Below, piece by piece: positions 1 to 32,000 of a DNA stretch of 32,000 nucleotides (the stretch's first letter is position 1; each line of letters begins with the position of its first letter). The position numbers and the translations under genes were made by a program. Origin of the DNA: Candidatus Saccharimonadota bacterium. Its GTDB lineage: Bacteria > Patescibacteriota > Saccharimonadia > Saccharimonadales > UBA4665. The stretch covers positions 360,001-392,000 of the forward strand of contig CP064993.1 in NCBI GenBank assembly GCA_016699955.1. The letters are read 5' to 3'. Below the pieces are notes generated by a model. The model did not search any database and had not been told where the DNA came from. It saw only the letters and a list, made by a program, of their open reading frames with translations.

Positions 1-255
1 GTATTATTTGAAACCCCCAACCCTCAGGCAGTCACGGTGGGTGCGAATACCTTCTATCTTGATCCTTCCCACCAAAAGCCAATTCCACCCCAACTCCTTG
101 CTTTTATGCTTGAGAGTGTCGGCTTCAAGCCTGAGATAGTGCCCTTGCATCGTGTACGTCCAGAGGTAAATCATCAAGACAAAATTATTGCCGAGATGTA
201 CGAGACTTTATACGGCCATGGAGACTACGCAGTAATAGCCCGTAAGGTTATTTAA
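1..255 (+). CDS. SAM-dependent methyltransferase, C-terminal fragment (5' end lies outside the window)
   Basis: Frame 1 is open from base 1 (VLFETPNPQAVTVGANTFYLDPSHQKPIPP...) to the stop at 253-255. The FYLDPSH..P..P..L...L...GF segment looks like the C-terminal part of class I methyltransferases common in polysaccharide loci. Only about 84 aa are visible. Confidence 0.45.
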   Translation, partial: VLFETPNPQAVTVGANTFYLDPSHQKPIPPQLLAFMLESVGFKPEIVPLHRVRPEVNHQDKIIAEMYETLYGHGDYAVIARKVI

Positions 256-811
256 CGCGAAAGCCTGGGTCGATAGAATATGGTATGTTTCGTTCTTTCT
301 TTACTTTAAACTGTGCCGCTTCATCCCACCAGTCGTAGACCGTAATACCATCCGAGGCAATCAGTGCCGCATCCACATAATAGTCACCATCTGCCAATAC
401 GTTTGGTAGCTCCCATTCTAGTTTCTTAGTATCACCTACTGACATTACGCCCGTTTTAAATTTTTCAATTTTTGTATTTGTTCCTGTAATGTTTTCGCCC
501 GACACAGATCTTATACGTAACCCAACGTTTGGATTTTCTATGTTAGTACTTGCTTCAATCTGATAAAAAATCGTTATGCGCGCTTCTGAAGCGCGCACGG
601 ATACCTTGGTCGTTTTTATTCCACCTTTACCCCAGCGACTACTTTCTTCGCCGAGGGATTCAATCTCAGCCGTACTATCTGTGAATAATTTAGTGTATTT
701 TTGAGCTACCTTATCCGTCTCTCCGGCTTCGATAATCTCGTTATTCTCAATAAGAATCGCTCTGTCACAATATTCACGGACCGCATCCATGTCATGCGAG
801 ACAAATATCAC
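248..811 (-). CDS. ABC transporter ATP-binding protein, C-terminal fragment (H-loop plus Wzt_C-like glycan-binding domain)
   Basis: The ORF begins at the H-loop IFVSHDMDAVREYCDR. It is followed by a beta-rich ~130-aa tail (RWGKGGIKTTKVSV...GDYYVDAAL) like the carbohydrate-binding C-domain of Wzt/TagH-type exporters. It has no independent start context, only a GTG that overlaps the upstream stop. Confidence 0.7.
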   Translation of the reverse strand: MIFVSHDMDAVREYCDRAILIENNEIIEAGETDKVAQKYTKLFTDSTAEIESLGEESSRWGKGGIKTTKVSVRASEARITIFYQIEASTNIENPNVGLRIRSVSGENITGTNTKIEKFKTGVMSVGDTKKLEWELPNVLADGDYYVDAALIASDGITVYDWWDEAAQFKVKKERNIPYSIDPGFRVK

Positions 812-1425
812 TGTAGTTCCACTCTTTTAAGCCTTTTAAAGTAGTTGAAGCACTTACGCTGGAAATCTGCGTCCCCGACTGCTAACACCTCATCGATAAG
901 CAAGATGTCTGCCTTCGCCCGGGTTGCCATGGAGAACGCTAGCCGAACCTGCATGCCAGATGAATAGTTCTTGAGTTTCTGATCCATGAACTCTTCGAGT
1001 TCAGCAAAAGATACAATATCGTCAAACATGGCATCAATCTCTTTGCGGGAGAAGCCCATGAGCGCCCCATTTAGATACACATTGTCGCGGCCAGTCAGTT
1101 CGGGGTTAAACCCAACACCAAGCTCGATGAATGGCACCAAGCGCCCTGCAACCCCCACTTTTCCATCAGTTGGCTGGTAAATACCAGCTATCATCTTGAG
1201 CAGTGTGCTTTTGCCGCTTCCATTGCGACCAACTATGCCGAAGAACTCGCCCTCGTGAACATCAAACGAGACGTCTTTGAGCGCATGCTGTGTTGCCGCC
1301 TTACGCCCTCGCAGTGTCAGCAACGGATGTATGAAAAAGCTTTTTATGGAAGTTACTCGCTCGTGCGGTAAACGAAAATCTTTTGAAAGGTTTGAAACCG
1401 ATACAACAATCTTATTACCCATCAA
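808..1425 (-). CDS. ABC transporter ATP-binding protein, N-terminal fragment (Walker A, signature, Walker B)
   Basis: 205-aa ORF with GRNGSGKST, YSSGMQVRLAFS and LLIDEVLAVGD. It ends prematurely at TGA (808-810), before the H-loop. Confidence 0.8.
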   Translation of the reverse strand: MMGNKIVVSVSNLSKDFRLPHERVTSIKSFFIHPLLTLRGRKAATQHALKDVSFDVHEGEFFGIVGRNGSGKSTLLKMIAGIYQPTDGKVGVAGRLVPFIELGVGFNPELTGRDNVYLNGALMGFSRKEIDAMFDDIVSFAELEEFMDQKLKNYSSGMQVRLAFSMATRAKADILLIDEVLAVGDADFQRKCFNYFKRLKRVELQ

Positions 1426-2234
1426 ACATTCTCCGCAAAACTAGGTGACTGCCGCTTAAAGTACGTGACCGCAAGTATTAGTAGTAGTACGACGATGGTA
1501 GGCGGTATATAAGCATAGGCGCCACCGCCGAAGGCTTGCCACGTCGTGGTTGTTGATGGTGCTATGAGAGCATACCTTGCATCCTGAATAATTTGAGCGA
1601 GTGGATTAAGCAGCGCAACTTTTGCTGCGTCCTGGGAGTACTTGGCTATAAGTGAAATCGGATAGAGGATTGGCGTTGCATAAAAACCAACCTGTAGTAG
1701 AAGCTCCCAAATGTAGTTTGCGTCACGCAGTTTTACATATAACGCGGCCAAGAAAAACGCTACTGACAGAGAGAGAACAAACAGCTCGATTGCAACGGGG
1801 ATAATTAGGACTGCTCGAGGCGCCAACTCTACACCATTCACCGCGATGAGTACTCCAACTATGACAAGGTTAATGGCGAGGTTTATAAGAGCAGAGAATG
1901 AACCTGCGATGACGATGACGTAGCGCGGGAATGAAAGTTTTCGCATAAGGTCTCCCTTCCCGACGATTGCGGACATGCCGTTCATAGTTACTTCAGTGAA
2001 ATAGTTCCAAAGAACAATACCCAGCAACAGGGCGACTGCGAAATGCGGCTCATCGGCACCAAACTTCAAAAAATGTATGAAGATGACGTACATAATCGCA
2101 AAAAGCGCGAGTGGTTTCAGTACCGTCCACACGTAGCCTAAAACAGATCCTTTGTAGCGAATCTTGAAGTCGGTCCTCACAAGCTCACGCAATAAGATAG
2201 CGGGGTAACGGTACCGTTCGATAAAAGGCTTCAT
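1422..2234 (-). CDS. ABC-2 type polysaccharide/teichoic-acid export permease (Wzm/TagG-like)
   Basis: 270 aa with about 6 hydrophobic helices and an N-terminal LVRTDFKIRYKGSVLGYVWTVLKP motif typical of ABC-2 permeases. Its stop overlaps the ATPase start by 4 bp. Confidence 0.85.
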   Translation of the reverse strand: MKPFIERYRYPAILLRELVRTDFKIRYKGSVLGYVWTVLKPLALFAIMYVIFIHFLKFGADEPHFAVALLLGIVLWNYFTEVTMNGMSAIVGKGDLMRKLSFPRYVIVIAGSFSALINLAINLVIVGVLIAVNGVELAPRAVLIIPVAIELFVLSLSVAFFLAALYVKLRDANYIWELLLQVGFYATPILYPISLIAKYSQDAAKVALLNPLAQIIQDARYALIAPSTTTTWQAFGGGAYAYIPPTIVVLLLILAVTYFKRQSPSFAENV

Positions 2235-2322
2235 ATACGCTATACATTCTACCGTGAATCACTCTTTCCGACAATCAATGGTTCACCGACCAAGAGAGTT
2301 TTACTTTCCTAGGGCTCGTCCG

Positions 2323-2328
2323 TATACT
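2323..2328 (+). promoter_or_regulatory. -10-like TATACT 7 nt upstream of the rmd-like ATG (candidate leaderless promoter)
   Basis: TATACT at 2323-2328 and ATG at 2336, with no SD between them. TTTACT at 2300-2305 gives a 17-nt spacer. Confidence 0.4.
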
Positions 2329-2335
2329 ATCTGAT

Positions 2336-3268
2336 ATGAGTAAAGTTATCGTTACCGGAGCGAACGGGTTTGTGGGCAACCATCTCGTACTGGAACTGGC
2401 GCAAGCTGGCTATGAGGTTATTGGTGTTGGCGGTCCACGCGTTCCGGGCATGAAAGATCCTGAGGGTCTTACGCACTACATAGTGGCGGACCTAAACAAC
2501 CCAGAAGAGGTAAGTCAGATAGACTTTACTGGCGTAACTGGCCTCATTCACCTTGCTGGCATGGCAGCGGTTGGTCCATCCTTTGACGACCCGCTTACCT
2601 ACGTTTCGGTCAACGTCGGGCTTCAGGTGCATTTATTCGAAGAGGCTGCGAAGCAGGGTGCAAAACCGAAATTTGTCGTTATCAGCAGCGGTGCGCTGTA
2701 TGACCCGAACGCTTCTCTGCCACTCACAGAAGAGTCTCACGTACTCCCGTCGTCACCTTACGCCGTCAGTAAGATTGGTCAGGAGCAAATGGGTCTTTAC
2801 TACCATTTGCGCGGGTTTGAGGTGGTCATCGCTCGCCCATTCAACCATATTGGCCCAGGGCAGAACCTAGGCTTCATCGTACCTGACCTGACCAAGCAAG
2901 TGATTGACGTGGAGCGTGGTGAGACCGATAGAGTCTTGGCTGGGAACATGGATGCAAAACGGGACTACACAGATGTACGAGATATCGCACGAGCTTATAG
3001 GCTCATGTTGGAACATGGTAGAACCGGCGAGACATACAACATTTGTTCCGGTACTAGCTACAGCGGACAGGAAATGCTTGACCTGATTCTTACGGCTGCC
3101 GATTCACATGCGGTCGTAGAGAATGACCCTACGCGCATGCGTCCCTCTGATACGCCCGACATTTACGGTAGCCACGAAAAACTAACTGCCGATACCGGCT
3201 GGCAGCCAGAAATCCCTCTGGAAGTCACCCTCGCCGACGTTGTCGCCGATTGGCGCAGCCGAGACTAG
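2336..3268 (+). CDS. rmd: GDP-4-dehydro-6-deoxy-D-mannose reductase (Rmd-like NAD-dependent epimerase/dehydratase)
   Basis: Has the Rossmann motif VTGANGFVGNHL and the catalytic YAVSK. ARPFNHIGPGQ, NICSG, DPTRMRPSD and TGWQPEI match my recollection of Rmd-type reductases. gmd lies in the same locus. Confidence 0.7.
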   Translation: MSKVIVTGANGFVGNHLVLELAQAGYEVIGVGGPRVPGMKDPEGLTHYIVADLNNPEEVSQIDFTGVTGLIHLAGMAAVGPSFDDPLTYVSVNVGLQVHLFEEAAKQGAKPKFVVISSGALYDPNASLPLTEESHVLPSSPYAVSKIGQEQMGLYYHLRGFEVVIARPFNHIGPGQNLGFIVPDLTKQVIDVERGETDRVLAGNMDAKRDYTDVRDIARAYRLMLEHGRTGETYNICSGTSYSGQEMLDLILTAADSHAVVENDPTRMRPSDTPDIYGSHEKLTADTGWQPEIPLEVTLADVVADWRSRD

Positions 3269-3289
3269 CCTAGACATTAGGGGTCATTC

Positions 3290-3317
3290 TTGACTTTTAG
3301 TACTTTTTGTTTATAAT
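3290..3317 (+). promoter_or_regulatory. Sigma70-like promoter TTGACT-16nt-TATAAT ending 8 nt before the ATG at 3326
   Basis: TTGACT at 3290-3295, TATAAT at 3312-3317, ATG at 3326-3328, and no SD in the 8-nt gap. Confidence 0.5.
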
Positions 3318-3325
3318 ATATCGTC

Positions 3326-5494
3326 ATGGCTCACCCTGTTGGAAACACTCCTGATCGACCTCCCGTCGTTGATGGCGGTAGCTTTGCTATAACCCACTTA
3401 TCAACCGATCCAGAAGGTTATAACGTATCACTTACCGGTGTTGGGCGTACTGCTCTTTTAGGGGACAGTCTTGCTATCTTGGGTGACCCGGAGATTCCGA
3501 AAAAGGTAAGAGCTGCGGTTTGGGAGGAAATGCGGTTTGCTAAACTGCCCCTGCTTGCATATGTTGCGGAGAAACGCCTTTCGGCACATCAAGCTGAACA
3601 AACTGGAGACAGCCAAGCTGTACAACGGATTCGAGAAAACATTCAACAGGTTATAGGCTCAGGCGATTACGCCACTCAAAGGTTTCAGTATGTGGCGGGG
3701 CAAGGGCTTGGTAAGAAAATCGGTTTTCGCAACCTTATGGAGGACCCAGATAACAGCAACCTGCTTACCGGCTCAGCCCAGCTTGTCCCTTTCTATATGT
3801 ACAATCGCTTCTCGTCTCCTATATATCACAGGGAGGCGCTTGGTCATTTAAGTGAAGCTGCTGCCGTAACGCTGGCGCTCGTCACTGCTGATAACCGTTT
3901 AATCCTGCAACATCGTGCTGTATCACACCGAAATCTTTTGGACGGTAAAATGAGTGGGGGTAATGCCAGCTACAATGATATCCCAGGAGCAAGTGCTGCG
4001 GGGTGGATAGATGCCGCCCCCAAGAAGCACGGTGAAAAAGATGGCACCCCGCCGGACGTCACCACCGAGAGTCTCTTGGGTAGCGTCACGAAGGAGATGG
4101 AGGAAGAATTAGGTCTTGATAAAAAGGAGCTCACGGGTATACGTCTCGTTGCCATGGCACATGATAATATTAAGCCACACACTGAGGTACTTTACCTAGC
4201 AAAGACTCGTCTGACTTTCGAGGAAGTCAGAAAGCACTCCGAGAGTTCGAATAAAAATAAAGGTCTTGCCCCCGAAGATCTTGACGAGAAGTTTTTCGAT
4301 ATCGCAGCCTCGCCGGAGGCTATCAAGACACTACTTTCAGAGGTTCACTGCCCTCTGCCCCCAACCCATGCTGCCGCTTTTCTCGCATGCGGATATAGCT
4401 TGATGCTCGAAAAAGGTAATAAAGCTGCAGCTGACAAGTGGTTGAATGAGGCGAAGATAGGTGTTGCGCAGAATTATACAACGATGGATGCAATGGTAGC
4501 AAAGTATTACAAAACCTTCCCGGGCGCGAATAAGCTTGTCCCTGAGCGTATGTGGAACAAGCACGTTGCTGACAGAAATCTTGACGCTTATACTCCGGCT
4601 TATACACCGAGCGAACAAGGGTTGCCTGACCTAGATGACGAGCTGGTTCGAGTCGGATTAGTACCCGAGGAACGTCGAGTAGTCGACACCGCATACCTAT
4701 TCGATGTTGACGGCGTGCTAACCAACCCTACGACAAAGATTGTCGATAGAGAGGCTATCTTCACGGGGCTGATTGACCGCCTCCAGGCTGGCCTGCCGGT
4801 CGCATTTAACACTGGTCGTTCAACAAAGTGGGTTGTCGACAACGTAGTCCAGCCAATGCTGGAAAGAGCTAGCGACCCGGGCATCCTCCAAAACGCAATC
4901 ATCGTCGGTGAGAAGGGCGCCTCCTGGGCAACGTTTGGCGAAGACGGTACCCCCTTATATGGCATAGCCGATTCGCTAAGTTTGCCAGATACTTTAAGCC
5001 AAGCCGTCGATGAGTTAGCAAGCAAGTATGCCGACACTATGGGTAACCTAGACCCTAAGCAGACGATGTTCTCCGTCGAGATGCTTGATGGTGCCAATAT
5101 CGATGAGTTCCATGTGGTACAAGCTGTCTTTGCGTCTGAGCTTCAGGCCCTACTAGATTCACATCCTGAGGGAGCTATGTTCCGAGTTGATAAAACAGCG
5201 ATTGCAACTGACGTTGAGAGCCGCTACGTTGGCAAGGCACTGGGAGCTGACCGCTTTCTTGAATTTCTCCAAACCCGAGACTTGAAAGCCAAACATTATG
5301 TCGCATTCGGCGATAGCCCTTCCGACCTCGCCATGGCTGAAGAGTTGGCTCGACGGAGCCAGAGCGTAGAGATGGTCTACGTTGGTAATCCTGCAGATAT
5401 AGGTGACGCGCGTACCTTACGCTACGCCGTTAGTCTTCTAGCCGGCAATACGGCAGCAACCGCGAACTTTCTACAGGACGAAAACCACCGTTAG
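3326..5494 (+). CDS. 722-aa fusion protein: unknown N-terminal region + Nudix-like domain + C-terminal HAD-IIB-type phosphatase domain
   Basis: Degenerate Nudix box E-x7-KEMEEELGL (ESLLGSVTKEMEEELGL). HAD motif I is FDVDGVLTNP, motif II is FNTGRS and motif IV is FGDSPSDLAMAEE, with a large cap between motifs II and III. Confidence 0.6.
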   Translation: MAHPVGNTPDRPPVVDGGSFAITHLSTDPEGYNVSLTGVGRTALLGDSLAILGDPEIPKKVRAAVWEEMRFAKLPLLAYVAEKRLSAHQAEQTGDSQAVQRIRENIQQVIGSGDYATQRFQYVAGQGLGKKIGFRNLMEDPDNSNLLTGSAQLVPFYMYNRFSSPIYHREALGHLSEAAAVTLALVTADNRLILQHRAVSHRNLLDGKMSGGNASYNDIPGASAAGWIDAAPKKHGEKDGTPPDVTTESLLGSVTKEMEEELGLDKKELTGIRLVAMAHDNIKPHTEVLYLAKTRLTFEEVRKHSESSNKNKGLAPEDLDEKFFDIAASPEAIKTLLSEVHCPLPPTHAAAFLACGYSLMLEKGNKAAADKWLNEAKIGVAQNYTTMDAMVAKYYKTFPGANKLVPERMWNKHVADRNLDAYTPAYTPSEQGLPDLDDELVRVGLVPEERRVVDTAYLFDVDGVLTNPTTKIVDREAIFTGLIDRLQAGLPVAFNTGRSTKWVVDNVVQPMLERASDPGILQNAIIVGEKGASWATFGEDGTPLYGIADSLSLPDTLSQAVDELASKYADTMGNLDPKQTMFSVEMLDGANIDEFHVVQAVFASELQALLDSHPEGAMFRVDKTAIATDVESRYVGKALGADRFLEFLQTRDLKAKHYVAFGDSPSDLAMAEELARRSQSVEMVYVGNPADIGDARTLRYAVSLLAGNTAATANFLQDENHR

Positions 5495-5502
5495 GTCAAG
5501 GT

Positions 5503-6540
5503 TCAGTCGGATTCGAGTTCTAGGTCATGCTCAACCATAAGCGTTACAAGGCCGGGAAAGTCGACGGCGCGCTTCCAGCCAAGGACGGTTTCGGCTTTGG
5601 TTGGGTTGCCAAGTAAGATGTCCACCTCAGCGGGACGGTAAAATTCTGGGTTTACTTTTACGCGTACCAGACCTTCCTCGTCAACACCTTCTGTTTTTTC
5701 GCCCTCACCTCTCCAGGTGAGATTCATGCCAACTTCGGCAAATGCCAGTTCACAAAAATCGCGGATTGTATGGGTCTGACCGGTCGCAAGTACATAATCG
5801 TCCGGCTTATCCTGTTGGAGCATGCGCCACATACCCTCAACGTAGTCACCGGCATATCCCCAATCACGCTTACTATCGAGATTGCCAAGCTCCAAATATT
5901 CTTGGGTACCCTGCTTGATCCGTGCAACCGACAGGCTGATTTTGCGCGTTACAAACTCGGGTCCACGGCGTTCGCCTTCGTGGTTGAAAAGTATGCCACA
6001 ACTTGCATGCATGCCGTAACTTTCACGATAGTTTTTAGTAATCCAGTGACCATAAAGCTTTGCGACACCATAAGGGCTACGTGGATGAAAGACTGAGTCT
6101 TCGTCATACCCTTTGCCCGGGCGGTTATAGTCAAGACCGCCAAACATTTCAGAAGTAGAAGCCTGATAAAAGCGTGTTGTGTTTTCGAGACCACTTAGAC
6201 GGATTGCTTCAAGCACATTTAGAACACCTTTGCCCGTCACGTCACACGTAAGAATTGGGTCGCGGAATGAGTAGCCTACGTGACTGATGGCCGCAAGGTT
6301 ATACACTTCGTCTGGTTTAATACTCTGAACCGCACGAGTCAGCGCAGAAAGATCAAGCAAGTCGGCCATGACAAGCTCGGCATATGGCATTTCTGCTTTT
6401 AGCTTTTGGTAGCGTGGATGGCTTGCCTCCATTTGGCCGCGAACAACTCCGTATACTTCGTAGCCTTTTTCGTGTAGTAATTTTGCAAGATGTCCGCCGT
6501 CTTGCCCGGCCATGCCCGTTAAAAGCGCTTTCTTCGCCAT
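5503..6540 (-). CDS. gmd: GDP-mannose 4,6-dehydratase
   Basis: LTGMAGQDGGHLAKLL, FYQASTSEMFG, SPYGVAKLYGHWITKNYRESYGMHA and GILFNHEGERRGPEFVTRKI are hallmark Gmd blocks. A GAGGAG SD lies upstream of the ATG. Confidence 0.93.
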   Translation of the reverse strand: MAKKALLTGMAGQDGGHLAKLLHEKGYEVYGVVRGQMEASHPRYQKLKAEMPYAELVMADLLDLSALTRAVQSIKPDEVYNLAAISHVGYSFRDPILTCDVTGKGVLNVLEAIRLSGLENTTRFYQASTSEMFGGLDYNRPGKGYDEDSVFHPRSPYGVAKLYGHWITKNYRESYGMHASCGILFNHEGERRGPEFVTRKISLSVARIKQGTQEYLELGNLDSKRDWGYAGDYVEGMWRMLQQDKPDDYVLATGQTHTIRDFCELAFAEVGMNLTWRGEGEKTEGVDEEGLVRVKVNPEFYRPAEVDILLGNPTKAETVLGWKRAVDFPGLVTLMVEHDLELESD

Positions 6541-6788
6541 ACTGTCTCAGCTCCTCTCATTAAATTCTATAAAAAGTATACCACTCCCTTAGGGTTGATG
6601 GTACGTATGCCTCGGCGTAGTTTATGCTCTGCCTTCATAGAACCCTCGCTGTCTTCGGGTTCGTCCAGGAGCAAGCCAGAAGGCGGTTTCTCTTCTAGGC
6701 GAGGAACTTATCTCCATAGACGAAAGAAAAGTGACTTATAGCCGGTCACGGTGAGTCTGGGGCGGCGGGAGTTTTTAGGCAAGTCGAG

Positions 6789-6794
6789 TATACT
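6789..6794 (+). promoter_or_regulatory. -10-like TATACT 7 nt upstream of the GT4 ATG (candidate leaderless promoter)
   Basis: TATACT at 6789-6794 and ATG at 6802, with no SD. No convincing -35 was seen. Confidence 0.35.
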
Positions 6795-6801
6795 TGAGTG
6801 T

Positions 6802-7893
6802 ATGAGAATCGTCATAGATGCGCGTGAGTTGCGTACCACAACTGGGCGTTACGTTGAGCGCCTGCTCCATTATTTGCAGCAGCTAGACACTCACAACGAC
6901 TACACGGTGCTACTCAAACCAACTGATATGAGTGGCTGGCAACCAATCAGTGAGCGTTTTACGCCGCTAGCATGCCCGCACAAAGAATTCACGTTTGCCG
7001 AGCAGACCGGTTTGTTGCGACAAATTAACGAGCTGCATCCTGACCTGGTTCATTTCCCCATGGTTCAGCAGCCAGTGTTGTATGGTGGTCTAGTTGTTAC
7101 GACAATGAACGATTTAACGACCACGCGTTTTCGCAATCCTTCAAAAAATGTAGTTGTTTTTTGGCTGAAACAACGTGTGTACGTATGGGTGAATAAGCGC
7201 GTCGCGCGTCGCTCAAAGGCACTTATCTCTTATACACATTTTGTGCAACAAGATGTGGCTGCCTTTGCAGGAATATCCCCCGACAAATTTACTGTTGTTC
7301 CGCTTGCGGCCGATGCTATCTTGGATAGCCCCGAGACCGTTCCTGAGCTTAGTGATACGCAGTACGTTATGTACACAGGAAAACCCATGCCACATAAAAA
7401 TTTGGGGAGGTTGATTGACGCGTTTGTGTTGCTGCAAAAAGTCCACCCAGAGCTGCGCCTCGTGCTGGTCGGGAAGAAAGATGGCAACTATGCTCGACAT
7501 GAAGAGCGGGTAAGGGCAGAGGGTATTCGTAATGTTGTGTTTACTGGTTTTGTGAGTGAGGGGCAGCTGCGGTGGTTGTACGAAAACTGCGCCGCCTACG
7601 TTGTTCCTAGCTTGTCTGAAGGCTTCGGGCTGCCTGGGCTAGAGGCAATGATGCACGGTGCGCCAGTCGTCAGCAGCAATGCAACATGTTTGCCGGAGGT
7701 GTACGGCGACGCAGCGATCTATTTCGACCCGCTAGACGTCGCAGATATGGGCACAAAAATTAGTCCTGTAATAGATAATGAAGCGCTACGAAGCAATTTA
7801 ATTTTGCGCGGCAGCGCACAAGCCAAAAAATATTCTTGGCGCCGCACCGCCGAACAAACCCTTGCCGTGTATGAAAAAGCCCTGAAGCGATAA
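6802..7893 (+). CDS. Glycosyltransferase family 4 (GT-B, WbpX/Y/Z-like)
   Basis: The C-terminal EGFGLPGLEAMMHGAPVVSSNATCLPEVYGDAAIYFDP is the GT4 E-x7-E region. I prefer the start at MRIVIDAREL (ATG 6802) to the GTG at 6751 in the ORF track. Confidence 0.8.
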   Translation: MRIVIDARELRTTTGRYVERLLHYLQQLDTHNDYTVLLKPTDMSGWQPISERFTPLACPHKEFTFAEQTGLLRQINELHPDLVHFPMVQQPVLYGGLVVTTMNDLTTTRFRNPSKNVVVFWLKQRVYVWVNKRVARRSKALISYTHFVQQDVAAFAGISPDKFTVVPLAADAILDSPETVPELSDTQYVMYTGKPMPHKNLGRLIDAFVLLQKVHPELRLVLVGKKDGNYARHEERVRAEGIRNVVFTGFVSEGQLRWLYENCAAYVVPSLSEGFGLPGLEAMMHGAPVVSSNATCLPEVYGDAAIYFDPLDVADMGTKISPVIDNEALRSNLILRGSAQAKKYSWRRTAEQTLAVYEKALKR

Positions 7894-7895
7894 CT

Positions 7896-8504
7896 TTAGT
7901 AATATTCTCTTAGTGCCGGGCCAGAGCAGCTAATCTCAATAGTCAAGACTACCTTACCGTCAATAGATACTCTATTGTGATCTTTATCTTCATCATACCT
8001 GTAGTGCACGCCACATCTTATGGATTCGGTCTCGTATATCCGTGACTTAATATAATTTTCTGATATATATTTCTTGTTGCTTTGCGTGTTGTCGCCAAGA
8101 AAACGCCACTTAATGACGGCTTGCGCGTTATCTGCGCCCATAATTATGCCTTTTGTATCATTTTCAGAGGTAGGAAGATATTTTATTGTCGTTGACATTG
8201 TACAGCTCAGGCTTCCATTACTGAACTTTGCTGAGCTGTACCTACAGTATTTTCTTGTTTCTTTAGTGCTTGGGGCGAGTTTGGCGGCTTCATCGACGAA
8301 GGTGGCTATTTGTTTTTCTGCATTTTTGTACATTGTCTTTTCTTTGTATATCAGAGCTTGGTTGACTCCAAAAAGGAGGGTTATGACTAGGGCTAGTGCA
8401 AGGGAGAGTTTACCTATCTTACCGAGACTTTTATACCAGTTCTGTATCTTGGAGATATTTTTCCCTGGTTTATTAGGAAGCTTGGCCTGTTTTATTTTTG
8501 GCAT
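7896..8504 (-). CDS. Small N-terminally membrane-anchored 4-Cys protein, paralog A (unknown function)
   Basis: 202 aa from MPKIKQAKLPNK. It has a Lys-rich tail, then the TM helix LSLALALVITLLFGV, then an ectodomain with 4 Cys, ending IEISCSGPALREYY. It is a paralog of 9728-10330. The longer N-terminus in the track runs into a duplicated GT4 remnant. Confidence 0.6.
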   Translation of the reverse strand: MPKIKQAKLPNKPGKNISKIQNWYKSLGKIGKLSLALALVITLLFGVNQALIYKEKTMYKNAEKQIATFVDEAAKLAPSTKETRKYCRYSSAKFSNGSLSCTMSTTIKYLPTSENDTKGIIMGADNAQAVIKWRFLGDNTQSNKKYISENYIKSRIYETESIRCGVHYRYDEDKDHNRVSIDGKVVLTIEISCSGPALREYY

Positions 8505-8519
8505 GAGCTTATTGTAACA
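8261..8519. repeat. Direct repeat copy 1 (5' part of paralog A plus its start region)
   Basis: Aligns without indels to 10087-10345 (offset 1826) at roughly 90% identity by eye, including a 63-bp perfect run starting at 8269. The central gene parts show no visible nucleotide similarity. Confidence 0.85.
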
Positions 8520-8550
8520 ACCTAGTAGCTCGTAGCCTATGGGGTGAGGG

Positions 8551-8616
8551 TACATTACTGGCAACGCACCGCTGAATAAGCCCCGTGTTGTTTGTGAACA
8601 AGCCCTGAAGTGATCG
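8551..8616 (+). pseudogene. Degenerate duplicated remnant of the GT4 gene 3' end
   Basis: tacattactggcaacgcaccgctgaataagcc..ccgtgttg..gaacaagccctgaagtgatcg aligns to 7831-7893 (tattcttggcgccgcaccgccgaacaaaccc..gccgtgtatgaaaaagccctgaagcgataa). It is followed by the same ctttagta as in copy 1. Confidence 0.6.
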
Positions 8617-8624
8617 CTTTAGTA
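8617..8624. repeat. Target-site duplication, left copy (CTTTAGTA)
   Basis: An identical 8-mer directly flanks both IS ends (8617-8624 and 9726-9733). Removing the IS plus one copy recreates the sequence seen at the paralogous site 7894-7910. Confidence 0.85.
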
Positions 8625-8644
8625 GGCTTAATAACAAAATCTAG
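8625..8644. repeat. IS terminal inverted repeat (left)
   Basis: Exact reverse complement of 9706-9725. It contains the transposase stop codon. Confidence 0.9.
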
Positions 8645-9618
8645 TGTTTTTTCACCCCTGTATCCTCAGAGAATAAACTACAAAGCATCGTAAAAGTGAG
8701 CTGTTTTGAGGCTCTACGATGCTTGATTAGCTTGTCTTTCCAGACACCAAACCTGCCATCTAACGGGCTGGTAGTATTAGCTATTTTCTTGCCTGTTTGG
8801 CATGCGTATTCTTGCAAGTAATCTGCTTGGTAGGTGAATAGGTACGGCAGATTTCTGACGAGGCTAAAGTAGGCTCGTCTGGTACGTTCGTGTGCCCATC
8901 TTTTGGTGACTGGATCCTTCTGTTTGAGCCACTTACCGTGTTTACCGTACCAACCAGCCAGAGCGTCCTCAAACGTCGGCTCGTCCGTTTGGCTGAGCGT
9001 CAAAGCAATAGCTCGTAGCTCAATGTTCTGCGTCAGTCTCGGTTTTTTTGTCAGGCATTGGGTGATGGTCATCAGCTGATGGAACTGGCAATGCTGGACT
9101 GGTATACCTCTCGCTTCAAGCATGTTCCGCACACCGCGTCTACCATCAATTGTTACGGCGATGATACTGTAACCCATAGCTTCAATCGTATCTGTTGAAA
9201 TCTCGTAATCTATGGTTCGCTCGGTGCCCTCAACGACTGCATAATACAGCACGGTGTTTTCACCTTCTTTCTGCTTTGCATATGGATCAATGACTACTAA
9301 TATACCCCAGCTGCCAAAGTAGGTTACATCAATGATGACGGCTACTGTGCGGGGCACTTGAGTGATGAGGGTTGGGGTGTAGGCGTGCAATCGGCTACGA
9401 ATACTGCCTTCGCTTGCTTTGTATTCGCACGCCAAGCTCCGTACGCTGCGACCATCAAAAGCATACTTGTGCCATAGAACATTGAGTCGTCTTCCCGGAC
9501 GTCGAATACTCGTCCATGTGCGGCTACACGCCACGCAGCGATAACGCTGGCGACCATTCTGTAGCCCATGTTTGGTCACGTTGGTACAATTAAAAAACGG
9601 ACAGCTCTTTCGAGTCAT
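8641..9618 (-). CDS. IS transposase (zinc-ribbon + DDE-type)
   Basis: The N-terminal CPFFNCTNVTKHGLQNGRQRYRCVACSRTW is a Cys4 zinc ribbon like IS1/IS1595-family transposases. AAGGAG lies 8 nt upstream of the ATG at 9618, which I prefer to the track start at 9645. Confidence 0.7.
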   Translation of the reverse strand: MTRKSCPFFNCTNVTKHGLQNGRQRYRCVACSRTWTSIRRPGRRLNVLWHKYAFDGRSVRSLACEYKASEGSIRSRLHAYTPTLITQVPRTVAVIIDVTYFGSWGILVVIDPYAKQKEGENTVLYYAVVEGTERTIDYEISTDTIEAMGYSIIAVTIDGRRGVRNMLEARGIPVQHCQFHQLMTITQCLTKKPRLTQNIELRAIALTLSQTDEPTFEDALAGWYGKHGKWLKQKDPVTKRWAHERTRRAYFSLVRNLPYLFTYQADYLQEYACQTGKKIANTTSPLDGRFGVWKDKLIKHRRASKQLTFTMLCSLFSEDTGVKKH

Positions 9619-9705
9619 CTTCGCTACTCCTTGTTTAGTTTGCACTTACAAGAATAACGAGAATTGATGACAATGAAATCTGTCCGTATTAAGCTTTAGC
9701 AACAA

Positions 9706-9725
9706 CTAGATTTTGTTATTAAGCC
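9706..9725. repeat. IS terminal inverted repeat (right)
   Basis: Exact reverse complement of 8625-8644. Confidence 0.9.
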
Positions 9726-9733
9726 CTTTAGTA
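9726..9733. repeat. Target-site duplication, right copy (CTTTAGTA)
   Basis: Identical to 8617-8624. It includes the TAA stop (9728-9730) of paralog B. Confidence 0.85.
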
Positions 9734-10330
9734 ATATTCTCTTTGGGCCGGGCCGGAGCAGCTAATCTCAATAATGTAGTCTCTCGTTACTGAGGCCTGC
9801 CCACTAGAAACTTCTTCGACATACGGCTGACGATAATATATTCCGCACGTTAAATTATTGAATCTATAAATCGTTTTAGCAACGGTTCCTGGGGTACCTT
9901 CCGAGGACTGTTCTGTGAACTCTTTTGTCCAATTTGCTATCGCTTCATGTTTTTGTACTGCCGCCATAACAGACTTGAAGCTATCTAGGGAAATGCCTTG
10001 AAATATTAATTTCTCTTCCACTACGCATATTAGCGCGCCGTCATCAAACTTTTCGGAAATACGGGAACAGTATTTGTTTTTTAACCTTTTAGCACTTGGG
10101 GCGAGTTTGGCGGCTTCATCGACGAAGGTGGCTATTTGTTTTTCTGCATTTTTGTACGTTGTCTTTTCTTTGTATATCAGAGCTTGGCCGACTCCGAAAA
10201 GAAGGCTTATGATTAGGGCTAGTGCAAGGGTTAGTTTAACTATCTTACTGAGACTTTTATACCAGTTCTGTATCTTGGATATAGTATTCGGGGTTTTATT
10301 AGGAAGCTTGGCCGGTTTTAATTTTGGCAT
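9728..10330 (-). CDS. Small N-terminally membrane-anchored 4-Cys protein, paralog B (unknown function)
   Basis: 200 aa from MPKLKPAKLPNK. The first ~80 aa are nearly identical to paralog A, the middle is diverged, and 4 Cys plus the C-terminal IEISCSGPAQREYY are conserved. The track's N-terminal extension overlaps the upstream gene. Confidence 0.6.
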   Translation of the reverse strand: MPKLKPAKLPNKTPNTISKIQNWYKSLSKIVKLTLALALIISLLFGVGQALIYKEKTTYKNAEKQIATFVDEAAKLAPSAKRLKNKYCSRISEKFDDGALICVVEEKLIFQGISLDSFKSVMAAVQKHEAIANWTKEFTEQSSEGTPGTVAKTIYRFNNLTCGIYYRQPYVEEVSSGQASVTRDYIIEISCSGPAQREYY

Positions 10331-10345
10331 GAGCTTATTGTAACA
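10087..10345. repeat. Direct repeat copy 2 (5' part of paralog B plus its start region)
   Basis: See 8261-8519. Confidence 0.85.
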
Positions 10346-10352
10346 GTATTTG

Positions 10353-13340
10353 CTATGTTTTTTGGCGGCGCAAGACCACGAGTAATAAAACCAGCCCGGC
10401 GGCAACAAAACCGGCCAAAGCATATGCAAGCGCGGATTTACTTTTTGTGGTTGTGCTGTCTGCTGTTTTTGTCAGCTTGGCGGGCATTTTAGTGGTGCCA
10501 CTCAGTACCATGGGTTCAGGTTGGGTAGTGCTGTCCTCGGTCGATGTCGGAGCACGATAAGGAGTCAAGGCATATCCGTAGTTTGGCGGCAGACTTCCGG
10601 CTATACGCATTGCAGTGGCAAGCTGGTTATTCGGTGGACTAGTTGGGGTGTTTGACGGTAGGGCCCCGCTGTCCTTTTTTGTCTGGGATGAGTTATTTTC
10701 CTCTGGGCTATTTACTTGGGGTGGTACGAAAAGCGCAATAATACCCTGCTGGTTTGATTCGTTATTGTCTTCGGTAGAGTCAAATGAAATCGGGCTCTCT
10801 GGCGGAAGGTCGGGTATAAGATCTGCAACAACCGCTACACCGCGTAGTTCTCCGTCACAGGCATCGTCAACTCTATCTCCGTCTACATCGACTCCTGACG
10901 AGCTAACGAGCTGGCAAGCTTCCTGGTTGTTTTTTACACCATCGCCGTCAAAATCTTCTGCCTCTTCTGCCACAAAAACTACTTCTCGCAAATCTACAGG
11001 CGTGCCGTCTGCGGCGATACCGTACACATCAAACGTATGAAATCCGACCAACGGATCGCTTGGGACTTCAAAGGTTATGGCGGTGTTTTCATCATACGCC
11101 CCCTCAAATAGTGTAACTGGCTCCGAACGCAGAACTCCCTTGACTGGAGCTCCTTGTTTAAGTACCCCTTTCGGAATATTGGTTGTGTACTTACTATCTT
11201 TTTGTAGAACTTTTACGCCACCGTCCGACCACTTGATCGCTTCAGTGTGGCGTTGCTGCTCAGGTGCGTGCACAACGTTTTTAAGGAGCGCGCTCGTATA
11301 GTCCAGGCTTGGTTTGTTATTGGCGCGAGGTGCTGGCATAGGTGCGGTAAGGTTGGTTGTGCTCGAGAGTACTTTCTGCGCGAGCAGTTTGTGGCCAAAT
11401 ATCGTGGGGTGATAGCTTTCGTTAGCAATACCTAGCGTATGTGAATATGTTTTCCCGGCAGCATGAGCCTGCATTGTCACCCCTTTATCGTCACCAGCAG
11501 TTAGGCCATTTACACCCGCCGAGTCTTTGGGAGCCTCACAAAGACGATATCCATTCAGGGCGCTTTCTGTGTCGACATAGTACACGCCAGCTTCTGCCGC
11601 AGCCCGTTTAATAACAGAGTTTAGGTAGATTATAAGCTGCGCTCCAAACTTAACCTCTGCAGCGTTGAAGTGCACATTTGCGCCGCAATTTCCGCCCTCC
11701 TTAAAGATTTGGGGATAGCCTACCACGTACACGCGCGCACCGCCACTCTCTGTGCTAACGCTTTTGTATGTTTTTACCAAACGGTCATATTGGCCAAGTA
11801 TTTGCTGCATAAGCTGAACGCGGTCTTCGTAATACTGGTAGCACGTACCGGCAATATCACCGGCAACACAGGTAGTTAGAATCTTTGCAAATGCGATGTC
11901 ATTGCCTCCGACGGAGAGGAGAACGGTGCGAGGTTTGTATTCGCGAGCGAAGATAGTTTGTTGGGCGTAACCAGGAGAAAAGCTTTTAAATATTAGTTCT
12001 TTTTCGTTGTCCAGCCTATCCTGCCAGGTTTTATCGTCTTGACCCAAATACTCACTTTCTTTACTTATACGAGTTTCCGGGTTTATTTCGGGGTCCCCCG
12101 CGGCCATTGTCACGTCAAGCATTTTTGCCCCAGAGCAAGCGACGGAGCGACCGTAAGGAAATTGTTTTGCTCCAATGCGGTAGGGGTAAGAGTAGTAGGA
12201 GACGTGGCATTTGTTTTGCTTCGTGTCGGTGCCGGCAAAAAATGTGCCGGTTGCACCTTCGCCTGAAATATACGAGTCACCCATACCCAAAAGCCCTACG
12301 TATTCTCGCGGGGTTTCTTTGGGCATGGTTACGCTGTAGCGGGCCACTTTAAAACTTGTCGTACTCGTGCGGTCATAAACGGTGTCAAAGGTGAGTGTGT
12401 TTTTGTCTAAAAACCGAATGCGGCGGGGGTACTCGGCCGTCGGTAAGACATCACGAAGGCCACGGGTATTCCCGGTGCGATACTGGCCACTCCACAGATC
12501 TTTATACTCACAGTCATTATGCGCAACAAGCGCGTCGTTGAGATCATATTGGTCACGGCAACTTTCTGTATCGTAGACCCGTAGTACTGGGTGTTTTGTT
12601 CCGTCATTTTCGGTTTTTGTAAACGCAATTGCTAAATATCTCCCATCATCTGTAATGGCAGTGTTGTTCGTTTTCGTAAAGTTATCTACGGAAGGCGCGT
12701 ACGTTTCAATATCCCAGGCCAGATATTTGAGCTTTTTGTTGTTGATATCAAATCGCACAAGCCCACGACTCCCCGCCACTGCAGAGAACCATTGGCCGTT
12801 ATTGGAATACGCCAAATCGCCGCTAATCGATGCCAGGACTGTGTTATTAGCCAGTGGTCTTACGGCATAAGAAAACAGCCCTTTATACGTGTAGTATGTC
12901 CCGAGGTTATTGTTAATATAATTTAGGGCGCTCGGATTGTACGTTCCGAGGGCTATCGTTGCGCCCGAAGCCGTATAATATCTCGTAAATATCAGCTCGG
13001 GGTGATTGGGGACGCTAGGCTGAACAAAACCACCGGGGTTAACTTCGTATCGGTACGCGCCGTTTGGCCCATCAATAAGTTCTTGGTCGCCGGTTGCAAG
13101 GGTGCCTATGGGGGTCTTGTACCCACATCGTGGGGCTGGATAGCCGCTTGAGGGCGGCAAAATCGTGCAATCTACGCTCGTACTCAGTGGCTCAGTGTTT
13201 GCTGGGAGCTCTTTGGTTTTTGTAATAAGTGGCTCGGTGTTACTAAGCCACTCTGGACGACTTGGTGACACAGCGGACACAAAACCACCCAAAAAAAGAA
13301 GTAAGCTGAGACAGACTGCCGCCGAGTAATAACGCTTCAT
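10353..13340 (-). CDS. Large secreted SGNH/GDSL-family hydrolase with thrombospondin-type-3-like Asp-rich repeats, Pro/Ser/Thr-rich stalk and C-terminal membrane anchor
   Basis: Signal peptide MKRYYSAAVCLSLLLFLGGFVSAVSP, taking the ATG at 13340. SGNH block I is LGMGDSYISGEG, block III is SVGGNDIAF and the block V-like motif is NESYHPTIFGH. Also has DFDGDGVKNN...VDVDGDRVDDACD and the C-terminal LAYALAGFVAAGLVLLLVVLRRQKT. Confidence 0.7.
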   Translation of the reverse strand: MKRYYSAAVCLSLLLFLGGFVSAVSPSRPEWLSNTEPLITKTKELPANTEPLSTSVDCTILPPSSGYPAPRCGYKTPIGTLATGDQELIDGPNGAYRYEVNPGGFVQPSVPNHPELIFTRYYTASGATIALGTYNPSALNYINNNLGTYYTYKGLFSYAVRPLANNTVLASISGDLAYSNNGQWFSAVAGSRGLVRFDINNKKLKYLAWDIETYAPSVDNFTKTNNTAITDDGRYLAIAFTKTENDGTKHPVLRVYDTESCRDQYDLNDALVAHNDCEYKDLWSGQYRTGNTRGLRDVLPTAEYPRRIRFLDKNTLTFDTVYDRTSTTSFKVARYSVTMPKETPREYVGLLGMGDSYISGEGATGTFFAGTDTKQNKCHVSYYSYPYRIGAKQFPYGRSVACSGAKMLDVTMAAGDPEINPETRISKESEYLGQDDKTWQDRLDNEKELIFKSFSPGYAQQTIFAREYKPRTVLLSVGGNDIAFAKILTTCVAGDIAGTCYQYYEDRVQLMQQILGQYDRLVKTYKSVSTESGGARVYVVGYPQIFKEGGNCGANVHFNAAEVKFGAQLIIYLNSVIKRAAAEAGVYYVDTESALNGYRLCEAPKDSAGVNGLTAGDDKGVTMQAHAAGKTYSHTLGIANESYHPTIFGHKLLAQKVLSSTTNLTAPMPAPRANNKPSLDYTSALLKNVVHAPEQQRHTEAIKWSDGGVKVLQKDSKYTTNIPKGVLKQGAPVKGVLRSEPVTLFEGAYDENTAITFEVPSDPLVGFHTFDVYGIAADGTPVDLREVVFVAEEAEDFDGDGVKNNQEACQLVSSSGVDVDGDRVDDACDGELRGVAVVADLIPDLPPESPISFDSTEDNNESNQQGIIALFVPPQVNSPEENNSSQTKKDSGALPSNTPTSPPNNQLATAMRIAGSLPPNYGYALTPYRAPTSTEDSTTQPEPMVLSGTTKMPAKLTKTADSTTTKSKSALAYALAGFVAAGLVLLLVVLRRQKT

Positions 13341-13365
13341 TAGTTCTCTCAATTATTTGAGCATT

Positions 13366-13394
13366 ATTTTACTCTTTTTTAGTGTGTTATGCAA
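13366..13394 (-). promoter_or_regulatory. Sigma70-like promoter TTGCAT-17nt-TAAAAT upstream of the SGNH hydrolase gene
   Basis: On the minus strand TTGCAT is at 13394-13389 and TAAAAT at 13371-13366, 25 nt upstream of the ATG at 13340. Confidence 0.4.
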
Positions 13395-13464
13395 GTTAGT
13401 TATATGGCTACGCCAAACTTGTCGCGCCAAGTGTTACTGCGCGTGATACGTTGTCGAGGATATT

Positions 13465-13938
13465 CTACGCTGCGGGGCTAATGACGATGTGGCGGTCGCG
13501 GCCTTCGCCAACTGAATCACTCACCAGTCCGGCCTCTGAAGCGACCCTGTGTACAGTACGACGGTCAGCGGCATTCATCGGCTTTACTTCGTAGGGCTCA
13601 CCGGTTTCTTGCACATGCTTGACCCAGTCTTCGGCAGCGCTCGCTAGCCGATCGGCACGTTGTTTTTTGTACTCGGCTACGTCGACATTGACACGGCACA
13701 TGGCAAAGTTTTGGTTCTTGAGAGCGCTACTGACAAGAAACTGCATGGAGCGCATGGTCTCTCCGCGTTGACCAATCAAGAAGCCGTTGAGGTGCGTAGA
13801 GGGAATGTTCAATTCAATTACTTCATTGTCCTCGGTAGTGGCATAGACGTCAGTATTTAGCCCAAAAAATGAAAGTATATCCTCTAGGTATTTTTTTGCG
13901 TACTGAATTGCTGCTTCAACATCTTCGTTCATAGTCAC
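13465..13938 (-). CDS. jag: Jag/KhpB-type RNA-binding protein (KH + R3H domains)
   Basis: IGQRGETMRSMQFL (KH-like), the C-terminal R3H segment MNAADRRTVHRVASEAGLVSDSVGEGRDRHIVISP, and the conserved position after yidC. Confidence 0.85.
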   Translation of the reverse strand: MTMNEDVEAAIQYAKKYLEDILSFFGLNTDVYATTEDNEVIELNIPSTHLNGFLIGQRGETMRSMQFLVSSALKNQNFAMCRVNVDVAEYKKQRADRLASAAEDWVKHVQETGEPYEVKPMNAADRRTVHRVASEAGLVSDSVGEGRDRHIVISPAA

Positions 13939-14936
13939 CTCCGTTTCTTTTTAGCTTTTTTGGAGGCCTTGCTGCGTATTTGTTTTGTTGAGGTTGCGAC
14001 TACTGCTTCAGGGGTTGAGGATATGGTGACCTTACTGCCGTTTTTTGTGGTACGAACCGGTTTATTGTCTTGGCTGGGCTTCGCTTTTTTGGTTGGAATT
14101 TTATCATCAGCTGACTCGGCCGCTTCAACAAGCCGGTCGGCGTCGTCGTTAAGTGCTCTACGCTGTTGCAAGTACGCAACCAGCCCGCCAACAAACCAGT
14201 AAAGGCTGAGTGCGGCTGCAAGGTTAATCGTAAAGAAAAATACCATAAATGGAATAACGTACACCATGCCACGCCCGACGGCAGCGCTCACCTCGGCCTG
14301 ATCGGCCTGCTGTCCTTCACCGGCAGCCCTGAGTATGTGCCGCAGCTTTCGCGCCTCTTTGTCCGACGGCATTAGCTGGCGACTCGTCAGGAACTGGATA
14401 CCGGCACTGAGGAACACCAAGAGCAGCGCCGGGAAATATATGCCCGTTTTGCTGACAGCAGCTTTCGAAAGGTCAACTATCCCAAAGAGTGAGTTGTCAA
14501 ATGCTTTGATGTTTTCTGCGAGATGCTGCATCCATGGTAGATGCTGAAATGGTGCATAGGCGAACTGTACGATTTGGTTGGGGTCTTTAATGACCTTAAT
14601 TAGCCCAATATAGAGGCCGATTAGTACAACCATTTGCACAATAAGTGTTGGGAACATACCAAACGGGTTAACACCGCGTTCTTTGTACAACTCCATCATC
14701 ATGCGGCCTTCAAGTTGGCGGTCGCCTTTAGCCTCTTTCTTAATCCGCTTTAGTTCTGGTTGAAGTTGGCGCGTAATTTTAGTTTGACGCAGTTGTTTTT
14801 TGACAAGCGGCCACATAAGAAGCCGGATGACAACGGTAAACAAAATAATTGCCAAACCAAAATTGTGCCCAGGTATAAGCGCGTAGATGAGTACGAGCAA
14901 ATTAAAGATTGGTTGAACAACGAACTCAGTAAACAT
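13935..14936 (-). CDS. yidC: YidC/Oxa1-family membrane protein insertase
   Basis: Multi-pass protein with PLVKKQLRQTKITRQLQPELKRIKKEAKGD and MMELYKERGVNPFG motifs and a Lys-rich C-terminal tail. The rnpA-yidC-jag synteny is present. Confidence 0.9.
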   Translation of the reverse strand: MFTEFVVQPIFNLLVLIYALIPGHNFGLAIILFTVVIRLLMWPLVKKQLRQTKITRQLQPELKRIKKEAKGDRQLEGRMMMELYKERGVNPFGMFPTLIVQMVVLIGLYIGLIKVIKDPNQIVQFAYAPFQHLPWMQHLAENIKAFDNSLFGIVDLSKAAVSKTGIYFPALLLVFLSAGIQFLTSRQLMPSDKEARKLRHILRAAGEGQQADQAEVSAAVGRGMVYVIPFMVFFFTINLAAALSLYWFVGGLVAYLQQRRALNDDADRLVEAAESADDKIPTKKAKPSQDNKPVRTTKNGSKVTISSTPEAVVATSTKQIRSKASKKAKKKRR

Positions 14937-15323
14937 TTACTCCCCTTTGTCTTCTACTATACCACGATTCGTCTTCGGTCGACCACTAGCTTGCGCTTTT
15001 GACAACAAATTGGCTAACTCGCGCTTGAGAGACTTTGCTGACATGGTGGCAAGCGACGCGTCAAACACTGTTATAAGTAGCTCGACTCCTTTGAGGTGTA
15101 CGCCGTAATCCGTGCGAAGCAGCTCGTAAAGACGGCGGCGAATGCGGTTGCGTACAACGGCAGATTTATGCACTTTTTTGCTAACAACTACAGCAGCACG
15201 AAATAACTGGTCGGTCTCGGTGCGGTAGCGCAACCCGAGTAGTCTTGTTCGGGAGCCCGCTCCATGTTTATACAGCCGTTGGATATCCCGGCTGCCTCGA
15301 AAGCGATGATTACTAGCAAGCAC
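14937..15323 (-). CDS. rnpA: Ribonuclease P protein component
   Basis: Small basic protein (RFRGSRDIQRLYKHG, VVVSKKVHKSAVVRNRIRRRL) located between rpmH and yidC. Confidence 0.85.
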   Translation of the reverse strand: MLASNHRFRGSRDIQRLYKHGAGSRTRLLGLRYRTETDQLFRAAVVVSKKVHKSAVVRNRIRRRLYELLRTDYGVHLKGVELLITVFDASLATMSAKSLKRELANLLSKAQASGRPKTNRGIVEDKGE

Positions 15324-15339
15324 TGCCCTGTGCTCCGAC

Positions 15340-15477
15340 CTAGTGCGTTAGCCGCGTACGGCCTTTGATACGACGTCGTTGCAAGACGGCGCGTCCGGCT
15401 TTGGTTGCCATGCGCTTCATAAAGCCATGCACTTTTGCGCGGTGGCGTTTTTTTGGCTGATAGGTTCGTTTTGGCAT
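15340..15477 (-). CDS. rpmH: 50S ribosomal protein L34 (below the ORF-track length cutoff)
   Basis: Manual translation of the minus strand gives [45 protein letters not shown] (45 aa). ATG is at 15477-15475 and TAG at 15342-15340. Confidence 0.92.
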
Positions 15478-15747
15478 ATGCTTTTTCCCTTTATTCCTTT
15501 ACCATACAGTATACCATGGAGCGATTTGCCGCCCAGATCACTGGCTATATTTGCTATTCGCGTCATAGTATAGCAAAGTTATCCCCCCTTTCCCAGTATT
15601 ATCCACAGAATCTAAGGTGTTAACACGCCCTGTGGATAAGTTGTTCTCTTTTGAAGCGTTTTATATTTGACAAAATAGTTGTAGAAAATGCTGTGGAAAA
15701 CTAGGTAGGAGTTAGCGTATAGTTATACACAGAAATTGGAGTGTAAC
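15478..15747. other. oriC part 1 (rpmH-dnaA spacer) with DnaA boxes
   Basis: TTATCCACA at 15599-15607 (perfect) and TGTGGATAA at 15631-15639 (perfect, inverted). TGTGGAAAA at 15692-15700, TTATACACA at 15723-15731 and the weaker TTATCCCCC at 15579-15587. Confidence 0.75.
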
Positions 15748-17148
15748 GTGGCAACCATAGTAGATTGTGACCGGCTTTGGCAAACAGTGCTCGGCGACAT
15801 AGAGATATCTCTTTCGCGCGCTAACTATATGACGTGGTTTAAAAATACCCATCTTCTTTCTGTAGACGAGGGGCATGCAGTGGTTGGCGTGCAGAATGTT
15901 TTCGTTAAACAGCAGCTTGAAAAAAAATATCGGGAGTTTATAACTGAAACATTACAAAAAACCGATGCTGGTACTGTGACGGTAGATTTTAAGATTCACA
16001 CAAGCTCTGCCCGTAAAGACACGCTAGACGAGCCAGTTGTGCTCGGAGACGCCCGCGCGGCGCAAGTTTCGCACCAGCAGACACCCACGGCGCGCAATTT
16101 TCGCCCCGGTAGCTCCCTGGCTCACCCATACCGTCAAGGAGTCAATGAAAAGTATACTTTTGAAAACTTTATTGTTGGGTCTGGCAACGAACTTGCCTAT
16201 GCTGCCTGTCAGGCGGTCGCCACCGACCCCGGCAACAAGTACAACCCGCTTTTTTTGTATGGCGGAGCTGGTATAGGAAAAACTCACCTTATACAGGCCG
16301 TTGGTAACGCGGTGCTCGACCGCCGACCCGGTTCTCATGTCGTGTATGTGTCAAGTGAGCAGTTCGTTCAGGAGTTTGTTGACGCGCTTCGTTTCAAAAA
16401 AAACACAGATTTTGCGGATTATTACCGCGGGGCTGATGTACTAATTGTTGACGATGTGCAGTTTTTGGCTGGCAAAGAGAAAATTCAGGAGGAGTTTTTC
16501 CATACCTTTAACGCTCTTCACCAAGCAAATAAACAAATCATTATTAGTAGTGACAAGCCACCGCGCGAAATCCCAACCTTAGAAGAACGCCTCCGTAGTC
16601 GGTTTGTTTGGGGTATGAGTATAGATATGCAAAACCCCGACTTCGAAACCCGTTGCGCCATTATCCAGTCAAAAGCTGAAGATAAAGACACTACCCTGCC
16701 TCATGATGTCGTTGAGTTTCTGTCCAGCCAGTTCCAAACAAACATCCGCGAGCTCGAGGGTGCGCTCAACCAGGTTTTGGCTTTTTGTGAAATGCGCGGT
16801 CTTGCACCAAACCTAGCGATTGTCACCGGGCTACTCGGTTCGTCAAAGGGACGGCCAAAACATCTCAGTGCTCGCCAAATTGTTGAGCGCTGTGCAAAGT
16901 ATTACCAGATTTCACTCGACGATATTTTGAGCCCTAAGCGAGACAAGGATATTGTTGTCCCTAGACAGGTCGCAATGTATTTACTTCGGAGTGAGCTACA
17001 CCTTAGTTTTCCTAAAATTGCTCATGAGCTCGGCCGCAAAGACCACACTACTGCCATTCATTCGGTCGATAAAATCAGGAAAGAAACCGACCTTGACCCC
17101 GCTATGAGAACTATTATTGCGGATATTAAGGAGCATTTATATGCATAA
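15748..17148 (+). CDS. dnaA: Chromosomal replication initiator protein DnaA
   Basis: AAA+ Walker A is GGAGIGKTHL and Walker B is LIVDDVQFL. Also has RSRFVWGMSIDMQNPDFETR and the C-terminal DNA-binding HTTAIHSVDKI. I prefer the GTG at 15748 (GGAG 6 nt upstream); the track's TTG at 15736 is an alternative. Confidence 0.95.
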   Translation: MATIVDCDRLWQTVLGDIEISLSRANYMTWFKNTHLLSVDEGHAVVGVQNVFVKQQLEKKYREFITETLQKTDAGTVTVDFKIHTSSARKDTLDEPVVLGDARAAQVSHQQTPTARNFRPGSSLAHPYRQGVNEKYTFENFIVGSGNELAYAACQAVATDPGNKYNPLFLYGGAGIGKTHLIQAVGNAVLDRRPGSHVVYVSSEQFVQEFVDALRFKKNTDFADYYRGADVLIVDDVQFLAGKEKIQEEFFHTFNALHQANKQIIISSDKPPREIPTLEERLRSRFVWGMSIDMQNPDFETRCAIIQSKAEDKDTTLPHDVVEFLSSQFQTNIRELEGALNQVLAFCEMRGLAPNLAIVTGLLGSSKGRPKHLSARQIVERCAKYYQISLDDILSPKRDKDIVVPRQVAMYLLRSELHLSFPKIAHELGRKDHTTAIHSVDKIRKETDLDPAMRTIIADIKEHLYA

Positions 17149-17433
17149 TGTAAGCCGGGTGTTGTGGAGTAATGGGGGTTTGTTTGTGGAAAAAGGATGG
17201 GTTTTTGTTGGCTTTTTCCACCACTCACGATGTTTTGTTTTGGGGGTTGGGGACTTCTTACGTGTTTATACTCCTAGTGCCCCCTGCCGTGTGCACTGTG
17301 TTATCCCCCTCATTTTTTCGTATTTTCTCTCTGTTACGAGCGCGTTATCCCCTTCTTCCACAGGGCCTATAATAAGGGCTATTATTGGTAAAAATGAAAT
17401 TATTTATAATCAACTAAGTGGAAGGGTGTATTG
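17149..17433. other. oriC part 2 (dnaA-dnaN spacer): DnaA-box-like sites plus AT-rich candidate unwinding element
   Basis: Inverted pair GTGGAAAAAG (17186-17195) and CTTTTTCCAC (17212-17221). TTATCCCCC at 17301-17309 and TTATCCCCT at 17345-17353. AT-rich stretch ctataataagggctattattggtaaaaatgaaattatttataat at about 17367-17410. Confidence 0.6.
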
Positions 17434-18525
17434 ATGAAGCTAAAAGTAACCCAAGAAAACCTATCGAAAGCACTCGGGCACGTTTCACGTGTTGCCAATA
17501 CTAGAGGGACATTACCAATTCTCGCAAATGTACTCATAGCAGTAGAAGATAATCGTCTAAAACTTTCAACAACCAATCTCGACATAGCAATCTCCAGTAC
17601 AATTGGGGCTCAAATACAAACCGAAGGAACTACAACAGTTCCTGCTCGGCTTTTTCAAGAACTTGTCTCGGGTTTACCAAATGGTGTGATTGAACTGGAA
17701 TTAGATGAGCAGAGACTGAAAATTTCAGCAGAACACTACAAGTCAGTTATAAATGGTGTTAGCTCCGAAGAGTTCCCGGTAATGCCAGCGATAGATAAAG
17801 GAAAAACCTGGAGTGTCCCTGCCCCGCTCATGAAAGCAGCGCTCCAACAGGTGCTTTTTGCAGCGTCCAACGACGAAAGCCGGCCGGTGCTAACAGGAGT
17901 TGCTGTGCAGACTTTAGAGGGTGTTCTGTACCTTGCAACAACGGACAGCTATCGTCTTGCGGAAAAACGGCTCAGTACTATTAAAGAGGACGTCAATCTT
18001 CTTATACCGGCTTCTGCGCTGCATGACGTACTTCGGATTATTACAGATCAAGACGAAGACATTACCGTCACCTGCGACGAGCAACAAGTTTTGTTTAAAG
18101 TTGGTGACGTGGAACTGGTAGCAAGGCTAATAGAAGGTAATTATCCCGACTACCGCAAACTTATTCCCTCGACATTCTCCACAACCGCGCTCATTCCGCG
18201 CGCAGAACTGGTGAATATTGTAAAAGTGACAAGTTTGTTTGCGCGCGAAAGTGCCGGAAGTGTTGTTATGAGTGTTGACGAGGCAAGTCAAAGTGTGTGG
18301 ATTCGTGCCGTTGCTTCACAACTTGGTGAAAATAACGCCACAACATCGGTGAAGGCAGAAGGGTCTGGCTCAATCACACTCAATTCAAGGTACCTTCTTG
18401 AGGCGCTGCAAGCCATGACCGGAAAAGATGTGCAAATTGGTTTTAATGGTAAGGTTGAAGCGGTACTTCTTTCAGATCCTAGCCAAGAAGATTATAAACA
18501 CATTATCATGCCCCTGAAGAGCTAG
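17434..18525 (+). CDS. dnaN: DNA polymerase III beta sliding clamp
   Basis: MKLKVTQENLSKAL...TLPILANVLI, RPVLTGV and TDSYRLA motifs, and the C-terminal IIMPLK. A GAAGGG SD lies 7 nt upstream of the ATG at 17434. Confidence 0.93.
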   Translation: MKLKVTQENLSKALGHVSRVANTRGTLPILANVLIAVEDNRLKLSTTNLDIAISSTIGAQIQTEGTTTVPARLFQELVSGLPNGVIELELDEQRLKISAEHYKSVINGVSSEEFPVMPAIDKGKTWSVPAPLMKAALQQVLFAASNDESRPVLTGVAVQTLEGVLYLATTDSYRLAEKRLSTIKEDVNLLIPASALHDVLRIITDQDEDITVTCDEQQVLFKVGDVELVARLIEGNYPDYRKLIPSTFSTTALIPRAELVNIVKVTSLFARESAGSVVMSVDEASQSVWIRAVASQLGENNATTSVKAEGSGSITLNSRYLLEALQAMTGKDVQIGFNGKVEAVLLSDPSQEDYKHIIMPLKS

Positions 18526-18537
18526 ACGTAAGTCCAG

Positions 18538-18543
18538 TATACT
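18538..18543 (+). promoter_or_regulatory. -10-like TATACT 6 nt upstream of the recF ATG (candidate leaderless promoter)
   Basis: TATACT at 18538-18543 and ATG at 18550, with no SD. Confidence 0.35.
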
Positions 18544-18549
18544 AACCGT

Positions 18550-19614
18550 ATGATTTCGAGCATACGCCTGCAACAATTTCGGTCCTACCTAGACACAAAA
18601 TTTGAATTTGGTGACGGGGTAAATGTTATTGTTGGGTCAAATGGCAGCGGCAAAACCAACCTACTTGAGGCGGTGCTTGTCGCTGCGCGCGGTGGCTCTT
18701 ACCGCGTAGCAGACGCCGATCTAATCCATTTTGGAAAAGAATGGGCAAGGCTCGATGCCTTGTTTGACGCATCTCACAACCGAACTATAAAACTAACGCC
18801 ACATGGTCTTACAAAAAAAACATACACCATTGACGACAAACAATACACTAGGCTGGCCGACAACAAAAAACACCCAGTCGTACTTTTCGAACCAAATCAC
18901 CTCCTCTTACTACAAGGGGCACCAGAGAACCGCCGCAACTATCTTGATGATATTCTCGAGCAAACCACACCAGGCTATACTAGTTTTCGGAAAAACTACA
19001 AACGGGTGCTCGCTCAACGAAATGCGCTGCTGAAACATAGAAACGCATTTGCCCACGACTACTTTCCATGGAACCTACGCCTCAGCGAACTCGGCGCTGT
19101 TATTCACCGCGCCCGCAGCGAACTTACCGCGGAGCTTCATACACAAATAGACCAACTTTACGGCGAACTATCGAAAGATAAGAAGCGAGTAACAGTGGAG
19201 TATAGTGGTCAGTTTGCCGCCGGAACTTATGAATCACAACTGCTACATGCGCTAGAGTCCAATATATCAAGAGAGATAGACAGAGGGTTTACAACTCACG
19301 GGCCGCACCGAGAAGATTTCAAGGTTTTGTTTGATGGTGTCCCGTCCACCCTTACAGCCTCACGCGGCGAAGTTCGTAGCGCCACACTTGCCCTCAAAAT
19401 ACTTGAACTACAGGTACTGGAACGCGTTAACGGTGTGAAGCCACTCCTTCTCCTCGATGACGTGTTTAGTGAGCTAGACGTTACTCGCCGAAGCGCCCTA
19501 ACAACACACCTCCAACACTACCAGACGCTCCTAACGACAACCGAAGCAGACATAGTTAAGGATGACGTTAAAAAGTACACTGTAATCTCACTTGAGGGGG
19601 CTAGAAAGCGTTAA
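18550..19614 (+). CDS. recF: DNA replication and repair protein RecF
   Basis: IRLQQFRSY, Walker A GSNGSGKTNLLEA, the signature-like SRGEVRSATLALK and Walker B LLLLDDVFSELD. The dnaA-dnaN-recF synteny is present. Confidence 0.92.
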   Translation: MISSIRLQQFRSYLDTKFEFGDGVNVIVGSNGSGKTNLLEAVLVAARGGSYRVADADLIHFGKEWARLDALFDASHNRTIKLTPHGLTKKTYTIDDKQYTRLADNKKHPVVLFEPNHLLLLQGAPENRRNYLDDILEQTTPGYTSFRKNYKRVLAQRNALLKHRNAFAHDYFPWNLRLSELGAVIHRARSELTAELHTQIDQLYGELSKDKKRVTVEYSGQFAAGTYESQLLHALESNISREIDRGFTTHGPHREDFKVLFDGVPSTLTASRGEVRSATLALKILELQVLERVNGVKPLLLLDDVFSELDVTRRSALTTHLQHYQTLLTTTEADIVKDDVKKYTVISLEGARKR

Positions 19615-20233
19615 CTGCGTCTAATACATCGGCAGGTACATCACTAGTTGAAAACACCGAATACACAAGGCGAGGCGTACCAACTCTTACCCAGCCGGCC
19701 TCAGTCTTATTCAATAATACCCGCAAGGTATCACTATTTTGGTTGAGAGGGTCAACATGAGTGAGCTTGGAGATATACCAATTCCCACGCATTAGTAATG
19801 TCCCCTCTGCTAAACTATATGAACTTTGGTTTTGTAGTTCGCTAAAGACCGCCGACTGAATTTCACCCCACTGCTCACCAATCAGCGACTTTATTTTATC
19901 GCGTGAGTATTCAGGGGTAATCGTTACACTCTGCGAATCCGCATACTTAAAGCCATCCGCATAGCCGGAAGCTCCAGAGTAAACAACTAAAACGGATGAA
20001 ATTGCTTTTGGTATACGAACAGTTTCACCGCTTTTTGCAAGTTTTTTTAGTAGCACATCTTTACCGCCAGCTTCCCTCCCAGAAACGTCGTAAATAGAGA
20101 GCGCAGAGACGTTTTGGTATATCACTGTCAGCGGACGACTATTAAGGTAGTTCCTAACAAATATAGTCAGAACTGTTAGTAAAATGAGAAATATCCCTAA
20201 GAAAAACATTGTCCGTAAGCGTAAGGGCTTCAC
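19601..20233 (-). CDS. N-terminally anchored 210-aa protein, last gene of the T4SS-like block (size and topology compatible with a VirB8/PrgL-like component; unproven)
   Basis: Single TM helix MFFLGIFLILLTVLTIFV followed by a ~170-aa ectodomain. It overlaps the upstream gene by 4 bp. No motif was recognised. Confidence 0.5.
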   Translation of the reverse strand: MKPLRLRTMFFLGIFLILLTVLTIFVRNYLNSRPLTVIYQNVSALSIYDVSGREAGGKDVLLKKLAKSGETVRIPKAISSVLVVYSGASGYADGFKYADSQSVTITPEYSRDKIKSLIGEQWGEIQSAVFSELQNQSSYSLAEGTLLMRGNWYISKLTHVDPLNQNSDTLRVLLNKTEAGWVRVGTPRLVYSVFSTSDVPADVLDAVNAF

Positions 20234-20877
20234 AAATTTTCTCCTGTTAACGGATTAGTAAAATCATCAAAACGTATGTCAAGCTGCGCGAGAGAGTAAC
20301 CATTATCAACGATCCATTGCAGCGCTTTCTGGCGACCCGTCGGGGTACTGTTACCTATGAGAAGGAATATTTTGTCAGAACCAGCGCCAACATAGCCATA
20401 ATCAATAGTGTATGGGCCAGATATATCGTAATGAGGCAGCAGTTCAATGATGGGATTTTTTGCGTGGAATGAAGCGCCTCTATTCTCAGCATTCAAGCCG
20501 CCTATCTCTTCGCGCTTAGCATTAATTCCTTCAGAATTTGACCAGGTGATAGCTTCTGGTGACTCGGGGGCGGGCAGTAGACCAATATACGTTCGGGAGG
20601 CGGAGATAGTTGTTTTTTGTGTGTCATCTGCAAAGCCAGCCTTTTTTGCAGAAAACTCGTATTCCCCGGGCGCCAGATACTGCACACCGGCAGATATTAC
20701 CTTGCCATTAAGATAAACAGTAGCATCATCTGGCGAAACGGCAACCGTTACACGAATTTTCCCCTGGCGTGAAGTGCTTGAATACAGGTTTAGCCCAATA
20801 AGTATCACAAGTAGTACGGCAAAAAATACACTGAGCGCAACAAGCCTTCGTTTGAATAGGCGCGAGTTGTCCTGCAT
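20230..20877 (-). CDS. N-terminally anchored PEGA-domain-like protein
   Basis: TM helix LVALSVFFAVLLVILIGLNL, then IRVTVAVSPDDATVYLNGKVISAGVQYLAPGEYEFSAKKAGF, which resembles a PEGA beta-sandwich. AGGAGG SD upstream. Confidence 0.5.
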   Translation of the reverse strand: MQDNSRLFKRRLVALSVFFAVLLVILIGLNLYSSTSRQGKIRVTVAVSPDDATVYLNGKVISAGVQYLAPGEYEFSAKKAGFADDTQKTTISASRTYIGLLPAPESPEAITWSNSEGINAKREEIGGLNAENRGASFHAKNPIIELLPHYDISGPYTIDYGYVGAGSDKIFLLIGNSTPTGRQKALQWIVDNGYSLAQLDIRFDDFTNPLTGENL

Positions 20878-20892
20878 AATAATTTCTCCTCC

Positions 20893-22959
20893 TTATACAC
20901 CTAAATCTGTTTTAACAACGAACCACAAGAAATCTGGGTCGGCAACGCCCTCTAGGCCAGCCATGGGTGCTCTTGAACACTGTGACGCAGAAGCAATCTT
21001 AGAATAAAAGCCTGCATGTTCTCCAATGTACAAGTAGGTATGACCACTTCTGAGTGCAATGGCATAAGAATATTTTGCAAGGTCCTGGGTGGTTTTTGGT
21101 TTGATTTCCTCGTACATGTCCGGGTTTTCTCGGACGTAAGCCAGCTGACCGTCGGTATTCCTCGCTCCGTTCTTAGCTTCACCATATTTCGGGTCTACCC
21201 CACTATCCTGCATAACTCTTGTCGTAAAGCCGCCACAATCAACTCCACCTCCGTAGCAAGTATCACCCGTGTACTTGCCGTTGGTTTTTGCCGTTCGAAT
21301 TGCTTGCTCGTACGATGGTTTTTTTTCTGTGGGGTTTTCTGTCGCTTTTCGGTACTTAGGCCAGGCATAGTTTATCGCTACTTGGGCGACGCTACCCGAG
21401 CCGGTTGTTCCGCAGCCGGCTTGACTGGTTGCAGAAGTCGTCTGAGCCGATGCGGTAGGAGAAAAGAAAGAATTAACCCTTCCCCATAGGGGGGTTGTCC
21501 CCGCCCGCGCCTGAATGGGTTTTTCTCCTGATCCGACAGGTACGGCAGTCATTATGCCTTGTGCTATGCCTCGGGCGTAGACGTCTTGTTTGAATCCGGT
21601 CCGCCCAGTTTCGTTGTATACCCAAGGTACCTTGGAAAAAAGCTGCACAATCGATATATTACCCGCAGAAAGACCGGAACGCCCATCAAAGTTTAGGTCT
21701 TTCTCAATTGTGCCCGCTTCGCCAGCAGTTTTTCTAGCCTGTATCATTTTGTTGCTGTATTCTTGGCTTTTCGCGGCTACTGCCGAGTCTGAAAAGGTGG
21801 TTTTTATACCCTCATCATTTTGGCGGTAAGCGCCAACTTTCTGCGGGCTTACCCAGGATTTTTCTTTGTCACCAAACCTGCCGGTGTCTGTGTGGATACT
21901 CACTGCTATTGCTGCATTTGCATTATTTGCAATAGTAGCGCGTTCCTTAAGACTAATTGCCTCGTCTTCGGTTTCTTTAGTTACTATTACCCTATACCCC
22001 TCTGATTCAAGGATTGTCTTGGTCTGAAGTGCTACCTCCCAGACCTGCTTCCGTTCTTCAGGGTTTGTGGTTTCGCCTATATACAAGCCAGTTTCTGAAT
22101 CTTTTAAGCCAGCATCCCTCGTAGAAGCACCGGAATGACCCGGGTCAAGCACTACGACGGGTGCGTTGGAGGCGTTGCCCACTGAGCAAGAACAACCCGA
22201 AGAAGCATTTACATATGTTGCGCCAGTTTGCTGGTATTTGAGGGCTATCTCCGCTGCCTTTACGCGGGAGTCATAGGCTTTCTCTCCCGCACCCTCCATT
22301 GATAATTCGTAGTATACAACCGCCTCTCGTAAGTCGGTTTGGGTGAAACCAGCCAGCATATTTTTTTTACTGGTGGGGCTATCGTAGTTCATGTGCCACC
22401 AGACAAGATCGAGCTGAGTGGATAATTCGGAAATTGGGCCGGTAATATTTGCTTTCTGGGCTATGCCAATTACTTTACTCGCCGGAGTCCATTGTATAAG
22501 ACCCCACCCACCCTGATCACCCTTGGCATTGAAGCTAACTTGGGTGGGGTCGGTTGTTCTATCGGGAGTGAAGCCAGTTTGCGTATTAAGTGGATCACCG
22601 CCTGATTCATGAGCGATGTTACCGATAATCGCTGCAGCCTGTATTCTGCTTAGTGGCGTTCCGTCTGGAAGCTTTTTTGACAAGAAGTAGTTGTATGCGT
22701 TTACAAGATTTTCGTGGTTATTTGCTGATGTCGCCACATTGGAAGTAGGTTGGCTGCAGGTGGGTACCTCGGTAGGGTTATACCAACAAGTGTTGTAATA
22801 CATACAATTAAAATCATCTGTTGTATACGCGAGCACTGGTTTACCCTGCGAAGTGACTAAAACAATAATCCCACAAAGGACGTAGGATATTCGTCTGACA
22901 GTCAGCCAGAAAAGTGAGGTGTTATGCTGTGCGCGTGGGCGAAGTAGGGATAGTTTCAT
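20893..22959 (-). CDS. Secreted three-domain peptidoglycan hydrolase: lysozyme-like (phage-tail-lysozyme type) + N-acetylmuramoyl-L-alanine amidase (Amidase_3-like) + NlpC/P60- or CHAP-like peptidase
   Basis: AAIIGNIAHESGGDP...GGWGLIQWT for the lysozyme-like domain. VVVLDPGHSGAS...AIAVSIHTD for the amidase. VDCGGFTTRVMQDSG...SGHTYLYIGE for the Cys/His peptidase. I prefer the start at MKLSLL (ATG 22959), which overlaps the upstream TAA as TAATG. Confidence 0.75.
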   Translation of the reverse strand: MKLSLLRPRAQHNTSLFWLTVRRISYVLCGIIVLVTSQGKPVLAYTTDDFNCMYYNTCWYNPTEVPTCSQPTSNVATSANNHENLVNAYNYFLSKKLPDGTPLSRIQAAAIIGNIAHESGGDPLNTQTGFTPDRTTDPTQVSFNAKGDQGGWGLIQWTPASKVIGIAQKANITGPISELSTQLDLVWWHMNYDSPTSKKNMLAGFTQTDLREAVVYYELSMEGAGEKAYDSRVKAAEIALKYQQTGATYVNASSGCSCSVGNASNAPVVVLDPGHSGASTRDAGLKDSETGLYIGETTNPEERKQVWEVALQTKTILESEGYRVIVTKETEDEAISLKERATIANNANAAIAVSIHTDTGRFGDKEKSWVSPQKVGAYRQNDEGIKTTFSDSAVAAKSQEYSNKMIQARKTAGEAGTIEKDLNFDGRSGLSAGNISIVQLFSKVPWVYNETGRTGFKQDVYARGIAQGIMTAVPVGSGEKPIQARAGTTPLWGRVNSFFSPTASAQTTSATSQAGCGTTGSGSVAQVAINYAWPKYRKATENPTEKKPSYEQAIRTAKTNGKYTGDTCYGGGVDCGGFTTRVMQDSGVDPKYGEAKNGARNTDGQLAYVRENPDMYEEIKPKTTQDLAKYSYAIALRSGHTYLYIGEHAGFYSKIASASQCSRAPMAGLEGVADPDFLWFVVKTDLGV

Positions 22960-25900
22960 TATGGTGTTCTCCCGAGTGAATAGTGCCAGTGATTGCCTGG
23001 TCCGCCGCAAGACTCACCAAGAAAGCGAACAACATTGTATTTTTGCCCAATACTGTCGCCAAGTTGGACATTGGCCGGACAACCAAAGTCGACAGCTTGA
23101 CCTCGGCCATGTTGGCTGCCCGCGCTGTGACACTGGCCGAAGAGAGAGTTGATTTTGTAGTGGTACTGGTTACCATAATCAACGAGAAATTTAAGCAGAG
23201 AAGGATGGGGGGTAATTGTCGCCGGCATTTGGTAAGCGCAGCGCGTCGTAATACCCACCGGTTTGCCAGCCGCCATGTCTTCGAGTTGCTGGCTGGCCAG
23301 TGACCTAGTAGCGCTGTCAGCTGCTTTGTTGGAAGAATAGTCAGCTATTGTTATTTTCCCTGAGTCCCGAAGTGCCAAAATTTGTTTAGCAAGGGCGGCA
23401 ACGTCAGCCGTGCCCACGGGCGCTCCCAGATCTGAACCGGTGGGTGAGTTTGAGCCGACCGGGGCTACACCTGTTGTTACTTTGGAAAGATCCTCGAGGT
23501 GGGCGAAACTGTTTTCATAACGTCCATCAAGCCGCCAGCGGAATACTAGATCGCCAAATCCCTGAGTATTGTTTCTACCGAGATTGGATGGTGAACAGGG
23601 TAATTCTGGGTTGTCTACCACATCCCCACGGTCATCCCTTTCGATCATTCGTTGACTAAAGAGCTCTCCAAGGCTGCTAGTGAAGCATTTGCCATAGTTG
23701 GCCGCTATATCATCCGAGCGACCGCTGAGTCGTAGGTACTCTTTGTTGATAGCCATCCCATATTTGTCTTGATTATTTATGATTAACGCTTCTTCTTGCT
23801 CTGTCCAGCCAAACTGAGTGTTCCCGTAGTAGCTATCTGAACCTGCCGCCTGTGCTTTTACTGTCGGGCTGAGGTTGTTAATAAACGATCCGAAATACCG
23901 TAGTGGGTTAAGTATGGTCGTGCCAATATTGCTTATTGTCTGTAATAAGCCCGAATTTAGGCTAATCTTCATCCCTATTGCCATACGCGAAGCAAGTGAA
24001 CCGGCGTTTGTTAAGGCAAAATAACGTGTAAAGAAACTCAAGTTTTTTTGTTGGTCAGCAAGATATATGGCATCTGCTTGTTGACTAAGAACGATACTCT
24101 CGGGAGTAAGAGGAGCGCCAAACGTGATACTTCGTGATGCTTCGTTGCCCGCAATTATTCCGCCGGAGTCAACGTTATTAGCATTGTCAGTTCCCATTGA
24201 AAGCCCGCTTGTAAGCTGCCCAGCCCGGGTGTACGTGATCAATCGGGCAAGTTCCGTTAGCCCATACGTTCCCCCAATGATTGCGCCTTGTTTGACGGCG
24301 CCTACGCCTAGAGCCTTTGAGCCGATAACAAACCGTGCCATACGGGTAATTGAATTCGTCTCAACAGTAGAAAGACTATCTTTAGCAGTCTTCTTTATAA
24401 TCGACTTGGCGACCGCTGTTTCAAGCATACTCGTAAACTTAAGTTTGATGTAGCTGGTAATAAAACTTGTAACGCCTTTTTCTACCCCTTTCTCTAGTAG
24501 AACCTTGCCGCCGCCAGTAAAAATGTCAAGCAGAATGTTTCCAGCCGCCAAACCAACAACGGTGCGCATATCTGTTATGGCACTACACCCGCCCGAGACG
24601 AGTTTATTAACCGCATTGCCAGCTACTCCCCCGGGGGCAATGTTTAGGGCGTTAAGTATTGAATAGTCGTATGTACCCATTGCGTTCGCCTGCGCGCGCG
24701 GGCTATCGGAAGTATTTGGTGTTTTGCCAGCAGCTCTCTGCATGGCGTTTGAATTGCTGTAGTCACCAAATTGATCGTTCGTTGCGCCCACAGCTGTTGC
24801 CAGCGCAACAGGATCGCTGACATCAGATCTGCTACCGTGCATTTGTTGCGCGGAGACAGCCATAGTATCGTAAAAGGCCAGTTGTTGCTGATTTGACTGT
24901 TGGTCGATGGTTGAACCTGCTTTTTCCATGGAGCCGTCATAAATGATACAAAGAGGAAGAGCGATGGCAAATCCAGTGTTTATAAAGGATAGCGTGGTTC
25001 CTAGCGCACCTTCGCCGAGCGCGGCCCCCCCAGTAGCCTCAACATCCCGAATGATTTTGTCGGCCACACCATTTTTTTTGAGAGTATCATCCAGCAACTC
25101 ATCACTCGCAAGCACTGCTTTTTCTGCCTCAGATGCAGCAATAGCACCATCTTTTAGAACTGCGGTGGCGGGGGGTTCTGCAACGAATTGTGCGCCACTT
25201 ACCACGGCTGCTCTATCTCTTGCGGCTTTGAGCGCGGCACTATCTTTATCGAGACCACTGTAGCGTGACAGGATCCGGCCGGCCAAGTTGGCACCAATTC
25301 GACTCCGCAAGTTTTCCATTGCTTTTGCGCGTACTAGAAAGTTGACGTTAGTAAGCTTCATATCCTCTCGGACAGCGCGCAGAATGGTTGCTTGAATTTT
25401 AGCGTTTTCAACGTACCCCCCGAACCGTAAAGGGTCTTTCAGGTTTCCTTTAATATCCAAAACACCAGGCGGTTGCTTTATTCCATAAGTGTCGCTCCCG
25501 TACGCAATTTTTGTTAGCGTTGCGCCGTCACTTCCTCCGTAATAAAAATGAAGACCTTTTGTTTCGCCAATGTTTTCAAGAACCTTCTGTGGTCGCCACT
25601 TCTCAAAGCGGTCGATGGTTGGACCAAACCGCTTCTTTAAGGCCGTCTTTACTCGTCCATCTGCGGCTTGCACCGCCAAAGCTTCTTGAGTTGACAACAC
25701 GCTCGTGGTTGCTAGTTGACGGCTAAAGCGTGCGAAACTATATTTCATAACATTTTGCATGAAGTTCGGCAAACCAAGAGACGACAAGAAAAGCATGACA
25801 ATGACTATCACGGCAACAAGTCCTCCCACTGCCCCGCCAGCGCCAGCAATGAGCCATTTTTTAGAGCCTTTTTTTACCAGGCTGTTTGAACCTTTCAGTT

Positions 25901-26219
25901 TTTGCTTTGATCCAGTAAAACCTCGTCCGAGCTTGTTTTGCTCGTCTTGCGCTGCGTTTGGCTGGTCTGCCGAACTTCCGCCAGCATCCTCTTTATCACG
26001 TAGGGTATCTGGGCTGTCGGCTGCACGGTTGTTTTCGGCTAGTTGTTTTGCAGTCGGCTGTTCCCGGCGGGCGTTACCGGCATGTCCGTCTGGCGAGCTT
26101 TTATATAGGCGTTCAAGTTGGTCGGTTTCTGCTTCGGCACGTTCGGGGTGAACACCTAAATCATCGTGGCTCCCTGGTACGTATTGTTTGGTTGTTTCTG
26201 GGTCGTATACGCGAGGCAT
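22959..26219 (-). CDS. 1086-aa bitopic membrane protein of unknown core function with a C-terminal M15/LAS-type zinc peptidase domain
   Basis: Charged, disordered-looking N-terminal ~120 aa, the TM helix WLIAGAGGAVGGLVAVIVIVMLFLSSLGL and a long Gly/Ala/Ser-rich ectodomain. The C-terminal CHSAGSQHGRGQAVDFG ... GNHWHYS fits the H-x6-D ... H-x-H LAS metallopeptidase pattern. Confidence 0.6.
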   Translation of the reverse strand: MPRVYDPETTKQYVPGSHDDLGVHPERAEAETDQLERLYKSSPDGHAGNARREQPTAKQLAENNRAADSPDTLRDKEDAGGSSADQPNAAQDEQNKLGRGFTGSKQKLKGSNSLVKKGSKKWLIAGAGGAVGGLVAVIVIVMLFLSSLGLPNFMQNVMKYSFARFSRQLATTSVLSTQEALAVQAADGRVKTALKKRFGPTIDRFEKWRPQKVLENIGETKGLHFYYGGSDGATLTKIAYGSDTYGIKQPPGVLDIKGNLKDPLRFGGYVENAKIQATILRAVREDMKLTNVNFLVRAKAMENLRSRIGANLAGRILSRYSGLDKDSAALKAARDRAAVVSGAQFVAEPPATAVLKDGAIAASEAEKAVLASDELLDDTLKKNGVADKIIRDVEATGGAALGEGALGTTLSFINTGFAIALPLCIIYDGSMEKAGSTIDQQSNQQQLAFYDTMAVSAQQMHGSRSDVSDPVALATAVGATNDQFGDYSNSNAMQRAAGKTPNTSDSPRAQANAMGTYDYSILNALNIAPGGVAGNAVNKLVSGGCSAITDMRTVVGLAAGNILLDIFTGGGKVLLEKGVEKGVTSFITSYIKLKFTSMLETAVAKSIIKKTAKDSLSTVETNSITRMARFVIGSKALGVGAVKQGAIIGGTYGLTELARLITYTRAGQLTSGLSMGTDNANNVDSGGIIAGNEASRSITFGAPLTPESIVLSQQADAIYLADQQKNLSFFTRYFALTNAGSLASRMAIGMKISLNSGLLQTISNIGTTILNPLRYFGSFINNLSPTVKAQAAGSDSYYGNTQFGWTEQEEALIINNQDKYGMAINKEYLRLSGRSDDIAANYGKCFTSSLGELFSQRMIERDDRGDVVDNPELPCSPSNLGRNNTQGFGDLVFRWRLDGRYENSFAHLEDLSKVTTGVAPVGSNSPTGSDLGAPVGTADVAALAKQILALRDSGKITIADYSSNKAADSATRSLASQQLEDMAAGKPVGITTRCAYQMPATITPHPSLLKFLVDYGNQYHYKINSLFGQCHSAGSQHGRGQAVDFGCPANVQLGDSIGQKYNVVRFLGESCGGPGNHWHYSLGRTP

Positions 26220-26227
26220 GGTAACTC

Positions 26228-28153
26228 CTACGAAAGATTATTCGTGCTCCCTGGGTATAATTGGTTTTGAAGATCGATTGTTCCCTGGGGCTGGGTCATT
26301 TCACCCTGCCTCATGGCTTGAACCTGTTGTGGGTTGGTGGTAATGAGGCTGGTTTCGGTGGGGCTTGCAACTATTTGCACATGAACGTGATTCTGGCCAG
26401 CAAAGAACAGCCCCTGTCCCACGGGGAATTGGCCGAGCCGTTTCTTTTCTTCTTCGGTGAGCTTAAAAACATCGCTCAGAACATCAACCGCACTACTGGA
26501 TTGTTTCAAGAGAATTTGCATACTCGCATTTGCCACAATGGCGCGACCCATCCGAGATCCCATGAAATCCTCTACATCTTGTGTAATAGTGGTAATGCCC
26601 AAGTTATATTTTCGAGCGCGTTTAGCGAGGCTGAAGAGGAAGTTTGCGCTGTCTTCGTATTTCATGAGCTGCCACGCCTCGTCAACAATCAAAATACGCT
26701 TCTTTTGGTCACCTTTTGTCTTGTTCCAGATGTAGTTTAATACAATATACATGGCAACTGGCCGGAGCTCATCTTCGAGGTCACGTATGTTAAACACAAC
26801 CAGCGGATTGTTGATATTAATATTGCTTTGTTGACTGAATATTCCAGCAAATGTACCACTGGTGTATTTGCGCAGCCTTTGAGCAAGCTGCGGCCCACTA
26901 CCGCCCATATGGAGGAGCGTGTCGTACAAATCGGCTATAGTGGGTGGTAACGACGAATGGGTCAGGGGGTCTTGGGTGATGCCAGCCTTTGCGTAGGTGT
27001 CAATAAGCGCCGCGTCAAGGTCTGCCTCCTCTGCTGGTGAAAGCGCTGGTGCAAGCGTGCTGTTTCCTCCAAGCATTTGGGCTTGAGCGCCGCCCATCAT
27101 CAGACGCAATAAACCATGCAGAGTTATGAGGTTAGAGCGCAAGGCATTATCTGCCTCCTCGTTATCAACAACTTGGGGTAGGTCAAACGGATTAATTCTT
27201 GTTGCAGAGTTAAGGCTGAGCCGGACGTAGGCACCCGCGACCGCATCGCACATGCGTTCGTACTCGTTCTCGGGGTCAATAATGAAAATTTCGGTTCCAA
27301 ACATGAGGCTCCGCAAGGCTTCAAGTTTTACTGCAAAGCTTTTTCCTGCGCCAGACTTGGCGAACACGACTGAGTTGCCGTTTTCGAGACTGAATCTGTC
27401 AAAAATGACCAATCCTGAGTTGTGCATATTGATGCCATATAAAATGCCGTTATCCTGGCTGAGATCGGCGCTGGTGAACGGGAAGCTGGTACTGATAGCG
27501 CCGGTGCTCATGTTGCGGTGAATTTGTAGCTGATCCATCATTTGCGGCACAACACTGTTGAGTCCTTGTTCTTGCTGGGAAGTCGCGGCTTTGCTGTAGA
27601 CAAGCTGCTGGCCAAGCATACTTTCTACCTTATGGCTGACAAACTCAAGCTCGTCTTGGCTGCTGGCGTAAATGGTAAAGTACAGACCAAACCTAAAGAA
27701 GAGTTCTTCGCCCACCTGCAACTTGTCGCGCATTTCTTCGGCGTCGAGAATAGCAGCTTGTTTACCCGGGTCACGTACACGACCCTTCTCGGCATCTATT
27801 TGTAAGCCTGCTTCAAGCTGAGTAACTTTTTTGCGAAGGTTTTCAAGCACAACCTGGCTTTCCACGGGGTATACGTATATAGAAAGATCCATCACTTCGT
27901 CTAAATTGACGAGGCCGCTCAGCCAGCCGGTATAGATTTGACGGGGGTACCCATAGACGTAGTAGGTGCGGGCTAGTCGTGTGCCAATCTGAAAGTATGT
28001 GCTAAAGAACTCAATACTGCTCGGTGCTATGAAGTCGCGGAGCGCCGTAATGCCCTTGCGAAAAGCCTCGCTAACCTCTGCCTGCTCACGCGCCTGCTGA
28101 TTTTGGGCGAGCGAAACCGGGTCAATAGCGGGCTGTTTCTTGCCAAAAGCCAT
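26228..28153 (-). CDS. virB4: VirB4/TraE/PrgJ-family type IV secretion ATPase
   Basis: Walker A is FAKSGAGKSFAVK and Walker B is KRILIVDEAWQLM. Also has ITTITQDVEDF and the N-terminal domain pattern FIAPSSIEF...RTYYVYGYPRQIYTGWL. AGGAGG SD upstream. Confidence 0.88.
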   Translation of the reverse strand: MAFGKKQPAIDPVSLAQNQQAREQAEVSEAFRKGITALRDFIAPSSIEFFSTYFQIGTRLARTYYVYGYPRQIYTGWLSGLVNLDEVMDLSIYVYPVESQVVLENLRKKVTQLEAGLQIDAEKGRVRDPGKQAAILDAEEMRDKLQVGEELFFRFGLYFTIYASSQDELEFVSHKVESMLGQQLVYSKAATSQQEQGLNSVVPQMMDQLQIHRNMSTGAISTSFPFTSADLSQDNGILYGINMHNSGLVIFDRFSLENGNSVVFAKSGAGKSFAVKLEALRSLMFGTEIFIIDPENEYERMCDAVAGAYVRLSLNSATRINPFDLPQVVDNEEADNALRSNLITLHGLLRLMMGGAQAQMLGGNSTLAPALSPAEEADLDAALIDTYAKAGITQDPLTHSSLPPTIADLYDTLLHMGGSGPQLAQRLRKYTSGTFAGIFSQQSNININNPLVVFNIRDLEDELRPVAMYIVLNYIWNKTKGDQKKRILIVDEAWQLMKYEDSANFLFSLAKRARKYNLGITTITQDVEDFMGSRMGRAIVANASMQILLKQSSSAVDVLSDVFKLTEEEKKRLGQFPVGQGLFFAGQNHVHVQIVASPTETSLITTNPQQVQAMRQGEMTQPQGTIDLQNQLYPGSTNNLS

Positions 28154-28260
28154 TTAGCCAACCTCCTGTCTTACGCACAAAGGGCAACATACAAGAGACA
28201 AGAACGAAGTCTTGTAATGCGTCCTACTAACCCATAAACCAAAACTCAAAACGCTTTTGT

Positions 28261-29130
28261 TCATTGGAGCTCCCTCTGCAAATGTTCCTGTGGTGCCATG
28301 CCTTGGCCTTTCTGAACGACTTCGGCAGTAAGGTCGTTAAAATTTTTCAGCTGTTGGCGCGTAGCGGTGTCTGGGTTGTATGTGTCGTAGTACAACTCGA
28401 TCAGCTCCTGTGTATCAAGAGGCAAGCCTTGTATGCCACACTGTTGCAAGCCACCAAGTACGGATTGAACGCGGTTTCGCAGCTCGTCTTTTGCTTTGGC
28501 AAGGTCAGGCTCATTAATCACAACATGGTTTTCAGTTTTATTAAACAAATCAATAAAACCATTGAAGAAGTTTTTACTTTGTGTGATTGCCTTTTCTGGG
28601 CCAGCAGCGGGTTCGAACGGGACGACTATATAGAATTTTTTGTCCATAATGTTAGTCTGTAAAGCTAACTGATCTATATAACCGATGTAATCGTCCATGA
28701 GTAAGGCAAGTAGCATGTTGTCGTGCTCAGTGCGGATTTTGTCTAGTTTCTCTATGTAAGGCTGAAGGTCTACTTTTTGCGAACGTATAAATATTTGCAT
28801 AGGGAAATATAGTGAGTTCAAAAAGCCCTGGTAGGCATATTCAGTACTCTCTTGTTCCTGGGGACTCATCAGGTCAAAATTGATGCTTTTGACCATAACA
28901 ACGGCTCGGTATGTCCCGTCGTTCATGATGACAATGCCATCGCGTATCTCGGCAATCTGAAGGGTGTTCTGCGTGCTGTTTGCGGGGGGCTGTGTTCCCT
29001 TGCCTGCTGAACCAGGGGCTGGTGCTATAGCCATGTGCGGTGGCTGAGGCGGCACGGGCTGAGGGTATGCGGCCGCAGCCATACCTTGAGAAGGCGTCTG
29101 TGGTGTGTATGGTTGCTGGTTTGGGTCCAT
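28261..29130 (-). CDS. 289-aa protein with Pro/Gln-rich N-terminus and a region resembling the VirB4 N-terminal domain, with no ATPase motifs
   Basis: IAEIRDGIVIMNDGTYRAVVMVKSINFDLMSPQEQESTEYAYQGFLNSLYFPMQIFIRSQKVD follows the same residue pattern as N-termini of Gram-positive VirB4 homologs. There is no Walker A or B. Confidence 0.45.
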   Translation of the reverse strand: MDPNQQPYTPQTPSQGMAAAAYPQPVPPQPPHMAIAPAPGSAGKGTQPPANSTQNTLQIAEIRDGIVIMNDGTYRAVVMVKSINFDLMSPQEQESTEYAYQGFLNSLYFPMQIFIRSQKVDLQPYIEKLDKIRTEHDNMLLALLMDDYIGYIDQLALQTNIMDKKFYIVVPFEPAAGPEKAITQSKNFFNGFIDLFNKTENHVVINEPDLAKAKDELRNRVQSVLGGLQQCGIQGLPLDTQELIELYYDTYNPDTATRQQLKNFNDLTAEVVQKGQGMAPQEHLQRELQ

Positions 29131-29154
29131 GCCTTTTGCTCCACCTTGGATGAC

Positions 29155-30291
29155 TTAGCGAAGAGATATCACAACTTCGTCGTCATCATGCCTTGTTTCT
29201 TTTGTTACCTGACGAGCGAGCGTTGCAATATTTAAATCATCATTACTTGCTAGGTTCATTATAGCAGCCCGCTTCTCTGAAGTCACTTGTGCTTTTTGGC
29301 GTTCTGCCAGCTGACGCTCTGCTTCTATGGCGGCATTTTCTTGAGCAATGCGACGCTGCTCCTCGGCAATTTCCGCCGGAGTTTTTATGTGTTTCAAATG
29401 GTCATTGGTGCTAGCCCGCGATTGATGGGCTTCCTTCAGCTGCTGTACCAACGCTTCCTCGTCGGCGGTAGGTGAAGCTGCTTGAGTAACAATGGGGGGT
29501 TCATTTGCCACGGGCATACCGGGCGACACAACTGCTGCGCTCGCAAACGTCGCTTGACCATTGACGGGTGTCGGTTGATGCATGAACCAGTAGTCGTTTT
29601 GCGGCTGCGTTGTTTGTTGAGTTGGCGTGGACTGTGACGCGGGGTCTGTCTGCATCTGCTGCATGAGCTGCTGGCGCTGGGAAGCAGCCGCGGTTTGTAT
29701 CATACTGTCAAAATGTTGAGCTATTGGGTTTGCCAGTGGGTCAAGCATGTCGTCGGTTGCACTGACATCGACACCACTAACTTCTTGTGGCAGCATTGAG
29801 CCGTCAACCAAGCGGTCAGAAGGAGCCACATTTTGATGCAGTCCGACGTCGAGGGTAACATTGACATTTTTTACCGCCCAACCTCGGCTATCAATTGTGT
29901 CAGCCAGTGCGTGCAGACGACTCCGTACTTCCGTTTGGCTCAGACCATTTGTCAGGTTGCGCTCAACCTTTTTGGGCACAGTAATTGTAACCAGTTCTTT
30001 TGCTCCACTTTGATCCCAAATGCGCTTTCGTGGCTTAAGATAGAAGCGCAACTTTGCTAGTGCCCAGACCTCAGTCGGCTGGTCTCCGTGCCACGGTATT
30101 GCTAAAAAACCGGTAAAAAGCGCGGGCGGTATAAACAGAATCAACAGAAATCCGACATTTTTTGTAACGGCAAAAAACGAGAGGTACATAAAAAATGCTG
30201 AAATTGCCGCATAAATGAATTGCCTGAGCGTCAGTGGCCCGACTAGCGTGTCTTCCGATTCAATATCCTGTAAAACCTTATACGTCGCCAT
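29155..30291 (-). CDS. PrgI-family (VirB3-like) T4SS membrane protein with a long Gln/Ala/Glu-rich C-terminal extension
   Basis: The N-terminal YKVLQDIESEDTLVGPLTLRQFIYAAISAFFMYLSFF plus a second TM matches the PrgI-family pattern. It sits immediately upstream of the virB4 region, as in Gram-positive conjugation loci. Confidence 0.65.
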   Translation of the reverse strand: MATYKVLQDIESEDTLVGPLTLRQFIYAAISAFFMYLSFFAVTKNVGFLLILFIPPALFTGFLAIPWHGDQPTEVWALAKLRFYLKPRKRIWDQSGAKELVTITVPKKVERNLTNGLSQTEVRSRLHALADTIDSRGWAVKNVNVTLDVGLHQNVAPSDRLVDGSMLPQEVSGVDVSATDDMLDPLANPIAQHFDSMIQTAAASQRQQLMQQMQTDPASQSTPTQQTTQPQNDYWFMHQPTPVNGQATFASAAVVSPGMPVANEPPIVTQAASPTADEEALVQQLKEAHQSRASTNDHLKHIKTPAEIAEEQRRIAQENAAIEAERQLAERQKAQVTSEKRAAIMNLASNDDLNIATLARQVTKETRHDDDEVVISLR

Positions 30292-30300
30292 ATTGGTTAT

Positions 30301-30306
30301 AGTATA
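30301..30306 (-). promoter_or_regulatory. -10-like TATACT 9 nt upstream of the prgI-like ATG (candidate short-leader or leaderless promoter)
   Basis: The minus strand reads caggTATACTataaccaatATG, with no SD. Confidence 0.3.
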
Positions 30307-30468
30307 CCTGAAAATCTCGCTTCCAGAGCTAATTTCCAGAGGCCTAGCCTCTTAGCCTCCAGGCCCCTGGGCCCCTTGGCGCATTCTTAGTGGGAATTTT
30401 CCGAAACTCTCACCTGTCAGAGCTCTGGCCTCTGAAGCCCTGTAGCCCATGGTTCTTGGAACAAACAA

Positions 30469-32000
30469 TTATGATGTCGGTTGTGGACCGGGTTGCCCAG
30501 GGCCGGTCCCTTGCGGACCACCTGGCTGACCCACCATTTGACCTTGACGAGAGTCCCACTCTTTACGCCTATCCATGAATATTGGATCGGAAGATGCTCG
30601 GAGCTGCTCTTCGCGTTGACGAATAGAAATAGTAGCTCCGGTATTTGGATCGGTGTATCCTGATGGTTGTGAGGCTAAGTAGTCTGCGAGCAGATCCTTG
30701 TTCTCGCTATTGTAATAATTTACTGCTTCGCGGAAACTGGCGATATCGGCCATAATCTTCTTTTCCTCATCTTCGTCTATTGAGCCATCTGCACGTATTG
30801 CGCCCTGGTACCGAGCCTGTAGGTGCTTCGCAACCCCTTCAATCGTCTCCTTGCGTGCTCCTGCTAAGGAGCTGAACTGCATTTGGGTAACGGCGGATTC
30901 ATACATCTGGCTTGCATCGTTCATAGTTACGGCTCGTCCCTGTCCTCCGTTACTAGCTCGGAGCTCATGGAACTTCGTCAATAGATCACCGTGGCTAATG
31001 CTGCTAAATTCTTGCCGTTGAGCCTGCTTAATCGTGGCCGTCGCCTGTGCATCCGTCCAGAGGCCAGCCTGAACCATGTCCTCAACATCCTGCAGCATTT
31101 CACGCATTCCTGCTTCGCCCTCACCGTAGACAGTTTTAGATTGGACTTTTGATGCCCCAGCTACTCTTGTCATCGTGCCTGACCCTAATTGAGTTTTTAG
31201 CCCGGCCTCCAGCTCGGCTAAGGCTCGTAGGGCATCATCTCGGCTACGGGTTCTCCCTGCTGCAGTGGCTGAGCTAAGATAGGTACTAACAAAGTGCTCT
31301 TCCATCTCTCCTCGTGATTTCCCGACCCTACCTTGCGCGACACCCAAGCCTACATCATGAGCAGCCCTGAGGCCGAAGTCATCGTCTGTTGAATGGAGAA
31401 CGTCATTCTTTCTGGCTTCAGCAGCGGCTTGCTCTGACAGCGATGTACGTATTGCTTGTCGGCCGTGTTTTGATATCAGTCCCCTTATGCCCACGCCTGG
31501 GTCCCCCGCGGCACGTGCATATGCTGCAGTTTGTGCGACAATGCCTTCGCCACGGCGAGCCTGTGCATATTCGTTAAAGCGCTGCTTGCGGGAATTCTGA
31601 CGGAAGTTACTCATACGGTCGAAAACACCCTTACTTTTGTCATTGGCAAGCGAGAAAATGGTGCTCAGAAGTCCGCCGGCCAGTTTGAATCCTAGTGGTA
31701 GCAAGAAGTACGGGCCAAAGTAGAGGAGTAGTATAAACAGGTAGTTTCCTGCTTCTATGGCGGTAGCAACCCTAGCCATCACTTCGCCAGCGGCAAGTAG
31801 CCCCATGATAATGGGAAACATTACTAGCGAAGATATGAAGGTAGTCTTCCAAAAAGACCAAAGTTTTTGTGTTCCTGGCAGTACATAAGCAGCAATTGCC
31901 AGGGGAGCAAACAGAATACACAAGGCAATAATTACCCATCGAATAGCTAGTGTAATCAACCCCACGATAATTGCCAGCAGGAGTGTCCCCAGTAGACTCA
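30469..32000 (-). CDS. VirB6/TrbL/PrgH-like polytopic membrane protein with a large soluble C-terminal domain (5' end outside the window)
   Basis: The frame stays open to base 32000 (…SLLGTLLLAIIVGLITLAIRWVIIALC…). At least 5 TM helices are followed by a ~370-aa hydrophilic domain ending in a Gly/Pro/Gln-rich tail. Its position upstream of prgI-like and virB4 supports the call. Confidence 0.55.
   Translation of the reverse strand, partial: SLLGTLLLAIIVGLITLAIRWVIIALCILFAPLAIAAYVLPGTQKLWSFWKTTFISSLVMFPIIMGLLAAGEVMARVATAIEAGNYLFILLLYFGPYFLLPLGFKLAGGLLSTIFSLANDKSKGVFDRMSNFRQNSRKQRFNEYAQARRGEGIVAQTAAYARAAGDPGVGIRGLISKHGRQAIRTSLSEQAAAEARKNDVLHSTDDDFGLRAAHDVGLGVAQGRVGKSRGEMEEHFVSTYLSSATAAGRTRSRDDALRALAELEAGLKTQLGSGTMTRVAGASKVQSKTVYGEGEAGMREMLQDVEDMVQAGLWTDAQATATIKQAQRQEFSSISHGDLLTKFHELRASNGGQGRAVTMNDASQMYESAVTQMQFSSLAGARKETIEGVAKHLQARYQGAIRADGSIDEDEEKKIMADIASFREAVNYYNSENKDLLADYLASQPSGYTDPNTGATISIRQREEQLRASSDPIFMDRRKEWDSRQGQMVGQPGGPQGTGPGQPGPQPTS

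Follow-up and report, generated by a model that had tools for sequence, protein, structure and literature searches.

What does a protein that joins a Nudix module to a HAD-type phosphatase do when its gene sits between rmd and gmd, within a locus for surface glycans? We approached this question in the window, the whole stretch of 32,000 nucleotides that was analysed, and among relatives of the gene elsewhere. The answer to which we lean, on the basis of predicted structures, is a cytoplasmic bifunctional hydrolase that would dismantle NDP-sugars in two steps, with GDP-hexoses among its likely substrates and with an accessory role in the management of sugar pools.

The fusion gene and its surroundings

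The open reading frame of the fusion (P0001; Table 1) starts with ATG, stops with TAG and is real. About 48 full-length homologues share 35-50% identity (48 with E <= 3e-78 in 90% clusters) and 616 matches with E <= 0.001 were found in 50% representatives, so that, judged by its relatives, this is not a chance ORF. The motifs quoted in the original prediction all lie where it had placed them: KEMEEELGL at residue 256 (preceded by E248-x7), FDVDGVLTNP at 459, FNTGRS at 494 and FGDSPSDLAMAEE at 661. The gene had also been described as wedged between rmd and gmd, which is literally the case, given that 57 bp separate the rmd stop from the fusion ATG and that the convergent stop codons of the fusion gene and gmd are 8 bp apart. 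The best solved relatives of the Rmd-like ORF are the GDP-6-deoxy-D-lyxo-4-hexulose reductase 2pk3 (E 3.6e-54) and 6x3b (E 4.6e-52). The genes of a glycan ABC exporter together span 248-2234 on the minus strand, and among the scanned ORFs of the locus Pfam names Wzm, Wzt, glycosyltransferases and a GDSL-type protein. The predicted -10 box ends 8 nt ahead of the fusion ATG and no Shine-Dalgarno sequence could be read between the two, which makes it likely that the fusion gene is its own, nearly leaderless transcription unit.

Table 1. Coordinates of the fusion gene, its modules and its neighbours in the window.
Feature	Nucleotides	Strand	Residues	Basis or remark
Wzt_C ORF	248-811	-		part of glycan ABC exporter, same locus
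ABC ATPase ORF	808-1425	-		part of glycan ABC exporter, same locus
wzm	1422-2234	-		part of glycan ABC exporter, same locus
rmd (GDP-4-keto-6-deoxy-D-mannose reductase type)	2336-3268	+		upstream neighbour of fusion gene
Predicted sigma-70-like promoter TTGACT-16-TATAAT	3290-3317	+		consensus match only, 11/12 positions
Fusion gene P0001	3326-5494	+	722 aa	NUDT22-like Nudix module, helical extension, HAD-IIB module
First strands of NUDT22-type N-terminal domain	3362-3460	+	13-45	VIA alignment to 5lor_A starts at residue 13
Helical insert	3461-3694	+	46-123	helices in both models
Rest of N-domain and Nudix fold domain	3704-4405	+	127-360	Z 21.5 to NUDT22
Expanded Nudix box	3983-4117	+	220-264	conservation in 40 homologues
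Helical extension and linker	4406-4675	+	361-450	beyond NUDT22 alignment; family-specific
HAD-IIB phosphatase-type domain, C2B cap	4676-5491	+	451-722	structural matches, motif counts
gmd (GDP-mannose 4,6-dehydratase)	5503-6540	-		convergent, downstream of fusion gene; PF16363, 422 bits
GT4 glycosyltransferase	6751-7893	+		member of same locus

The N-terminal half is a NUDT22-type Nudix module

AlphaFold models were obtained for the full-length protein (pLDDT 89.5, pTM 0.86) and for the N-terminal half (pLDDT 92.2). In VIA, residues 13-360 match human NUDT22 (5lor_A, -2 to 287) with Z 21.5 and an rmsd of 3.5 over 266 of 290 residues; the next-best match reaches Z 12.6, all others are Nudix folds at Z <= 12.6, and at Z >= 8 this half matches Nudix-fold proteins exclusively. 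Foldseek gave the N-half model the same ranking, with E 4e-11 for NUDT22 versus 1.7e-5 for the next Nudix protein. The model displays the two-domain architecture of NUDT22, in which a beta-rich N-terminal domain packs on the Nudix domain, and residues ~127-360 fold as a Nudix domain in the predicted structure, as had been proposed for the central region. The first ~170 residues, in which nothing recognisable had been seen, did not turn out to be a third module: they comprise the NUDT22-type N-terminal domain, with strands at residues 20-25 and 32-38 in both models, and a helical insert. Nowhere do the homologues vary more in length and sequence than in this insert (poorly conserved columns, many indels). 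Only 266 of the 348 residues spanned (13-360) align to NUDT22, and we infer that the insert accounts for the unaligned ones.

Residue conservation was counted in an alignment of 40 homologues. The Nudix box is laid out as P220-G-x-S223-x2-G226-x2-D229, followed by an expanded G-to-helix loop of ~18 residues and the helix K256-E257-x2-E260-E261-x-G263-L264. Both E257 and E261 occur in 40/40 homologues, E260 and G263 in 39/40 each. The lysine that had been noted in place of the usual arginine of this degenerate box, K256, is found in 35/40 (R in 4). The metal-binding stretch K/R-E-x2-E-E-x-G-L is invariant or nearly so, and the upstream E248 is kept in just 12/40. Beyond the fold domain, the helical extension carries invariant residues (P406-E407-R408, R417 and Q431-G432-L433) and belongs to the N-terminal half, because split forms of the protein end at ~residue 446.

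None of this is apparent to sequence searches. The Nudix profile PF00293 does not match P0001 at E <= 1 and matches 4/40 homologues only marginally (best E 0.0079), and a six-frame Nudix search of the genome found 15 other Nudix genes, the fusion gene not being among them. Searching all PDB sequences with phmmer and with a 40-sequence profile returned no NUDT22 or other solved Nudix protein at E <= 1; therefore, nucleotide specificity cannot be read from the sequence. NUDT22, the sole characterised protein of this fold, is a UDP-hexose hydrolase (PMC10101856).

The C-terminal half is a HAD-IIB module

The original prediction of a complete HAD domain was borne out. All four catalytic motifs (I, D460-x-D462; II, T496; III, K637; IV, D663/D667) are intact and none is dead: D460, D462, T/S496, K637 and D663 are each present in 40/40 homologues and D667 in 39/40. 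Residues 451-722 most resemble the trehalose-6-phosphate phosphatases 5dxi (Z 22.1) and 6upb (Z 21.5), as well as 4bnd (Z 20.6). The C2B cap lies between motifs II and III, and 218-244 residues align to C2B-cap enzymes at Z 20-22. More broadly, sugar-phosphate phosphatases and mutases appear as structural matches of the module at Z 17-22, and IMP nucleotidases at Z 16-17; phosphatase, phosphomutase and nucleotidase are not separable by the predicted HAD fold alone. Family profiles score below their cut-offs, namely TIGR01484 (E 4e-6, 27.0 bits against a curated 41.8), PF08282 (18.3 against 20.9) and PF21141 (16.9 bits against 26.7). The sole sequence-level match in the PDB, by phmmer and the 40-sequence profile, is to motif I of human PMM2 (E 0.04).

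Two other roles were considered and rejected. The HAD half is not the trehalose-6-phosphate phosphatase of the organism, as a separate OtsA-OtsB fusion elsewhere in the genome fills that role; BLAST of this protein against the P0001 HAD module detected no similarity. Nor does the fusion stand in for a missing supply of GDP-mannose, since three genes of the NTP_transferase type and two of the PGM/PMM type were found in the genome.

Family, architectures and genomic contexts

Scans of P0001 with Pfam and NCBIfam gave the sub-threshold HAD matches and nothing else, and our literature search found no paper describing a Nudix-HAD fusion family or bacterial relatives of NUDT22. The fusion is thus not a known, characterised family but an uncharacterised variant built from known kinds of enzymes. 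The N-terminal half (~430 aa) and the HAD module (~270 aa) also occur as separate proteins, and in three further proteins (P0077, P0097, P0142) the order of the two modules is reversed. That the modules are found apart and also fused in the opposite order argues that they work together. In addition, one cluster of the ESM Atlas has a look-alike of the Nudix module joined to a different HAD type. A pattern scan of the genome contigs yielded no confirmed relative, and a 445-aa ORF upstream of a HAD-alone gene (in G005), considered as a split N-terminal half, proved to be a class II tRNA synthetase.

Gene contexts were taken from metagenome contigs and genome searches. At six loci the fusion is flanked by rmd on one side and gmd on the other: the window, one other genome (G016) and four metagenome loci. 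The six proteins are only 42-46% identical to one another and form one group in the tree. The gmd linkage looks like a single ancestral placement and was counted as one observation, not six. Fifteen of the 61 relatives searched have both rmd and gmd; the fusion is intact in two of them only (this genome and G016), a sister genome (G023) retains a decayed remnant, and in most relatives rmd and gmd directly abut. Distant full-length members adjoin ftsA/ftsZ, an integrase, comEC, histidine kinases or MgsA, and some HAD-alone relatives adjoin RmlD-like and DegT-type sugar-nucleotide enzymes. Adjacency to gmd, raised in the original prediction as a trait to survey, is therefore conserved in one clade (the six loci) but is not general across the family.

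Discussion

How might the two modules cooperate? In the first step, the Nudix module (13-450) would cleave the pyrophosphate bond of an NDP-sugar and release NMP and a sugar-1-phosphate, as suggested by its fold and its conserved metal ligands. Human NUDT22 performs the same pyrophosphate cleavage on UDP-glucose and UDP-galactose. In the second step, the HAD-IIB module (451-722), with its intact motifs and sugar-phosphatase-type cap, would convert the sugar-1-phosphate to free sugar and phosphate. The likeliest substrates here might be GDP-mannose, GDP-4-keto-6-deoxymannose or GDP-D-rhamnose of the GDP-D-rhamnose pathway, because this lineage has long retained the gene at its position between rmd and gmd. 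The attached phosphatase could be explained by a 6-deoxy-sugar-1-phosphate being beyond rescue by a mutase. The enzyme would then control or clean up the pool of activated sugars and recover the nucleotide, an accessory function that would not be needed as a step in glycan synthesis.

Alternatively, the substrate may be an NDP-X compound other than a sugar nucleotide (ADP-ribose, an NAD-derived or a CDP-linked molecule), with the HAD module dephosphorylating the product or the NMP in general salvage or signal degradation, and the position beside gmd being accidental. We regard this as unlikely, although it has several observations in its favour: most family members lie outside sugar loci, the rmd-gmd locus can do without the fusion, the HAD matches include the IMP nucleotidases mentioned above and a close HAD relative (P0161) is fused to a TIR domain. 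However, P0001 matches none of the PADLOC defence models, its HAD cap is nearest to enzymes acting on disaccharide and hexose phosphates, the rmd/gmd linkage has outlasted divergence to the level given above, and the one characterised protein with the fold of the N-terminal half, NUDT22, hydrolyses UDP-hexoses (PMC10101856).

A second possibility retains the pyrophosphate cleavage but takes the HAD-IIB module for a eukaryotic-type phosphomannomutase, which would turn hexose-1-phosphate into hexose-6-phosphate and return NDP-hexoses to central metabolism. Phosphomannomutases and an atypical alpha-phosphoglucomutase are indeed structurally close (4bnd as above; 8b5v, 3f9r and 6i5x at Z ~17), and the PMM2 motif is the only sequence match in the PDB. 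Nevertheless, we find a mutase improbable, as the match to trehalose-6-phosphate phosphatases is slightly better (Z 21-22), two alpha-D-phosphohexomutase genes are already present in the genome and the 6-deoxy sugars of the adjacent pathway could not serve as substrates for a mutase. Finally, a biosynthetic role, in which a sugar is detached from its nucleotide in two steps and fed into a later step of glycan synthesis, would have identical net chemistry (PseG- and NeuC-type hydrolases achieve such a release in one step), but it is very improbable, given that Pfam names no free-sugar-accepting enzyme among the scanned locus ORFs (three of which have no match) and that the fusion gene is absent from most relatives that share the rmd-gmd-wzm-wzt locus, so that the pathway runs without it.

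Were two-step hydrolysis true, it would explain how episymbionts with small genomes, which rely on nucleotide scavenging, could regain the NMP of activated sugars without trapping phosphate in 6-deoxy-sugar-1-phosphates. The protein would moreover offer a compact enzyme for the analysis or degradation of NDP-sugars. A broader and more doubtful idea is that ultra-small, nucleotide-scavenging bacteria possess a dedicated, undescribed family of NUDT22-type Nudix-HAD proteins, with the modules in either order, which edits or drains pools of activated sugars, here the GDP-6-deoxyhexose of a D-rhamnan pathway, while recovering the nucleotide and destroying a dead-end sugar-1-phosphate. If so, nucleotide-sugar metabolism would gain a new housekeeping principle, and the bacterial relatives of NUDT22 their first physiological role. 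Such relatives are missed by Pfam and NCBIfam; the family described here assigns them a defined architecture, a set of conserved catalytic residues and a reaction that a partner module could plausibly carry out, and would make it possible to name several hundred 'hypothetical proteins'.

Comparison with known systems places the fusion among several enzymes. With human NUDT22 (PDB 5lor, 5lf9, 5lou, 5r50) it shares the whole two-domain fold, the acidic residues of the Nudix helix and, we infer, the chemistry. Yet P0001 is bacterial, has no detectable sequence similarity to NUDT22 and adds the ~80-aa helical insert, the conserved extension of ~90 aa (361-450) and a covalently attached HAD phosphatase. 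With HAD-IIB enzymes such as OtsB (5dxi/6upb) and the phosphomannomutase-type 4bnd it has in common the Rossmannoid core, the C2B cap and the four catalytic motifs, whereas it falls below the TIGR01484, PF08282 and PF21141 cut-offs and its partner is a Nudix module, not a glycosyltransferase. In the colanic-acid cluster of E. coli, the GDP-mannose mannosyl hydrolase Gmm/WcaH (NudD) offers a precedent for a Nudix enzyme encoded next to gmd among genes for a surface glycan, with presumed control of a GDP-sugar pool; NudK-type enzymes are GDP-mannose pyrophosphatases. Gmm, however, is a single domain of ~160 aa without an attached phosphatase and cleaves at the sugar C1 to give GDP and sugar. The P0001 model matches it weakly (2i8t, Z 8.0; 2gt4, Foldseek E 1.3e-3), far below NUDT22, and the architecture differs. 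The TPS-TPP (OtsA-OtsB) fusions, one of which is encoded in this genome, also combine an enzyme of NDP-sugars with a HAD-IIB phosphatase for the phosphorylated product. In contrast, their first module is a synthetic GT20 glycosyltransferase, while that of P0001 is a predicted hydrolase, which would make the fusion degradative on balance.

A conserved family of NUDT22-like and HAD modules

The fusion is a real, conserved family. We retrieved 48 homologues of the fusion protein (P0001) at E <= 3e-78 from a 90%-cluster database, mostly 680-750 aa long, 35-50% identical across nearly the full length and nearly all unnamed. An exhaustive search of 50% representatives returned 616 matches (174 at E <= 1e-30) of three kinds, namely full-length proteins, N-half-only proteins of ~350-470 aa that stop at query residue ~446, and HAD-only proteins of ~260-300 aa. 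For P0001 itself, Pfam and NCBIfam gave HAD-IIB signals below threshold only and no Nudix domain, while PF00293 was seen in 4 of 40 homologues (best E 0.0079) and no solved structure was detectable by sequence search for the N-half (residues 1-450).

The Nudix module proposed in the original prediction was borne out by structural modelling. An AlphaFold2 model built on a 40-sequence alignment had a mean pLDDT of 89.5 and a pTM of 0.86 for the full-length protein, and higher confidence was reached when the N-half was modelled alone (pLDDT 92.2, pTM 0.90). In a structure search of 48,161 representative chains, independent of Foldseek, residues 13-360 found their best match in human NUDT22, aligned as a whole (5lor_A; Z 21.5, rmsd 3.5 A, 266/290 residues); the second-best match had a Z of 12.6, and a Nudix fold was present in every match above Z 8. 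Foldseek was in agreement (NUDT22 E 4e-11 vs NUDT12 1.7e-5). Given that the alignment spans the whole of NUDT22, the first ~170 aa, previously set aside as unrecognised, are a NUDT22-type N-terminal domain with a helical insert (residues 46-123), which is the most variable stretch among aligned family members. Outside this alignment lies a helical extension (residues 361-450) with invariant P406-E407-R408, R417 and Q431-G432-L433, which always accompanies the N-half in split forms. For the HAD half (residues 451-722) the matches are C2B-capped HAD-IIB enzymes, led by trehalose-6-phosphate phosphatases (5dxi Z 22.1, 5dx9 21.8, 6upb 21.5), with the PMM-like phosphoglucomutase 4bnd (Z 20.6) and many Cof-type sugar phosphatases behind them.

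All motifs quoted in the prediction are found in P0001: E248-x7-K256-EMEEELGL, FDVDGVLTNP at 459, FNTGRS at 494 and FGDSPSDLAMAEE at 661. Counted over 40 homologues, the degenerate Nudix box is conserved in its helix part (E257 and E261 40/40, E260 and G263 39/40, K256 35/40 with R in 4) and far less so at the upstream E248, kept in just 12/40; compared with the canonical box, the loop that follows the invariant P220-G-x-S-x2-G-x2-D229 has ~18 extra residues. The HAD domain is complete, as had been claimed, with intact motifs (D460, D462, T/S496, K637 and D663 40/40, D667 39/40). Because the conserved residues are the metal ligands, nucleophile and acid-base residues of the two superfamilies, both modules look catalytically competent.

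Moreover, the two modules belong together. Three proteins (P0077, P0097 and P0142) have the reverse order, HAD first and then the NUDT22-like half, and in an ESM Atlas cluster from Bacillota a structural look-alike of the N-half is joined to another HAD type (PF00702/HAD_2). Fusion in either order and with differing HAD subtypes classically marks modules that act one after the other on the same substrate. Close HAD-module relatives, at 37-40% identity, also occur in other fusions, with a PEP-utilising mobile domain in P0131 and, in P0161, with a TIR domain that matches Thoeris/SAVED-type TIR models (PADLOC).

Genomic context and distribution

The fusion gene is set as tightly between rmd and gmd as predicted: its ATG follows the rmd stop after 57 bp, and its own stop is separated from that of gmd by 8 bp. 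The best solved relatives of the rmd-like ORF are GDP-6-deoxy-D-lyxo-4-hexulose reductases (E 1e-52 to 1e-54, well above other SDR enzymes). Together with rmd and gmd, the nearby wzm, ABC ATPase ORF, Wzt_C ORF and GT4 glycosyltransferase gene (Pfam) constitute a D-rhamnan-type ABC-transporter glycan locus. No Shine-Dalgarno sequence or ribosome-binding site was present upstream of the fusion ATG in the sequence read, and the consensus match of the promoter suggests a separate, nearly leaderless transcript.

Coordinates of the fusion gene, its surroundings and related loci (L-handles; otherwise the window)
Feature	Position	Strand	Description
Fusion ORF (P0001)	3326-5494	+	722 aa, ATG to TAG, uninterrupted
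rmd-like gene, 5' neighbour	2336-3268	+	best solved relatives 2pk3, 6x3b
gmd, convergent 3' neighbour	5503-6540	-	PF16363, 422 bits
Putative fusion promoter	3290-3326 region	+	TTGACT-16-TATAAT, near-consensus; -10 box ends 8 nt before ATG
wzt, both ORFs	248-1425	-	4-nt overlap
wzt ATPase part	808-1425	-	ABC ATPase, 205 aa
wzt C-terminal part	248-811	-	Wzt_C carbohydrate-binding domain, 187 aa
GT4 gene to origin region	7896-13352	-	ORFs described in text
Origin region	13465-19614		-, then +
Lysozyme/amidase region	20893-26219	-	705-aa and 1086-aa ORFs
OtsA-OtsB fusion	L071 712-2892 = G000:C1:483546-485726	-	trehalose-6-phosphate synthase-phosphatase, 726 aa
Decayed fusion	L068 (G023:C1:834000-841000) 2740-4346		with 20-codon duplicate of rmd tail
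Canonical Nudix genes	L012 3994-4536, 6797-7357		PF00293
Nudix gene(s), glycerophosphodiester phosphodiesterase gene	L013 9690-10268, 8981-9733		beside fusion
MgsA-type gene	L020 3200-4393		3' of fused member
MgsA-type gene	L027 8819-10033		3' of HAD-alone member, 4-nt overlap

Adjacency of the fusion to gmd holds in six loci of one group, but not in most relatives with rmd and gmd nor in more distant family members. Both genes are present in 15 of 61 relatives, and in most of these they abut convergently, 18-93 bp apart, without the fusion (genomes G007, G008, G022, G029, G035 and others). Among the 61, the intact fusion occurs solely in the source genome (one contig of 1.21 Mb; genomes of its order span 0.6-1.3 Mb) and, at the same position, in G016, while the sister genome G023, whose gmd is 91% identical, retains a remnant of ~60 codons of the N-terminus next to gmd. 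Four metagenome loci (L012, L013, L014 and L018) share the arrangement gmd-fusion-rmd-wzm-wzt. The six gmd-linked proteins group together on a maximum-likelihood tree (one change, support 82/83), so placement beside gmd may have happened once; it then persisted while the proteins diverged to 42-46% identity, and was frequently lost. The remaining full-length members have other neighbours: ftsA/ftsZ, an integrase, comEC/comEA, histidine kinases or MgsA. Canonical PF00293 Nudix genes of ~180-190 aa flank the fusion in L013 and, on both sides, in L012, where the region between gmd and rmd is a predicted cluster of nucleotide-diphosphate hydrolases. Across 401 genomes sampled from the whole phylum (E <= 1e-20), the full-length form was found in the source genome only, the HAD module alone in six and a divergent 747-aa protein in one; some HAD-alone genes adjoin RmlD-like or DegT-type sugar-nucleotide enzyme genes.

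Proposed function

The best-supported mechanism for P0001 is a two-step breakdown, in which the Nudix module would cleave an NDP-sugar to NMP and sugar-1-phosphate, and the HAD module would convert the latter to free sugar and phosphate. NUDT22 hydrolyses UDP-glucose to NMP and sugar-1-phosphate (PMC10101856). Plausible substrates in the gmd-linked clade are GDP-hexoses from the rhamnose pathway, and we infer that an attached phosphatase would be especially useful for 6-deoxy-sugar-1-phosphates, since mutases cannot recycle them. Since the locus works without the fusion gene in most relatives, an accessory role is expected for it, in control or clean-up of the pool or in recovery of the nucleotide.

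A non-sugar NDP-X substrate, with an accidental linkage to gmd, seems unlikely. It is distinctly improbable that the HAD module acts as a mutase of the PMM type and not as a phosphatase. Biosynthetic sugar release by the fusion can be given very little credence.

The proposed accessory role has a contextual parallel in E. coli, where the Gmm/WcaH gene also lies next to gmd, but Gmm differs in fold (Z 8.0 against the N-half model) and in chemistry. Our literature search returned no paper on NUDT22 relatives in bacteria and none on Nudix-HAD fusions with activity on nucleotide sugars. The folds are known, but the conserved bifunctional architecture is undescribed, and a sugar nucleotide is a candidate substrate only.

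Two further roles were ruled out. GDP-mannose supply is independent of the fusion. Additionally, the HAD module is not the cell's trehalose-6-phosphate phosphatase, as a separate OtsA-OtsB protein exists, without similarity to it; the presence of this gene suggests a capacity for trehalose synthesis in this small-genome bacterium.

Additional observations

The split of wzt in the window is either natural, with the two ORFs translationally coupled, or the product of a frameshift; in L013 and L014 one ORF of 395-412 aa spans the same matches. Of the ORFs that separate the GT4 gene from the origin region, three (222, 334 and 233 aa) lack a Pfam match and one (999 aa) has a GDSL-lipase/acylhydrolase as its sole domain; all of them may encode additional proteins of glycan modification or of the cell surface. 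The glycan locus is adjoined by the chromosomal origin-region gene set, with KH/R3H (Jag/KhpB-like) and YidC on the reverse strand, then dnaA, dnaN and recF on the forward strand. Further on, phage-tail-lysozyme and Amidase_3 domains are joined in one protein of 705 aa; the adjacent ORF, of 1086 aa, has no Pfam match. In G023, the decayed fusion and the rmd-tail duplicate directly follow gmd, and a gene for a 415-aa Acyl_transf_3 protein (O-acyltransferase type) fills the gap before the intact rmd. Finally, in L020 and L027 the gene directly 3' of the family member encodes an MgsA-type AAA+ ATPase, and an ORF of ~400 aa occupies the matching position in the loci L036 and L037, which may reflect recurrent synteny in another lineage.

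Follow-up and report, generated by a model that had tools for sequence, protein, structure and literature searches.

The eight co-oriented minus-strand genes at the right-hand end of the window (the whole 32,000-nucleotide stretch analysed, from a Saccharimonadales MAG with a genome of 1.21 Mb) encode a Gram-positive (MPF-FATA) type IV secretion system (T4SS), which is best read, with a probability of about 0.7, as the vertically inherited chromosomal T4SS of Saccharimonadia (Saccharibacteria), serving as a conduit or pilus towards the host rather than for conjugation. Published surveys and reviews (2025) interpret the T4SS of Patescibacteria likewise. The block is the direct counterpart of SEML1_0004-0011 of Southlakia epibionticum, in which the T4SS locus SEML1_0006-0019 is essential for epibiotic growth by Tn-seq, with calls of GD/ES/ES (Wang et al., Cell 2023). 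The link to epibiotic growth in Saccharibacteria that was drawn in the first-pass annotation is borne out by this published essentiality, but the novelty attached to the block is not: a locus of identical position and gene order has been published in S. epibionticum (SEML1_0004-0019), surveyed across Patescibacteria and reviewed (2025), and is no new discovery. The gene-for-gene correspondence with SEML1_0003-0019 extends to lengths, domains and the recF overlap, orthology being assessed by means of the coordinates, lengths and domain tables that have been published.

The eight ORFs are all present at the coordinates first assigned to them (Table 1), with intergenic gaps of -4, 15, 8, 107, 24 and 177 bp; the last gene does overlap the recF stop convergently by 14 bp (19601-19614), and gyrB is absent after recF, as had been reported. 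The neighbouring dnaA, dnaN and recF genes (Pfam domains Bac_DnaA, DNA_pol3_beta and SMC_N/RecF-type) place the block beside the replication origin, and the window covers the origin-proximal two thirds of the T4SS locus. At least 585 relatives were found, from which 80 loci were fetched, 54 of them spanning the region.

Table 1. Genes of the T4SS block and its origin-proximal context, in window coordinates.
Feature	Coordinates	Strand	Evidence or remark
VirB6-like polytopic channel protein	30469..32000	-	C-terminal ~509 aa only; family-level evidence
PrgI/VirB3-like membrane protein, 378 aa	29155..30291	-	Pfam PF12666 PrgI
TrsD-like free-standing VirB4 N-terminal domain homolog (split VirB4), 289 aa	28261..29130	-	NCBIfam
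VirB4 ATPase, 641 aa, motor and signature protein	26228..28153	-	NCBIfam, Pfam, Walker motifs
Bitopic 1086-aa protein with predicted C-terminal Hedgehog/DD-peptidase (LAS, M15/VanY-like) domain	22959..26219	-	Family-level profiles
Anchored three-domain peptidoglycan hydrolase	20893..22959 (longest ORF to 23010)	-	Pfam and family profile
Anchored 215-aa protein with PEGA-like beta-sandwich and C-terminal domain	20230..20877	-	Sub-threshold Pfam, position
Anchored 210-aa protein, NCBI IPL85_01960	19601..20233	-	AF2 model, hhalign
Context: dnaA (15736-17148), conserved 105-aa ORF (17117-17434), dnaN (17431-18525), recF (18550-19614)	15736..19614	+	Pfam

The VirB4 ATPase passes the cut-off of the NCBIfam CD1110-family VirB4 profile (353 bits, cut-off 325, profile positions 174-732), scores 97.5 bits against Pfam P-loop_TraG and carries Walker A (SGAGKS) and Walker B (ILIVDEAW) motifs in its translation. 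The PrgI/VirB3-like protein passes the cut-off of PF12666 (42.4 bits, cut-off 27) with a domain at residues 5-91 that is followed by a Q/P/A-rich and coiled-coil tail of ~290 aa; hydropathy places its TM segments at residues 25-65, and it was found in 54/54 spanning loci with a median identity of 48%. HMM searches of the VirB4 and PrgI assignments had been named beforehand as a possible refutation, and both assignments pass. The 289-aa protein, earlier described as VirB4-N-domain-like, is identified as a TrsD-like split VirB4 N-domain by NCBIfam matches, all under the curated cut-offs, to the N-terminal regions of the profiles for VirB4: Mbov_0397 (positions 101-284, E = 1e-6), CD1110 (positions 2-118, E = 3.9e-5) and TrsD (E = 8e-5). 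It too was found in every spanning locus (54/54, median identity 73%), and it is not the undefined component that it had been taken for, as it belongs to the known TrsD family, which beside VirB4 is the commonest T4SS component of Patescibacteria (Quinonero-Coronel et al., Microb Genom 2025). Upstream, the frame of the VirB6-like ORF stays open, without a stop, as far as the window end at 32000, and the visible part comprises at least the last three TM helices (three TM segments by hydropathy) and a hydrophilic tail of ~400 aa. This fragment shares 44% identity with the C-terminal half of a 1017-aa protein in a related locus (L009), and full-length orthologs are mostly ~940-1200 aa. The VirB6-like assignment stands at the level of the family, in which 9 of 30 orthologous TM cores match Pfam TrbL/VirB6 (best E = 3.2e-5) and the sole PDB match of the profile is the R388 VirB6 protein TrwI (E = 0.17), but Pfam gives no match for the window protein.

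Downstream of VirB4 lies the hypervariable 1086-aa protein, which consists of a disordered cytoplasmic N-terminus (~1-125), a predicted TM helix (130-148), an ectodomain of ~800 aa and a putative C-terminal peptidase domain. The window protein has no match in Pfam or PDB, and the M15 peptidase claimed for it goes undetected by Pfam there; a LAS/M15-type metallopeptidase domain at its end is nevertheless supported at family level. An H-x2-G-x3-D motif is invariant in the C-terminal family, and the top 23 PDB matches of the family profile are Hedgehog N-domains (E ~0.08). Homology of the protein extends over 834 columns (14% identity, hhalign E = 5e-64) of its alignment with the positional ortholog in L009, the C-terminus of which scores 56.8 bits against Pfam VanY, and profile-profile alignment with this ortholog aligns SQHGRGQAVDF to the VanY motif SNHQMGIAIDF. 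The counterpart in S. epibionticum (SEML1_0007) has a Hedgehog/DD-peptidase domain and was called essential (Wang et al., Cell 2023).

The wall hydrolase has a single TM or signal anchor (residues 34-52) and, as first proposed, three murein hydrolase domains: lysozyme-like (Phage_lysozyme2, 65.4 bits, residues 103-255), N-acetylmuramoyl-L-alanine amidase (Amidase_3, 61.4 bits, residues 286-406) and NlpC/P60 cysteine endopeptidase, the last being recognized by a C-terminal family profile that matches MepS/Spr/CwlO NlpC/P60 enzymes (E = 1.6e-4) and in which the Cys (DCGgF) and His (GHT) are invariant. Its longest ORF starts from TTG at 23010 and encodes 705 aa, but translation probably begins at an ATG (22959), in which case the protein has 688 aa and its gene overlaps the upstream stop codon by 1 bp. 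Together, the 1086-aa protein and the hydrolase are predicted to supply four peptidoglycan-cutting activities.

The PEGA-like character proposed for the 215-aa protein (TM helix at residues 12-30) is retained for its sandwich, for which the Pfam PEGA signal is weak (E = 0.0094) and below threshold (16.3 bits, cut-off 20.8). Its orthologs hold the same position in related loci, and its counterpart SEML1_0005 is exported, PEGA domain-containing and depleted of insertions, which were lost at T1/T2 (Wang et al., Cell 2023). The AF2 model of the 210-aa protein (pLDDT 96.3), the family of which comprises 440 representative clusters, shows a TM helix at residues 4-30, a PEGA-like sandwich of seven strands at 32-105 and a small alpha2-beta5-alpha domain at 111-209. 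Over the PEGA segment, hhalign matches the families of the 210-aa and 215-aa proteins with a probability of 94.9% (E = 4.5e-8), and by this sequence comparison the two are PEGA-domain paralogs, related through the sandwich domain. Foldseek with the 210-aa model, as a whole chain or with the C-domain alone, gave no match at E <= 0.001. The size and topology that had suggested a VirB8/PrgL-like protein do fit, but comparison of the model with NTF2/VirB8 folds gave no significant match, the TM-scores with the VirB8-like proteins TcpC, TraH and OrfG being no higher than 0.12-0.35 (E > 0.4), and equivalence to PrgL/VirB8 is unsupported.

The order VirB6-PrgI-TrsD-VirB4-variable block-recF-dnaN-dnaA is kept in 54/54 spanning loci, the variable block comprising a giant protein, a hydrolase and small anchored proteins and being convergent on recF-dnaN-dnaA. 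VirB4 is under very strong purifying selection, with 82-96% identity across 80 species-level genomes and a dN (0.039-0.074) 3-6 times below the values for DnaA or DnaN. Its surface-exposed partners diverge very fast, the distal surface proteins evolving 6-25 times faster than VirB4, so that in most relatives they have diverged beyond sequence-level detection. Synonymous sites of VirB4 are saturated (pS 0.82-0.87), as are those of dnaA and dnaN, which implies long vertical descent and no recent insertion. The identical site and order across 54 species-level genomes, between which synonymous divergence is saturated, tell against an ordinary ICE or decaying remnant with relaxase, coupling protein and integrase just outside the window, a reading suggested by the membership of VirB4 in the CD1110 (CTn2-type ICE) family and by a right-hand block boundary that falls outside the window. 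No relaxase, VirD4-type coupling ATPase or integrase is found within the 32-kb window, as originally stated for its last 12.4 kb, nor any tRNA or Rfam family. DNA-processing genes are likewise absent nearby in relatives, in which no relaxase, coupling protein or integrase lies within +-10 kb and none of the 80 loci has another Walker-A ATPase over that distance; the 10 kb upstream of VirB4 contain VirB6, small unknown proteins and pilins. Flanking repeats were not found at the block, its GC content equals that of the flanks, the closest plasmid VirB4 is <=37% identical, and in a survey of Patescibacteria just 15 of 2,474 cases had a relaxase near virB4. The ICE reading is close to refuted and is given hardly any credence. 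Contrary to what had been supposed, the system is not minimal: past the position equivalent to 32000, relatives extend into the remainder of a ~1000-aa VirB6-like protein, often an extra protein of 250-470 aa that lies either upstream or downstream of VirB6, and, upstream, 4-7 VirB2-like pilins in a divergent array.

The mechanism proposed is drawn by analogy, and cargo, transport direction and hydrolase target are inferred. The motor is a split VirB4, formed by the TrsD-like N-domain protein and the 641-aa ATPase, which the PrgI/VirB3-like protein may dock to the membrane beside the extended VirB6-like channel protein. The machine would be assembled through the epibiont's own wall, opened by the hydrolases, which probably open the host wall too; it would extend a pilus or conduit towards an Actinobacteria-type host and move macromolecules across the contact zone, the likeliest cargo being proteins or effectors outbound to the host. 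The two anchored PEGA-domain proteins close the operon. An inward-working machine, importing host macromolecules or metabolites (RNA, nucleotides, lipids, peptides) via the pilus and VirB6 channel much like ComB and Ced, relatives of T4SS that import DNA, appears unlikely, as MPF-FATA systems have no demonstrated import function, although import would account for the need of the system in an organism without biosynthetic pathways. VirB4 partly matches the archaeal DNA-import ATPases CedB (E = 8.6e-15) and CedD (E = 4e-6), but far below cut-off and only in the shared P-loop region. S. epibionticum cannot do without the system, although it has no known effector, yet loss of comEC, and hence of DNA uptake, leaves viability of this species unaffected (2025 review). 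A coupling protein to recruit outgoing substrates is absent nearby, but a VirD4 homolog may be encoded elsewhere in the 1.21-Mb genome; in many Patescibacteria, the survey located T4CP homologs at a distance from virB4 (Quinonero-Coronel et al., Microb Genom 2025). A 2026 preprint describes a Patescibacteria parasite that feeds on host RNA, with interface tubules "that may be T4SS pili"; the sequence carries no sign of transport direction.

The hypervariability of the surface components, as expected of host-contact surfaces, the four predicted wall-cutting activities in the operon and a pilin array that is published as essential and unique among monoderm T4SS would also suit an organelle for attachment and wall remodelling only, in which a VirB2-type pilus and hydrolases serve adhesion or division at host contact with no translocation. 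This is quite improbable: type IV pili already serve adhesion in Saccharibacteria (published), and the extreme constraint on the ATPase and the VirB3/VirB6 translocon seems, as a weak argument, beyond the need of pilus assembly. The preferred reading remains a host-directed translocation conduit or pilus.

The S. epibionticum locus has the same arrangement of dnaA-dnaN-recF followed by a convergent minus-strand block with its last gene overlapping the recF stop, and the same order and sizes: anchored PEGA/prealbumin-type proteins of 249 and 211 aa, a 643-aa multi-domain hydrolase, a 1113-aa protein with a Hedgehog/DD-peptidase domain at its end, VirB4, a TrsD-like protein of ~290 aa, PrgI and a ~1000-aa VirB6-like protein, with relaxase and coupling protein absent nearby. 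The window hydrolase has Amidase_3 where that of S. epibionticum has a second lysozyme-like domain. S. epibionticum also has a second VirB6-like gene, an NTF2-like gene and a pilin array, at positions before which the window ends. The published S. epibionticum cluster begins at SEML1_0006 and thus omits the two PEGA-type genes, which are translationally coupled to the block in the window. Shared with the loci of the Patescibacteria survey (Quinonero-Coronel et al., Microb Genom 2025) are an MPF-FATA-related VirB4, adjacent TrsD and PrgI, a VirB6 homolog, genes for peptidase and lysozyme downstream of virB4 and a location near dnaA/dnaN. VirB8 is scarce and relaxase absent in both, and there is no essential difference.

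The architecture of the monoderm conjugation systems of pCF10, pIP501, pGO1, CTn2 and ICEBs1 is established, and like them the window locus lacks outer-membrane core components. The parallel drawn with prgH-prgI-prgJ-prgK-prgL of enterococcal pCF10 holds for the order of VirB6-like protein, VirB3-like protein, VirB4 and bitopic wall hydrolase but fails at PrgL/VirB8, the position of which is taken in the window by PEGA-domain proteins with no detectable NTF2 fold. CTn2 CD1110 belongs to the same VirB4 family, pGO1 has the TrsD-type split N-domain, and CwlT of ICEBs1 combines muramidase and NlpC/P60 domains as the window hydrolase does. Unlike these systems, the window locus has no relaxase, oriT or coupling protein nearby; it is chromosomal, vertically inherited and, in the model species, essential; its relatives have a VirB2-like pilin array; and its wall-hydrolase module is distributed over two proteins with four predicted activities.

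Encoded in the window are a VirB4/TrsD-PrgI-VirB6 translocon, an enlarged module of wall hydrolases, and PEGA-domain proteins with a membrane anchor. The eight minus-strand open reading frames that the first-pass annotation placed between positions 19601 and 32000 are present, their spacings (-4, 15, 8, 107, 24 and 177 bp) span the range it had given, the convergent overlap of the last of them with the stop of recF amounts to 14 bp as it had claimed, and the topologies it proposed are supported by hydropathy; promoter and terminator scans gave results at chance level. No stop codon interrupts the rightmost frame up to position 32000, and it is therefore the C-terminal part (~509 aa) of a longer protein. 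For the 705-aa frame the most likely start codon is the ATG at position 22959, which gives a protein of 688 aa and an overlap of 1 bp with the stop upstream. The VirB4 ATPase, which contains Walker A (SGAGKS) and Walker B (ILIVDEAW) motifs, scores 353 bits against NCBIfam CD1110 (curated cut-off 325) over profile positions 174-732 and 97.5 bits against Pfam P-loop_TraG. The separate 289-aa protein matches the N-terminal part of VirB4 (CD1110 positions 2-118 and Mbov_0397 positions 101-284) and also TrsD in NCBIfam; judged by these profile matches, the two predicted proteins are a split VirB4 of the TrsD type. The predicted PrgI/VirB3-like protein, which has two to three hydrophobic segments and is separated from VirB4 by the TrsD gene alone, scores 42.4 bits against PF12666 (Pfam cut-off 27). 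The VirB6-like fragment has no Pfam match of its own; TrbL/VirB6 matches were obtained for 9 of 30 orthologous transmembrane cores (best E = 3.2e-5), and the sole PDB match of the family profile is TrwI of R388 (E = 0.17), so that the putative VirB6 assignment is supported for the family and only indirectly for the truncated copy in the window.

Directly downstream of virB4 are genes of the peptidase and lysozyme types, encoding the putative LAS-type 1086-aa protein and the 705-aa hydrolase. The latter was correctly labelled a triple-domain murein hydrolase, because Pfam detects Phage_lysozyme2 (65 bits) and Amidase_3 (61 bits) and the profile of its C-terminal family, in which one Cys and one His are invariant, matches NlpC/P60 endopeptidases (MepS, E = 1.6e-4). 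For the 1086-aa protein an M15 peptidase had been proposed. The protein has no direct match in Pfam or the PDB; single-sequence PDB searches with its C-terminus, with its whole length and with the C-terminus of the 705-aa hydrolase returned nothing meaningful, and the signal for both C-termini came from family profiles only. The C-terminal family of the 1086-aa protein has an invariant H-x2-G-x3-D motif, and the top PDB matches of its profile are all Hedgehog N-domains (E ~0.08). The protein is homologous end to end to its positional ortholog in a relative's locus, L009 (L009 11941-15213; 834 columns, hhalign E = 5e-64), the C-terminus of which scores 56.8 bits on Pfam VanY, and in this alignment SQHGRGQAVDF falls on the VanY catalytic motif. 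The M15 proposal thus finds no direct match and stands on a family-level M15/LAS signal, which makes a C-terminal domain of M15/LAS type a reasonable, indirect prediction. Together, these results are a confirmation that the wall-cutting module carries four predicted activities.

The setting of the block was compared among relatives. With each species represented by one genome, the scan gave at least 585 relatives of the window VirB4, and the best 80 of these, all Saccharimonadales-type MAGs, encode VirB4 proteins 82-96% identical to it; a TrsD-like gene adjoining virB4 was detected in 77 of these best 80. In all 54 of the loci that span the whole region, the order is VirB6-like protein, PrgI, TrsD, VirB4, a variable block of 5-7 kb, and then convergent recF, dnaN and dnaA (recF is missing in a few), so that the origin genes directly adjoin the block in relatives as they do in the window and in Southlakia epibionticum (SEML1). 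Upstream of VirB6, past the edge of the window, the relatives encode the rest of a VirB6-like protein of ~1000 aa, often with a 250-470-aa protein of unknown type upstream or downstream of VirB6; Pfam at relaxed thresholds yielded nothing for the proteins of 300-400 aa that relatives encode close to VirB6. A divergent array of four to seven VirB2-like pilin genes (PF18895) occupies the position that corresponds to sequence beyond 32000, a region read from the relatives only. The description of the system as minimal therefore fails.

The reported lack of DNA-processing genes was upheld: no relaxase family is present in any open reading frame of the window or evident in the gene maps of relatives, no Pfam or NCBIfam match to a coupling ATPase (VirD4/TcpA) and no integrase domain were found within the window, and no second Walker A protein of coupling-protein size lies within 10 kb on either side in any of the 80 loci. 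Scans of the window for tRNA genes and Rfam families were empty, and no repeats flanking the block were found. Identity to plasmid VirB4 proteins does not exceed 37%, even for the nearest of them. Synonymous sites are saturated for every gene compared pairwise; recent horizontal transfer as the cause of the 96% VirB4 identity is therefore rejected, and the conservation of VirB4 reflects purifying selection. That the block is an ordinary ICE is unlikely, and this explanation is rejected on the basis of synteny (the site is the same in all 54 spanning genomes, and pS is saturated), base composition (uniform from the block into its flanks) and the lack of signature genes in the window. The block is fixed next to the likely oriC and vertically inherited, with no DNA-processing genes nearby.

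Features of the window and their counterparts in S. epibionticum
Feature	Position	Strand	SEML1 counterpart
Repeat, first copy	7894-8519		
Inverted repeat, left arm	8625-8645		
334-aa ORF	8641-9645		
Inverted repeat, right arm	9705-9725		
Repeat, second copy	9726-10345		
999-aa GDSL-like protein	10353-13352	-	
rpmH (ribosomal protein L34, 45 aa)	15340-15477	-	
Candidate oriC	15478-15735		
dnaA, dnaN, recF		+	SEML1_0001-0003 (dnaA, dnaN, recF)
105-aa ORF	17117-17434	+	
210-aa protein	19601-20233	-	SEML1_0004 (249 aa; prealbumin-like + BT0923-like; overlaps recF stop)
215-aa protein	20230-20877	-	SEML1_0005 (211 aa; PEGA domain-containing exported protein)
705-aa hydrolase		-	SEML1_0006 (643 aa; two lysozyme-like domains + cysteine proteinase)
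1086-aa protein	22959-26219	-	SEML1_0007 (1113 aa; Hedgehog/DD-peptidase 951-1105)
VirB4		-	SEML1_0008 (VirB4)
TrsD-like 289-aa protein		-	SEML1_0009 (293 aa)
PrgI		-	SEML1_0010 (PrgI)
VirB6-like fragment		-	SEML1_0011 (998 aa; VirB6-like)
	beyond window		SEML1_0012 (NTF2-like; non-essential)
	beyond window		SEML1_0013 (second VirB6-like protein)
	beyond window		SEML1_0014-0019 (pilins)

The left half of the window is a typical origin region, with rpmH-rnpA-yidC-jag and dnaA-dnaN-recF on opposite strands, and a polysaccharide export and synthesis cluster lies further to the left. The likely oriC is the 258 bp between rpmH and dnaA. The whole block is transcribed towards this likely origin, head-on to a rightward-moving fork, an orientation kept in all spanning relatives; GC skew of the window is uninformative. 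The 105-aa ORF, which has no Pfam match, overlaps the end of dnaA by 32 bp and the start of dnaN by 4 bp, and ORFs of 96-107 aa occur at the same place in relatives' loci L005, L009, L012, L014, L021, L023 and L035, the L009 copy being 40% identical. Further left, within 7894-10429, a segment of ~630 bp is repeated (identity 91% over 258 nt and 88% over 57 nt), by which the 222-aa and 233-aa ORFs are paralogs; the 334-aa ORF between the repeats, also without a Pfam match, is flanked by the arms of a perfect inverted repeat of 21 nt. The 999-aa protein, whose gene has the jag/yidC genes on one side and the duplicated small ORFs on the other, contains a GDSL-like lipase/acylhydrolase domain (42 bits) at its centre and has no other annotation. 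Pfam at relaxed thresholds gave nothing for the unknown proteins of this half of the window.

An "apparent T4SS (SEML1_0006-0019)" that is essential by Tn-seq was described in S. epibionticum by Wang et al. (Cell 2023), who described it as most similar to the conjugative systems of Gram-positive bacteria, with a series of essential pilins but no coupling or relaxase proteins that could be recognised. What the window shows is this same locus in a further member of the order. SEML1_0004 carries the HMM call GD/ES/ES (Table S1), yet has 10-11 insertion sites and ~430-540 normalised reads at all time points; because it keeps insertions unlike its neighbours, its essentiality looks less certain than the call suggests. 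A survey of 2,474 Patescibacteria virB4 genes (Quinonero-Coronel et al. 2025) reported MPF-FATA affinity, TrsD, PrgI and VirB6 adjoining virB4, scarcity of VirB8, lack of relaxases, location near dnaA/dnaN, and peptidase and lysozyme genes downstream of virB4, and a 2025 review names the Saccharibacteria system as the first essential T4SS. From these three sources, the main reading of the first-pass annotation is right and already known; it is largely sound apart from the word minimal and the equivalence of the last gene to PrgL/VirB8.

The 210-aa protein (NCBI IPL85_01960, encoded on a 1.21-Mb contig of a Candidatus Saccharibacteria MAG) had been likened to PrgL/VirB8 in size and topology, which do fit. 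Word-based homolog searches returned the protein itself only, or a skewed set of 10, and were replaced by exhaustive phmmer, which gave a family of 440 representative clusters, all about 200-235 aa. The AlphaFold2 model, from an alignment of 127 sequences, has a mean pLDDT of 96.3 and consists of a transmembrane helix (residues 4-30), a seven-strand sandwich (32-105) and an alpha2-beta5-alpha domain (111-209), the last of which was also modelled separately (pLDDT 90.2). With either the whole chain or the C-terminal domain, Foldseek found no match in the PDB at E <= 0.001; similarity to VirB8-like conjugation proteins is at noise level (TcpC 3ub1, TM 0.35, E = 0.44; TraH, TM 0.21, and 0.12 in the whole-chain search; OrfG, TM 0.25), and the best TM-score, 0.47, belongs to a designed cystatin-fold protein. 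The fold of the predicted models is thus not demonstrably NTF2, and the VirB8/NTF2 identity is rejected, both fold searches being without a significant match. The VirB8 role may be filled by a protein encoded beyond the window, where the S. epibionticum counterpart SEML1_0012 is NTF2-like by DPAM.

The PEGA-like sandwich is common to the families of the 210-aa and 215-aa proteins (hhalign probability 94.9%, E = 4.5e-8), which are therefore paralogs. In the slot before recF, some relatives encode proteins of ~470-500 aa instead (L005 16240-17751, L058 17126-18541, and equivalent positions of L056, L075 and L043), the first ~105 residues of which, a transmembrane helix and PEGA-like sandwich, match the 210-aa family, and a different module makes up the other ~370 aa. 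A common anchor joined to a different module suggests swapping of C-terminal domains on a constant anchor; fusion of the 215-aa and 210-aa proteins is rejected as the origin of the longer proteins, the match being confined to the first ~105 residues. There is evidence for both PEGA-type genes as members of the operon, and as paralogs whose C-terminal modules are exchangeable.

Conservation of block and origin proteins; detection and median identity are for 54 spanning genomes (tblastn), and dN is from five pairwise codon comparisons
Protein	Detected	Median identity	dN
VirB4	54/54	87%	0.039-0.074
TrsD	54/54	73%	0.12-0.18
PrgI	54/54	48%	0.19-0.32
DnaA	51/54	69%	0.17-0.23
DnaN	54/54	63%	0.14-0.26
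RecF	52/54	54%	0.29-0.42
1086-aa protein	23/54	29%	
705-aa hydrolase	34/54	32%	0.43-0.98
215-aa protein	13/54	29%	0.60-0.92
210-aa protein	6/54	29%	0.58

VirB4, encoded at 26228-28153 of the window, is more conserved than DnaA, DnaN and RecF of the same genomes (window 15736-19614), and in the surface parts divergence is 6-25 times faster than in this ATPase; the four distal proteins (1086-aa, 705-aa, 215-aa and 210-aa) are mostly undetectable by tblastn. The 1086-aa proteins of the window and L009 are 14% identical over 834 columns, and the adjacent VirB4 proteins are 93% identical. This divergence may reflect diversifying selection or relaxed constraint, the comparisons at the species level being saturated. 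Given a constrained ATPase and fast-evolving surface parts, the exposed proteins are candidates for determinants of host specificity.

Essentiality for epibiotic growth has been demonstrated in one species, S. epibionticum, and what the system transports, and in which direction, is an important problem for how ultrasmall epibionts live off their hosts. The apparatus would form a contact-dependent conduit to the host, of which the pilins would be the extracellular part, and the hydrolases would open the wall of the epibiont and probably that of the host as well. The function is most likely export of protein to the host. Import of host material through the same locus is a serious rival, to which a 2026 preprint on host-RNA feeding lends indirect support, and an organelle of adhesion only is unlikely. 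The four distal genes might be a fast-evolving host-interface module that sets host range, with the PEGA-domain proteins as unrecognised structural subunits that stand in for VirB8 as bitopic scaffold in the T4SS of Saccharimonadia; this proposal is tentative, with a probability of roughly one in four. As parts of such a scaffold, the PEGA-domain proteins may combine a conserved transmembrane anchor and beta-sandwich with an exchangeable C-terminal module.

Among type IV secretion systems, that of Saccharibacteria is the first for which essentiality to its own bacterium has been reported. It is a known system, and the window is one more copy of it, not a new kind of system. What is added here is the negative VirB8 test of the last gene, the operon membership and paralogy of the PEGA-type genes, confirmation of four predicted wall-cutting activities, and a measured contrast in rate between the ATPase and the surface parts. 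The published SEML1 cluster definition leaves out the counterparts of the PEGA-type genes, and the domain types of the wall hydrolases in this block differ from SLT+CHAP.

Follow-up and report, generated by a model that had tools for sequence, protein, structure and literature searches.

The window analysed here is a 32,000-nucleotide stretch of a Candidatus Saccharimonadota genome (GCA_016699955.1, CP064993.1:360001-392000), and all of the features described below lie on its minus strand. They belong to a tightly packed, translationally coupled string of genes encoding a PrgI/VirB3-like membrane protein (29155..30291, domain search), a conserved 289-aa T4SS-locus protein (28261..29130), a VirB4-type ATPase (26228..28153; domain search, TraG P-loop, E 9e-28), a 1086-aa membrane-anchored protein (22959..26219), a 688-aa exported hydrolase with three modules (20893..22959), a 215-aa membrane-anchored PEGA-like protein (20230..20877) and, as the last gene of the cassette, a 210-aa membrane-anchored protein (19601..20233). 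The string is syntenic with SEML1_0004-0011 of Southlakia epibionticum ML1, whose T4SS locus comprises SEML1_0006-0019 (Wang et al. 2023, PMC10633639). By synteny, the 289-aa, PEGA-like and 210-aa proteins are positional orthologues of SEML1_0009, SEML1_0005 and SEML1_0004, respectively. The locus is the oriC-proximal T4SS of Saccharibacteria. Among the 67 Saccharibacteria loci with enough flank, 53 have the hydrolase gene between VirB4 (within 6.5 kb upstream) and the PEGA-like gene, and in related loci the PEGA-like gene always follows the hydrolase gene.

Open reading frame calling yields the 1086-aa and 688-aa genes as two adjoining ORFs at coordinates that match those given in the preliminary description. 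A gap of 8 nt separates the end of the VirB4 gene from the 1086-aa gene downstream. In the ORF list the hydrolase is extended to 705 aa (20893-23010) from an upstream TTG. However, its start is likely the ATG at 22959, which gives 688 aa; a database protein (P0001) is identical to this version, and GGGAG upstream of the ATG provides a ribosome-binding site. The stop codon of the 1086-aa gene overlaps this ATG in the sequence TAATG, and translation of the hydrolase gene is coupled to that of the T4SS-locus gene before it. Both genes sit directly downstream of VirB4, overlap each other and encode an N-terminal signal or anchor, consistent with exported products of a VirB4 cluster and hence with the T4SS-associated wall hydrolases (functional VirB1 analogues) of monoderm systems.

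A hydropathy scan and reading of the sequence place a signal peptide or membrane anchor at residues about 1-44 of the 688-aa protein (22828..22959), where a basic stretch is followed by the hydrophobic segment ISYVLCGIIVLV and then by VLA-Y. The 1086-aa protein belongs to a large family with 1249 cluster representatives. Its only strong transmembrane segment by hydropathy is formed by residues 130-148 (25776..25832) and is preceded by a basic stretch. Three further hydrophobic segments are weak, so that an outside location of its C-terminus is an assumption.

Predicted catalytic modules of the two proteins

The 688-aa protein carries a lysozyme, an Amidase_3 and a Cys-His peptidase module in series, and the 1086-aa protein ends in an M15-like metallopeptidase. 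The proposal that four different wall-cleaving modules are packed into two adjacent T4SS-block proteins is thus borne out as three plus one, and every peptide motif quoted for them is found in the translations. The four domain assignments also hold, two of them through Pfam (lysozyme and Amidase_3) and two through motifs and weak fold matches.

The lysozyme module is of the Phage_lysozyme2 (phi29 gp13) type and covers residues about 86-238 (22246..22704). Its Pfam match (PF18013; E 8e-18; 65.4 bits, cut-off 28.2) corresponds to residues 103-255 of the 705-aa ORF and to profile positions 4-135 of 140. A profile of the family matches the lysozyme domain of phi29 gp13 (3csr) with E values of 4e-13 to 5e-12, and the module also matches a lysin region of a phage tape-measure family. 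E118, in the sequence GNIAHESGG, aligns with the Glu of GNMQSES in 3csr, which is gp13 residue 45 when counted from the printed alignment and which we take to be the catalytic residue. This Glu is conserved in all 57 related modules.

The Amidase_3 module covers residues about 266-480 (21520..22164) and includes a long internal insertion. Because of this insertion, the match to PF01520, which at 61-65 bits clears the cut-off of 27 (E 1e-17), is confined to profile positions 1-91 to 1-110 of 174; an orthologue (L014) aligns to positions 1-173. The predicted zinc ligands are H275, E302 and H356, whose counterparts in the solved amidases 4rn7, 5j72 and 4m6g are the DPGH, E and SIH positions. All three are present in each of the 28 Saccharibacteria relatives and 11 actinobacterial relatives compared. 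The C-terminal half of the module gives no alignment to any solved amidase. It contains a putative catalytic Glu, E450 (VPWVYNE), which is invariant in 28/28 related modules and presumably fits the P-x-x-x-x-E motif of the Amidase_3 family. The subfamily also occurs in Actinomycetota, with 34-43% identity over about 220 aa. Membership of the Rv3717-family amidases (NF038140) was rejected, though this is the best NCBIfam match, at 33.8 bits where the cut-off is 335; the actinobacterial relatives likewise fall below that cut-off (26-31 bits).

Residues about 522-688 (20896..21396) form a papain-like or NlpC/P60-like Cys peptidase module that gives no Pfam match at E<=10. Orthologous modules fall on either side of the NLPC_P60 (PF00877) cut-off of 23, with 23.5 bits for both L022 and L037, 21.3 for L014 and 20.4 for L006, and a PDB profile search touched Spr/MepS weakly (E 0.3-0.5). 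In the AlphaFold model (pLDDT 88), C575 (Cys66 of the modelled segment) stands at the N-terminus of helix 66-77 and H640 (His131) starts strand 131-135. The best PDB fold matches, all weak, are Tse1/Tae1 (E 0.03, probability 0.9, TM 0.40-0.48, 15% identity) and then papain-like cathepsins. C575 is conserved in 69/69 sequences and H640 in 66/66 complete ones. The near-invariant S657 and S659 are the sole candidates for a third polar residue of the triad.

The module that ends the 1086-aa protein, at residues about 936-1086 (22962..23414), resembles LAS/M15 zinc peptidases and gives no Pfam or NCBIfam match, M15 family models included. It is shorter than in the nearest full-length relatives. The sequence S-Q-H1037-G-R-G-Q-A-V-D1044 together with H1077-W-H1079 fits the LAS/M15 site (S-x-H-x2-G-x-A-x-D plus H-x-H); it is invariant in eight aligned sequences, and H, D and HxH are kept in seven of seven loci. 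A structure model (pLDDT 80) yields individually weak PDB fold matches to VldE (E 0.16-0.21), ChiX (E 0.23, probability 0.84) and Ply500 (E 4.7). In a viral structure library the best match (E 1.9e-3) is an unnamed protein, and those that follow include many M15A/B/C and hedgehog-like proteins with probabilities up to 0.99, which are consistent but individually weak. H1037 and D1044 align with H301 and D308 of VldE. The transition-state Arg294 of VldE has no counterpart in the alignment, where its position is taken by Cys1030; the adjacent His1031 is conserved in five of seven loci. Positional counterparts of the module in other loci match VanY or M23 models.

No proposed catalytic residue is missing from any of the four modules, so alignment at the sequence level gives no ground for discarding the assignments.

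Module shuffling across Saccharibacteria

Modules have been shuffled extensively among the 67 related loci, and a hydrolase carries two to four of them. The commonest core, found in 28 of the 67 complete hydrolases, is a lysozyme plus a Cys peptidase, which we take to resemble the two-domain hydrolases of Gram-positive conjugation systems. Those hydrolases consist of a glycosidase and a Cys peptidase (PMC12102498). Three homologues (P0040, P0052 and P0053) pair the lysozyme with M23, and some lineages add GH43, GDSL/SGNH or beta-lactamase-like modules, which are not known as peptidoglycan hydrolases. The partner protein ends, depending on the locus, in a VanY, M23, CHAP, GDSL or M15-like module, the last being that of the 1086-aa type. 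Two genomes carry the four-gene cassette duplicated in tandem, and the copies differ in their module sets. In another genome, a VirB2-like pilin encoded two genes downstream of a virB4 fragment carries, as a C-terminal fusion, an M15-like module 55-57% identical to the one described here. The module is also found, with 56-58% identity, on high-GC contigs whose taxonomy is inferred from GC content only.

Proposed function and alternative explanations

The two proteins are very probably the cell-wall-hydrolase components of the conserved oriC-proximal T4SS, opening a passage for its channel and pilus. The enzymes of both proteins would face outward from the membrane at the secretion machine and would jointly dismantle peptidoglycan at four different bonds. 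The lysozyme would cut the glycan and the amidase the MurNAc-L-Ala bond. By analogy with VldE and ChiX, the M15-like module may cut L-Ala-D-Glu, and the NlpC/P60-like module may cut between gamma-D-Glu and the diamino acid by analogy with Tse1 and other NlpC/P60 enzymes, which presumably have this specificity. This would open a passage for the channel and pilus, which has to cross the epibiont's own wall and might plausibly extend into that of the attached host.

This scheme departs in part from the preliminary description, in which the modules could cut the glycan, the stem-peptide link and the cross-links. The domains stand, but the closest solved relatives of the metallopeptidase are L-Ala-D-Glu cutters: VldE acts within the stem peptide and not on cross-links (PMC11667670), and ChiX is assigned this specificity by its PDB title. 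Four modules had also seemed more than a local hole in the cell's own wall needs; such a count is not exceptional, since PrgK alone has three predicted hydrolase domains, of which one is active in vitro (PMC11323569). As the other two PrgK modules are inactive in vitro, an intact-looking architecture is no proof of four activities.

The further suggestion of an attack on the partner's wall is plausible, with an indirect comparative lean outward, but is not established as an inference. In its strongest form, breaching of the host wall would be the main job of the enzymes, which would be carried by the T4SS or its pilus and digest the Actinobacteria wall from outside, like a phage tail-tip lysin. 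We regard this as possible but doubtful, and attach the same reserve to the idea that such digestion would serve delivery or uptake across the envelope of the host. This reading overlaps with that of a wall-opening T4SS and does not exclude it. The phage-tail character of the lysozyme, with its match to a tape-measure lysin region, would suit it, as would the fusion of the M15-like module to a pilin, the occurrence of the amidase subfamily in Actinomycetota and of the M15-like module on high-GC contigs, and the tandem cassettes with different module sets. The exchange of modules between lineages, including GH43, GDSL/SGNH and beta-lactamase-like ones, points the same way, but such shuffling is common in ordinary autolysins too. 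S. epibionticum requires its T4SS for epibiotic growth, and no coupling or relaxase proteins are recognisable in this system (PMC10633639); whether hosts are lysed by physical or chemical means is a stated open question (PMC11880426); essentiality in co-culture, however, does not separate the epibiont's wall from the host's, and no immunity or self-protection gene was identified. Overall, the comparative evidence, all of it indirect, leans towards an outward or host-directed role. A bolder version is that the T4SS carries a modular drill for the host wall, with interchangeable modules placed on a large membrane protein, an exported multi-enzyme protein and some pilins, digesting from outside, with module sets that track host wall chemistry and with the amidase and M15-like modules exchanged with the host phylum. 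We offer this tentatively and consider it rather unlikely to hold.

Classic division autolysins include Amidase_3 and NlpC/P60 enzymes, and the pair could mainly serve growth, budding and daughter-cell separation where a reduced genome encodes few wall hydrolases, its adjacency to the T4SS being incidental. A division role would also fit the essentiality of the orthologues. However, the hydrolase strictly keeps its place between VirB4 and the PEGA-like gene in 53/67 loci, its translational coupling is to a T4SS-locus gene, the M15-like module is elsewhere fused to a T4SS pilin, and in two genomes the whole four-gene cassette has been duplicated. We therefore judge a purely housekeeping function highly improbable. 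Somewhat less remote, though still unlikely, is the reading that one or more modules are regulators or binding domains. It has its precedent in PrgK, in which a degenerate LytM domain and CHAP do no more than dampen the active muramidase (PMC11323569), and it could draw on the divergence of the Cys peptidase and M15-like modules beyond the reach of Pfam, on the lack of an identified third catalytic residue in the former and on the replaced VldE arginine in the latter. Unlike those of the PrgK LytM module, however, all of the metal ligands and the nucleophile are present and invariant across distant orthologues, which makes a non-catalytic reading hard to sustain.

Ultrasmall epibionts must pass thick host walls, and the T4SS is essential for epibiotic life in the one Saccharibacterium tested genetically; the two proteins stand out as candidates for opening the wall for this system. 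For all four modules, proposed catalytic residues have now been pinpointed, and natural variants range from two modules to four or more. If the enzymes serve only the assembly of the system through the cell's own wall, the pair would be an ordinary, richly equipped analogue of VirB1.

Comparison with known systems

VldE (Spr1875) of S. pneumoniae, ChiX of Serratia and Ply500 of Listeria phage A500 are LAS/M15 L-Ala-D-Glu peptidases that share the H-x6-D plus H-x-H zinc site with the M15-like module and rank as its top fold matches, with scores (E 0.16-1) that are not significant alone. VldE is the only PDB match at the sequence level, around HG(K/R)G.A(I/V)DF, and differs in its Arg294, replaced here by Cys/His. 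Tse1/Tae1, the type VI secretion peptidoglycan amidase effector of P. aeruginosa (4eob, 4fgi and others), has a papain-like NlpC/P60-type fold and is the best, though weak, structural match of the Cys module. However, Tse1 is injected as a free-standing toxin and is paired with an immunity protein, and no immunity-like gene was identified here. The lysozyme aligns over nearly the whole N-terminal domain of phi29 gp13 ('Morphogenesis protein 1'; 3csr, and the longer 334-residue chain 3csq), a protein that reportedly also pairs its lysozyme with an LAS-fold (M23) metallopeptidase. gp13 is a virion protein acting on the target cell from outside, whereas here the modules are divided between two cellular proteins and combined with an amidase and a Cys peptidase.

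Like the hydrolases of Gram-positive conjugation systems, the pair lies within a VirB4-containing T4SS cluster in a monoderm, is exported or membrane-anchored, and combines a glycan-cutting module with Cys and metallopeptidase modules. PrgK of pCF10 is composed of LytM, SLT and CHAP, and TraG of pIP501 of SLT and CHAP; CwlT of ICEBs1 and TcpG of pCW3 are said to join a glycosidase to NlpC/P60. PDB searches gave no detectable sequence match to these conjugation hydrolases. The lysozyme here is of the gp13 type instead of the SLT of PrgK and TraG, an Amidase_3 is added, the metallopeptidase resides on the separate 1086-aa protein, and the system is chromosomal and, in S. epibionticum, essential. 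We know of no Amidase_3 in a T4SS hydrolase. The word amidase is absent from PMC12102498, in which VirB1, TrsG and CD419 profiles mostly miss the Saccharibacteria enzymes.

The closest comparison is with S. epibionticum, in which the same order is found: dnaN, recF, a ~210-250-aa gene, PEGA-like, hydrolase, a ~1100-aa protein, VirB4, a ~290-aa gene and PrgI. On the basis of synteny and domain content, the 1086-aa and 688-aa genes are orthologues of SEML1_0007 and SEML1_0006. The former (1113 aa) is annotated as Hedgehog/DD-peptidase and the latter (643 aa) as lysozyme-like, lysozyme-like and cysteine proteinase (PMC10633639 Tables S1 and S2), and the Tn-seq table of that study finally classes SEML1_0004-0010 as essential (PMC10633639). 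The pair is conserved across Saccharibacteria, and both the 3+1 hydrolase folds of the orthologues and their essentiality are already contained in the supplementary tables of PMC10633639. Each gene pair carries four hydrolase folds: SEML1_0007 ends, like the 1086-aa protein, in a Hedgehog/DD-peptidase fold, and SEML1_0006 has, like the 688-aa protein, a phage tail lysozyme module and a C-terminal cysteine-proteinase fold. The two hydrolases differ in the remaining module, which in the 688-aa protein is an Amidase_3 between the lysozyme and the Cys peptidase and in SEML1_0006 is instead a glucosaminidase-like module ahead of the lysozyme.

T4SS genes beside the replication origin

The window derives from the replication-origin region of a Saccharibacteria (TM7) chromosome, with dnaA (15736-17148), dnaN (17431-18525) and recF (18550-19614) located on the plus strand. 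On the minus strand, the open reading frames form a T4SS-type gene string that heads towards recF. In order, this string encodes a polytopic membrane protein of 498 aa (30469-31965), PrgI/VirB3 (29155-30291), a protein of 289 aa (28261-29130) and an ATPase of the VirB4 type (26228-28153), the last with a TraG P-loop match at E 9e-28. It continues with the two proteins at issue here, of 1086 aa (22959-26219) and 688 aa (20893-22959), and with a PEGA-like protein of 215 aa (20230-20877) and a 210-aa protein (19601-20233). Only 8 nt separate the end of the VirB4 gene from the 1086-aa gene, whose stop codon runs into the ATG start codon of the 688-aa gene (TAATG, with GGGAG upstream). This operon position, together with an export signal or anchor, is among the established features of the pair. 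The nearest relatives of the 688-aa protein are nearly all from Saccharibacteria.

Three other features of the window merit description. The 498-aa protein aligns only to the middle and C-terminal part (e.g. residues 324-773) of homologues elsewhere that measure 840-1050 aa, which suggests that its gene may be split or may start beyond the window. A 999-aa protein encoded between yidC and polysaccharide genes (10353-13352, minus strand) carries a GDSL/SGNH esterase domain (residues 463-604, E 2e-10), a domain type also found as an extra module in the T4SS hydrolases of other lineages. Finally, a surface-polysaccharide cluster (248-7893) includes a Wzm/Wzt-type ABC exporter, two GDP-mannose-dehydratase/epimerase genes and a GT4 glycosyltransferase.

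Catalytic modules of the two proteins

The preliminary description placed four wall-cutting modules in two adjacent proteins of the T4SS locus. This assignment is correct and well beyond chance, with a certainty that is graded by module. Two sub-threshold Pfam matches, to DUF3313 (16.9 bits vs 26.1) and Fim-adh_lectin (13.2 vs 25), were dismissed. The lysozyme module of the 688-aa protein matches Pfam Phage_lysozyme2 with 65.4 bits (cut-off 28.2), and a profile built from 20-23 members of the family aligns with almost the entire N-terminal lysozyme domain of phi29 gp13 (E 4e-13 to 5e-12). E118, which is kept in 57 of 57 related modules, pairs with residue 45 of gp13. Counted on the printed alignment, this residue is a Glu, and we take it to be the catalytic one.

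The Amidase_3 match (Pfam, 61-65 bits, cut-off 27) ends past the SIH motif because the module holds a long insertion. An orthologue from another genome (locus L014) covers positions 1-173 of the 174 in the profile, and the amidase domain is therefore complete. The zinc ligands of solved amidases align with H275, E302 and H356. A PDB search with the C-terminal half matched only a poxvirus ankyrin protein, taken as chance, and so the catalytic base, likely E450 in the invariant VPWVYNE, was placed by motif and conservation only. When tested for membership of the Rv3717 family, the module fell outside it. Including its insertion and the motif QLFSKVPW, the module (21520-22164) is 34-43% identical over ~220 aa to stand-alone amidases of Actinomycetota (L031, L036, L038-L040, L043, L044, L050, L055, L061, L066). 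Most of these have an N-terminus that resembles a signal or lipoprotein sequence, and some are encoded on contigs 1.9 and 3.0 Mb long. Judged from these alignments, this is an amidase subfamily, distinct from the Rv3717 family, that is common to the epibionts and their hosts' phylum.

The last ~170 residues of the 688-aa protein have no Pfam match, and Pfam and NCBIfam searches restricted to this part and to the C-terminal module of the 1086-aa protein gave nothing useful. An AlphaFold model built from 23 sequences (pLDDT 88, pTM 0.86) predicts a papain-like arrangement in which the invariant C575 begins a helix and the invariant H640 begins a strand. In the PDB fold search, Tse1/Tae1, an amidase effector of type VI secretion, ranks first (E 0.03, probability 0.9, TM 0.40-0.48), ahead of cathepsins. 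In four orthologues the corresponding module reaches 20.4-23.5 bits with Pfam NLPC_P60 (cut-off 23). On the basis of the model and these matches, we call this module a putative divergent NlpC/P60-like peptidase. Weak matches to peptidyl-prolyl isomerases (NCBIfam and PDB; residues ~587-629, E 0.01-0.5) are regarded as chance because the region sits within the confidently modelled peptidase fold.

Similarly, the last ~150 residues of the 1086-aa protein match no curated family in Pfam or NCBIfam. They carry an LAS/M15 zinc signature, S-Q-H-G-R-G-Q-A-V-D followed 32 residues on by H-W-H, which is invariant in all relatives. The sole PDB sequence match is VldE of S. pneumoniae (E 1), and it spans exactly the zinc-ligand stretch. 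VldE cleaves L-Ala-D-Glu and holds its zinc through H301, D308 and H375 of an H-x-H motif (PMC11667670). Whereas VldE has a transition-state-stabilising arginine, the module in the window has Cys/His at that place. The model (pLDDT 80) gives weak fold matches to VldE, ChiX and Ply500. In a viral library its top match is an unnamed protein (E 1.9e-3), followed by many M15A/B/C, hedgehog-like and D-Ala-D-Ala carboxypeptidase proteins with probabilities up to 0.99.

The 1086-aa protein has one strong and three weak hydrophobic segments. Its family profile found no match in the PDB, and a VirB6-like label could therefore not be supported. A representative library holds 1249 members at 50% identity (E<=1e-3), a number that reflects the size of the family rather than the spread of the M15-like module, given that the profile covered the whole protein (880 positions). 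The best 150 full-length members range from ~790 to 1710 aa.

The M15-like module also occurs in other settings. At L081:891-1745 (protein P0063), as well as at L082:1406-2260 and in P0065, a VirB2-like T4SS pilin (Pfam T4SS_pilin, E 5e-9) has a version with 55-57% identity fused to its C-terminus. The contigs concerned have 39-41% GC. Upstream of the fusion gene come first a gene for a 323-aa exported protein and then, two genes away, a virB4 fragment; yidC, dnaA and dnaN are close by. A pilin-borne wall peptidase would be presented at a distance from the cell. Modules that are 56-58% identical also form small secreted proteins that stand alone and have signal peptides rich in Ala and Arg (L084:393-1016, P0064; L085:264-815, P0062). 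They are found on short contigs whose 62-65% GC suggests high-GC, possibly actinobacterial, carriers.

Module exchange among related loci

A scan of one genome per species yielded 232 related places, of which 80 were retained, including 67 Saccharibacteria loci with the hydrolase. The conserved order is the 498-aa homologue, PrgI, the 289-aa gene, VirB4, the large protein, the hydrolase, the PEGA-like gene, the 210-aa gene, (recF) and dnaN. VirB4 lies <=6.5 kb upstream in 53 of the 67 loci, and contig ends cut most others.

The hydrolase always ends in the Cys peptidase, and the modules before it vary. Architectures, from N- to C-terminus, were counted with our own domain models, with X denoting a module that those models failed to recognise. 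The most frequent is lysozyme + Cys peptidase (~405 aa; 28 loci, mostly in human-associated Nanosynbacter-like genomes), followed by the lysozyme + amidase + Cys peptidase type of the window (11 loci). X + amidase + Cys peptidase and lysozyme + X + Cys peptidase are found at six loci each, and X + Cys peptidase at five. An additional module precedes or interrupts the window's type at four loci, X + lysozyme + Cys peptidase and X + lysozyme + X + Cys peptidase occur at two each, and the Cys peptidase stands alone at one. At two further loci (L006:8361-11426, L027:8678-11743), M15-like, lysozyme, amidase and Cys peptidase modules form one 1022-aa protein. The large protein upstream of this fusion still has a C-x-H-x-H tail of the M15-like-module type, and there may be five modules in total.

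Extra hydrolase modules named by Pfam are GDSL/SGNH esterase, GH43, beta-lactamase-like and, weakly, Rpf-like transglycosylase. Those outside the classical peptidoglycan hydrolases, namely GH43 (E 3e-50), the beta-lactamase-family domain (E 2e-21) and the GDSL/SGNH esterases, occur in orthologues at L019:7889-10096, L030:8729-11899, L014:9104-11692 and L035:8717-10486. GH43 was considered as a sign of arabinogalactan attack. This idea was dropped because GH43 enzymes act on L-arabinofuranosides and xylosides, whereas mycobacterial arabinan is a D-arabinan.

The C-terminus of the large protein is as variable as the hydrolase. It is of the VanY-type M15 at 29 loci, M23 at seven, the window's M15 type at seven and a DHFHV type at two, with another or no C-terminal module at 15 (sampled examples include CHAP at L019 and GDSL at L004). 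The large protein was not found for nine entries, mostly owing to contig ends. Two genomes carry the four-gene cassette of large protein, hydrolase, PEGA-like and 210-aa genes in two tandem copies (L013:4392-11133 and 11262-16740; L075:3690-10185 and 10252-15608). These copies differ in their modules, with an M15-like or M23 large protein and a lysozyme+amidase+Cys or lysozyme+Cys hydrolase. A small additional gene, whose 150-200-aa product has a membrane anchor at its N-terminus and which is absent from the window, lies between large protein and hydrolase at five of five loci inspected (L056:9523-10008, L046:9355-9876, L015:8070-8666, L019:7468-7923, L041:9379-9828), which span oral-type and other lineages.

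Prior records and the wall that may be cut

Wang et al. 2023 (PMC10633639) used Tn-seq to show that Southlakia epibionticum needs its T4SS cluster SEML1_0006-0019 for growth on the host, and they recognised neither coupling nor relaxase proteins in that cluster. The supplementary tables of that study give the same gene order by dnaN and recF as in the window. They annotate SEML1_0006 (643 aa) with Pfam glucosaminidase and phage tail lysozyme and with ECOD lysozyme-like, lysozyme-like and cysteine proteinase folds, and SEML1_0007 (1113 aa) with a C-terminal Hedgehog/DD-peptidase fold; both genes are essential at later time points. The main text nowhere mentions peptidoglycan, lysozyme or peptidase. 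According to a 2025 review, the locus includes a VirB1-like component (PMC12857230). The hydrolase pair with 3+1 hydrolase folds is therefore already on record, and the pair in the window is an annotated feature type with a variant module set. As far as our searches go, the literature has no earlier description of the variant with Amidase_3 or of how extensively the modules are shuffled.

Mechanistically, the enzymes of both proteins would act outside the membrane at the T4SS, where they could cut peptidoglycan at up to four bonds (glycan, MurNAc-L-Ala, L-Ala-D-Glu and gamma-D-Glu-diamino acid) and so open the way for the channel and pilus. Either way, the apparatus has to traverse the cell's own wall, and monoderm conjugation systems do so with comparable enzymes (PMC12102498, PMC11323569). 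The preliminary description saw a fit with attack on, or remodelling of, the wall of a partner cell, arguing that four modules appear to exceed what a local hole requires. It overstated how unusual this number is, and the proposal itself stands as a reasonable hypothesis with indirect support. That the enzymes act on the host wall as well, or chiefly there, we consider possible, if on the improbable side. The main value of the pair is that it makes host-wall cutting a testable question, alongside the side observations on module exchange.

A caution comes from PrgK, the conjugation hydrolase of pCF10, which has three predicted modules of which SLT alone is active in vitro and whose LytM site is degenerate (PMC11323569). 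In the families of the window's two proteins, by contrast, dozens of orthologues all retain every ligand and nucleophile.
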